Assembly: GCA_049970495.1 (NCBI GenBank)
Contig: JBMFMV010000018.1
Span: 1-28,291 of the forward strand
Origin: a bacterium
GTDB lineage: Bacteria; DUMJ01
Length of the DNA: 28,291 bases
Reading direction: 5' to 3'
Part shown: piece after piece, positions 1-28,291 of the stretch
Position numbering within the stretch: the first letter of the stretch is position 1
Layout: every line of letters begins with the position of its first letter
The notes under the pieces: generated by a model
What the model was told of the DNA's origin: nothing
Seen by the model: the letters and a program-made list of their open reading frames with translations, nothing else
The model's database searches: none
Made by a program: the position numbers and the translations under genes

Positions 1-814
1 CATAGAAGGAACCAACTATAGATGCTACAGTCCCAACAGCTATTAGAATGAGGGGATATAAAACGGCATTAAGAGAGAGCTCTTTAGAGAAAGATACAAG
101 CCCTATAACCATTGCTGCGATAACTGCTCCTACATAGGATTCAAATAGATCTGCACCCATTCCAGCAACATCTCCAACATTATCTCCAACGTTATCCGCT
201 ATAACTCCTGCATTTCTTGGGTCATCTTCAGGTATATTCTTTTCTACTTTTCCCACCAAGTCTGACCCTACATCCGCACTCTTTGTATATATACCTCCTC
301 CTACACGAGCAAATAAAGCTACTGAGCTAGCGCCCATTCCAAATGCATTTATGATATTTGGGTCTTTAAAGATTAAGTAGGCTATGGAAAGACCAAATAC
401 TCCAAGGCCTGCAACTGCAAGACCCATCACTGAACCACCAGTAAAGGCCACCCTTAATGCTTGAGCTTGTCCCTTTTTGGCTGCTTCTGTAGTTCTTACG
501 TTAGCTCTGGTTGCAGCCTGCATACCAAACCAACCAGCAAATATAGATGATACACTACCCATAACATATGCAATAGCGCTATATGGGTTGATAAATATAG
601 CAAGTGCTGCAGCCATGACAATAATAAAGTAAACGAGAGTCATATATTCTCTCTTTAAAAATGCTACTGCCCCCTCATGTATGGCGGATGCTATTTCTCG
701 CATCCTCTCCGTACCTGCTGGCTGTTTTGTTACCCAGAAGTAAAAATAATATGCCAACAGTAATGTCCCACCTCCTATTATCGTAGAAAACGCTAATAAG
801 GTGTTACTACTCAT
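1..814 (-). CDS. hppA: Membrane-bound cation-translocating pyrophosphatase, 5' part (~271 codons; runs off window start)
   Basis: Not in ORF track. Manual translation from ATG 814 (RBS AAGGAG 825-830): MSSNTLLAF...AGTERMREIASAIHEGAVAFLKREY...GGGIYTKSADVGSDLVGKVEKNIPEDDPRNAGVIADNVGDNVGDVAGMGADLFESY, the hallmark mPPase motifs. Confidence 0.96.
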   Translation of the reverse strand, partial: MSSNTLLAFSTIIGGGTLLLAYYFYFWVTKQPAGTERMREIASAIHEGAVAFLKREYMTLVYFIIVMAAALAIFINPYSAIAYVMGSVSSIFAGWFGMQAATRANVRTTEAAKKGQAQALRVAFTGGSVMGLAVAGLGVFGLSIAYLIFKDPNIINAFGMGASSVALFARVGGGIYTKSADVGSDLVGKVEKNIPEDDPRNAGVIADNVGDNVGDVAGMGADLFESYVGAVIAAMVIGLVSFSKELSLNAVLYPLILIAVGTVASIVGSFY

Positions 815-835
815 ACAACTATCACTCCTTTCTCT

Positions 836-1474
836 CTAGGATTTTACTGATTTAGGGTTTTGCTTTTGATAATGTCTTTTGTTTAGCTCTCTATATATTT
901 CTTGGGGAGCTACCTCTAATTTGGCTAGTAAGACTAACGTATGATAGAAAAGGTCAGAAATCTCATAAACTACCTCATCTTTATTATCTTTCATCCCTGC
1001 TAATAAGACTTCCACTATTTCTTCACCAATCTTTTTAAGAATCCTTTCTCTTCCTTCTTCTAGAAGTCGAGAGGTATAAGAATCTTCTGTAGGGTTAAAC
1101 TTTCTAGATAGAATTATCTCATATAGCCTATCTAGGTTAAATCTGGTATATTCTTTAGAGTAAATCTCTTGAAAAAAGCAACTTAAATGTCCTGTATGAC
1201 AAGCTACTCCTTTTTGTTCTACTATTACAAGCAGCGCATCTCCATCACAGTCTAATCTAATCTCTTTTACTTTTTGTATATTACCACTAGTCTCCCCCTT
1301 ATTCCATAGCTTTTGTCTCTCTCTACTCCAAAACCATGTAGTCCCTGTCTCTATGGTCCTTTTCAAAGATTCCTCATTCATATAACCCAACATAAGGACT
1401 TCTCCGGAATTAGCCTCCTGGATAATGGCGGGGATTAATCCATCCTTATCGAACTTTATATTAGATAAGTTTAT
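836..1474 (-). CDS. hisIE: Bifunctional phosphoribosyl-AMP cyclohydrolase / phosphoribosyl-ATP pyrophosphatase; 5' end uncertain (no ATG/GTG/TTG upstream of 1393)
   Basis: [29 protein letters not shown] and KKIGEE motifs. The conserved HisI N-terminus [22 protein letters not shown] is encoded in frame at 1456-1391, upstream of the ORF-track start. Confidence 0.93.
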
Positions 1475-2232
1475 AGTCGTACCGGGATCCCTTCCTTTTT
1501 TAGATATTCTTTTATCTCTTTTACCGTGTACTTTTTGTAGTGTAATAGAGAAGCAATCAATGCAGCACTGGCTTTTCCATCCTTTAATACGTCTCTTATG
1601 TGCTCTAAGTTCCCAGCACCGCCTGAGGCTATTACAGGTATATTAACCATTTCTACTACAGCCTTGGTAAGAGTTATATCGTATCCTTGTTGTGTTCCAT
1701 CGGCATCTATACTTGTAAGCAGTATTTCCCCTGCGCCCAGTCTTTCCACCTCTTTAGCCCAACTTACTGCTTCTAGATTGGTAGGTGTAGTTCCCCCATT
1801 GATGTAAACTCTCCAGCCCCCCATATTTTCATCTCTTTTTGCATCTATAGCTACAACAATACACTGTGAACCAAAGATCTCCGATGCTTCTTTTATAAAA
1901 GATGGATTTCTTACTGCCTGTGTATTTATGGATACCTTATCTGCACCTGATCTTAATATCTCTCTTATTTCTTCTACGCTACCTATACCACCTCCTACTG
2001 TAAAGGGGATAAATACCTTAGAAGCTGTTCTTCTGACAAGTTCTACAATAGTTCTTCTTCTTTCAATAGAAGCAGTTATATCTAAGAATACTAATTCATC
2101 TGCTCCTTCTTTATCATAGTATTCCGCTAATTCTACTGGGTCTCCTGCATCTTTAAGGTCTATAAAATGTGTCCCTTTTACAACCCTGCCATCTTTTACA
2201 TCAAGACAGGGTATTATCCGCTTAGTGAGCAT
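1471..2232 (-). CDS. hisF: Imidazole glycerol phosphate synthase cyclase subunit
   Basis: [48 protein letters not shown] motifs. Confidence 0.98.
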
Positions 2233-2935
2233 ATTTTATCGCCTCTTCCAGACTGATTTTACCTTCATAGAGTGCCTTACCTATAATAGCACCTATAGCA
2301 CCAGCTTCCTTTACATTTCTTACATCTTCTATAGAACCTATACCTCCAGAGGCTATAGTTGCTACATTTACAGATGTTATAAATCTCTTTAATCCTTCTA
2401 TATCTGGGCTACATAGAGTTCCATCTCTTTCTATGTTAGTATAAATGAATTCTTTAACCCCAAGGTCTCTAAACTTTTTGCCAATTTCTATATAGCTAAG
2501 TCCTGTGTTTCTTAGCCATCCATGTATGAGAACTTTTTCATCCTTTACATCTAGACTTACTATAATATTTTCCCGATACCTTAATAGAGCCTTCTCTAGA
2601 AATTTCTCGTCTTCAAATACTATACTCCCGAGAATTACTTTTCTAGCCCCATATTCTATATAATTCTCGATATTTTCTAAAGATCTAATTCCTCCACCAA
2701 TCTGCACTGGTACTTTTACTGACTTTATTATCTTTAGTATGATATCCTTATTTACTAGTTTACCCGATACTGCACCATCTAGGTCTACTATATGTATCCT
2801 ATCAGCCCCTCTATTCTCCCACTCTTTAGCTACTGCTATAGGGTCATCACTATAGGTGACCTTCTTACTAAACTCACCTTTAGTAAGTCTTACGCACTTT
2901 CCTTCTATTATATCTATAGCTGGTATTATTTCCAT
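2222..2935 (-). CDS. hisA: ProFAR isomerase
   Basis: [31 protein letters not shown] motifs; his operon context. Confidence 0.97.
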
Positions 2936-3536
2936 AGACGATTCCTAGAAAATTTTTATAAACCTTTAGTCCCTCACTACTACTCTTTTCGGGATGAAAC
3001 TGAACGGCGAATATATTATCCTGACATATAACGGAGGGAAATTCAATCCCATACTCTGTTATACCACATATAGAGTCTTTATTTAATGGTTCTCCATAAT
3101 AAGAATGTACAAAGTAAAAGAAACAATCATTCTTGATCCCTCTAAAGATAGGAGTATCTCTTATTATCCTAACCTGATTCCAACCTATATGTGGTAGTGG
3201 AAGAGTATCTGGGAGTCTTTTTACTATACCTTTTATAAGCCCTAATCCTTTGGCTTCAGGGGATTCTTCGCTCTCTTCGAAGAGAAGTTGTAGACCAAGA
3301 CAGACTCCAAGGAGTGGTACCCCTCTATCTGCAGCTATTTTAATGACTTTACAGAGATTCTTCTCTTCTAGTAGTCTCATCCCCCAACCAAAGGCTCCTA
3401 CTCCTGGAAGAACTAATCCCCTTGCCTCAAGGATATTATTAGGATTATCTGAGATAACCACATGAGCACCAAAATATTCTAACGCCTTTTTTACACTGAA
3501 TAAATTACCTGCTCCATAGTCTATTATGGTAATCAA
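2880..3536 (-). CDS. hisH: Imidazole glycerol phosphate synthase glutaminase subunit (TTG start)
   Basis: IIDYGAGNL, LPGVGAF, GVCLGLQ, YFVHSY, QFHPEKS class I amidotransferase motifs. Confidence 0.97.
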   Translation of the reverse strand: MITIIDYGAGNLFSVKKALEYFGAHVVISDNPNNILEARGLVLPGVGAFGWGMRLLEEKNLCKVIKIAADRGVPLLGVCLGLQLLFEESEESPEAKGLGLIKGIVKRLPDTLPLPHIGWNQVRIIRDTPIFRGIKNDCFFYFVHSYYGEPLNKDSICGITEYGIEFPSVICQDNIFAVQFHPEKSSSEGLKVYKNFLGIVYGNNTSYRYNRRKVRKTY

Positions 3537-3539
3537 GAC

Positions 3540-4115
3540 TTACAGAACTCCTTTGGTGGAAAGAATATCATCTGTTTTCTTTACAGCTTCTCTTAAAGAG
3601 AGACCTAAAGATTTCATAAGACACTCAGCTGTATGGTGAGAGTTATTACCTCTGAGCTTTAAAATATGGAGGGTCATCTTACTATTCATAGCAAAAGCCT
3701 TTAAGAATTCTATCAGCCATTCTGTCTGGAATGTCCCTATAAAGCTATCGGTAAACAAATCATTAGTTTCAAAATACGGCCTTCCACTAATATCAATACT
3801 TGAGATTATTAGTGCATCATCCATAGGAGTAATAGAATATCCAAATCTTGCAATTTTAAAGTCTCCTAGAGCCTTATTAAGAGCAGAACCCAAAACAATC
3901 CCTACATCTTCACATAGATGATGTCCATCTACATCTAAATCTCCGTTAGCGGTAAGTTCTATATCAAATCTACTATAGAGAGTAAAAGAGATAAGAAGAT
4001 GATTAAAAAAACCTATCTTAGTATCTATATTACCTTTGCCAGTTCCGTCTATATTCAAATTTATCCTTATATCTGTCTCTCTAGTCGTTCTACTTATTGA
4101 AATCTCTCTAGGCAT
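3540..4115 (-). CDS. hisB: Imidazoleglycerol-phosphate dehydratase
   Basis: RTTRETDI, GDLDVDGHHLCEDVG, NSHHTAE, STKGVL motifs. Start placed at ATG 4115 (AGGA upstream) rather than 4136. Confidence 0.96.
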   Translation of the reverse strand: MPREISISRTTRETDIRINLNIDGTGKGNIDTKIGFFNHLLISFTLYSRFDIELTANGDLDVDGHHLCEDVGIVLGSALNKALGDFKIARFGYSITPMDDALIISSIDISGRPYFETNDLFTDSFIGTFQTEWLIEFLKAFAMNSKMTLHILKLRGNNSHHTAECLMKSLGLSLREAVKKTDDILSTKGVL

Positions 4116-4145
4116 AATATATGTCTTCCTATACACACTTAAGGT

Positions 4146-4174
4146 ATTATACTATAAATCCAAAGATAAGACAA
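4146..4174 (-). promoter_or_regulatory. Sigma70-type promoter for hisBHAF-IE
   Basis: TTGTCT (4174-4169), 17 bp, TATAAT (4151-4146). Confidence 0.7.
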
Positions 4175-4175
4175 C

Positions 4176-5318
4176 TTAGCAAAGAGTAAGCGCCTTAATC
4201 AATCCCCCAATTTGATAAGAGACCCATTCCAATTGTCTCTTCGTATTTCTTATAGATTCTTCTAGGGTTATAGGTCCTCTTGTGATTGAGAATAACGCAT
4301 CTACTAGCCCTTCTTTTATCAGTATATCAGCATCTTCATCTACAGCTCCACCTAATAATATTACAGGGATTGACCTTTCTTTAGCCTTCTTTGCTATTCC
4401 TGCAGGTCCTTTACCAAATATTGTCTGTCCGTCTATTTTACCTTCACCGCTTATAACTATATCCACTCCTTTTAGCTTTTCTTCTATATCCAGCGTCTCC
4501 AACACTACGTCAATTCCCGGTCTTAGTTGGGCATTTAAGAAGGCAACTAAACCCCCTCCTAAACCACCCGCTGCTCCAGCACCTGGGAGGTTTAATATAT
4601 CCTTATTCAAGTCTCTCTTAATTATTTGGGCAAAATTAAACAATGCCTTGTCTAGTTCTTCTATTAATTCTTTAGTTCCACCTTTCTGTGGTCCATATAC
4701 GTATGAAGCCCCTTCAGGTCCACAGAGGGGATTTTTTACATCTGCCATCACTATAACTTCGCACTGTTTTGCTAAAGGATGGAAATTACTCATATCAATA
4801 GAAACAAGATCTCTAAGTGCTAATCCTCCAAACGGCAATTCCCTGCCTTCTTTATCTAAGAGTCTTACCCCTAAAGCCTGTGCCATTCCAGCCCCACCAT
4901 CATTAGTGGAACTCCCGCCTATCCCTACTAATATCCTTTTTACACCTCTCTCTAGAGCTTCTTTTATAAGTTCTCCTACTCCATATGTTGTAGTAATGGC
5001 AGGGTTTCTCTTCTCTTTTGGAACTAGGGCTAAACCAGAAACTCTTGCCATTTCTATAACCGCTGTCTTTCCATCACCGAGAATTCCAAATTTGGCTTTT
5101 ATCTTCTCTCCTAAAGGTCCAGTTACTTCTTTTTCTATAAATTGCCCATTAGTGGCTTCTACTAAGACCTCGATAGTTCCATCCCCCCCGTCTGCTATTG
5201 GGAGAACTACAATAGCACTATTAGGGAGGGCTTTTAAAAGCCCTCCCTTTATAGCCTCCCCAGCCTCTCTGGCTGAGAGGGCTTCCTTAAATGCATTAGG
5301 AGCTACTAGTATTTTCAT
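4176..5318 (-). CDS. glxK: Glycerate kinase (GlxK/GarK family)
   Basis: [57 protein letters not shown] motifs. Confidence 0.95.
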
Positions 5319-6289
5319 TTCTTTAGCACTTCTGGATTTACCGGATTTGGAGGTGTCTTCCCCGCTAAGACAGCTAGGAGATTCTCAGCCGCCATTGTGG
5401 CCATCTTAGTCCTTGTTTCTACACTTGCGCTAGCTATATGGGGAAGTAGTACAGTATTTTCGCATTCAGCCAGTCCTGGAACAAGTTTAGGCTCGAACTC
5501 ATAGACATCTAAACCGGCTCCTGCTATCCATCCTTCTTTCAAAGCTTTTACTAGTGCATTTTCATCTACCACAGGACCCCTAGATGTATTTATAAGATAG
5601 GCAGTCTTTTTCATCTTCCTTAATCTTTCTTCATTTATCAGGTGATATGTCTCAGGAGATAGATAGGTATGGAGAGAAACAAAGTCGCTCTGTTCTAAAA
5701 GTTCATCTAGAGATACAAATGTGGCGTTAAGTTCCTTTTCAAGCTCTTCAGGGATTCTTCTTATATCATTGTATAAAACCTTCATATTAAACCCCTTTGC
5801 CCTTCTTGCTACAGCTTGTCCAATCCTTCCCATCCCTACAATACCTAGTGTCTTTCCATAGACATCCTGGCCAAGGAAAAGCATAGGGGCCCAGCCTTCA
5901 TACTTTCCTGCTCTTGTAAATTTATCTGCCTCCACTATTCTTCTGGCAGTAGCTAAAATGAGAGCCCAGGCTAGGTCTGCTGTAGTTTCAGTAAGGACTC
6001 CTGGCGTATTAGTTACTACTATTCCTCTCTTTGTTGCCTCATTTACGTCTATATTATCATATCCTACTGCATAGTTACTTACGACCTTTAGTTGGGGACC
6101 TGCAGCATCGAATACCTCTGCATCAATCTTATCAGTCAAAAGGCATAGGATACCATCCTTACCCTTTACTGCTTGAAGCAATTCTTCTCTAGTTAATACT
6201 CTGTCATATGGATTTACTTCTACTTCATGTTCTTTTCTAATCATCTCTATTCCAGGCTCTGGAATTCTTCTTGTTATGTAAACTTTCAA
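5315..6289 (-). CDS. D-glycerate dehydrogenase / glyoxylate-hydroxypyruvate reductase (D-2-hydroxyacid dehydrogenase family)
   Basis: [51 protein letters not shown]. Probable TTG start at 6289, 6 nt after GGAGGTG (track start GTG 6298 lies within the RBS). Confidence 0.92.
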
Positions 6290-6301
6290 TACATTCACCT
6301 C

Positions 6302-7648
6302 CTAGCTTAATAAGAATCCTGATGATGATATTATATCACCTAGACCTACGGTAAGTTTGGGTGACTGAACAACTTTAGTAGGTACTATTATCAGATTAAA
6401 GTTATTTATCCTTTTAATACCTTCATAACCTGTTAGTGTAATAGTCGGAACTTCTAATCCCTTCTTTAGGTCTTCTAGAGTCTCATATCTGCCGAGTAAA
6501 GATCTTGTAGCAGCAAGGATAGCAGAGAATAGAAGGGCAGTTCTTTCATTAATCTCATTCTTCTCTCTAGTAATAGATATATAGTGTCCTAGTGTATGCA
6601 GTTGGATCCTCTTTAAAGGGATCCTCTCCATAACCTTTAGTAAACCATCTATAAGTTTTACTATAGGAAATTTAGAATCTTTAAGCTCCTTTGATAGTTC
6701 CTGTTCCCCAATATCATTGAGTAGTGTTGCAAACTCAATCTCGTTTAATCCAAGGCTATCTATTATAGGGAATATGTGTTTTGCTACTAGCCTTCTTATT
6801 ATAGGGCTTCCAATAGAGGCAAATTCATAATGGACTCTTAGTCCTAGTTTTTCTTTCATTTGGCTTACAAATTCGGCTACTGGAACAATAAAGTCCTCGC
6901 AGGTTTTACCTTCAGGGTATTTCTCTAAGAGGATATGAAAACCGGACACCAAAAAGTGTGTAAACTTATCTGGTATAAGGAATATATCTCTTTTGAATTC
7001 TTCAGCTACCCTTAATCTACAATTGACAGGATTCCATGCTGCGATAAATCTATTAGCTCTAGGAGCTTCTATTAACAAGTTATCTAACTCTAATCTCAGT
7101 CCCCTACTATATTCTAATATCCAGTGTATAGCAAATATACCCTGATCTTTCCATGCCTTTCTAGGAGACTTGAGAACTGGCTTTTCATCATCTCTGGTTA
7201 GGACAAAGAGATTTTCTCTCTCAGGGAAAAGTTCAGCCAATTCTTTAGTAAGCGGATTTGCATATACTAGGATCTTACTCAATGGTAGTGGTGATAATAG
7301 ACTGGCCATATTAGCAGAGGTTCCTCCTAATCTTAGTTGGTCATAACCAATGTTTTCTAAAGCCCACTTAAATGTCTCCTCATTCTCTATCATCCTTTGA
7401 TAGGCTAGTCCCTCTCTAATAGATATAAGGAGATCGGTAATAAGGTCTTCTGGTGTTCTTATGACCGATGTTGGTTCGTTAGGGATATCTTTTATATGTG
7501 GAAATTGATCTAATAATCTTTTTAGGAGTATCTCATCTACCCTCTTTAATCCATCTATAGTTGAATGGAATCCGGTAATTACTCCTGGAATCCTCTGTAG
7601 CTTCTTCCAACCTTCCTCTAATGCTCCTCTATAGAGCTCTTCCCACAT
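6302..7648 (-). CDS. ADP-dependent glucokinase/phosphofructokinase family sugar kinase
   Basis: 448 aa; RLGGTSANMA, IHWILEY..G, APRANRFI, SGFH, SLGLNEIE (NExE), HTLGHY and C-terminal PKLTVGLGDIISS match the ADP-PFK/GK signature order; RBS AAGGAGG. Confidence 0.88.
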   Translation of the reverse strand: MWEELYRGALEEGWKKLQRIPGVITGFHSTIDGLKRVDEILLKRLLDQFPHIKDIPNEPTSVIRTPEDLITDLLISIREGLAYQRMIENEETFKWALENIGYDQLRLGGTSANMASLLSPLPLSKILVYANPLTKELAELFPERENLFVLTRDDEKPVLKSPRKAWKDQGIFAIHWILEYSRGLRLELDNLLIEAPRANRFIAAWNPVNCRLRVAEEFKRDIFLIPDKFTHFLVSGFHILLEKYPEGKTCEDFIVPVAEFVSQMKEKLGLRVHYEFASIGSPIIRRLVAKHIFPIIDSLGLNEIEFATLLNDIGEQELSKELKDSKFPIVKLIDGLLKVMERIPLKRIQLHTLGHYISITREKNEINERTALLFSAILAATRSLLGRYETLEDLKKGLEVPTITLTGYEGIKRINNFNLIIVPTKVVQSPKLTVGLGDIISSSGFLLS

Positions 7649-8498
7649 TGTTTAAAGCCTCCTTGTATGCCTCTTCGGAAGGATAGTTTTCATGAAGGAT
7701 GAGTTTCATAGCTAGAGCCATTACTTCTGGTTTCTCACTTAAGAATACGTTCCTACCAACAACAAAACCACTAGCTCCTGCCCTTATCCCATCTTCAAAA
7801 TCTCTTAAAACATCTAGAGGATTATCGCGTTTGGGACCTCCTAAGAGCAAGACTTTTGCATTTACACTATCTACTATTCTCTTAAACTGTTCTATACCTT
7901 CCTCTCTAGAATTAGACTTGACATAAGGAATTTTGAGAATAGGCACTCTAAAATCATTGGTTATTATAGAAACCCACTTTATTGCCTCATAGGACCTATC
8001 CATAGTTAATTTTCCATCTTCTAGGTTCATATATAGAGGTTCTACCATAAGGGGCATAGACCATTTCTCACATTCTTCCACAACATTGGTAAGTAGAGTT
8101 AGTTGGTCATTGGTGAGTCGATTATTTTTGTTAAACTTTATAAGGAGCTTTACACCATCAAGACCCCATCTAAGGGCGGTCTCTACCGTGCAGACAAGTC
8201 TATCGTCCATTTCAAATCTTGTCCCAGCTAGGCCTGTCCTATTAAGGCTTAGAACTAGTCCTTTGCCTCTTAAGTTACCATTGACTATAAGTTGGGCTAG
8301 CGGTTCTTTTGTAGTCATTATAGCATCAAGATAGGGTGATAGTCTTTCTATAAGGGAGATTAAATCGCTAAAGTTGTCTATCCCTTCTTGGATACCTCGC
8401 TGTCTATGGTCTATGGCCAAGACCATAGCCTTTCCATCTTTTGGAAAGATGCGAGATATCCTATTGGTTATTCCTATATCATAGAAAAGTGACTCCAT
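7629..8498 (-). CDS. Class I (DeoC/LacD/FbaB-like) aldolase, resembling Cgl0159-type aldolases of iol clusters
   Basis: LAIDH, PLMVEP, Schiff-base-type LKIPY, LLGG, GFVVGRN. The segment NRTGLAGTRFEMDDR is recalled as typical of iol-associated aldolases. Confidence 0.8.
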   Translation of the reverse strand: MESLFYDIGITNRISRIFPKDGKAMVLAIDHRQRGIQEGIDNFSDLISLIERLSPYLDAIMTTKEPLAQLIVNGNLRGKGLVLSLNRTGLAGTRFEMDDRLVCTVETALRWGLDGVKLLIKFNKNNRLTNDQLTLLTNVVEECEKWSMPLMVEPLYMNLEDGKLTMDRSYEAIKWVSIITNDFRVPILKIPYVKSNSREEGIEQFKRIVDSVNAKVLLLGGPKRDNPLDVLRDFEDGIRAGASGFVVGRNVFLSEKPEVMALAMKLILHENYPSEEAYKEALNNVGRAL

Positions 8499-8509
8499 CG
8501 AATTCCTCC

Positions 8510-9532
8510 TTAGTCGTTTATCACTACTGCTTTTCCAGTTCTGCTAGACTCATATACTGCAAGTATAAATTGTACAGCTCTTCTACCATCCTCTCCAGTG
8601 ATGCTAGGGGTCCTATTGTATAACACCGCTTCTGCCATGTCTTTTATCTGCGCTATATGTCCTTTTATAAAAAGGGCTCGAGGATCGCTTGAGGCGGATT
8701 CACCTTGAGAAGATAATTCTCTTTTTTCTTCTCCTTTTATTAACCAATCCCTTACAAATGGGCCTTCTACTACTACACTACCATTTGTACCATGAACTTC
8801 TATTCTCTCTTTAAAACCGGGATAACAGGCAGTTGATCCTTGAATCACTCCCAAGGCTCCATTCTTATACTTTATTATAGCTATAGCTACGTCTTCTACT
8901 TCTATATTATGTGCTAATGTTCCACAGTATGCAGTTATCTCCTTCACAGGTCCGGCAAGATAAAGTAGCTGGTCTACAAAATGTACAGACTGGTTCATTA
9001 ATGCTCCACCGCCATCTAGAGCCCAGGTACCACGCCAACCTGCACTATCATAGTATTCTTGAGTTCTCCACCACTTTACATAGGCATCAGCCATAACAAG
9101 CTTACCAAGCTTTCCAGACTCTATAGCTGACTTTAATTCTTTAATCCCTGGATCAAATCTATGCTGAGATATAACGCTAAGCTTAACTCCGGCCTCTTGA
9201 CATGCCTCTATAAGGGCATCAGCCTTTTCTAAAGTAATATCTATAGGTTTTTCTACTAAGACATGTTTTCCTGCTTTTGCTGCTTTTATCCCTAACTCTG
9301 CATGTAAACCACTGGGGACACAGATATTTATTACGTCTATATCATTTCTAGTTAGCATTTCATCGTAGTTAGTATACCAGTCCACTCCATATTTCTCTCC
9401 TAACTCTTTAGCTCTCTCTGGTATAATATCACATACAGCCTTAAGTTCTGCTATCTCTATATTCTTTATAGCTTCTGCATGAGTAGGACCTATAACTCCG
9501 CACCCAACTATACCAAATCTTACTTTATCCAT
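8510..9532 (-). CDS. Gfo/Idh/MocA family NAD(P)-dependent oxidoreductase
   Basis: GIVGCGVIG, GKHVLVEKP, WRGTWALDGGGALMNQSVHFVD. Confidence 0.93.
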   Translation of the reverse strand: MDKVRFGIVGCGVIGPTHAEAIKNIEIAELKAVCDIIPERAKELGEKYGVDWYTNYDEMLTRNDIDVINICVPSGLHAELGIKAAKAGKHVLVEKPIDITLEKADALIEACQEAGVKLSVISQHRFDPGIKELKSAIESGKLGKLVMADAYVKWWRTQEYYDSAGWRGTWALDGGGALMNQSVHFVDQLLYLAGPVKEITAYCGTLAHNIEVEDVAIAIIKYKNGALGVIQGSTACYPGFKERIEVHGTNGSVVVEGPFVRDWLIKGEEKRELSSQGESASSDPRALFIKGHIAQIKDMAEAVLYNRTPSITGEDGRRAVQFILAVYESSRTGKAVVIND

Positions 9533-9536
9533 ATTA

Positions 9537-10358
9537 TCACCTCTCTATCTCGGATAGTATTTTCTTTAATGCCTGAGATGCCTTTTTAAAGAGTTCAGGA
9601 CCGGAAAACCCTTGGAACTGTCCACTATGGGCAAGGTGTGGTTCAAGACTTAAAAAATATTCTCTACCTTTCTTCTTTAAAGACAGTAATATTTCTTTTA
9701 TCTCTCCATCCCCTTCTCCCGCTGGGACCTCAACTCCATCTGAGAAATGAGCATCCTTTATATGCACATACTCTATATAACTCTCTAGAGGTAGATAAGC
9801 CTCTCTAAATGGTTTTACTCCACACTGTATAAAGTTTGATGGGTCAAATACTGCCTTTAAGTTTGGGGAGTTTATACTCTTTAATATATCTAGACATCTT
9901 TCAGGTGTATCTCCGTATATCTTCTTTTCGTTTTCATGTAACAGTATAATCCCTTCTTTTTCTGCTATTTTTACAAGTTCCCCTAGTCTCTCTAGCGATA
10001 TCTTTCTAAGTTCTTCTATGCTCATCCCTTCTTCTGGGTAGAAAGAGAATATCCTAACATATGGGGTTTCAAAAAAATGTGCTAATTTTATGGCGTTCTG
10101 AAGTTTCTCCTTCTGTCCTTCCATATCTTCCCTCGCCCTAACTTTTCCAATTGGGGAAGCTATAGCCGATATCTTTATTCCATACTTATCTAACATCTCT
10201 TTTATCTTGTGGCTATCTTCTTCGGTTAGAGCCACTACATTTTTCCCTAAGGCACTTCTTAATTCTAGATAACCTATTTCCTCTTCTTTTAATACCATTA
10301 ATTGTTCTTCAAAGTCAAATGATATCTCATCACCAAATCCAGAAAGTTTATACCACAT
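9537..10358 (-). CDS. Sugar phosphate isomerase/epimerase (xylose-isomerase-like TIM barrel)
   Basis: LSGFGDEI, SPIGK, HENE, FDPSNF, HIKDA, SLEPHL metal-ligand pattern. Confidence 0.88.
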   Translation of the reverse strand: MWYKLSGFGDEISFDFEEQLMVLKEEEIGYLELRSALGKNVVALTEEDSHKIKEMLDKYGIKISAIASPIGKVRAREDMEGQKEKLQNAIKLAHFFETPYVRIFSFYPEEGMSIEELRKISLERLGELVKIAEKEGIILLHENEKKIYGDTPERCLDILKSINSPNLKAVFDPSNFIQCGVKPFREAYLPLESYIEYVHIKDAHFSDGVEVPAGEGDGEIKEILLSLKKKGREYFLSLEPHLAHSGQFQGFSGPELFKKASQALKKILSEIER

Positions 10359-10370
10359 CTTCTTCCCTCC

Positions 10371-11168
10371 TTATAGTTCTTTAATTATCTGTTCAGCCCA
10401 TTTTATCCAAGCATGTTTAGTGTCATCTCTAGGGATATTTACAGGATCCTCTCCAGCTAATACCCATAGATAGTAGAGAGAATATCCTGGTGCGGCTACT
10501 ACAGGATGGTACCCTTTAGTAATAGGAAGGGCAGTATTATCTGTTACCGCATAGACCTCATCTATATCACCCTCCTCTGTATAGACCCTTTGGAAACCAA
10601 ATCCACTAGATGGATTTAACCTGTACAGATAGACTTCTTCCATCCTCCATTCGTAAGGAGGATTGTGTTTATCATGTTTATGCGGTGGATAACTAGACCA
10701 ATTTCCGGGAGGATTAACCGTCTCTCCCATTATTATATGTTTAGCTCCAACCTTCCTATCTATAACCTGAGTTACATATCTTTTCCAATTATGCGTACCA
10801 ACAACTCTTCTTTCTATCTCGTTAGGAGATATTACTACTACATCTACGTCATTTGGTTCTGACTTTACAGTTGCAAATATCAACTCACTATTGTCTAGCG
10901 CTCTTATTTCTACCTTTTTGTTAGGTGGAATATATATTCCCCAAGGTTTGCTATTAAATATCTCACTTCTAGGTCCTAGTATATTTTTTCCGTTGACTTC
11001 CACTCTTCCGCTTCCTAAGATACAACCAATTTCTCTTTTTTCTTCTCCTAAGAATATATTTTCTCCGGCTTTCAATCTAAGGACAAATAGTTTTATCCAC
11101 TCTAAACCCTCTACAGGGACTTCTAAAATTCCCACTCCTTCTGGCACCTTAGCTAATTTAGGACTCAT
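10371..11168 (-). CDS. iolB: 5-deoxy-glucuronate isomerase (IolB/KduI family)
   Basis: GNWSSYPPHKHD, EEVYLY, GFGFQRVYT, GYHPVVAAPGYSLYYLWVLAG. Confidence 0.92.
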   Translation of the reverse strand: MSPKLAKVPEGVGILEVPVEGLEWIKLFVLRLKAGENIFLGEEKREIGCILGSGRVEVNGKNILGPRSEIFNSKPWGIYIPPNKKVEIRALDNSELIFATVKSEPNDVDVVVISPNEIERRVVGTHNWKRYVTQVIDRKVGAKHIIMGETVNPPGNWSSYPPHKHDKHNPPYEWRMEEVYLYRLNPSSGFGFQRVYTEEGDIDEVYAVTDNTALPITKGYHPVVAAPGYSLYYLWVLAGEDPVNIPRDDTKHAWIKWAEQIIKEL

Positions 11169-11921
11169 TTAACCCCACTCCTTTCTTAAGAATTCAAGGC
11201 TTTTAGGTAATTCGCGCTTTTTATCCTCCCATCTACATTCTACTGAGATAAACCCCTTATATTCCACCTCTTTAAGTACATTAAATAGAGACTTAAAATT
11301 ATAGTCTTTTTTGCCTGGTGCTACCCTTTCTCTATCTGATACATGGACGTGATAAAGTTTCTCTTTTATTCTATAGATATTATATAGGGGTTCATTTTCT
11401 AAATCTGCATGGTAATTATCTATAAGTACCCCAATATTTGGACTATTAATTTTGTCTGCAAATTCTAAGGCTTCTAATGTTGTATTTATAATATTGCTCT
11501 CTTTCTTGTTTAGAGGTTCTATAGCTATCTTTATATCGTATTCCTTTGCATATTTATCTACTATATTTAGGAATTCTATAATCTGTAAACTAGCTGTTTC
11601 TTTAGAGAATCCTTCTGGAAAAGATCTAGACCTACCACTTCCAAAGACAACTATCTTTCCTCCAAGAAAATTTACTCTTCCTAAGGCTTCTTTTATATAT
11701 GCCTCTACTTTTTTTAAATCAACATTAGAACCAGTAATTGGTAGATCCCCTGGTAGGAACACATTAAAAGAATAGGCTTTAAGATTTACTTTATCAAGCT
11801 CTTCCTTTACTTCAGTTATATTAGCCTGCATAATAGATGTTACAGCAAACTCTATAAAATCTGCCCCACTAGAACTTATAACTTCTATTTCTTCTATTGA
11901 TCCACAACAACCAAAATTCAT
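11169..11921 (-). CDS. D-tagatose/D-psicose 3-epimerase-like TIM-barrel epimerase
   Basis: IAIEPLNKKESNIINT, DNYH, HVHVSD..R.APG, ISVE give the E/D/H/E ligand set. Confidence 0.85.
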   Translation of the reverse strand: MNFGCCGSIEEIEVISSSGADFIEFAVTSIMQANITEVKEELDKVNLKAYSFNVFLPGDLPITGSNVDLKKVEAYIKEALGRVNFLGGKIVVFGSGRSRSFPEGFSKETASLQIIEFLNIVDKYAKEYDIKIAIEPLNKKESNIINTTLEALEFADKINSPNIGVLIDNYHADLENEPLYNIYRIKEKLYHVHVSDRERVAPGKKDYNFKSLFNVLKEVEYKGFISVECRWEDKKRELPKSLEFLRKEWG

Positions 11922-12919
11922 TATTCCCTCCTTGAAGTTGTATTTCTAATGATAAGTTCGGGCTCAAGCACCAGGTTTTGTCTTTCTCCTTTCATTAACT
12001 TAAGAAGGAGCTCCACAGCCTTTCTCCCTAGCTCTTCTTTAGGTTGTTTGACTGTAGTAAGGGGAGGATCAGTGAAATTAGAGAAGAATATGTTATCGAA
12101 CCCAATGATTGATAGTTCTTCAGGGATCTTTATACTTAATTCTTTTGCTGCCTTTATTACCCCAAATGCCATCAAATCATTGTAAGTAAATATAGCAGAA
12201 GGAGGATCCTTAGTGTAGAGTAACTTTACTGCTTCTCTATAACCTGATTCTGCTGTAGGAGTATTAAATGAGACCAAGTTAGGATTATATCTTATCCTAG
12301 ATTCTATAAGTGCCTTTTTATAACCAGACAATCTCCTTTTTGCTGCCTCAGAAAGACTAGGTCCGTTTATAAAGGCGATTCTTGAATGGCCAAGATTTAC
12401 CAAATATTTAGTTGCTAGATATCCACCCTTTTCCATATCTACTGAAACATATGATATTTTTGGATGTTCTAATATTCTATTTATAACTACTATTGGTAAT
12501 CCTTCTTCAGCTAGATTAATGATATGTTCATTTGATATCCTAGAGGCAGAGATTATAACTCCGTCAACTGGACCACGAGAGAAAAAGTCTAGATAATTTG
12601 TCTCTTTTTCTTCTGATTCTGAGGTATTTCCTAGAAGGATGGTATATCCAGCTTCACTAGCCTTTTCTTCTGCTCCCCTTACTAGCTCAGGGAAAAAGGG
12701 ATTAGTAATATCAGTTATGAGAAGTCCAATATTCTTAGTACTTCTAGTCGTTAAAATTTGCCCTCTATAATTAGGTTTGTAATGTAGTTTCTTCGCTACT
12801 TCTATTATTCTCTGTCTAGTTCTTTCACTTATCCCTGGGTGGTTATTTAATGCCCTACTAACAGTAGAAGGGGATACCCCCGCTAATTTTGCTACTTCTT
12901 GGATATTTGCTCTTTTCAT
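11921..12919 (-). CDS. LacI family transcriptional regulator
   Basis: IQEVAKLAGVSPSTVSRALN HTH, YKPN hinge, NPFF, IIGFDN, PPLTTVKQP. Confidence 0.97.
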   Translation of the reverse strand: MKRANIQEVAKLAGVSPSTVSRALNNHPGISERTRQRIIEVAKKLHYKPNYRGQILTTRSTKNIGLLITDITNPFFPELVRGAEEKASEAGYTILLGNTSESEEKETNYLDFFSRGPVDGVIISASRISNEHIINLAEEGLPIVVINRILEHPKISYVSVDMEKGGYLATKYLVNLGHSRIAFINGPSLSEAAKRRLSGYKKALIESRIRYNPNLVSFNTPTAESGYREAVKLLYTKDPPSAIFTYNDLMAFGVIKAAKELSIKIPEELSIIGFDNIFFSNFTDPPLTTVKQPKEELGRKAVELLLKLMKGERQNLVLEPELIIRNTTSRRE

Positions 12920-12953
12920 ACCTTCCCTCTATAACGATTGCAATTTTACTTGC

Positions 12954-12982
12954 ATTTTATAATGAAAGCCTTTATATGTCAA
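12954..12982 (-). promoter_or_regulatory. Sigma70-type promoter of the LacI operon
   Basis: TTGACA (12982-12977), 17 bp, TAAAAT (12959-12954). Confidence 0.8.
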
Positions 12983-13199
12983 GCGGTTCGACGTTCTAAA
13001 TTTGTAATCATTAAATGTAAGGTTGTATATTGATTCCTGAAGGTAGCAAGAAGGGCATTATTTGTCCCTCTAGTTTGTGATATTATTTAAATAAAAATGG
13101 AGGTAGGAGAGTTATGATATATGTAACCCTTATTCCGAGTTTTAGTTATCATGATACGAGAATCTTCTGTATTGGGCAGGCTGAAGAGCCTTTATTAAT

Positions 13200-13228
13200 T
13201 TGACTTTAGTATACTTTTGGAGTATAAT
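13200..13228 (+). promoter_or_regulatory. Sigma70-type promoter upstream of the TolB-like gene
   Basis: TTGACT (13200-13205), 17 bp, TATAAT (13223-13228). Confidence 0.7.
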
Positions 13229-13427
13229 CTTTCATAAGAGGCAAGATAGTGAAGGGAGTTGAGATTGGAAGGATAGGAGTGTAAGATTTGGAATTTCCCT
13301 TGTTAGTTTGAGGGAGGATTTAAGTTTTAAATTCTTTGAAAGAAGAACTGTTAGGGAGTCTTAAAATTTTATTTATCTTGTCTCTAAATGTGGATTTTTT
13401 ACTTTTTATTATAGAAGGGAGAAGAAT

Positions 13428-14330
13428 ATGAAAAGATACCTAAGATTATTAGTGTTTTTTATAGTACCAAGTCTCTTCCTTATGGGACTTTACGGTTGCG
13501 ATGGTTGTAACCCAGAGTCTATAGTAAATTTGGGAAGAATCGTGTTTGCAAGTGGACGTGATGGAGACCTTGAAATTTACACAATGAATCCGGATGGAAC
13601 TGGTCTAACTAAGATTACAGATAATCAAGCTCTTGACTATTGTCCCTCTTTTTCTAAAGATGGTTCAAAGATTGCCTTTGTATCTGAACAGGAGGGAAAC
13701 CCGGAAATTTACACAATGAATAGGGATGGTACTAATCAGGTTAGAATTACAAATAATCCCGCTTGGGATTATTATCCAAGTTTTTCTCCAGATGGACAAA
13801 AGATTTTATTCTATTCTAGACGTGATGGAAATGATGAGATATATCTCTATGATCCGACGGTTATTTCTCATCCTCAACTGACCAATCTTACCAATGATCC
13901 AAGTTATGATTTGCATCCATCCTTTTCCCCAGATGGGCGAAAAATTGTCTTTGTTTCTGACCGTGATGGAGATACTGAGATCTATACAATGAGTATAGAT
14001 GGTACTAATCTAACTAAGCTTACTAATAATAATAGTCAAGAATATTTTCCTCGTTTTTCACCAGATGGTGGTAAAATCGTATTTACATCCAATCTTGATG
14101 GAAATGATGAGATCTATATAATGAATGCAGATGGCTCTGGTATAACTAGACTTACAAATGACCCAAGTCAAGCTTGGTCCCCCTGTTTTTCATTACTCGG
14201 TACAAAAATTGTCTTTCAATCTAAACGTAGTGGAAGTTGGGAAATATATGTAATGAATATTAATGGAACTGACTTGACTAAGCTTACAGATCATCCCTCT
14301 GGTAATGTGGATCCTTTCTGGGGACGTTAA
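13428..14330 (+). CDS. TolB-like beta-propeller (PD40 repeat) lipoprotein
   Basis: Signal peptide with lipobox-like LYGC; about six P.FSPDG.KI.F.S.RDG..EIY.MN.DG repeats. Confidence 0.9.
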   Translation: MKRYLRLLVFFIVPSLFLMGLYGCDGCNPESIVNLGRIVFASGRDGDLEIYTMNPDGTGLTKITDNQALDYCPSFSKDGSKIAFVSEQEGNPEIYTMNRDGTNQVRITNNPAWDYYPSFSPDGQKILFYSRRDGNDEIYLYDPTVISHPQLTNLTNDPSYDLHPSFSPDGRKIVFVSDRDGDTEIYTMSIDGTNLTKLTNNNSQEYFPRFSPDGGKIVFTSNLDGNDEIYIMNADGSGITRLTNDPSQAWSPCFSLLGTKIVFQSKRSGSWEIYVMNINGTDLTKLTDHPSGNVDPFWGR

Positions 14331-14359
14331 GATTGACTTTTCTTTTGTCTTAAATATTT

Positions 14360-14398
14360 TAGGGAGTAGATAAAGAGTCTACTCCCTAGTTTCCTTTT
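14360..14398 (+). terminator. Intrinsic terminator between convergent genes
   Basis: Perfect 11-bp stem TAGGGAGTAGA (14360-14370) / TCTACTCCCTA (14378-14388) followed by GTTTCCTTTT. Confidence 0.75.
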
Positions 14399-15129
14399 GT
14401 TGAATTTAAGATTTTCTCTGCATTTCTATGCAGTATGTTAAATTTATCTTCCTCTTTTATCTTACTGCCTCTTACCCAGCCAATAGCTGGTCTTGGGTCT
14501 ATAAATGGAAAGTCTGTCCCAAATAAAATCCTTTTGCTACCAATTTTTTCTACGTAATACTCAATTATCCCGTTATACATGGCTGAGCCCGTCAAGTCTA
14601 GATAGATATTATTAACATCCTTTGCCAGTTCTACTGCTAAAAGCATAGACCTTAAATCTCCACCTGAATGTCCCATTATAAATATTGCATTCTGATAAGA
14701 TTTAGCTATCTCTATAATTGTTCTTACGTCTCTTTCTCCCCAGGTATGTATTAAGATAGGCCATTTATGTTCATCTGCATATTTGTAAGCATATAAGTAG
14801 TTAACACCATCTATGGGATACGCGTGTGTTCCAGGATGTAACTTTATCCCGATAAATCCTTGAGAAGCTCTTTCCTTGAGCTCTTCTTCTATCCTATCTG
14901 CAAAATATGGACTTAGTGTGACGTATCCTCTGAATCTGTCTGGAAATGCCATCATAGCCTCAAGAACCATCTCATTTCCTAATTTATAATCTGGTCCTAT
15001 ACTTATAAGGGCACTTATCCACGCACTTTCCATCCCTATCCTGTCCATTATCCTTACCATAGATAGGAAGTCTCCACCATCATAATAAAAGTTAAACCAC
15101 TTTCCTAGATGGGCGTGAGCATCTATCAT
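14386..15129 (-). CDS. Amidohydrolase_2 family metallohydrolase
   Basis: IDAHAHLG, GIKLHP, ILIHT, MGHSG, LFGTDFP all intact. Confidence 0.92.
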   Translation of the reverse strand: MIDAHAHLGKWFNFYYDGGDFLSMVRIMDRIGMESAWISALISIGPDYKLGNEMVLEAMMAFPDRFRGYVTLSPYFADRIEEELKERASQGFIGIKLHPGTHAYPIDGVNYLYAYKYADEHKWPILIHTWGERDVRTIIEIAKSYQNAIFIMGHSGGDLRSMLLAVELAKDVNNIYLDLTGSAMYNGIIEYYVEKIGSKRILFGTDFPFIDPRPAIGWVRGSKIKEEDKFNILHRNAEKILNSTKGN

Positions 15130-15872
15130 AGTTCTACCTCCTGAATAAGTCTATCTGCGTTTTTATAGGCTATATAATCTTTAGCCCTCTCTGGTATGTC
15201 TGCTTTTTCTATGTAATATATAGTGGAACCAGGATTTTTATATGGAAGGTTGCTTCCAAAAATCATACGTTCTTCACCAAATCTCTTATACAAGGTCTCT
15301 ATTCCAAGAAAAGGAATATAGCCAGATAACTCTATATAAATATTTTCGTATCTTTTTAAAAGAGGGAAGATATAAGAACTTTGTCTGTATGTTAAGTCCG
15401 CTAAAACCAGTCTAAGGTTAGGATGATTTCTCAAGATAGCATATATATCTTTCCATCCTGAATTGTTTGGAGATAGTATTATTGGAATTTTTAACTCTTC
15501 TAAAAATGATAATAAGTCTCCCACTACTTCTTCTTCCAATATGAAATTATGTAAATCTGGGAAAAATCTAACTGCTTTAACTTTGTTTATTTTGAATTCT
15601 TCCAAAAGTTTATCTGGTGTATCTATTGGGAAGATATCAAGTGGTAGTAAAACCCATGCGGCATAAAGGTTAGGATAATCCTTAATCTCTTCTATTAACC
15701 TTTTGTCTCCAAAGTAGGCGTCATAATCTCTACTGTAGCTATGATAGACTAAGACCTTTTTTATATTAAATCTTTCTAGCTCCTCACTTAATCTTTTCGC
15801 GTCTAGCCAGTTGTTTAGAGGAATAATAGTAGGTTTCCCTATCATTACATTAAAATCAAAGTAGGCTCTCAT
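15126..15872 (-). CDS. Amidohydrolase-fold protein lacking metal ligands
   Basis: Same size and architecture as its neighbour (AVRFFP, HPNLRLVL, NIYIELS, MIFGSNLP) but no HxH or catalytic Asp. Confidence 0.82.
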   Translation of the reverse strand: MRAYFDFNVMIGKPTIIPLNNWLDAKRLSEELERFNIKKVLVYHSYSRDYDAYFGDKRLIEEIKDYPNLYAAWVLLPLDIFPIDTPDKLLEEFKINKVKAVRFFPDLHNFILEEEVVGDLLSFLEELKIPIILSPNNSGWKDIYAILRNHPNLRLVLADLTYRQSSYIFPLLKRYENIYIELSGYIPFLGIETLYKRFGEERMIFGSNLPYKNPGSTIYYIEKADIPERAKDYIAYKNADRLIQEVEL

Positions 15873-15881
15873 TTGTCCTTT

Positions 15882-16766
15882 TCATCCTATGTCTTGTATG
15901 TATACTTCACTGCCACTAAGATAAGAAACTTCTATAGCCTTTAAGACTTTCACTACTTCTAACATATCATCATAGTCTATAGGTAATTTAGAAGTCTTTA
16001 TCATCTCTAGAAATTTTAAGAGTCCATAATAGTATGGAGATGTAGTTTGCCTGCCATCCCAATAGCTCCATCCATTTTTGCCAAATGCAGATATAGTAAA
16101 TGTATAGACCGCATTACCAAGCATTAGAAGTTCTACTATTCTATCGTCGGGGTAGGTAAGAGTAATTGCTATATTATTGTTATTATTTACTGCTATAACT
16201 CTCTCAACTCCACTACCAAATATCTCCTGGCATAATTCTACTATATGGACGCCATAAAAGAATATACCTTGATATTCACTATTAATATCTGCAGGACCAC
16301 ATACAAACCCAGCAGTAAGAGGCCCTTTAGAAAGTAGATCTTCTTTTAATTTCACAATAGGCTCATCAAATCTAAGAGTAGAAAAGGATGTTATAGGGGT
16401 ACTTTTCTCTTTGGCTAACCTTACTATCCTCTTTGCATTTTCTATAGACGTTTCGATAGGTTTGTCTATAAATGTTGGAATACCTGCTTCGATAAATGGT
16501 TTTGAAAATTTATAGTGTATTGCGCCGTCTCTTAATACTATCATTACTGCATCTATTTTACCAATCATATCTTCAGGGTATTGAACTATCTCTGGAATAT
16601 TTCCTAATCTAGCAACCTCTTCTGTTCGATTTTTCTCGAATCCCCATATAGCTACTACTTTTGCCTCTTCCACTTTTAGCCCTTTAACGCCTTCTGGCAG
16701 ATTGGTAAGCTGTGAAAAGGCTATTGCGTGAGAATTATCAGATCCTACTATGCCAATTCTAATCAT
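15882..16766 (-). CDS. Gfo/Idh/MocA family oxidoreductase (short type)
   Basis: RIGIVGSDNSHA, PTFIDKP, FFYGVH motifs. Confidence 0.88.
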   Translation of the reverse strand: MIRIGIVGSDNSHAIAFSQLTNLPEGVKGLKVEEAKVVAIWGFEKNRTEEVARLGNIPEIVQYPEDMIGKIDAVMIVLRDGAIHYKFSKPFIEAGIPTFIDKPIETSIENAKRIVRLAKEKSTPITSFSTLRFDEPIVKLKEDLLSKGPLTAGFVCGPADINSEYQGIFFYGVHIVELCQEIFGSGVERVIAVNNNNNIAITLTYPDDRIVELLMLGNAVYTFTISAFGKNGWSYWDGRQTTSPYYYGLLKFLEMIKTSKLPIDYDDMLEVVKVLKAIEVSYLSGSEVYIQDIG

Positions 16767-16790
16767 TGGAAATCCCTCCCGATCTTAAAG

Positions 16791-16826
16791 ATAAGGGGGG
16801 GTAGCAGGATGCTATCCCCCCCTTAT
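16791..16826 (-). terminator. Strong stem-loop directly after the SBP gene (partial terminator or mRNA stabiliser)
   Basis: ATAAGGGGGGGTAGCA (16791-16806) / TGCTATCCCCCCCTTAT (16810-16826), one bulge; only CTTT follows on the minus strand. Confidence 0.7.
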
Positions 16827-16830
16827 GAAA

Positions 16831-18801
16831 TTACTTTTTGAAGAAGAATTGTTCCGGATTCATATAGCCAGGACTCATATACGGATATGCTAATGTACCT
16901 TCTTTAGGAACATTTTTAAAGTTATTCTTCACCACCACTGGGAAATTAAAGAATCCTAATACAGGTAAAGCCCAAAGATTCCTCCCCCATAGATATAGAA
17001 TTTCATCTGTAAGTTTCTCTATCTCCTCTTGATTTGTAGAGACTATTATTTTATCAAAATTTGCTATTATCTTTAGAGCGTCCCCTGTTGGTTTTACAGC
17101 ACCTTCAGCCTTACCTCTAGAGGAATACCATAATCCCCAAAGAGGTCCATAATAGCAAACTGTGGAATTCGGAATTACAAACATAGAATAGGTTAATAGG
17201 AACTTTCCTGGGTATAAGCTTCCCAGTGTATATCCAGCTACCTGATAGTCAGCACTATTTATCCTAGGCCACCAGAGAGAACTAGTTATGGCATCAACTG
17301 CGGTCTTTATACCGACTTTATTCCAGTACTGTGCTATAAGCTCCATTACATCTGGGTGTATCGCATAGCCGATATTGGTAAGGATTGTAAGCTGTATAGG
17401 CTTACCGTCTGGTCTTAACCTAAAGCCATCCTTGTCCTTCTTTGTAAGTCCTATACTATCTAATAGCTTATTAGCTTCAGCTACATTATACTCATATAGC
17501 TTTCTTATTTCTGGATTATTCTGGAGAGATGCCTTCGGGAATATAGTATATGTAGGAGTCGCCTGTCCAAGGTATGCAAGTTGGTTAATCTCTGCTCTAT
17601 TAATAGCTAGAGATAATGCAGTCCTGAACTTTACATTCTTTAATAAATCTGCAATGAACTTGTCCTTTGTATAGTTCTGATTAAAGAAGACTGCACTTGC
17701 TGTTTCCCCTGATTGCCACTGATAAACTTGATACCCACCTTTCTCTCTGTTTTCCATAAGAAGTGTAAAGTCTTTGAATGCAAGGTTTCTACCCTGCATA
17801 TCTATTTCTCCCTGTACAGCCTTCATTGTAATCATTTCAGTGCTTTGTACCATATCCCATGAGATTCTATCTATATATGGTAACTGATTACCCTCTATAT
17901 CTATCTTCCAGTAATATGGGTTTCTTTCAGCTATAGCTCTTGGCCCAGTAGGTGGAACTGTTAATTTCCAAGGATTAAGTACAGGGAGCTCAGTATTAGA
18001 ATATTTTGTCGCCTTGTCCTGATAGAGTTGATACCAGAAGTCCCTCTTTGCCTCCTTTACTAAGGTATCTAGTTTTTCTTTTGGAGTATATTTGATATGG
18101 AATTGCTGTAAGTAATGCTTAGGAGAAGCAAAAGATGCATTATTTACTGCTATGTATTCTAGGAATAGAGAATAAGGTCGCTTAAATCTAAACCTTACCG
18201 TATAGTTATCCACTTTTTCTACCTTAACCTGTTCACCTGCTGGAGCTAACCATGCAGGAAAAACTGGAGTAAGTTCTTTATTTAATAATTCGTCATTGTA
18301 CCAATAAATGATATCATCCACTGTAAAAGGTTCTCCATCAGACCATTTCATTCCTTTTCTTAAATAGAATGTATAAACCCTTCCACCTTCGGTTACTTTC
18401 CAAAAGGTGCAGAGATTGGGAATTATAGTTTTTCCGTCCCTTGCCCACTTTACCATAGGTTCATAACCTAATCGAGCATGTATCATAGTATCAGATGGAG
18501 ATAAAGCTACTCTCCTCCAAGTCCCACCATACTGACCTACCTCCTCAACCGGTTCTACTACTGCTGGCTCCTCTGGTAATCTTTTCTCTACCGGTGGCAG
18601 TTTACCCTGTTTTACCAGTTCTGTTAGCATCGGAGCTTCGTTGAATTTTGCAATCTTCTTACCTGTGGCCTTCTCATAGTCCTTCATTGTAGGGTACTGC
18701 CCTAAGGGATTTTTCTGCTGAGAAAAAGCTACGGTAAAACTACCTAGTACTACAGATAAGCTCAAGACTAAAATTAACAAAATCTTTAAAAAGCCTTTCA
18801 C
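16831..18801 (-). CDS. ABC transporter substrate-binding protein, family 5 (OppA/DppA-like, probably carbohydrate-binding)
   Basis: Signal peptide; EAPML..LV..GKLPPVEKRLP, GQYGG, LRKGMKWSDGEPFTVDD, RNPYYWK.D..GNQLPYID; GTG start with AGGAGGAGG RBS. Confidence 0.93.
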   Translation of the reverse strand: MKGFLKILLILVLSLSVVLGSFTVAFSQQKNPLGQYPTMKDYEKATGKKIAKFNEAPMLTELVKQGKLPPVEKRLPEEPAVVEPVEEVGQYGGTWRRVALSPSDTMIHARLGYEPMVKWARDGKTIIPNLCTFWKVTEGGRVYTFYLRKGMKWSDGEPFTVDDIIYWYNDELLNKELTPVFPAWLAPAGEQVKVEKVDNYTVRFRFKRPYSLFLEYIAVNNASFASPKHYLQQFHIKYTPKEKLDTLVKEAKRDFWYQLYQDKATKYSNTELPVLNPWKLTVPPTGPRAIAERNPYYWKIDIEGNQLPYIDRISWDMVQSTEMITMKAVQGEIDMQGRNLAFKDFTLLMENREKGGYQVYQWQSGETASAVFFNQNYTKDKFIADLLKNVKFRTALSLAINRAEINQLAYLGQATPTYTIFPKASLQNNPEIRKLYEYNVAEANKLLDSIGLTKKDKDGFRLRPDGKPIQLTILTNIGYAIHPDVMELIAQYWNKVGIKTAVDAITSSLWWPRINSADYQVAGYTLGSLYPGKFLLTYSMFVIPNSTVCYYGPLWGLWYSSRGKAEGAVKPTGDALKIIANFDKIIVSTNQEEIEKLTDEILYLWGRNLWALPVLGFFNFPVVVKNNFKNVPKEGTLAYPYMSPGYMNPEQFFFKK

Positions 18802-18852
18802 TTTAAAACACCTCCTCCTTTTTTAATTATTCTAAAAATAGTTTACCCATCT

Positions 18853-18881
18853 ACTATAGCATTTACCCCGTCATTTATCAA
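18853..18881 (-). promoter_or_regulatory. Sigma70-type promoter of the SBP operon
   Basis: TTGATA (18881-18876), 17 bp, TATAGT (18858-18853) with extended TGn. Confidence 0.65.
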
Positions 18882-18898
18882 GCTTATTGAATAATTTA

Positions 18899-20005
18899 TT
18901 ATATCTTTTCTAGTGTGTACTTTCTTGACCCTAGCCCTAACTCTTCAGCATAAGCCAATTGAACATTCCAGTCTATCTCAGGATGTATTGCTCTAAATTT
19001 GTCTTCTCCTGGATTAAAGTTTCCGGCAAGAGCAGTTTCCTTTAATCCAATACTTTGGTTTACTAGGTCTACTGAAGCTTGATCTATTGCAACTATATCT
19101 GAGCTTCCAAGTATACCAATATCAGGAACAATGCTTGCATCATGCCAACCTGCACAGTCACAATCTGGACTTACATCCATAACAAAGTTTATAAATGCAA
19201 TTTTTGGTTCTTTAGTCTTTATTATGCCATAGGTAAATTCAACCATTTTCTCCTGTAAACCTATGGCTGATTCGTTCCATGATATCTCTATAGCAGAAGT
19301 TGGACACACGACTGCACATTCCCCACAGCCTATACAAAGTTCTGGGGTTAGCACTGCTTTTCCATTAACTAGTCTTAGGGCTCCCTGTGGACAGTGATTT
19401 ACACATCTAGCACAACCTATACAGATTTCTGGCTTTGGGTCAGGCTTAAATTGAGCGTGCTGCATCTGTTTGCCTGATCTTGGTGCGCCTCCCATACCTA
19501 CATTCTTAATAGCACCACCAAATCCGGTACCTATATGACCTTTGAAGTGTGCTAAGGATATGAGGAAATCCGCATCATGTATTCCACCTGCTATTTTTAT
19601 CTTTTTAAAATTTTTCAGGTTTACTTCTACCTCTTTGTAGTATTCTCCACTTATACCATCTGCTATTATAAGAGGAGCTCCTACAGATGAATATCCAAAA
19701 CCATTGTATATTGCCGCTTCTAAATGGTCTACCGCATTAGCTCTTTCTCCTTTGTATAGGGTATTAGCATCAGTAAGGAAGGGTTTACCTCCCATCTCCT
19801 TGACCACCTCTACAACCTGTCTTACAAATATCGGCCTTATGTATGCATGGTTACCAGGTTCTCCAAAGTGGAGCTTTATAGCGACAAGGTCCCCCTTTTC
19901 CATCCTATTTTCTAAGAGTCTCTTTGTTAAGTATCTTAGTCTCTTAAGGATTGAATTATTTTCGTTGTGAGCTCTCAGAGAGAGAAAATACACTGTGCTT
20001 TTCAT
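18899..20005 (-). CDS. DUF362 domain protein with 2x[4Fe-4S] ferredoxin insert
   Basis: VAIKLHFGE.GN, PFLTDANTLY, HFKGH, GGAIKN.GMG; two CxxCxxCxxxCP motifs; PDCDC. Confidence 0.9.
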   Translation of the reverse strand: MKSTVYFLSLRAHNENNSILKRLRYLTKRLLENRMEKGDLVAIKLHFGEPGNHAYIRPIFVRQVVEVVKEMGGKPFLTDANTLYKGERANAVDHLEAAIYNGFGYSSVGAPLIIADGISGEYYKEVEVNLKNFKKIKIAGGIHDADFLISLAHFKGHIGTGFGGAIKNVGMGGAPRSGKQMQHAQFKPDPKPEICIGCARCVNHCPQGALRLVNGKAVLTPELCIGCGECAVVCPTSAIEISWNESAIGLQEKMVEFTYGIIKTKEPKIAFINFVMDVSPDCDCAGWHDASIVPDIGILGSSDIVAIDQASVDLVNQSIGLKETALAGNFNPGEDKFRAIHPEIDWNVQLAYAEELGLGSRKYTLEKI

Positions 20006-20026
20006 CTAATTCTTCCTCCTTTTTCA

Positions 20027-20935
20027 CTATGATTTCTTTTTTACTTCGTGTCCTCCAAATTTGTTTCTCATAGCAGAGAGTAGCTTGGCTGAATAACTTT
20101 CTTCTTGCTGTGAGTAAAATCTATTCATAAGAGATATAGCTATAACTGGTGCAGGTATTCCTAATTCTATTGACTCCATTACGGTCCACCGTCCTTCTCC
20201 AGAATCTGGAACATAATCTTCTATATCTTTTAACTCTTGGTCTTCTGCCAAGGCTGAGGCTGTTAAATCTAATAGCCAAGACCTTATGACACTTCCAAAT
20301 CGCCATATCTGGGATATCTGTGCTAGGTCTAGATTAAATTCCTTTTTATTTTTAAGTATTTCAAAACCTTCTGCTAAGGCTTCCATCATACCGTATTCTA
20401 TCCCATTATGGACCATCTTTACAAAGTGGCCTGCTCCGTTAGGTCCTACGTGTCCCCATCCTGTATTAGGCGAAGGCGCTAAAGTCTCAAATATAGGTCT
20501 AAGATATTCTACTGTTTCTTTATCTCCTCCAATCATAAGACTATAACCCTGAGTCAATCCCCAAATCCCTCCACTAGTCCCTACATCTATGAATCTAAAA
20601 CCCATTTCTTTTAATCTTTTAGCCCTTCTTATCGTATCTTTGTAGTTGGAGTTAGCACCATCTATAATGATGTCACCAGCTGAAAGGATGGAGGATAATT
20701 TTTCTAACATCTCCTCTGTAGGGTCCCCTGCAGGTAGCATTGTCCAGACCACTCTTGGTGGAGTAAGCATCTTTGGTATATCCTCTAGAGAATATATCCC
20801 TATTATTCCTTCTTTTTCTATCTCTTTGGTTTTTTCTGAGGTCCTATTGTAAGCAAATACCCTATGCCCTCCATAGCGTAGTCTTTTTGCTATATTTGCT
20901 CCCATTCTTCCTAAACCTATTATTAATACTTCCAT
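20027..20935 (-). CDS. gnd: 6-phosphogluconate dehydrogenase, decarboxylating (short YqeC-type)
   Basis: GLGRMG, GTSGGIWG, GAGHFVKMVHNGIEYG, DSGEGRW, AMRNKFGGH. ATG 20935 lies 6 nt after GAGGTG. Confidence 0.95.
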   Translation of the reverse strand: MEVLIIGLGRMGANIAKRLRYGGHRVFAYNRTSEKTKEIEKEGIIGIYSLEDIPKMLTPPRVVWTMLPAGDPTEEMLEKLSSILSAGDIIIDGANSNYKDTIRRAKRLKEMGFRFIDVGTSGGIWGLTQGYSLMIGGDKETVEYLRPIFETLAPSPNTGWGHVGPNGAGHFVKMVHNGIEYGMMEALAEGFEILKNKKEFNLDLAQISQIWRFGSVIRSWLLDLTASALAEDQELKDIEDYVPDSGEGRWTVMESIELGIPAPVIAISLMNRFYSQQEESYSAKLLSAMRNKFGGHEVKKKS

Positions 20936-20970
20936 CAAACTCACCTCTACTTTTAGATTCTTAGTTTTAG

Positions 20971-20999
20971 ATTATAAATCACAATCTTGGTAGATTCAA
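20971..20999 (-). promoter_or_regulatory. Sigma70-type promoter for gnd
   Basis: TTGAAT (20999-20994), 17 bp, TATAAT (20976-20971). Confidence 0.7.
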
Positions 21000-21008
21000 A
21001 CTATTTTA

Positions 21009-21048
21009 TAAAATTCTTATTAGTGTTATAATGTTAATAAGAATTTTA
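21009..21048. repeat. Perfect 14-bp inverted repeat enclosing an extended -10 box
   Basis: TAAAATTCTTATTA (21009-21022) / TAATAAGAATTTTA (21035-21048) around TGtTATAAT (21024-21032). Confidence 0.8.
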
Positions 21049-21068
21049 ATTTATGGAGGTCGAAATTT

Positions 21069-21503
21069 ATGAGTGATTTAAGATTTGAAGCTCAAGTAGA
21101 GTGGAAGGAAGGCTTCACGGTAGAAGCTAAAGCGAGAGATTTTACCTTATACATAGATGAGCCAGCAAATTTAGGCGGAAAGGATAAAGGACCTAACCCA
21201 GTAGAATATGTCCTTATGGCTTTGGGGGGTTGTGTGGTAATAGTTGGACAGGTGGTAGCTAATGAGATGGGAATAAAGATAGAAAGTTTTAAGATTAGGC
21301 TTTCTGGAGATCTTAATCCTCTAAAGTTTATGGGTAAACCAAGTCCAGATAGAGCTGGTTTTAAGAACATCACCCTAGAGATAGATGTAAAGTCTGATGC
21401 CTCTAAAGAAAAATTAGAAGAGTGGCTAAAGACTATAGAGGAGCGTTGTCCAGTAAGTGATAATCTTAGAAATCCTACTCCGGTTCATATAACTCTTAAG
21501 TAA
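21069..21503 (+). CDS. OsmC/Ohr family protein
   Basis: IDEPANLGGKDKGPNPVEYVLMALGGC and RCPVSD two-Cys pattern; GGAGGT RBS. Confidence 0.93.
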   Translation: MSDLRFEAQVEWKEGFTVEAKARDFTLYIDEPANLGGKDKGPNPVEYVLMALGGCVVIVGQVVANEMGIKIESFKIRLSGDLNPLKFMGKPSPDRAGFKNITLEIDVKSDASKEKLEEWLKTIEERCPVSDNLRNPTPVHITLK

Positions 21504-21516
21504 TTTTAACTATAAT

Positions 21517-21553
21517 AAGAGCAGGTTACTTATACGAAAGTAGCCTGCTCTTT
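21517..21553 (+). terminator. Intrinsic terminator after the OsmC gene
   Basis: AAGAGCAGGTTACTT (21517-21531) / AAGTAGCCTGCTCTT (21538-21552), one G.U pair. Confidence 0.75.
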
Positions 21554-21618
21554 CTCCTATGATACAGTCCTCATAGGGGATATTATCTTACTATAATCAC
21601 TTTTGAATATTCCTTTTC

Positions 21619-21647
21619 TTGACAGTAAATTTCGAGTGTAATATAAT
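21619..21647 (+). promoter_or_regulatory. Perfect-consensus sigma70 promoter
   Basis: TTGACA (21619-21624), 17 bp, TATAAT (21642-21647). Confidence 0.88.
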
Positions 21648-21652
21648 TTCAC

Positions 21653-21670
21653 ATACTGACTGGTCAGTAT
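21653..21670. promoter_or_regulatory. Probable TetR operator palindrome
   Basis: ATACTGAC-tg-GTCAGTAT, 8-2-8 inverted repeat at the predicted +1, directly before a TetR-like frame. Confidence 0.8.
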
Positions 21671-22140
21671 AAACAAGGAGAAAATCAAAGGGACTAAAAA
21701 GAAAATTATAGATTCTGCTATAGAGTGTTTTTCTAAGTATGGTTATGATGGAACAAGTGTAGAGATGATATGTAAATCTGCTGGAGTTAGTAAAGGGAGT
21801 TTCTTCTATTATTTCCCAACAAAGTATTTTCTATTTCTAGAGATACTTAATTTTTGGCTACAAGATGTAGATAAAACGATGGAGAATATAAGTAAATCTC
21901 ACAAAGATGACTTTAATATTTGAGAAGTGTATGGATTACTTTTTTGATCTATTATCTAAAGGGGTTGAAAGGAAGGAATTCGCAGATATTGACCCAGAAG
22001 TTTCCTCCTGTACGATAATTGATTTTGTTCTTGGATTGTTGATTCAAAGATTATTTGCTTCTGGAAAAGAAAATTGGGAAGAGCTAGCAAAGAAGGGATT
22101 AGAGATAATTGTAAGAGGTTTAGGAGATGATAGAAGGTAG
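21669..22140 (+). pseudogene. TetR/AcrR family regulator, frameshifted and probably internally deleted, no canonical start
   Basis: Frame 21669-21923 encodes TKKKIIDSAIECFSKYGYDGTSVEMICKSAGVSKGSFFYYFPTK (TetR HTH) and stops at TGA 21921-21923. A C-terminal-like part (KGVERKEFADIDPE...LGLLIQ) is in the +1 frame at 21907-22140. Confidence 0.85.
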
Positions 22141-23320
22141 TAAAAACACAGCGAACAAGGTTTTTGTTCTTTGTTGGCTTGCTTATGCTGGAGCTTACTT
22201 TTGTAGGATAAATTTATCCATAGTAATCCCAGATCTTATACAGAACTTGGGTTGGGATAAGACTTCTATAGGCTTAATGGGAAGTCTATTTTTCTGGACT
22301 TACGCCTTTGGACAGCTTATTAATGGATACATTGGAGATAGGGTGGATTTTAGAATATTTGTATTTATTTCACTCTTCTTCTCCTCGTTGATAAACTTGA
22401 CTTTAGGTTTTGTTATTAATAAACTTACATTTACAATACTCTGGGGTATTAACGGATACTTACTCTCAATGCTTTGGGGTCCTATTGTAAGGATCTTGGG
22501 TCTTTGGTTTCCAAAAGAAAGACATACTCAAGTAAGTGTTGGTATATCAACATCTATGTTCATAGGTTATATACTGTACTGGGGTCCCTTAGGAAGATTT
22601 ATCAGAGCTGCAAATTGGAGGCTAGCCTTCTTTATCCCAGGTGTATTAGTTTTATTATTCTCCTTCTACTGGTTAAAGTTCCTGCCAAGTACTGAAACTT
22701 CAACTGAGAAGAAAAACTTCAATACTTTTAGGTTATCAATAAAAGATCTTTTAAGTCCAAGTATTATCTTTGTCGCTACCGCCTGTTTATTTCAAGGCGT
22801 AATGAAAGAGAGTATAGGGCTTTGGACACCAACAATAATAAAAGAGGTATTTAAAGTAAGCATCCCTATTTTTACTCTCCTTATACCACTTATTAGTCTT
22901 ATGGGATTATTCTCTGCTGGCTGGTTAAACTACAAAAACAAAAATAGAGACGAACTTTCAGTAGTGATTCTTTATTCTGCAAACTTAGTAATATGTACTG
23001 TTCTTGCGGTATTTTTAGATTTGAATATCTTTCTAACTGTAATACTTCTAGGTATCTCTTCTAGTCTTCTTTATGGTGCAAATACACTCTTACTTGCAAA
23101 TATACCCTTGAGATTTGCAGAGTATAACAGTACATCAACTTTAGCAGGCTTTCTTGATTTTTCTTCTTATATAGGTTCTGCATCAGCAAGCATCATTACC
23201 GGTATTATTTCTACTAGTTTTAGTTGGAAGGCTGTTATACTTTTATGGGGTCTATTATCTTTAGGAGGCGTAATCAGTATATATCTAAGTCAAAGGAGGA
23301 ACAGCAATGATAAACCTTGA
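22127..23320 (+). CDS. MFS transporter, GlpT/UhpT (organophosphate:Pi antiporter)-like
   Basis: AYAGAYFCRINLS, YAFGQLINGYIGDR, WFPKER, AGFLDFSSYIG; about 12 hydrophobic segments. Confidence 0.88.
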   Translation: MIEGSKNTANKVFVLCWLAYAGAYFCRINLSIVIPDLIQNLGWDKTSIGLMGSLFFWTYAFGQLINGYIGDRVDFRIFVFISLFFSSLINLTLGFVINKLTFTILWGINGYLLSMLWGPIVRILGLWFPKERHTQVSVGISTSMFIGYILYWGPLGRFIRAANWRLAFFIPGVLVLLFSFYWLKFLPSTETSTEKKNFNTFRLSIKDLLSPSIIFVATACLFQGVMKESIGLWTPTIIKEVFKVSIPIFTLLIPLISLMGLFSAGWLNYKNKNRDELSVVILYSANLVICTVLAVFLDLNIFLTVILLGISSSLLYGANTLLLANIPLRFAEYNSTSTLAGFLDFSSYIGSASASIITGIISTSFSWKAVILLWGLLSLGGVISIYLSQRRNSNDKP

Positions 23321-24566
23321 TAATTATTTCAAGATATACCCAAAGGTTATAAAGGCTGATACAAAGGTAACTATAACTTTAGAGCCAAGGGTTTCTAATT
23401 GGCGGTTGCCTGAAGGGGAGTATAAATTTACACATTATCCTACGGATTATTCCAGTGGAGAAGAGTATAAGAATCTTGAAGTAATAAGGAAAGAGAATAG
23501 ATTTTACCTTGAAGGGTTCTTCGAAGGGGAACAGGAACACGTTATCTATTTAGAAATTGGTAATAGAGTCTTATCGTTTTCTGTATATTCGCTTAAAGAA
23601 GATTTACTTTACAGAACTCCTTATAAAGGTGATATGCATATACATACCTATTATTCAGATGGGGTAGAGTCTCCTAGTTATGTCGCTAGTTCATGTAGAA
23701 AGATAGGTTTAGACTTTCTAGCTATAACAGACCATAGAAAATATTTCCCGTCTATAGAAGCTATCGAGACTTTTAGAGGTTTAGATTTAGCTTTTAAGTT
23801 ATTTCCTGGAGAAGAGGTTCATCCTCCCAATAACCCTATACATATAGTAAATTTTGGAGGTAATTTTAGTATAAACGAATTGTTCGAAAAAGATAGCGAA
23901 ACCTATTACAGAGAGGTAAAGGAAATAGAAGAGGGCCTAAAAGGAAGAATTTCTGAGATACCTGAGAAATACCAGCTAGCATCCTCTATATGGTGTTTCA
24001 ATAAGATTAGAGAAGGGAATGGACTTGGAATTTTTGCCCATCCCTTTTGGCGTGTTAGAGAAGGATATTATATCTCCGAGAGGCTTCTCAATCTACTCTA
24101 TGATACAAAGCCTTTTGATGCAATAGAGATAGTGGGTGGTTATCATCTACATGAATTGATCTCAGATAATCTACAGATAGTATCTTACTACGAAAAATCT
24201 AAGGGCCAGACTATTCCAGTGGTTGGTGTTACTGATGCCCATGGTTGTGAAACGGGAAGCCTCTTTGGCTGGTATTACACAGTAGTTTTCTCGCCAAGTT
24301 TAGAATTGAAAGATATCATAGATAGCATCAAGTTAGGCTATAGTGTTGGTGTAGAGGCTCTCCCTGGGAGAGAGCCTAGGGTATATGGAAGTCTAAGGCT
24401 AGTCTTATTTACACAATTTTTGATAAGAGAAATTTTTCCTACTCATGATAGAATATGTGAAGAAGAGGGAAGGGCTATGATGAGTTATATAATGGGAGAA
24501 GGATATATAGACAATAACTACAAAGAAAAGTTAGAGGAGTTTTACAGGCAGTATTGGAAGAAATAA
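23307..24566 (+). CDS. PHP-domain metallophosphoesterase with N-terminal extension
   Basis: KGDMHIHTYYSDG, LAITDH, GEEVH, AHP, TDAH motifs. Confidence 0.85.
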   Translation: MINLDNYFKIYPKVIKADTKVTITLEPRVSNWRLPEGEYKFTHYPTDYSSGEEYKNLEVIRKENRFYLEGFFEGEQEHVIYLEIGNRVLSFSVYSLKEDLLYRTPYKGDMHIHTYYSDGVESPSYVASSCRKIGLDFLAITDHRKYFPSIEAIETFRGLDLAFKLFPGEEVHPPNNPIHIVNFGGNFSINELFEKDSETYYREVKEIEEGLKGRISEIPEKYQLASSIWCFNKIREGNGLGIFAHPFWRVREGYYISERLLNLLYDTKPFDAIEIVGGYHLHELISDNLQIVSYYEKSKGQTIPVVGVTDAHGCETGSLFGWYYTVVFSPSLELKDIIDSIKLGYSVGVEALPGREPRVYGSLRLVLFTQFLIREIFPTHDRICEEEGRAMMSYIMGEGYIDNNYKEKLEEFYRQYWKK

Positions 24567-24583
24567 AAAGGAAGGAGATGGAG

Positions 24584-25765
24584 ATGAAAATAAGATTTGT
24601 AGGTAAAGAAGAATATGATAGAGTTCTTCAATTAATGACCTATTGTTTTCCCTGGTTAAACGATTATAGAGAGAAGGCTAGAACTTTTTTAGAAAAGTAT
24701 GTCCCAGAGGATGCCATACTAGGGTACTATGATGAATCTGATATTCTGAATGCTATGTTGTTTATCCTTCCGTTTGAGATATACATCTATGGTTCTATGC
24801 TCAAGATGGGAGGAATTGCAACAGTCTCTTCTATGCCGGAAGGTAGACATGGAGGTAGGGTGGCTCAACTATTGAGAGAATCTTTAAGAGTTATGAAAGA
24901 GAGAGGGCAAACTGTCTCTATGCTGGGTCCTTTTTCCTATGAATTCTATAGAAAATATGGTTGGGAGTTGGGATTTGAAAGGATTAATTATACAATAACT
25001 GCTGACTGTCTATCTGGATTTAATAAAAGAGTTGGTAGAGTAAAGCCTTTTGAAGAGAAGGATTTAGATATCTTAGATAGAATTTATACTGAATACGCCA
25101 AGAGACATAATTGTTGTGCAGTTCGTAATAATATGCTTTGGATGGATTTTGTCTTACAAGACCCTTACGCTAGAAATCTCCCAAGATATACATATATCTG
25201 GCTTAGTGACATGGGAGAGCCTAGAGGATATATAGTATACTCAATAAGAGAAGGTAAGATGAATATACATGAGATGGTCTATCTAGACCAAGAGGCAAAA
25301 GAAGGATTGCTCTGGTTTCTGTTCGTTCATCAGTCTCAGATTAGAGAGGTATACTGGTCTACTGCTCCAGATGAAAGGTTACATTTAGATTTTCCCAATC
25401 CTAGAATAAAAATGGAACTCTCTCCATGGATGATGTTTAGGGTTGTTGATGTGAAAGGCGCATTGTTAAATAGGAGTTATGATAAAGATATAGATTTACA
25501 CTTTTCTATATCCATCTTTGATCCAGATGCCGAATGGAATAACAAGAGCTTTTCAATTGAGATAGAAAGTGGTAATATTAAAGTAAATGAAGTTAATGAT
25601 GGAGAAATAAGCTGTAGTATTCAGACATTTAGTCAAATATTTACTGGTTATGTCACACCCAAGGAGGCTTTTATGCGTAGAAAACTTTTAGGTAGTGCCA
25701 GCGTAGTAGAAAGGGTAGAAAGAATTTTTGAAAAGTCGTATACATTTAATAATAATCCGTTTTAG
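24584..25765 (+). CDS. Eis-like GNAT acetyltransferase (tandem GNAT + SCP2-like domain)
   Basis: MGGIATVSSMPEGRHGG, L.PFSYEFYRKYGWE, MFRVVDVKGAL; ATG 24584 lies 6 nt after AGGAG. Confidence 0.9.
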   Translation: MKIRFVGKEEYDRVLQLMTYCFPWLNDYREKARTFLEKYVPEDAILGYYDESDILNAMLFILPFEIYIYGSMLKMGGIATVSSMPEGRHGGRVAQLLRESLRVMKERGQTVSMLGPFSYEFYRKYGWELGFERINYTITADCLSGFNKRVGRVKPFEEKDLDILDRIYTEYAKRHNCCAVRNNMLWMDFVLQDPYARNLPRYTYIWLSDMGEPRGYIVYSIREGKMNIHEMVYLDQEAKEGLLWFLFVHQSQIREVYWSTAPDERLHLDFPNPRIKMELSPWMMFRVVDVKGALLNRSYDKDIDLHFSISIFDPDAEWNNKSFSIEIESGNIKVNEVNDGEISCSIQTFSQIFTGYVTPKEAFMRRKLLGSASVVERVERIFEKSYTFNNNPF

Positions 25766-25808
25766 GTTAATTTCCGGGAACCTCCATTTAGGAAATGTCT
25801 TTCCAATC

Positions 25809-25837
25809 TTGAAATAAGTCTTAGTATATTATACACT
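25809..25837 (+). promoter_or_regulatory. Possible galTK promoter
   Basis: TTGAAA (25809-25814), 17 bp, TACACT (25832-25837). Confidence 0.5.
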
Positions 25838-25894
25838 TATTCCTAACAATACAGATTAGACATTAGTACTTGTAGTTAGGAAGGAGTTGATTAA

Positions 25895-26863
25895 ATGGCC
25901 GAGTTAAGATGGAATCCTCTGCTTAATGATTGGGTTATGATAGCTTCTCATAGGCAGGAGAGACCTCAGATGCCTAAGGATTGGTGCCCATTCTGTCCTG
26001 GATCAGGTAAAGTTCCAGATAATTATGATGTATTAGCATATGACAATGATTTTCCAGCCCTTATGTTGAACCCTCCAGAACCTGACAATGTAGCTACTGA
26101 GTTCTATAGAGTGGCTCCTGCATATGGAAAGTGTGAGGTAATTCTTTACTCCTCTGATCATTATGCCTCCTTGCCTAGACTTTCTCTCTCTCATATTCGT
26201 AAACTTGTTGACCTTTGGTGTAATAGATTTATAGAGTTGAGTAAATATGAAAAGATAAAGTATATATTTATTTTTGAAAATAGAGGAGAGGTTGTAGGAG
26301 TAACTATCTCACACCCTCATGGACAGATATATGGCTATCCATACGTCCCGTTAAAGATACAGAGGGAATTGGAGAGTTGTAGAAGATACTACGAGGAGAA
26401 AAATGAGTGTCTAATATGTAGAATGAATCAGGAAGAGATTTCTTATAAAAAACGTATGATTATAGAAAATAAGCATTTCTTGACTTACCTTCCATTTTTT
26501 ACAGAATATCCTTATGGGGTCTTTATAGTAAGCAAAGCTCATAAGAGCAGAATAATAGATTTTACAGATGAAGAAAAGAACTCTTTAACAGAAATTTTGA
26601 GAGATACAGTTGGGACTCTAGATAGTCTCTTTGACTATGAATTTCCTTATATGCTCTGTATGCATCAGAGTCCTGTAAATACCGAGTCTTGCGATACATT
26701 TTATCATTTTCATATAGAGTTTTATCCGCCTATGCGTTCTAGGGATAAGCAGAAGTTTAATGCCTCTAGTGAAACTGGAGCTTGGGCTCCATGTAATACT
26801 ACAGCGCCTGAGGAAAAGGCGGAAGAACTAAGGTCTGCATATAGGAGGTTTAAAGGTCTATGA
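25895..26863 (+). CDS. galT: Galactose-1-phosphate uridylyltransferase
   Basis: ELRWNPL, CPFCPG, NDFPAL, FENRG, HPHGQ active site. Confidence 0.96.
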   Translation: MAELRWNPLLNDWVMIASHRQERPQMPKDWCPFCPGSGKVPDNYDVLAYDNDFPALMLNPPEPDNVATEFYRVAPAYGKCEVILYSSDHYASLPRLSLSHIRKLVDLWCNRFIELSKYEKIKYIFIFENRGEVVGVTISHPHGQIYGYPYVPLKIQRELESCRRYYEEKNECLICRMNQEEISYKKRMIIENKHFLTYLPFFTEYPYGVFIVSKAHKSRIIDFTDEEKNSLTEILRDTVGTLDSLFDYEFPYMLCMHQSPVNTESCDTFYHFHIEFYPPMRSRDKQKFNASSETGAWAPCNTTAPEEKAEELRSAYRRFKGL

Positions 26864-28038
26864 CAAGCATAGCTGATCTAAAGAGGAGATTTATAGAACT
26901 ATTCAATGATGAACAGGTAAGATTCTTCTATTCCCCTGGAAGAGTTAATCTTTTAGGAGAACATACTGATTATAATGGTGGATATGTCTTACCGGTAGCT
27001 CTAAACGTTGGCACTACGGTGTGTATAAATAAAAGGAAAGACAATAAGATTTGCTTAACCGCAACCGACTTAGATGAGAAGGTATGTGCTGACATAGAGA
27101 ACCTTGATACCTATAAGAAAATAAAATGGGGTAATTATCAGCTGGGAGTAGCGTATGAATTATTAAGAGCGGGCTATAAAGTTTACGGATGTAATATGCT
27201 TTTTCATGACACAGTTCCACATGGGGCAGGACTTTCATCCTCTGCTGCTATAGAATGTGCAACGGGGATAGCACTCTTAAAGGTCTTTAACCCGGATAGA
27301 GAGATTGATAGGGTAGAGTTAGCCCTCTTAGCCCAGAGGGCGGAGAATCAGTTTGTCGGTGTAAATTGTGGGATAATGGACCAATTTGCTTCAGTTATGG
27401 GTAAAAGAAATAATGCCATATTTTTGAATTGTAAAAACCTTGAGTATCGATATGTTCCTCTTAATTTGGGCGATTATCTTTTAGTAATTACTAATACTAA
27501 TAAGAAAAGAAGCCTTGCAGACTCTAAATATAATGAGAGACGAAGTGAATGTGAAAAAGGGTTAGAGATGCTTAAAAGAGCGTTACCAGATATAACTTGC
27601 CTTGGAGATGTAACGGTAGAGATGTACGAAGCAGTTAAGGGTGTTATAGATGATCCGGTTGTAGAAAAGAGAGTTAGACATGTCATATATGAGGATCATA
27701 GAGTACAGAGAGCTATAGATGTCTTAGATAAAAATGACCTTGCAGAGTTTGGAAAATTGATGATAGCATCCCATGAATCTCTAAGAGACCTCTATGAAGT
27801 AACTGGTAGAGAATTAGATGTACTTTTTGAGGAGGCGTTAAAAGTTGAAGGTGTTTTAGGAACAAGAATGACTGGAGCGGGTTTTGGGGGATGTACTGTA
27901 AGTATAGTCCATAAGTCGGCTGTAGAAGATTTTAAGTCCTTGGTAGGTAGGAATTATACCCAAAGGACAGGTTTAATACCAGATTTCTATGTAGTGGAAA
28001 CTGACAATGGTTCAAGGGAGATAACAGATGACTTCTAA
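26860..28038 (+). CDS. galK: Galactokinase
   Basis: PGRVNLLGEHTDYNGG, PHGAGLSSSAA, CGIMDQ, RMTGAGFGGC; ATGA overlap with galT. Confidence 0.97.
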   Translation: MTSIADLKRRFIELFNDEQVRFFYSPGRVNLLGEHTDYNGGYVLPVALNVGTTVCINKRKDNKICLTATDLDEKVCADIENLDTYKKIKWGNYQLGVAYELLRAGYKVYGCNMLFHDTVPHGAGLSSSAAIECATGIALLKVFNPDREIDRVELALLAQRAENQFVGVNCGIMDQFASVMGKRNNAIFLNCKNLEYRYVPLNLGDYLLVITNTNKKRSLADSKYNERRSECEKGLEMLKRALPDITCLGDVTVEMYEAVKGVIDDPVVEKRVRHVIYEDHRVQRAIDVLDKNDLAEFGKLMIASHESLRDLYEVTGRELDVLFEEALKVEGVLGTRMTGAGFGGCTVSIVHKSAVEDFKSLVGRNYTQRTGLIPDFYVVETDNGSREITDDF

Positions 28039-28090
28039 GGATTTTAAGAATCTATTTAGATACTACTCTTTGCTATGAAAAATTCAGACA

Positions 28091-28119
28091 TTGACAGGAA
28101 TAAGTAGAAATTTTACTAT
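28091..28119 (+). promoter_or_regulatory. Sigma70-type promoter downstream of galK
   Basis: TTGACA (28091-28096), 17 bp, TACTAT (28114-28119). Confidence 0.6.
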
Positions 28120-28219
28120 CTGTACATAGCTTACATTCTACAGACGTAGTGTATGATATAGGGAGATCCTTTTGGTATAATTATACTGTAACAAGTGCTG
28201 TGATTTTGGCATAGTTATC

Positions 28220-28259
28220 GCCTCCTTGTCCTAGAGTTTTAATTCTAGGATAAGGAGGC
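28220..28259 (+). repeat. Long inverted repeat (about 18-bp stem) of unknown role
   Basis: GCCTCCTTGTCCTAGAGT / ATTCTAGGATAAGGAGGC, with two G.U pairs on the plus strand and no U-tract. Confidence 0.8.
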
Positions 28260-28291
28260 AAAGGGGTAAAATCAAGGGGTTAGGCTGTGGG

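Follow-up and report, generated by a model that had tools for sequence, protein, structure and literature searches.

The window analysed here is the whole stretch of 28,291 nucleotides, and its minus strand carries hisB-hisH-hisA-hisF-hisIE in that order. The source genome is a MAG of 143 contigs, judged 95.5% complete and with 36.8% G+C, and the run records for the DNA of the window carry the label hot-spring metagenomes. Within the searched genome collection, what we call the family makes up the whole of its GTDB class and phylum, with seven species in two genera, all of them uncultured. The features at the junction of hisF and hisIE are as follows, with the extent of hisIE given as proposed in this work.

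1471..2232, minus strand: hisF (imidazole glycerol phosphate synthase cyclase subunit), 253 aa, with the stop TAA at 1473-1471
1495..1501, minus strand: heptamer A_AAA_AAG, in phase with hisF and seven codons ahead of its stop
1487..1497, minus strand: AAGGAAGGGAT, a Shine-Dalgarno (SD)-like stretch within the hisF codons Lys-Glu-Gly-Ile, whose GAAGG core ends 9 nt before the ACG
1478..1480, minus strand: ACG, the proposed near-cognate start of hisIE, made of the last base of the hisF Val codon GTA and the CG of the Arg codon CGA
1472..1474, minus strand: ATA overlapping the hisF stop (ATAA), a rival start, 15 nt from the GAAGG core
836..1480, minus strand: hisIE in its proposed extent from the ACG, 214 codons, stop at 838-836, sharing 10 nt with hisF
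1391..1393, minus strand: first canonical ATG in the hisIE frame (in the ORF listing 836..1393, 185 aa)

The hisF product matched TIGR00735 at 387.9 bits (cut-off 294.55) as well as Pfam His_biosynth, and the 3' end of its gene reads CTA AAA AAG GAA GGG ATC CCG GTA CGA CTA TAA. HisIE scored 275.1 bits against the curated model NF002747 (cut-off 187), with residues 3-205 falling on profile positions 5-207 of 208. It is full length relative to that model and has both domains, Pfam PRA-CH (PF01502) and PRA-PH (PF01503); the solved HisIE 6j2l (PDB) aligns to it from residue 12 with an E value of 2.2e-46. The genome holds a single hisIE copy. An assembly error, suggested earlier as one thing to check at this junction, was ruled out because a contig from an independent 2017 run has 0 differences over 1450-1641 and the junction is laid out alike in 12 other family sequences; this confirmation comes from contigs, which confirm letters but say nothing on variants.

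A first reading of this DNA, made from the sequence only, had stated that the hisIE frame is open from 1642 to 836 on the minus strand with 1393 as its first ATG, GTG or TTG, and that the conserved N-terminus of the protein is encoded upstream of this ATG. Both statements were borne out, the former at exactly these positions and the latter by translation. A start at ATG 1393 would remove 29 residues, and residues 12-29 align to the solved structure 6j2l. Because the 29 codons before the ATG are conserved at the protein level despite many synonymous changes, we conclude that they are translated. Most public gene calls are of 185 aa and begin with MLGYMNEE. In two relatives NCBI placed the start elsewhere: at an ATT adjoining the ACG in P0004, and in P0026 at an ATA nine codons upstream of the ACG and also upstream of the SD.

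For comparison, junctions were taken from 40 other genomes, a species-level genome collection and metagenome contigs, and duplicates were removed. The resulting set contains 13 distinct family junctions and 135 outgroup junctions with a placeable GL[IV]P motif; 20 loci lacking the motif were left out. The 13 family sequences cover all seven species of the GTDB phylum but are related to one another, and counts such as 13/13 overstate independence. Further lineages of the family, P0027-P0034, were seen as truncated protein calls, and the comparison at the DNA level covers the 13 sequences.

A canonical start is present upstream of the GL[IV]P motif in every distinct outgroup hisIE junction (135/135), and in 133 of these 135 it lies 8-20 codons before the Gly of the motif. 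Ten of the 13 distinct family junctions have no ATG, GTG or TTG before the conserved N-terminus, and in the remaining three, which are of the G003 type, an ATG stands just 7 codons before the motif Gly. With a start present in 135/135 outgroup junctions and absent from 10/13 family junctions, the missing canonical start in the hisIE of this family exceeds what chance would produce.

The ACG at 1480-1478, located 7 nt after AAGGAAGGGA, is kept in frame in 13/13 family sequences. In hisF it is spelled across two codons. The codon before the Arg is GTA or ATA (Val/Ile), always with A as its third base, and the penultimate codon of the protein, the Arg, is CGA in 5, CGG in 5 and CGT in 3 of the 13 sequences, so that CG stays constant and the third base drifts. 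Retention of the ACG means that the Arg of hisF must be CGN. Elsewhere such codons are scarce: in the same 13 sequences, hisF and hisIE have 16 further conserved Arg columns, in which CGN fills 3 of 190 cells, and the CGN share of Arg codons genome-wide is 8.9%. The homologous Arg of the outgroups is AGR in 116 cases and CGN in 10 (n=126), and the combination of A and CGN is found in a single outgroup only, which has a normal ATG start.

The position of the ACG also agrees with that of the starts in other lineages. It precedes the Gly of GLIP by 13 codons, or by 15 where a 2-codon insert is present (three species), and the outgroup start distances before the motif Gly cluster at 11-15 codons. 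When aligned, T-x-[IL]-[DN]-x-[ST]-x-[IV]-K-[FY] at the N-terminus of the family matches the outgroup M-A-L-D-I-N-S-L-K-F with the T opposite the M. An indel of 6 nt, located after the hisF stop and before Ile-Lys-Phe, preserves the hisIE frame.

At the SD inside hisF, GAAGGG or GAGGGG was found in 13/13 family sequences, the latter in G006. The two genes have 31 invariant Gly columns, and that of this stretch is the sole one whose codon never varies across the 13 sequences, being GGG throughout; GGG makes up 19.5% of the Gly codons genome-wide. The most frequent gap after GAAGG at 1086 unambiguous starts of the genome is 9 nt, the same as at the ACG; for GGAGG, gaps of 9, 12 and 15 nt were seen at sure starts 47, 10 and 5 times, respectively. 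A log-odds model of SD 5-mers by gap proved too noisy (CCCGG, for example, scored high), and duplex energies with the anti-SD motif were used instead. These were -7.6 kcal/mol for the ACG, -6.6 kcal/mol for ATG 1393 and -5.6 kcal/mol for ATA 1474, with a median of -7.4 kcal/mol at true starts and with ~5% of internal codons reaching such values. The energy at the ACG is no more than average for a true start, which counts against this codon. The usual short motif served as the anti-SD, since two short motif searches of the MAG did not find the 16S 3' end. An amidohydrolase gene of the same genome, which has a conserved ATT start, shows the same 17-nt geometry (AAGGAAGGTGAGTAAAG-ATT versus AAGGAAGGGATCCCGGT-ACG). 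Judged by these comparisons across the junctions, the ACG and the SD are under selection in this family.

Among in-frame ACGs upstream of first canonical starts, the other strong candidate belongs to an M16 peptidase gene directly after pnp (contig C37). Its ACG is present in 7/7 genomes, six of which lack a canonical start; a canonical codon first appears as a TTG within HxxEH, the zinc motif, and numbering from the ACG puts the beginning of the Pfam M16 match at residue 6. The putative SD is a GGAGG 11 nt upstream of the ACG, formed by the AGG AGG Arg-Arg pair of pnp, and the ACG itself is again spelled by xxA and CGN in the gene before it (six genomes with CAA CGT CGG, G006 with AAA CGC), the tail of pnp being poorly conserved. 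At the G006 locus an in-frame TAA directly precedes the ACG, so that no start upstream is possible there; this genome alone has a TTG at codon 4. The G005 locus has no canonical or AUH (ATA, ATT or ATC) codon nearby. Canonical starts were found at 22/23 outgroup M16 loci. A genome scan with a strict SD threshold yielded no further ACG start (0/17), and the M16 case came from a laxer list. Since the M16 peptidase is an independent case, it raised our confidence that this lineage uses ACG.

We therefore favor, with a probability of roughly 65%, the reading in which hisIE is a separate gene that would start at the near-cognate ACG 1480-1478, within the last bases of hisF. The conserved AAGGAAGGGAT SD would position either a 30S subunit or the ribosome finishing hisF, and the ordinary initiator tRNA would then read the ACG despite a mismatched middle base; the resulting HisIE would have 214 residues. 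Actual initiation by ribosomes at the ACG, with Met, is our inference. The initiator tRNA is probably the ordinary one because a normal-looking tRNA(CAT) is present and an initiator with a CGT anticodon is not: among the 40 tRNAs, none, as judged by eye, combines a CGT anticodon with an initiator-like body, and the set includes three CAT tRNAs, with a normal-looking initiator among them (also judged by eye), and one ordinary-looking tRNA-Thr(CGT).

In E. coli, according to 10.1101/063800, ACG starts GFP in the class of 0.1-1% of AUG, with an N-terminal Met, and AUA, AUU, AUC and CUG fall in the 1-2% class. Near-cognate starts of S. aureus reach ~10% of AUG, with an extended SD at all sites (PMC13009471). 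As ACG is very weak in E. coli, the level of the enzyme would be low unless coupling or the ribosomes of this lineage help. Initiation at the hisIE ACG would probably be aided by the extended SD, as at the weak S. aureus starts, and by ribosomes arriving from hisF. The output of HisIE is presumably low, perhaps helped by coupling to hisF translation.

Several other explanations of the junction have to be weighed against the ACG start. Slippage was the first one offered by the sequence-only reading: a programmed -1 frameshift at A_AAA_AAG, or at a shorter A_AAR, near the end of hisF would yield a HisF-HisIE fusion. We consider this very improbable. The heptamer does lie in phase in this window, and its position at 1501-1495, seven codons before the stop, was confirmed; A_AAR occurs in 13/13 family sequences, every one of these keeps the -1 frame open over 22 or more codons ahead of the hisF stop, and in a distant Clostridiales MAG (L040) hisF and hisIE form a single open frame of 464 codons, so a fusion may be tolerated. 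However, the full heptamer is present in just 4/13 family sequences. In the other nine it is broken, synonymously or otherwise, by AAA GAG, AAG AAG or AAG AGG, with the protein keeping Leu-Lys-(Lys/Glu/Arg); such disruption in relatives had been named in advance as evidence against slippage. The genome contains 228 in-phase heptamers in 1859 crude gene models, 39 of them within the last 30 codons of a gene, and we judge the copy in hisF to be a chance product of Leu-Lys-Lys codons, as the sequence-only reading had itself allowed. No conserved RNA structure was found after the heptamer (RNAalifold consensus of -4.7 kcal/mol, 2 covarying pairs of 16), and an Rfam search of the window returned no family at the gathering score. 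The weak CTTATC/GATAAG stem pointed out earlier does appear in the predicted fold, but the region is no better than shuffles (z +0.79, 160 of 200 shuffles at least as stable). The SD-like element is situated downstream of the heptamer, whereas in dnaX it reportedly lies 10-14 nt upstream of the slippery site. Moreover, the linker of the would-be fusion varies freely (RDPGT, RDLCT, RDSST, GDSNT) and yet the ACG is invariant, which a linker leaves unexplained; and in the parallel M16 gene the in-frame stop directly before the ACG in G006 excludes any upstream shift. Still less credible is a start at ATG 1393 giving the 185-residue protein, or a hisIE gene in decay. This ATG is the one used by most public gene calls and has a weak GGAGA 7 nt upstream (the duplex energy of -6.6 given above), but the 29 codons before it are conserved as protein through many synonymous changes, the upstream residues are covered by the alignments with the solved HisIE (from residue 12) and with the NCBIfam profile (from position 5), and decay would strike the only hisIE copy of the genome. 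Equally hard to credit is C-to-U editing of the mRNA, which, as in plant organelles, would convert the ACG to AUG and permit canonical initiation. Conservation of an ACG at two start positions agrees with it without being specific to it; the two sites share no visible motif around them, our literature searches returned organelle and viral cases only, and we know of no mRNA editing of start codons in bacteria.

The main and serious rival to the ACG is a start of hisIE at an AUH codon (ATA or ATT) at or just after the hisF stop, here ATA 1474, with a codon that varies by species. In this variant, ribosomes terminating on hisF could possibly restart without needing an SD. It must be taken seriously because the phylum uses ATA, ATT and ATC starts elsewhere, although we regard it as unlikely for hisIE. 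Such starts came to light in a genome scan for frames that stay open and look coding ahead of their first canonical start, and each gene was then aligned in G000 and five relatives. The start codons in the six genomes were as follows.

fmt: ATA, ATC, ATT, ATT, ATC, ATC
mnmA: ATA, ATT, ATA, ATA, ATC; in G006 a TTG at another place
amidohydrolase: ATT, ATA, ATT, ATT, ATG, ATT
gene on contig C15: ATT, ATG, ATG, ATT, ATG, ATG

AUH starts are thus real in the phylum, with fmt using them in 6/6 genomes, mnmA in 5/6 and the amidohydrolase in 5/6. The infC gene of this genome has an ATA start directly after an in-frame TAA, a near-cognate start being the usual state for IF3 genes. Genome-wide, strong SDs at the -7 kcal/mol level precede 17/176 ATA and 12/128 ATT codons versus 218/3319 overall, and at the -8 kcal/mol level 13/235 ATA versus 149/5366 overall, both comparisons being too diluted by contig-edge fragments and broken genes to speak for either side. 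At hisIE itself, an ATA, ATT or ATG occurs within seven codons after the ACG in every family sequence, and NCBI calls relatives from ATT (P0004) or ATA. No position is conserved, however: ATT stands at codon 2 in three species, ATA at codon 3 in five and ATA at codon 5 in two, one locus (L116) has none of them before its ATG, and the two NCBI calls disagree with each other, one choosing codon 2 and the other a codon upstream of the ACG. The codon at the position of 1474 is ATA in 9/13 and TTA in 4/13 family sequences (TTA in two of the seven species), an Ile/Leu alternation that matches an internal Leu of the outgroups. An AUH start also leaves the CGN Arg and the A-ending Val/Ile codon before it unexplained. 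The sequence-only reading had proposed initiation at either ACG 1480 or ATA 1474, the latter as an ATAA version of a stop/start overlap. Its first option gained ground, the ACG being invariant, kept by rare codons, correctly spaced from the SD and placed where the outgroups start; the second came out weaker, as the codon varies in the manner of a residue within the protein and its distance from the SD core is 15 nt.

A wider interpretation takes the ACG and AUH starts together. The phylum may run a class of genes on deliberately weak starts, ACG in hisIE and the M16 peptidase and ATA, ATT or ATC in infC, fmt, mnmA and others, with ACG as a regular, selected member, with hisIE as no isolated case and with output following the level of IF3 or the fidelity of initiation. 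We offer this as a tentative idea that is probably wrong in this general form.

The ACG of hisIE is outside the accepted bacterial alternatives AUU, AUC, AUA and CUG, and to our knowledge the start codons of NCBI table 11 do not include it. Our full-text searches found no natural conserved bacterial ACG start, the matches being viral, organellar or engineered. If the ACG is a working, selected bacterial start, then the accepted set of start codons is incomplete. Standard gene finders cannot call an ACG start, and would systematically truncate or misplace such genes, as with the public hisIE calls that are cut by 29 residues or choose an inconsistent ATA or ATT. The junction also suggests a comparative signature by which more cases might be recognized, namely a rare CGN Arg codon in the upstream gene that is held only to spell ACG in the overlapping frame. 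Finally, it would provide a natural system for how a very weak start supports a biosynthetic enzyme, be it by coupling, by an extended SD or by lineage-specific initiation fidelity.

The proposed arrangement resembles several known systems and differs from each. As in ATGA stop/start overlaps, the start would lie within a few bases of the upstream stop with the SD embedded in the upstream coding sequence, but the overlap of hisF and hisIE is 10 nt (ACGACTATAA) and the start is not ATG, GTG or TTG. With the -1 frameshifting of dnaX and the IS3 family the junction shares the same heptamer in phase and a -1 frame that continues into the following coding region without a stop; in hisF-hisIE, however, the heptamer is not conserved and has neither a stimulatory structure nor an upstream SD, and hisIE has its own SD and a start-like codon. 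ACG initiation is reported from eukaryotes and viruses, AAV VP2 and the C' protein of Sendai virus being the examples usually named. There the same codon is read by the initiator tRNA as a weak alternative, but by a scanning 40S subunit in a Kozak context, whereas hisIE would rely on a Shine-Dalgarno sequence on a bacterial polycistronic mRNA. Similar in kind are the AUU and AUA starts of infC (IF3), pcnB and S. aureus cvfC1, ccpN and citZ, which, according to 10.1101/063800 and PMC13009471, are likewise conserved near-cognates behind a strong or extended SD that lower initiation. Conserved weak starts such as the AUU/AUA of infC are well known, and hisIE belongs to this known kind; it differs from the infC type in that the mismatch would fall on the middle base (ACG) and the start would lie inside the upstream gene.

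Starts outside ATG, GTG and TTG recur in the metagenome-assembled genome to which the window belongs (G000), and a parallel to the ACG proposed for hisIE lies directly behind pnp, where a peptidase gene was compared with its counterparts in relatives (loci L227-L231 and L233).

C37, about 12874-14136, plus strand: M16-family peptidase gene adjoining pnp (locus L226/L232)

A canonical start is absent upstream of the HxxEH motif of this gene, and an in-frame ACG, which follows GGAGG at a distance of 11 nt, is kept in all seven genomes of the phylum. This ACG is spelled by the codons of the pnp tail, xxA followed by a CGN arginine codon; in the relative G006, an in-frame TAA stands immediately 5' of it.

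Starts at ATA, ATT or ATC were found in further genes of the same genome.

C70:8055, plus strand: infC (IF3), cut by the contig end (locus L225)
C33:1317: fmt
C29:12737: mnmA
C53:1931, minus strand: amidohydrolase gene
C15:1702, minus strand: unnamed gene

The infC start is an ATA that directly follows an in-frame TAA; AAGGAGGG precedes this ATA by 9 nt. In the other four genes (among loci L197-L224), strong Shine-Dalgarno sequences precede the starts, and ATA, ATT and ATC replace one another at a single position across six genomes, occasionally with ATG; for fmt, one of the three is used in 6/6. About 12 more putative ATA, ATT or CTG start candidates were noted in G000. Several long coding-like stretches 5' of the first canonical start, on C52 (about 11447, minus strand), C23 (about 15650), C68 and C10, resemble genes that frameshifts or in-frame stops have disrupted, not odd starts.

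Within the window, two his genes overlap.

TTG 3536 to 2880, minus strand: hisH ORF, overlapping hisA at 2880-2935

The ORF extends 56 nt beyond the hisA ATG at 2935, and the HisH profile match stops at residue 197 of 218, which leaves a 20-residue hisH tail overlapping hisA.

The relative G005 (5% contamination) carries an additional hisIE with an ordinary ATG start and 48% identity (contig C242, locus L029), probably from a different organism within the bin. In a Clostridiales metagenome-assembled genome (L040, 721-2112), a single unbroken 464-codon frame spans hisF and hisIE (...GVNIRRGKGDMELLKEIKFDEKGLIP...); it is a possible natural HisF-HisIE fusion, although the frame still contains an internal ATG. 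Other fused his arrangements are hinted at in three distant genomes (L013, L027, L028), since there the hisIE match falls within open frames of 419-508 codons beside hisF/hisA-like sequence.

Follow-up and report, generated by a model that had tools for sequence, protein, structure and literature searches.

The window analysed here is a stretch of 28,291 nucleotides from a bacterial contig, in which positions 4176-12919 of the minus strand are filled exactly by nine co-oriented genes, as read from the list of open reading frames. In transcription order, the control region and the genes are:

12935..12982, minus strand: promoter and operator-like box, 5' of lacI (-35 TTGACA 12982-12977, -10 TAAAAT 12959-12954)
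12943-12935, minus strand: operator-like box TTGCAATCG, 5' of lacI
11921-12919, minus strand: LacI-family regulator (PF00356 and Peripla_BP_3)
11169-11921, minus strand: TIM barrel 1, ketose 3-epimerase/IolO/hydroxypyruvate-isomerase-like (PF01261, AP_endonuc_2, 125 bits)
10371-11168, minus strand: IolB-family cupin aldose-ketose isomerase (KduI/IolB; PF04962, 243 bits)
9537-10358, minus strand: TIM barrel 2, divergent AP_endonuc_2 enzyme (PF01261, 96 bits)
8510-9532, minus strand: Gfo/Idh/MocA NAD(P) sugar dehydrogenase (Pfam)
7629-8498, minus strand: DhnA/Cgl0159/DeoC-type class I (Schiff-base) aldolase (PF22649, 100.6 bits; PF01791, 68.8 bits)
6302-7648, minus strand: ADP_PFK_GK kinase, bacterial clade (PF04587, 259 bits)
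5315-6298, minus strand: D-2-hydroxyacid dehydrogenase, glyoxylate/hydroxypyruvate reductase type (PF02826/PF00389)
4176-5318, minus strand: glycerate kinase (GlxK/GarK family; PF02595, 490 bits)

We read these nine genes as one LacI-controlled operon. Their junctions, in transcription order, are a 1-nt overlap, gaps of 0, 12, 4 and 11 nt, a 20-nt overlap, a 3-nt gap and a 4-nt overlap. This spacing, nowhere wider than 12 nt and with overlaps of up to 20 nt, bears out the original prediction of tightly packed, co-oriented genes, and the single promoter it proposed is consistent with an upstream promoter and operator-like box conserved in seven relatives. TTGACA-17-TAAAAT (12982-12954, minus strand) is the top-scoring promoter-like site of the region with 11/12 matches; promoter-like sites overall showed no excess (29, versus 29.8 in shuffles). 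When these seven upstream regions are aligned, the flanks diverge but there is no variation in CTTGAC, the -10 box or the operator-like box. The last of these recurs on contig C36, preceded by TATAAT and lying 5' of an SBP_bac_5 gene. No NCBIfam equivalog was reached by the LacI regulator. At the other end, his genes start only 39 bp past the operon; this gap holds a promoter-like site, and no terminator-like site was found in it on the operon strand.

Isomerase, dehydrogenase and glycerate genes of the operon

The best NCBIfam match of TIM barrel 1 was IolO at about 121-122 bits (cut-off 300), followed by psicose epimerase (91) and hydroxypyruvate isomerase (66), and its top PDB match was TM_0416 (98 bits). 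We rejected it as the genome's leading IolO candidate, since one on contig C2 reaches 283 bits versus 121. TIM barrel 2 has only weak, UlaE-like NCBIfam matches, and MJ1311 (39 bits) and AsbF (28 bits) as top PDB matches. It resembles the TIM domain of a TIM::aldolase fusion in locus L030, from another phylum (BLASTP E=3e-11); similarity to the TIM::aldolase fusion of L054 is absent. The IolB-family gene, present in one copy in this genome, scores 203.1 bits with TIGR04378 (cut-off 205) and has IolB-like 2QJV as its top PDB match. The Gfo/Idh/MocA gene scores 186 bits with the IolG model (cut-off 355); its top PDB matches are 3Q2I/3Q2K at 218 bits, with inositol dehydrogenase 4HKT at 107. Homologues with 46-48% identity to it adjoin the kinase in L030, L070 and L073.

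The D-2-hydroxyacid dehydrogenase narrowly misses the cut-off for glyoxylate reductase PRK13243 (449 bits, cut-off 455) and scores 289 bits with GhrB, and the glycerate kinase, a single copy in the genome, scores 491 bits with TIGR00045 (cut-off 168). Translational coupling ties both genes to the kinase gene, the dehydrogenase starting 3 nt past the kinase stop and being overlapped by the glycerate kinase gene by 4 nt, and both are retained in 6/6 syntenic loci.

The kinase, its acceptor pocket and its pairing with the aldolase

The predicted membership of the kinase in the ADP-dependent family was confirmed by its PF04587 match. It is a single copy in the genome and falls into a bacterial clade of this family that is monophyletic in our tree. 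The GXGD Asp438, N302/E305 and R200, comprising catalytic and ring-end residues, are retained. In contrast to these, all six positions that contact the phosphate of fructose-6-phosphate (F6P), taken from the AncMsPFK residues given in passages of PMC7948494, are replaced (H28, T30, Q84, A173, H175 and H238), and the R212 position is now N206; at the F6P determinants K179 and R212 the kinase thus has Ala and Asn. The complete set of seven signature residues is shared by 69/72 clade sequences. Judged from these residues, the acceptor pocket is predicted to be novel and neither PFK- nor GK-like, the specificity residues of both being absent. The phosphate donor is presumably ADP.

The aldolase has Cgl0159 (3FOK) and MJ0400 as top PDB matches, and its K189 falls, in the alignment, on the LsrF lysine replaced by Ala in the 4P2V mutant chain. 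An aldolase is present in 19 of 80 kinase loci, in 15 of them within 200 bp of the kinase, and these loci come from Thermotogota, Bacillota, Chloroflexota and Bacteroidota. The PF22649 aldolase was found in 39/49 other kinase-bearing genomes and in 7/7 genomes of the own family, and in 0/34 comparison genomes without the kinase. This computation supports the kinase and aldolase as a conserved functional pair. The synteny check that had been proposed gave a divided answer: the pair holds across phyla, but the full nine-gene order does not extend beyond one family (6/80 loci). The 2-hydroxyacid dehydrogenase and glycerate kinase likewise lie beside the kinase in the own family only (6/80 loci), which counts against the reading we prefer below.

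Kinase loci of other lineages bring in further sugar-acid genes. In one Thermotogaceae locus (L054), iolN-iolG-iolM is divergent from genes for a TK-like protein, DeoR, a TIM::aldolase fusion and the kinase; in two others (L060/L111), IolO, IolN, IolG and IolM adjoin a TIM::aldolase fusion, IolB, a TRAP transporter and the kinase. A MOFRL-type glycerate kinase, non-homologous to that of the operon, abuts the kinase cluster in L077.

Inositol and hexuronate genes elsewhere in the genome

The original prediction noted that the operon lacks iolC, iolD and iolA, and took the route to be other than the canonical iol pathway. This is true of the operon, and it extends to the whole genome, which is 95.5% complete: no equivalog was found anywhere in it for IolD (best 242 bits, cut-off 715), IolC (189, cut-off 300), IolA (336, cut-off 448) or IolE (51, cut-off 290). 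Above their cut-offs are IolM (scyllo-inosose 3-dehydrogenase; 569 bits, cut-off 450) and IolN (3-dehydro-scyllo-inosose hydrolase; 308.6 bits, cut-off 245), which adjoin each other on contig C44 together with a sugar phosphatase. IolM and IolN are conserved in 7/7 genomes of the family, with IolN above cut-off in each, and all seven carry an IolO-like gene at 277-285 bits (cut-off 300), on contig C2 in this genome. The genome also encodes a PfkB kinase resembling IolK and a Gfo enzyme resembling IolG. Among the 49 other kinase-bearing genomes, however, IolN exceeds its cut-off in only 8, a further point against our preferred reading.

Of the hexuronate enzymes, UxaC and UxaA were not found in this genome (altronate dehydratase in 0/6 genomes of the window's genus), and of the mannonate dehydratases the UxuA type, the one searched for, gave only partial matches of 22-27 bits. 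Together with the IolM and IolN matches, this makes plausible the earlier proposal that the substrate keeps the hydroxyl, as a non-deoxy 5-keto-hexonate.

Proposed pathway and alternatives

The operon appears to be the lower half of a non-canonical inositol/keto-uronate pathway with an undescribed split of a C6 keto-acid. In the reading we prefer, to which we give about an even chance, the kinase and aldolase would stand in for IolC and IolJ and yield DHAP and tartronate semialdehyde, the latter passing through glycerate to phosphoglycerate; we infer the identity of every substrate and C3 product. IolM and IolN (C44) and the IolO-like epimerase (C2) would convert inositol to 5-keto-L-gluconate/D-tagaturonate, C6 keto-acids with all hydroxyls, including the one that the canonical route loses. 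The ADP-dependent kinase would phosphorylate the primary hydroxyl beside the keto group, as IolC does on the deoxy compound, and the Cgl0159/DhnA-type aldolase would take the role of IolJ in releasing DHAP and tartronate semialdehyde. One isomerase, a TIM barrel or the IolB cupin, would turn the semialdehyde into hydroxypyruvate, which the 2-hydroxyacid dehydrogenase would reduce to D-glycerate, and the glycerate kinase would return this to glycolysis. The Gfo dehydrogenase, the other barrel and IolB may adjust stereochemistry or feed related aldonates/uronates into the keto-acid pool. Counting against this scheme, neither a Hyi nor a tartronate-semialdehyde-reductase equivalog was found in the genome, and a glyoxylate-carboligase-like gene (716 bits, cut-off 791) could be an alternative source of the C3 acid.

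The scheme shares elements with four known systems. Thermotoga maritima reportedly degrades inositol through IolG, IolM, IolN and IolO. Further passages on this pathway are found in PMC5931981 and PMC12632266. This genome similarly has IolM and IolN equivalogs, along with the IolO-, IolK- and IolG-like genes named above. However, T. maritima has its inositol genes in one cluster, whereas here they lie on at least three contigs; it has no ADP-family kinase (control genomes), and it channels D-tagaturonate into the hexuronate/KDG route, in place of which we find the kinase/aldolase/glycerate operon. With the B. subtilis-type iol pathway (IolG, E, D, B, C, J, A) the operon shares an IolB-family isomerase and the proposed phosphorylation of a 5-keto-hexonate at C6, followed by aldol cleavage to DHAP and a C3 aldehyde-acid. 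That pathway uses IolE, IolD and IolA, a PfkB kinase and a class II aldolase, and its C3 product is malonate semialdehyde; here the kinase is of the ADP-dependent family, the aldolase is class I, and the expected product is tartronate semialdehyde, processed by a reductase and glycerate kinase. The archaeal modified Embden-Meyerhof pathway (ADP-PFK and class IA FBP aldolase) employs both protein families in identical order on fructose-6-P, whose carboxylate analogue we propose as the substrate here, with products analogous to DHAP and glyceraldehyde-3-P. Unlike the archaeal enzymes, the kinase lacks PFK/GK specificity residues, belongs to a bacterial clade and sits among inositol/sugar-acid genes under a LacI repressor. 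The glycerate branch of E. coli glucarate/glyoxylate metabolism comprises GarL/GarR/GarK and Gcl/Hyi/GlxR/GlxK. It likewise leads from tartronate semialdehyde/hydroxypyruvate through D-glycerate to phosphoglycerate by a GlxK/GarK-family kinase, as proposed here, but makes the semialdehyde by a pyruvate aldolase or carboligase, where a DHAP-releasing class I aldolase would act here, and reduces it by a GarR/GlxR-type enzyme rather than a D-2-hydroxyacid dehydrogenase.

It is unlikely, in our estimate, that IolB instead feeds 2-deoxy-5-keto-gluconate to the kinase and aldolase, which would replace IolC/IolJ and release DHAP and malonate semialdehyde, the glycerate genes being unrelated and appended. 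The IolB-family protein is a near-equivalog of 5-deoxy-glucuronate isomerase, which favours this deoxy compound over a non-deoxy one; among solved structures the one nearest to the aldolase is Cgl0159, presumably encoded with the iol genes of C. glutamicum; in L022 the kinase gene is consecutive with those for IolB and a class II aldolase; and the carboligase-like gene could supply the glycerate genes. Yet the genome has no IolD or IolE equivalog to make 5-deoxy-glucuronate and no IolA to remove malonate semialdehyde, the coupling and retention of the glycerate genes speak against their being incidental, and IolM and IolN, conserved throughout the family, give the non-deoxy acid. IolD exceeds its cut-off in 8/49 other kinase-bearing genomes, including G056, G050 and G062; an IolB-like gene lies beside it in G050 and G056, in the latter within a few kb of the kinase cluster. 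Therefore the kinase/aldolase pair may serve a deoxy route in those lineages.

Entry of free galacturonate/glucuronate through IolB (in place of UxaC), or of an aldonate through the Gfo enzyme, giving a keto-uronate for the same lower steps with no inositol link, was the main variant of the original prediction and now seems rather improbable, an inositol-derived entry substrate being more likely. Free entry would fit a genome in which UxaC was not found and the nature of IolB, an aldose-ketose isomerase with a uronate as substrate, as well as the closest structures of the Gfo enzyme, 3Q2I/3Q2K, which we take to be dehydrogenases of a uronic-acid sugar. Kinase clusters of Mesoaciditogaceae carry TRAP transporters, typical for organic-acid uptake, in genomes where IolN was not found, and the L030 cluster includes a heparinase II/III-like gene. 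Against it, the operon contains no transporter and no pectin/uronate enzyme, and the family conserves both IolM and IolN. Because the lower pathway is common to both, free entry is partly a sub-case of our preferred reading. Far less probable is a glycolytic pair, in which the kinase would be the ADP-dependent phosphofructokinase of the lineage, the aldolase a class I FBP aldolase, and the sugar operon would end at fructose-6-P. In both NCBIfam and the PDB the kinase matches ADP-PFKs best, the aldolase weakly matches archaeal class I FBA models, and PfkA is above cut-off in 0/7 family genomes, so a glycolytic role keeps this small probability. The replaced phosphate contacts and the K179/R212 substitutions argue against it, as do PfkA in 46/49 other genomes with this kinase clade, the presence in this genome of a class II FBA (313 bits) along with two PfkB-type hexose-phosphate kinases that exceed their subfamily cut-off, and the lack in the operon of a first kinase or PTS for making a sugar 6-phosphate.

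Taken as a whole, the first interpretation is partly supported: the computation favours its non-canonical route, non-deoxy substrate and pairing of kinase with aldolase, and adds the unusual kinase pocket; free-hexuronate entry is less likely than an inositol-derived one, and the nine-gene order is confined to one family. If our preferred reading is true, inositol-derived C6 keto-acids would be converted into two glycolytic C3 units via an archaeal-type ADP-dependent kinase.

Operon organization and protein families

The original prediction described nine tightly packed, co-oriented genes, and ORF listing bore this out: the minus strand of 4176-12919 is fully occupied by nine ORFs, with no space for further genes. 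In order of transcription, the junctions are a 1-nt overlap, gaps of 0, 12, 4 and 11 nt, a 20-nt overlap, a 3-nt gap and a 4-nt overlap. The top promoter-like site within 3300-13500 is located directly upstream of lacI (TTGACA-17-TAAAAT, 12982-12954); the total of such sites in this region was not above that in shuffled sequences, and a single site is weak evidence alone. Stronger evidence for a control region comes from aligning the lacI upstream regions of the window and six related loci: three elements are invariant, namely CTTGAC, the -10 box and, between the latter and the lacI start codon, a TTGCAATCG box, and sequence further upstream has diverged. No inverted repeats were found in this upstream region. 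The TTGCAATCG box has only four exact occurrences in the window's genome (G000). TTGACT-TATAAT and a TTGCAATCG box also precede an SBP_bac_5 gene on another contig (C36:194-2320, locus L112), which may encode a transporter component of the operon's regulon.

The operon is flanked in the window by the following features:
836-4136, minus strand: hisB, hisH, hisA, hisF and hisIE, downstream of the glycerate kinase gene glxK after a 39-bp gap
Within 14386-20944, minus strand: two Amidohydro_2 proteins (no NCBIfam match), a short Gfo-like protein and an SBP_bac_5 protein, in a separate cluster
Within 14386-20944, minus strand: a DUF362 protein (two 4Fe-4S motifs), and a short 6-phosphogluconate dehydrogenase of the NAD type (393 bits versus 297)

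The glxK-his gap holds a promoter-like site (4174-4146). It has no terminator-like site on that strand, and read-through from glxK into the his genes is therefore possible; hisB adjoins the operon end in five of six syntenic loci. Relatives do not keep the cluster at 14386-20944 beside the operon. The amidohydrolases and short Gfo gene of this cluster (14386-16766) were considered as candidates for ring cleavage and rejected, since they are not conserved beside the operon in the syntenic loci L002-L007 and have no NCBIfam match. A paralogous Gfo/amidohydrolase/TIM2-like group is present on contig C8. The 2-Mb genome encodes approximately 32 SBP_bac_5 proteins, 25 Gfo/Idh/MocA paralogues and many AP_endonuc_2 barrels, and from its gene content the organism looks like a sugar specialist. 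In the collection compared, the window's lineage had no relatives nearer than the same domain.

Protein families were assigned with Pfam and NCBIfam models, using the NCBIfam equivalog cut-offs as a yardstick. The first gene encodes a LacI-family regulator. TIM1, from the second gene, is an AP_endonuc_2 barrel with IolO as its best model (121-122 bits, cut-off 300), followed by psicose 3-epimerase and then hydroxypyruvate isomerase. The IolB-family cupin scored 203.1 bits against a cut-off of 205 for the 5-deoxy-glucuronate isomerase equivalog. TIM2 is a second, divergent AP_endonuc_2 barrel with significant similarity to the barrel of a fusion protein in a Bacillota MAG (L030; BLASTP E=3e-11); neither TIM1 nor TIM2 had significant BLASTP similarity to the TIM::aldolase fusion of Thermotogaceae. 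The Gfo/Idh/MocA dehydrogenase was below the cut-off for IolG, the inositol 2-dehydrogenase (186 bits, cut-off 355). A role for it as the IolG of an inositol route is doubtful, given its approximately 24% identity to the Thermotogaceae IolG-like gene and the number of Gfo paralogues in the genome.

The aldolase (7629-8498) is of the Cgl0159/DeoC class I type (PF22649, 100.6 bits; PF01791, 68.8 bits) and keeps the Schiff-base lysine: its K189 is aligned to a lysine of LsrF, which is replaced by alanine in the 4P2V chain. It is below every NCBIfam equivalog cut-off, including those for ADH synthase (130 versus 241 bits) and archaeal FBA (90 versus 430 bits). The kinase (6302-7648) matches ADP_PFK_GK (PF04587, 259 bits). 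The D-2-hydroxyacid dehydrogenase narrowly misses the glyoxylate reductase cut-off (PRK13243, 449 versus 455 bits), and the glycerate kinase is far above its own (TIGR00045, 491 versus 168 bits).

Inositol catabolic genes in the genome

We searched genome G000 (143 contigs, 95.5% complete) with NCBIfam equivalog models. The operon had been described as lacking iolC, iolD and iolA; this is true, and extends to the whole genome. No protein in G000 matched the equivalog for IolD, the THcHDO hydrolase (best 242 and 237 bits, cut-off 715; these are acetolactate-synthase-like and glyoxylate-carboligase-like enzymes), the PfkB-type DKG kinase IolC (best 189 bits, cut-off 300, on C13; its KDG-kinase score is higher), the malonate-semialdehyde dehydrogenase IolA (best 336 bits, cut-off 448.5; it scores higher as an alpha-ketoglutaric semialdehyde dehydrogenase) or the inosose dehydratase IolE (best 51 bits, cut-off 290). 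In its known form, the canonical deoxy route cannot run.

Genes of the Thermotoga-type upper route, a route treated in PMC5931981 and PMC12632266, were present outside the window. Contig C44 encodes IolM, the scyllo-inosose 3-dehydrogenase (C44:3599-4753; 569 bits, cut-off 450), and the adjoining IolN, the 3-dehydro-scyllo-inosose hydrolase (308.6 bits, cut-off 245), which was above cut-off in all seven genomes of the window's family. Their neighbours are a Cof-type sugar phosphatase, a 221-aa protein without an assigned family and a second Zn-dependent dehydrogenase. The latter is 57-59% identical across phyla and was located at:
G000:C44:1449-2465
L108:5512-6573
L110:5272-6303

This second dehydrogenase is conserved next to IolM and IolN in clusters without a Gfo-type IolG, and may catalyse the first oxidation of the route in the organisms concerned. 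The best match in G000 to IolO, the 5-keto-L-gluconate epimerase, is not TIM1 but a gene on contig C2 (283 bits, cut-off 300), of a type scoring 277-285 bits in all seven family genomes. It is located behind another LacI gene and adjoins a Zn-dependent dehydrogenase, a ROK regulator and a ribose-type ABC transporter. Contig C37 encodes a homologue of the divergent PfkB-type protein found after IolN in Thermotogaceae. The acids made by IolM, IolN and IolO retain the C2 hydroxyl, in agreement with the original prediction that the substrate keeps this group.

In T. maritima, D-tagaturonate enters the hexuronate/KDG route. PMC12632266 describes a tagaturonate / 5-keto-L-gluconate route that runs via altronate and KDG. 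Our search for this exit covered UxaC, UxuA and UxaA, and did not find it. UxaC was absent from G000, UxuA gave only partial matches of 22-27 bits in the window's family, and the altronate dehydratase UxaA was found in none of six genomes of the window's genus.

The kinase of the ADP-dependent family and its probable aldolase partner

The kinase is single-copy in G000. Its relatives in a collection of 5.8 billion proteins come from bacterial MAGs (137 matches), and the family is small in a 50%-identity library (594 representatives). PMC7948494 gives glucokinase and phosphofructokinase as the only sugar specificities so far in the ADP-dependent family, and defines the fructose-6-P-binding residues of the reference phosphofructokinase AncMsPFK, with K179 and R212 as PFK determinants and E90 as a glucokinase determinant. 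We mapped these residues onto the window kinase via HMMER alignment to chain 6C8Z (chain index = paper number + 21; checked at N32/N34/D36, E90, K179/N181, R206, R212, Q244 and D471).

Table. AncMsPFK residues and their equivalents in the window kinase
AncMsPFK residue; role; window kinase
D36; ring end / catalysis; D32, kept
G114-G115; ring end / catalysis; G108-G109, kept
R206; ring end / catalysis; R200, kept
D471; ring end / catalysis; D438, kept
N32; phosphate contact; H28
N34; phosphate contact; T30
E90; phosphate contact, glucokinase determinant; Q84
K179; phosphate contact, PFK determinant; A173
N181; phosphate contact; H175
Q244; phosphate contact; H238
R212; F6P / PFK determinant; N206
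Q116; ring contact; T110

The catalytic motifs are kept (GXGD Asp D438, NXXE N302/E305, catalytic Arg R200), and the PFK determinants K179, N181 and R212 and the glucokinase determinant E90 are all replaced. Since the ring-end residues are kept and the distal contacts replaced, the pocket is conserved at the end where a 2-ketose with a free C1 hydroxyl would bind and receive the phosphate, and remodelled around the distal substituent. Judged from this residue pattern, the pocket would fit a keto-uronate, the carboxylate analogue of fructose-6-P.

The pattern is shared across a clade. The window kinase was aligned with 71 locus proteins and 30 representatives from further afield; all seven pocket replacements were present in 69 of 72 clade proteins, the exceptions being L022 (Thr at 173), L080 (three positions differ) and L048 (truncated). 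Outside the clade (n=28), eight proteins had the full PFK pattern (K, N, R) and the rest were mostly glucokinase-like (E, H, D). In a maximum-likelihood tree built from 99 rows, the bacterial kinase clade stood apart (SH-aLRT 100), with the window's family on its own branch within the tree (SH-aLRT 100). L080 and P0128 form a long-branched subgroup of the bacterial clade in which E84, N110 and Q238 replace Q, T and H; this subgroup may have yet another specificity.

The kinase might instead be the phosphofructokinase of its lineage. PfkA was above cut-off in none of the seven family genomes, whereas 28 of 34 comparison genomes have it. However, PfkA is present in 46 of 49 other genomes with the same kinase clade, the F6P determinants are lost in the kinase, and G000 encodes a class II FBA as well as two PfkB-type hexose-phosphate kinases (there are PfkB-type kinases on contigs C50 and C56). 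The operon context also speaks against a phosphofructokinase role, which seems improbable in this lineage.

Operon context was compared at 80 loci recovered by a scan of genome contigs. All nine genes were syntenic in only six (L002-L007; kinase identity 69-89%), all from the window's own unclassified lineage. Outside it the complete gene order breaks down, but a kinase-aldolase core remains. Of the 80 loci, 19 contain an aldolase of the window's type, and in 15 it is no more than 200 bp away from the kinase. Among the adjacent pairs are those in Halanaerobiales (L037, L038), Chloroflexota (L057), Chitinophagales (L074), the Bacillota MAG L030 and Thermotogaceae (L053, L054, L056, L081), and several loci encode the aldolase as a fusion with an AP_endonuc_2 barrel. 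The one cultured genome represented in the 80 loci is that of Athalassotoga saccharophila NAS-01 (L066), which carries the kinase and encodes the aldolase at a different site. Across whole genomes, PF22649 was detected in 39 of the 49 others that carry the kinase (mostly as fusions of approximately 690 aa), in 7/7 of the window's family, in 0/34 comparison genomes without the kinase and in 1/14 control genomes, counts which are descriptive because the MAGs are incomplete and share ancestry. The kinase-aldolase core is widespread, and the glycerate branch is lineage-specific. We consider it quite probable that the two enzymes process a 5-keto-hexonate together, in the manner of IolC and IolJ.

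Inositol genes accompany the pair in several lineages. In the Thermotogaceae locus L054, one arm encodes an IolK-like kinase, IolN (526 bits), an IolG-like Gfo protein and IolM (527 bits), and the divergent arm a transketolase-like protein, DeoR, the TIM::aldolase and the kinase. One arm of L060/L111 encodes IolO (401 bits), a rhizopine-type ABC transporter, IolN, an IolG-like protein and IolM; the divergent arm encodes the TIM::aldolase, a PCC-domain protein, an M24-like protein, IolB (222 bits, cut-off 205), a TRAP transporter and the kinase, and an inositol monophosphatase adjoins the cluster. In the Bacillota locus L108, LacI, IolM, the second dehydrogenase, IolN and IolO (353 bits) are 9 kb from a kinase paralogue. 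IolN was above cut-off in eight of the 49 other kinase genomes, including all five Thermotogaceae with TIM::aldolase fusion and kinase loci, IolB in 11 and IolD in eight. Three of the IolD-positive genomes are Thermotogota with the TRAP/transketolase-like cluster type (G050, G056, G062); an IolB-like gene adjoins IolD in G050 and G056, and in G056 both are a few kb from the kinase cluster. Because the IolM/IolN, IolD and TRAP contexts vary by lineage, the kinase-aldolase pair looks like a general lower module, which would be fed by the IolM/IolN route, the IolD route or imported acids (TRAP) according to lineage.

Two further proteins recur beside the kinase:
Protein of approximately 750 aa with weak transketolase similarity (113 bits, cut-off 488), in ten Thermotogota loci: L053, L054, L056, L064-L067, L069, L070, L075
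Protein of approximately 430 aa with no Pfam/NCBIfam match, shared at 55-68% identity by kinase clusters of Mesoaciditogaceae and a Chitinophagales MAG: L077:2315-3625, L065:1350-2627, L070:2377-3648, L074:3813-5030

The glycerate branch and the proposed pathway

The 2-hydroxyacid dehydrogenase and glycerate kinase genes are found beside the kinase only in the window's family among the 80 loci compared. They are translationally coupled, kept in 6/6 syntenic loci and more conserved than their neighbours (88-98% identity). From the chemistry, aldol cleavage of a 6-phospho-5-keto-hexonate with a C2 hydroxyl would yield DHAP and tartronate semialdehyde. Hydroxypyruvate is an isomer of tartronate semialdehyde and a substrate of glyoxylate/hydroxypyruvate reductases. 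Equivalogs of Hyi (best 81 bits, cut-off 353; TIM1, 65 bits) and of a GarR/GlxR-type tartronate semialdehyde reductase (best 275 bits, cut-off 341, contig C1) are absent from G000, and an operon isomerase would have to make hydroxypyruvate. This conversion of tartronate semialdehyde is the weakest link of the model.

A non-homologous, MOFRL-type glycerate kinase (288 bits, below cut-off) abuts the kinase cluster in L077. Transketolases accept hydroxypyruvate as a donor, and the L077 glycerate kinase and transketolase-like neighbours fit the glycerate idea. Another possible source of tartronate semialdehyde or glycerate is the product of the following gene:
G000:C13:857-3309 (locus L095): glyoxylate-carboligase-like TPP enzyme (716 bits, cut-off 791)

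It adjoins an IclR-family regulator and is near a KDG-kinase-like gene, another TIM barrel and a GH63-like protein with weak glucosylglycerate-hydrolase similarity. Against a role of the operon in glycerate formation, this carboligase-like gene could independently need the single glycerate kinase of G000.

The original prediction of a dehydratase-free keto-sugar-acid pathway finds partial support and can be sharpened: its substrate most likely derives from inositol, and of the proposed steps the kinase-aldolase core is the widespread part and the glycerate branch that of one lineage. We regard the full mechanism, in which an inositol-derived keto-acid would pass through kinase, aldolase and glycerate branch, as evenly balanced between right and wrong. 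More tentatively, and a shade short of even, we propose that the bacterial clade may be a third specificity class, a keto-uronate/5-keto-aldonate kinase, that together with the Cgl0159-type, often TIM-fused aldolase would form a widespread dehydratase-free lower pathway. This pathway would split 5-keto-L-gluconate/D-tagaturonate, or elsewhere the 2-deoxy analogue or imported acids, into DHAP and a C3 aldehyde-acid, and here would complete the Thermotoga-type inositol route via tartronate semialdehyde, glycerate and phosphoglycerate. In its logic it would parallel, for sugar acids, the glycolytic PFK/FBA steps.

In the open full-text literature searched, we found neither phosphorylative cleavage of tagaturonate, fructuronate or 5-ketogluconate nor an ADP-dependent kinase tied to iol genes. 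Full-text searches also returned no named kinase or 1-phosphate of these three acids, nothing on Cgl0159, no 5-keto-L-gluconate / diketo-inositol paper with phosphorylative cleavage, and only unrelated papers for a tartronate semialdehyde and DHAP aldolase/kinase route from inositol. A review of the PFK superfamily (PMC12203962) mentions ADP-dependent PFKs only in passing.

If true, this would be a new function for the ADP-dependent kinase family and would give organisms without the hexuronate pathway the exit that their IolM/IolN inositol route is missing. It would also give a role to the Cgl0159-like aldolases and the TIM-barrel fusions of approximately 690 aa, which are found in MAGs of Bacillota, Thermotogota, Omnitrophota, Latescibacterota, Chloroflexota and Bacteroidota. 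The pathway would convert sugar acids to two glycolytic intermediates in few steps and with no dehydratase, which is of interest for the valorisation of inositol/phytate and pectin.

Follow-up and report, generated by a model that had tools for sequence, protein, structure and literature searches.

In the available portions of PMC7948494, ADP-dependent sugar kinases are described as having three specificities, for glucose, for fructose-6-phosphate (F6P) or for both, and bacterial members are mentioned in passing. The same portions assign roles to the Asp of the GxGD motif, to the NxxE/HxE metal/phosphate motifs, to an Arg at the beta-phosphate and to the ligand residues of AncMsPFK, among them Glu90 as a glucose ligand, and Lys179 and Arg212, which bind the F6P phosphate and are conserved in phosphofructokinases (PFKs) and bifunctional enzymes. 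A large hydrophobic residue (Ile or Leu) at position 2 of GxGD marks ADP-dependent as opposed to ATP- or PPi-dependent members, according to the accessible part of PMC5931981. The excerpts of PMC13267639 and PMC12696579 contain nothing on bacterial family members. Our literature search found no characterised bacterial ADP-dependent kinase, nor one with sugar-acid specificity or one encoded with iol or uronate genes. Hexuronates are degraded in the isomerase pathway by UxaC, UxuB/UxaB, UxuA/UxaA, KdgK and Eda, in which the keto-uronate is reduced and then dehydrated to 2-keto-3-deoxygluconate (KDG).

The window, a stretch of 28,291 nt, comes from a bacterial metagenome-assembled genome (MAG) and carries a kinase of this family within a catabolic operon, listed here in the order of transcription.

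11921..12919, minus strand: LacI-family regulator, first gene of the operon (Pfam LacI and Peripla_BP_3)
11169..11921, minus strand: ketose/keto-acid 3-epimerase-like TIM barrel, IolO-like (NF041099 IolO, 122 bits, below the cut-off of 300)
10371..11168, minus strand: IolB/KduI-family cupin isomerase (Pfam KduI, 242.7 bits)
9537..10358, minus strand: xylose-isomerase-like TIM barrel protein, TIM2 (Pfam AP_endonuc_2, 96.3 bits)
8510..9532, minus strand: Gfo/Idh/MocA oxidoreductase, IolG-like, not an equivalog (TIGR04380, 186 bits, below 355)
7629..8498, minus strand: class I aldolase of the DeoC/DhnA clan, Cgl0159-like (Pfam Cgl0159, 100.6 bits; DeoC, 68.8 bits)
6302..7648, minus strand: P0001, 448 aa, a member of the ADP-dependent sugar kinases from a distinct bacterial branch (Pfam PF04587)
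5315..6298, minus strand: D-2-hydroxyacid dehydrogenase of the glyoxylate/hydroxypyruvate reductase type (NF009714, 449.1 bits, cut-off 455)
4176..5318, minus strand: glycerate kinase (TIGR00045, 491.4 bits, above 168)

The genes from the LacI regulator through the glycerate kinase follow one another closely, with intergenic distances between -20 nt (an overlap) and +12 nt. The kinase and aldolase genes share 20 nt, as a sequence-only reading of this DNA had noted, and are translationally coupled; the reductase gene starts 3 nt past the kinase stop and is overlapped by 4 nt by the glycerate kinase gene, for which a tblastn search found its sole genome match on contig C18. The operon was kept in 6 of 79 related loci. 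A promoter-like site with 11 of 12 matches lies at 12982-12954 on the minus strand, directly 5' of the LacI gene, although the promoter and terminator scan, taken as a whole, returned no more sites than shuffled sequence.

The sequence-only reading had called the gene at 6302..7648 an ADP-dependent sugar kinase in a bacterium, and the profile search confirmed that P0001 is a genuine full-length member of the ADP_PFK_GK family. PF04587 matched residues 22-446 over profile positions 2-429 of 430 (E 7.9e-77, 259.2 bits, cut-off 27), and P0001 was the family's sole match in the 1.99-Mb genome. The reading frame opens with ATG, 9 nt downstream of the strong Shine-Dalgarno sequence AAGGAGG, and this start is backed by an alignment of 18 sequences in which W2 and Y6 hardly vary. 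The motifs NEIE (302-305) and TVGLGD (433-438), both pointed out earlier, and GGTSANMA (108-115) each occur once. G435-L-G-D438, whose D438 is the catalytic Asp, N302-E-I-E305, H273-Y-E275 and R200 were invariant in the 18 sequences and kept across 244, and H351 was likewise invariant in the kinase branch. Leu436, at GxGD position 2, was conserved in at least 90% of the P0001 alignment, and the PPi signature RxGRGD is absent from P0001. This ADP-type residue points to ADP as the probable phosphoryl donor. In the AlphaFold2 model (pLDDT 92.2, pTM 0.90), P0001 adopts the two-domain fold, with a large Rossmann-like domain and a large lid domain, and the Foldseek matches at ranks 1-22 were all ADP-dependent glucokinase (ADP-GK) or PFK structures (TM 0.66-0.88; 0.76-0.88 for the archaeal enzymes).

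The sugar pocket sets P0001 apart. The segment GGTSANMA had been suspected to differ from its archaeal counterpart, and the difference holds family-wide: GK-like and PFK-like sequences have GGQ..I, whereas the P0001 branch has GGT..N. When P0001 was aligned to AncMsPFK, using our own offset between chain and paper numbering, the pocket sites were H28, T30, D32, Q84, T110, N113, A173, H175, W205, N206 and H238. The signature H[VT]DQGGTNAHRWNH, or near variants of it, was found in 125 of 244 family sequences, which constitute the P0001 branch; the GK-like signature NNDEGGQI[LY]HR[YF]D[HQ] was found in 60 and the PFK-like signature NNDEGGQIKNRSRQ in 41. Compared with the GK pocket, both acidic glucose ligands are amidated in P0001 (E to Q at 84, D to N at 206), whereas the 60 GK-like sequences keep E and D at the aligned sites, and a His is gained; H175, H238 and the aromatic residue at 205 are common to P0001 and the glucokinases. 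Compared with the PFK pocket, the ligands of the F6P phosphate are lost (K179 to A173, R212 to N206), and all six F6P-phosphate contacts of AncMsPFK are changed. The top NCBIfam match was the ADP-PFK model TIGR02045 at 280 bits, which is 128 below its cut-off of 408.1, and the ADP-GK models NF010641 (232.6 bits, cut-off 554) and NF010642 (145.8 bits, cut-off 387) also fell short. Judged by NCBIfam cut-offs or by pocket residues, P0001 is neither an ADP-PFK nor an ADP-GK. The amidated acidic ligands and the gained His are as expected for an anionic sugar; however, the amidated ligands fit a phosphate- or sulfonate-bearing sugar equally well.

Carriers of the branch kinase include a cultured organism, Athalassotoga saccharophila NAS-01 (locus L074). 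In the phylogeny against archaeal GK and PFK sequences, which the sequence-only reading had proposed as a check, the P0001 branch formed a separate clade. IQ-TREE placed all 23 branch rows on one side of one branch, and the supported set (SH-aLRT 97) consisted of these rows and two signature variants; the FastTree result was comparable. These trees and signatures place P0001 in a monophyletic bacterial branch with its own invariant pocket, comprising 125 of 244 family sequences. A third, bacterial branch of the ADP-dependent sugar kinases, with about half of the sampled family sequences, is thereby defined.

The kinase and a rare Cgl0159-type class I aldolase are almost always found together. 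A Cgl0159-family gene was present in 29 of 33 kinase-carrier genomes, in one copy each, versus 1 of 14 control genomes. In a single phylum represented by 151 genomes, each of the 18 genomes with a Cgl0159-family gene was among the 21 with the kinase, and none of the 130 without the kinase had one (Fisher p 1.5e-20, genomes counted without regard to kinship). The aldolase gene lay within the kinase locus in 6 of 6 close loci and 13 of 73 distant ones, and in G012, which is without a Cgl0159-family gene, the kinase is flanked by a class II aldolase and IolB. The nearest solved relatives of the window's aldolase are 3fok ('uncharacterized protein Cgl0159', E 3e-21), MJ0400, LsrF and class I FBP aldolase. 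FBP aldolase, MJ0400 and LsrF all act on a phospho-CH2-C(=O) unit, which fits a phosphorylation next to a ketone. Besides its own invariant pocket, the branch kinase has a nearly constant companion in this aldolase, for whose family a structure has been solved. Elsewhere, the Cgl0159-type aldolase is usually fused to a xylose-isomerase-like TIM domain. Of 15 loci with the fused gene, 11 have an aspartate-aminotransferase-like gene next to it and three a ComB-like phosphatase, and no model explains these neighbours well. An aromatic-amino-acid role for the aldolase, raised by its likeness to the ADH synthase MJ0400 and by aspartate-aminotransferase-like and ThrB neighbours, was rejected, as AroB scored over the cut-off in 27 of the 33 carriers.

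Our preferred reading, held tentatively, is that P0001 is a kinase for a 5-keto-hexonate (keto-uronate) and feeds an aldolase that yields dihydroxyacetone phosphate (DHAP) and tartronate semialdehyde. The IolB-like isomerase would make the 5-keto-hexonate, for example D-fructuronate or D-tagaturonate, from a hexuronate, and the IolO-like epimerase would adjust it. P0001 would probably phosphorylate the primary hydroxyl beside the keto group of this six-carbon keto sugar acid, and the co-translated class I aldolase would split the phospho-product in the manner of FBP aldolase into DHAP and tartronate semialdehyde. The latter would then be converted to phosphoglycerate by the operon's hydroxypyruvate reductase and glycerate kinase; their position after the kinase in this lineage fits tartronate semialdehyde as the C3 product. 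The upstream oxidoreductase and TIM proteins may release glucuronate from glucuronides through a 3-keto intermediate.

The IolO-like protein scored 91 bits with D-psicose 3-epimerase, and among solved structures it comes closest to TM_0416 (E 4e-27) and then to tagatose/psicose 3-epimerases. The reductase scored 288.7 bits with GhrB, whereas the NCBIfam and PDB matches of TIM2 were weak. The oxidoreductase is closest to 3q2i/3q2k (E 1e-63), also matches 8tdi, 'glucuronide-3-dehydrogenase' (E 1e-29), and resembles uronate-type 3-dehydrogenases; a cluster of such oxidoreductases and 'sugar phosphate isomerases' cleaves glucuronides, according to the available part of bioRxiv 10.1101/2024.03.25.586180. 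The IolB-like protein has 2qjv, 'IolB-like', as its nearest solved relative. However, it scored 203.1 bits with TIGR04378 IolB (cut-off 205), a near-equivalog of 5-deoxy-glucuronate isomerase, which favours a deoxy substrate over the keto-uronate. The divergent, unfused state of the window's aldolase (100 bits, versus more than 195 bits elsewhere) also counts against the keto-uronate reading.

Several distant loci provide an acid-sugar context. TRAP transporters occur in three kinase loci, a CdaR regulator in one and a heparin-sulfate-lyase-like gene in one. A beta-glucuronidase-like GH2 gene (488 bits, cut-off 544), a GH4 gene and a transporter lie upstream of the kinase in five Mesoaciditogaceae-type loci, and a beta-glucuronidase-like GH2 gene adjoins a high-scoring IolB in G022. 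However, the kinase lies among unrelated housekeeping genes in most distant loci (Bacillota group L017-L033; LpxK/WaaA group, 8 to 9 loci), so the acid-sugar context comes from a minority of loci. UxaC was found in 1 of 33 kinase carriers versus 7 of 14 controls and, in one phylum, in none of 18 carriers of the kinase-aldolase pair versus 36 of 133 other genomes (p 0.007, kinship ignored); these lineages may simply be non-users of uronates. Eda, the KDPG aldolase, had no match in the window's genome.

A wider claim, which we regard as possible but on balance doubtful, is that the kinase and the Cgl0159-type aldolase form the core of an undescribed glycolysis-like hexuronate route in at least six bacterial phyla, replacing the UxaC/KDG pathway and ending in lineage-specific C3-acid sinks. 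This route would run from hexuronate through keto-uronate and 1-phospho-keto-uronate, with ADP as donor, to DHAP and tartronate semialdehyde. The C3 acid would be taken up here by the reductase and the glycerate kinase, by an aminotransferase in Bacillota as well as Omnitrophota-like genomes and, in Mesoaciditogaceae, by a transketolase-like enzyme. The window's genome has no orthologue of the transketolase-like protein of 740-767 aa that is a neighbour in the Thermotogota loci. If true, the route would include the first ADP-dependent sugar-acid kinase, and the Cgl0159 family would have its first function. With either a keto-uronate or 2-deoxy-5-keto-D-gluconate (DKG) as substrate, the kinase family would gain a new acceptor class, the Cgl0159 family would get a function, and a gap would be filled for many UxaC-less anaerobes and thermophiles with beta-glucuronidase-like genes.

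Among the alternatives, the leading one of an ordinary kind is a glycolytic ADP-PFK that fills a missing PFK step, with the DhnA-type aldolase acting as FBP aldolase; it is unlikely but has genomic support. In this 143-contig, 95.5%-complete MAG, PfkA/PPi-PFK (PF00365) and KDPG aldolase are absent, and a cluster of class II FBP aldolase, ROK kinase and phosphoglucose isomerase (PGI) is present without a PFK, so that a PFK role is possible. The close relatives G001 and G002 are also without PfkA, and a ROK gene adjoins the kinase in three PfkA-less carriers. The best sequence matches of P0001 are ADP-PFKs (6c8z, E 1e-72), and archaeal class I FBP aldolases are remote relatives of the operon's aldolase. 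However, the pocket lacks every F6P-phosphate contact described above, and the pocket signature of P0001 is that of its branch, in which PfkA scored over the cut-off in 25 of 32 sampled genomes. The shortfall against the ADP-PFK cut-off points the same way. In addition, the gene sits in the LacI-headed operon and not with the glycolytic cluster, and PfkB-family kinases of uncertain specificity remain as PFK candidates in the genome. Should P0001 be a PFK after all, its phosphate site would still be a remodelled one, and the lineage's missing PFK would be accounted for.

The sequence-only reading had placed the gene in the IolC slot of a bacterial operon and proposed a keto-sugar-acid kinase that replaces IolC non-orthologously. 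On this account, P0001 would act on 2-deoxy-5-keto-D-gluconate made by IolB, and the aldolase, as an IolJ analogue, would release DHAP and malonate semialdehyde, the lower half of inositol catabolism; we consider this rather improbable. The operon is real, its IolB-like gene falls within two bits of the equivalog cut-off, and the neighbourhood of IolB plus a putatively DHAP-forming aldolase is found there as well as in the distant loci L047 and L068, where IolB equivalogs (233 and 222 bits) adjoin the kinase, in L047 in the order class II aldolase, IolB, kinase. PfkB-type IolC is absent from the window's genome and from 32 of 33 carriers; the genome's best match to IolC TIGR04382 is another gene (189 bits, cut-off 300), and P0001 itself falls into another Pfam family. 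One Thermotogota MAG has an IolG-IolE-IolD cluster next to the kinase cluster, in divergent orientation, and the available part of PMC9007349 already proposes DeoC/LacD-related proteins (DUF2090) as alternative aldolases for phosphorylated DKG.

However, the locus does not amount to an iol operon in which a single gene has been exchanged. The window's genome (95.5% complete) has no equivalog of IolC, IolD, IolE or IolA (best IolD match 242 bits, cut-off 715; IolE 51 bits, cut-off 290), and IolD was found in none of the 11 carriers with a high-scoring IolB. All five IolD carriers are without IolC, from which one might conclude that the ADP-dependent kinase is their IolC. This was rejected, since they use iol clusters that need no kinase, and their lack of IolC is thus no argument. 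The variants, read from the four IolD regions that hold more than IolD, comprise a split transketolase, a PGK-like protein, a type II GAPDH and a malate racemase/tartrate-DH-like protein in G003 and G030, and a transaldolase-like protein with IolA in G019 and G024. In G018, a true IolC (372 bits) lies beside IolB, with the ADP-dependent kinase and the aldolase elsewhere. The aldolases match neither DUF2090 nor the IolC-aldolase fusion model, and the genes downstream of the kinase fit hydroxypyruvate and glycerate rather than malonate semialdehyde. What survives of the earlier proposal is a pocket unlike both known specificities in a context of keto sugar acids and an aldolase; the end genes, which fit tartronate semialdehyde, do not agree with its IolC part.

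It is likewise improbable that the substrate is another sugar, such as a neutral ketose or aldose, a ketose phosphate (e.g., tagatose-6-phosphate), KDG or a sulfosugar (e.g., sulfofructose), with the acid-sugar context being incidental. The pocket residues common with glucokinases would suit this, and the P2B11-type glucuronide-cleaving cluster also cleaves 6-phospho, 6-sulfo and sulfoquinovoside substrates in the accessible text of its report. In L055, the kinase and aldolase genes come after those for a KpsF-like sugar-phosphate isomerase and a CUT1-type ABC transporter, L064 has a KDPG-aldolase-domain gene upstream, and the aminotransferase-like and ComB-like neighbours of the fused aldolase gene are also compatible with it. 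Against it, the loci with TRAP, CdaR or beta-glucuronidase genes speak for carboxylates. A glucokinase was rejected, as the genome has no glucokinase gap: eight of its proteins pass the Pfam cut-off for ROK, and the gene for one of these belongs to the PGI/FBP aldolase cluster. KDG kinase, suggested by KduI-family, lyase and KDPG-aldolase neighbours, was also rejected: KDG has no ketone beside the phosphorylated carbon and would misfit the phospho-CH2-C(=O) chemistry of the aldolase's solved relatives. Sulfofructose kinase, although chemically attractive, was set aside because no annotated locus contains sulfoquinovosidase (GH31), sulfite-handling, other sulfur-handling or sulfolactaldehyde genes.

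It is highly improbable that P0001 is an inactive or regulatory remnant of a gene acquired from archaea, for although a degenerate sister sequence exists (P0186, catalytic D to E, R200 to V), all catalytic and nucleotide-binding motifs of P0001 are intact and invariant across the branch, its model is confident (pLDDT 92), and the gene has a strong Shine-Dalgarno sequence, translational coupling and a conserved operon.

Compared with known systems, P0001 shares its Pfam family and fold with the archaeal ADP-PFKs (AncMsPFK 6c8z/6xio, P. horikoshii 1u2x/3drw; TM 0.77-0.87), together with HxE, NxxE, GxGD, the beta-phosphate Arg and the Leu at GxGD position 2. Their chemistry, phosphorylation of a primary hydroxyl beside a ketone followed by aldol cleavage to DHAP, is also that proposed for P0001. 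However, P0001 is only about 31-33% identical to them, falls in a separate clade, has its F6P-phosphate contacts replaced, scores 280 bits against 408, and comes from a bacterial host and a catabolic operon. With the ADP-GKs (T. litoralis 1gc5/4b8s, P. furiosus 1ua4, mouse 5ccf), it shares the fold (TM up to 0.88), and like them it has His at 175 and 238, an aromatic side chain at 205 and no counterpart of the PFK lysine. Their Glu, also found in bifunctional enzymes, is Gln84 in P0001 and their Asp is Asn206, with the further changes N28H, Q110T and I113N; P0001 reaches 233 bits against a cut-off of 554, and the genome already has ROK kinases.

The IolC/IolJ (or IolC-DUF2090) step follows the same logic as the one proposed here, with an IolB-type isomerase, a kinase acting on CH2OH beside a ketone, and an aldolase giving DHAP and a C3 acid-aldehyde. 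It differs in the PfkB fold of its kinase, as opposed to ADP_PFK_GK, in the presence of IolD, IolE and IolA, in its IolJ/DUF2090 aldolases, which are replaced here by a member of the uncharacterised Cgl0159 family, and in its malonate semialdehyde product, for which the downstream genes here suggest tartronate semialdehyde. The P2B11-type cluster, which cleaves glucuronides via a 3-keto intermediate (bioRxiv 10.1101/2024.03.25.586180, as far as its available text goes), resembles the operon in having a Gfo/Idh/MocA oxidoreductase beside xylose-isomerase-like TIM proteins, which flank it here. However, it has two oxidoreductases and neither kinase nor aldolase, and the operon's oxidoreductase resembles 8tdi modestly and is closer to 3q2i/3q2k; a P2B11-like role, by analogy and for the upstream half of the operon only, is our guess. 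The isomerase pathway would share with the proposed route the same hexuronates and keto-uronate intermediates, and some carrier genomes have beta-glucuronidase-like genes beside the kinase or IolB. Yet 32 of 33 carriers are without UxaC and this genome is without Eda, and the proposed route would phosphorylate and cleave the keto-uronate directly.

The kinase gene of the window encodes a single complete protein, P0001:

6302..7648, minus strand, kinase P0001, ATG start, 448 aa

P0001 matched Pfam PF04587 (ADP_PFK_GK) over profile positions 2-429 of 430 (E 7.9e-77, 259 bits), confirming the sequence-only reading of this gene as an ADP-dependent sugar kinase, and it is the only PF04587 gene in the window's genome (1.99 Mb, 143 contigs, 95.5% complete). 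The NEIE (302-305) and TVGLGD (433-438) motifs and the GGTSANMA segment (108-115) pointed out in that reading each occur once, and its 20-nt overlap with the aldolase gene was recovered, the aldolase ORF ending at 7629. We regard the start as correctly called because AAGGAGG lies 9 nt 5' of the ATG and W2 and Y6 are near-invariant among relatives. Structure prediction agreed with the reading: the AlphaFold2 model (18 relatives as input) was confident (pLDDT 92.2, pTM 0.90), and its top structural matches were all ADP-dependent gluco- or phosphofructokinases (TM 0.66-0.88). P0001 is an equivalog of neither ADP-PFK nor ADP-GK by the NCBIfam cut-offs (280 bits against 408 and 233 against 554, respectively). 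HxE (273/275), NxxE (302/305), R200, H351, and GLGD with D438 are intact and invariant in P0001 and its relatives. PMC5931981 gives the second GxGD position as Ile/Leu in ADP-dependent members, a small residue in ATP-dependent members, and Arg in the PPi enzyme. Since P0001 has Leu436 there, ADP is most likely the phosphoryl donor.

The sugar pocket was mapped by placing the residues listed for the F6P complex of AncMsPFK (PMC7948494) on P0001 via a HMMER alignment; the shift from chain to paper numbering was worked out in the present analysis.

Sugar-site residues of AncMsPFK and their counterparts in P0001
N32, H28
N34, T30
D36, D32
E90, Q84
Q116, T110
I119, N113
K179, A173
N181, H175
R206, R200
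S211, W205
R212, N206
Q244, H238
D471, D438

All six contacts to the F6P phosphate listed in that paper are altered in P0001, including K179 and R212, which the authors describe as conserved among both ADP-PFKs and bifunctional enzymes. An exhaustive HMMER search of 1.84 billion proteins yielded 594 representatives of the family, and an alignment of 244 sequences of 400-560 aa, taken from 263 family proteins, contained three types of pocket signature.

Pocket types among the 244 aligned sequences
P0001 branch, H[VT]DQGGTNAHRWNH or near variants, 125
GK-like, NNDEGGQI[LY]HR[YF]D[HQ], 60
PFK-like, NNDEGGQIKNRSRQ, 41
Other, no signature given, 18

H175, H238, and an aromatic residue at 205 are common to the P0001 branch and the glucokinases. 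However, the branch has amides in place of both acidic glucose ligands (E84Q, D206N) and an extra His at 28, as would be expected for a negatively charged sugar; a carboxylate, phosphate, or sulfonate would be equally compatible.

Phylogenetic analysis showed that the P0001 branch is a third main branch of the ADP_PFK_GK family. The IQ-TREE tree (69 rows, random subsample) placed all 23 branch rows on one side of a branch, with an SH-aLRT of 97 for these rows plus two signature variants. The FastTree tree (161 rows) agreed: the clade spanned by 42 branch rows comprised 44 rows, with a support of 82. The best identity was 33% to both GK-like and PFK-like sequences. According to MAG labels, the branch occurs in Bacillota/Limnochordia, Thermotogota, Omnitrophota, Latescibacterota, Chloroflexota, Bacteroidota, and Halanaerobiales, and in one cultured strain, Athalassotoga saccharophila NAS-01. 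P0186, a sister protein of the bacterial branch, is a possible pseudo-kinase: its active site is degenerate, with the catalytic Asp changed to Glu, the beta-phosphate Arg to Val, and GG to CG. Two Thermotogota genomes (G110 and G114) with UxaC and without a detected Cgl0159 gene encode much more divergent ADP_PFK_GK matches (103 bits) that may belong to a different subfamily. Searches of non-subscription literature turned up neither a characterised bacterial member of the family nor any sugar-acid specificity within it. Rodionova et al. have reportedly worked on Thermotoga inositol catabolism.

The kinase gene belongs to an operon of nine minus-strand genes spaced by -20 to +12 nt and followed by the his operon. 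In transcription order, all on the minus strand, these are:

Gene 1, LacI regulator
Gene 2, IolO-like ketose/keto-acid epimerase-type TIM barrel (122 bits, below 300; best solved relative TM_0416)
Gene 3, IolB/KduI cupin (203.1 bits, cut-off 205)
Gene 4, second TIM barrel, specificity not assigned
Gene 5, Gfo/Idh/MocA oxidoreductase (IolG model 186, below 355)
Gene 6, Cgl0159/DeoC-type class I aldolase
Gene 7, ADP_PFK_GK kinase P0001
Gene 8, glyoxylate/hydroxypyruvate reductase (449 bits, cut-off 455)
Gene 9, glycerate kinase

The complete arrangement recurred in 6 of 79 related loci (kinase identity 69-89%). The sequence-only reading had put the kinase in the IolC slot of a bacterial operon. 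An IolB-like cupin and an aldolase are present, but the window's genome has no equivalog of IolC (best 189, below 300), IolD (242, below 715), IolE (51, below 290), or IolA (336, below 448.5), so this operon does not represent a single-gene replacement in a canonical inositol operon. The oxidoreductase is closest to 3q2i/3q2k (E 1e-63), which we take to be UDP-GlcNAc-uronate 3-dehydrogenases, and also matches the solved 'glucuronide-3-dehydrogenase' 8tdi (E 1e-29). Such oxidoreductases, together with 'sugar phosphate isomerases', cleave glucuronides through a 3-keto intermediate, as shown in a preprint (10.1101/2024.03.25.586180).

A second minus-strand gene row in the window (14386-20944) holds a 6-phosphogluconate-dehydrogenase-like gene (458 bits), a DUF362 gene with two 4Fe-4S motifs, a family-5 solute-binding protein of 656 aa, a truncated Gfo/Idh/MocA gene, and two Amidohydro_2 genes without an NCBIfam match; this row is possibly another module for sugar acids or lactones. 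Between the two operons lies a lone plus-strand gene for a PD40/WD40-like beta-propeller (13428-14330) with weak matches to the oligogalacturonate-lyase family (Pectate_lyase22, 55 bits), and an H+-pyrophosphatase gene occupies the window start (2-814). Positions 4176-12919 were found in two public runs from two studies (shares 0.94 and 0.40), both labelled hot springs metagenome; the former may be the source sample.

The kinase is linked to Cgl0159, the family of the aldolase, much more strongly genome-wide than at the locus level. A homologue of the aldolase lay within 13 of 73 more distant loci, often as a ~700-aa protein in which a xylose-isomerase-like TIM domain is fused to a Cgl0159 domain, whereas 29 of 33 carrier genomes (genomes with the kinase) had exactly one Cgl0159-family gene, compared with 1 of 14 control genomes. 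In the A. saccharophila phylum (151 genomes), the kinase family occurred in 21 and Cgl0159 in 18; all 18 were among the 21, and none among the 130 others (Fisher p 1.5e-20, uncorrected for shared ancestry). Four carriers lack Cgl0159; in G012, one of them, the kinase is flanked instead by a class II aldolase and an IolB equivalog, a displacement within the same isomerase-kinase-aldolase module. Solved relatives of the window's aldolase are the uncharacterised protein Cgl0159 (3fok), MJ0400, LsrF, and archaeal class I FBP aldolase. To our knowledge, these all act on a phospho-CH2-C(=O) unit, which argues that the kinase would phosphorylate a CH2OH beside a ketone.

We tentatively favour a route through 5-keto-hexonate, in which hexuronate would be converted to DHAP and tartronate semialdehyde, the latter going on to phosphoglycerate. 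Hexuronate release from glucuronides by the oxidoreductase and TIM genes is a guess. The IolB-like cupin would convert hexuronate to 5-keto-hexonate, whose stereochemistry the IolO-like epimerase might adjust; P0001 would transfer phosphate from ADP to the CH2OH adjoining the ketone; the aldolase would split the product into DHAP and tartronate semialdehyde; and the reductase and glycerate kinase would form phosphoglycerate, via hydroxypyruvate or directly. A keto-uronate closely resembles F6P, a carboxylate replacing the phosphomethyl group, which would rationalise the recruitment of this family and its rebuilt anion site. A glyoxylate-carboligase-like TPP enzyme gene (716 bits, below 791) with an IclR regulator elsewhere in the genome is a possible second source of tartronate semialdehyde; close to it, a KDG-kinase-like PfkB gene adjoins another xylose-isomerase-like TIM gene (all these genes: G000 C13:857-3309 and 10318-12077, L102).

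Module neighbours in three lineages would, as we infer, be plausible sinks for hydroxypyruvate but not for malonate semialdehyde. The window lineage has the reductase and glycerate kinase in this place, Bacillota and Omnitrophota-like genomes have an aminotransferase, and Mesoaciditogaceae have a transketolase-like enzyme. Around the stand-alone fused TIM-Cgl0159 gene (L115-L130, in 16 carrier genomes), an aspartate-aminotransferase-like gene directly adjoins it in 11 of 15 loci, in two gene orders and two phyla; a homoserine kinase gene does so in six loci and a ComB-like (2-phosphosulfolactate-phosphatase-family) gene in three Bacillota loci. The transketolase-like gene (740-767 aa; TIGR00232 121 bits, below 682) adjoins the kinase in 10 Thermotogota loci (L061, L063, L072-L078, L082) and has no orthologue in the window's genome.

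Acid or uronate genes accompany the kinase in several relatives. TRAP transporters were found in three kinase loci, a CdaR-type sugar-diacid regulator in one, and a heparin-sulfate-lyase-like gene in one; five Mesoaciditogaceae-type loci carry, upstream of the kinase, GH4, a membrane transporter, and a beta-glucuronidase-like GH2 (488 bits, cut-off 544; next best beta-galactosidase model at most 187). High-scoring IolB (at least 196 bits) occurred in 11 of 33 carriers, none of which had IolD; in G022 it adjoins another beta-glucuronidase-like GH2. UxaC, the usual uronate isomerase, has no match in the window's genome and was present in 1 of 33 carriers compared with 7 of 14 control genomes. 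Within one phylum, it was found in none of 18 kinase-plus-aldolase genomes and 36 of 133 others (p 0.007), but p was only 0.16 when all 21 kinase-family matches, including two divergent ones, were counted. Most of the distant loci, however, place the kinase among unrelated housekeeping genes, which cautions against reading too much into this context. In the Bacillota group these are UPF0029, Exo_endo_phos, and, on the other strand, a beta-eliminating lyase, and 8 to 9 Omnitrophota-like loci have LpxK, Kdo transferase, and glycosyltransferase.

A glycolytic ADP-PFK, which we consider fairly unlikely, would fill a gap in the window's genome: PFK counts as missing because a class II FBP aldolase-ROK-PGI cluster is present (G000 C4:23000-27000; L131 5204-9299) and neither PfkA/PPi-PFK (PF00365) nor KDPG aldolase/Eda (PF01081) was found in this 95.5%-complete assembly, two close relatives also lacking PfkA. 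However, the pocket has lost the phosphate ligands, the gene is part of a regulated catabolic operon, and PfkA is present in 25 of 32 sampled carrier genomes of the branch with the same pocket. An IolC replacement acting on a 2-deoxy substrate, a close cousin of the proposed scheme, would suit the near-equivalog IolB and the gene arrangements at two carrier loci (L047, L068), but it appears unlikely given the absent IolD, IolE, and IolA, the reductase and glycerate kinase downstream, and a Chloroflexota genome (G018) in which a true IolC adjoins IolB while the ADP-kinase lies separately with a KpsF-like isomerase, an ABC transporter, and an aldolase. Some other substrate (neutral ketose, ketose phosphate, KDG, or sulfofructose) is improbable, and a dead relic hardly credible.

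IolC was absent from all five IolD-positive carriers. The argument that the ADP-kinase is therefore IolC fails, since four of the clusters (G003, G030, G019, G024) are kinase-independent variants. Two of them (L105, G030:C9:24000-43999; L111, G003:C124:90000-109999) contain IolG, IolE, IolD, and a divergent IolB (103-118 bits), and, downstream, a split transketolase, a tartrate-dehydrogenase-like or LarA-type malate racemase gene, a PGK-like gene, and type II GAPDH, with no IolC, IolJ, or IolA in the clusters; they look like a variant of inositol catabolism that depends on transketolase and ends in malate. The others hold IolD and a transaldolase-like gene, with IolA-type MMSDH (500 bits), a divergent IolB, and an SDR in L110 (G019:C1:514000-533999) and sugar ABC transporter genes in L112 (G024:C135:31000-50999). 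Neither stretch has a kinase or aldolase gene, and both may represent a transaldolase-dependent variant analogous to sulfo-TAL logic.

In the proposed hexuronate route, P0001 would work as IolC does, yet the two are non-homologous. P0001 also differs from both ADP-PFK and ADP-GK, failing the tested defining features of each.
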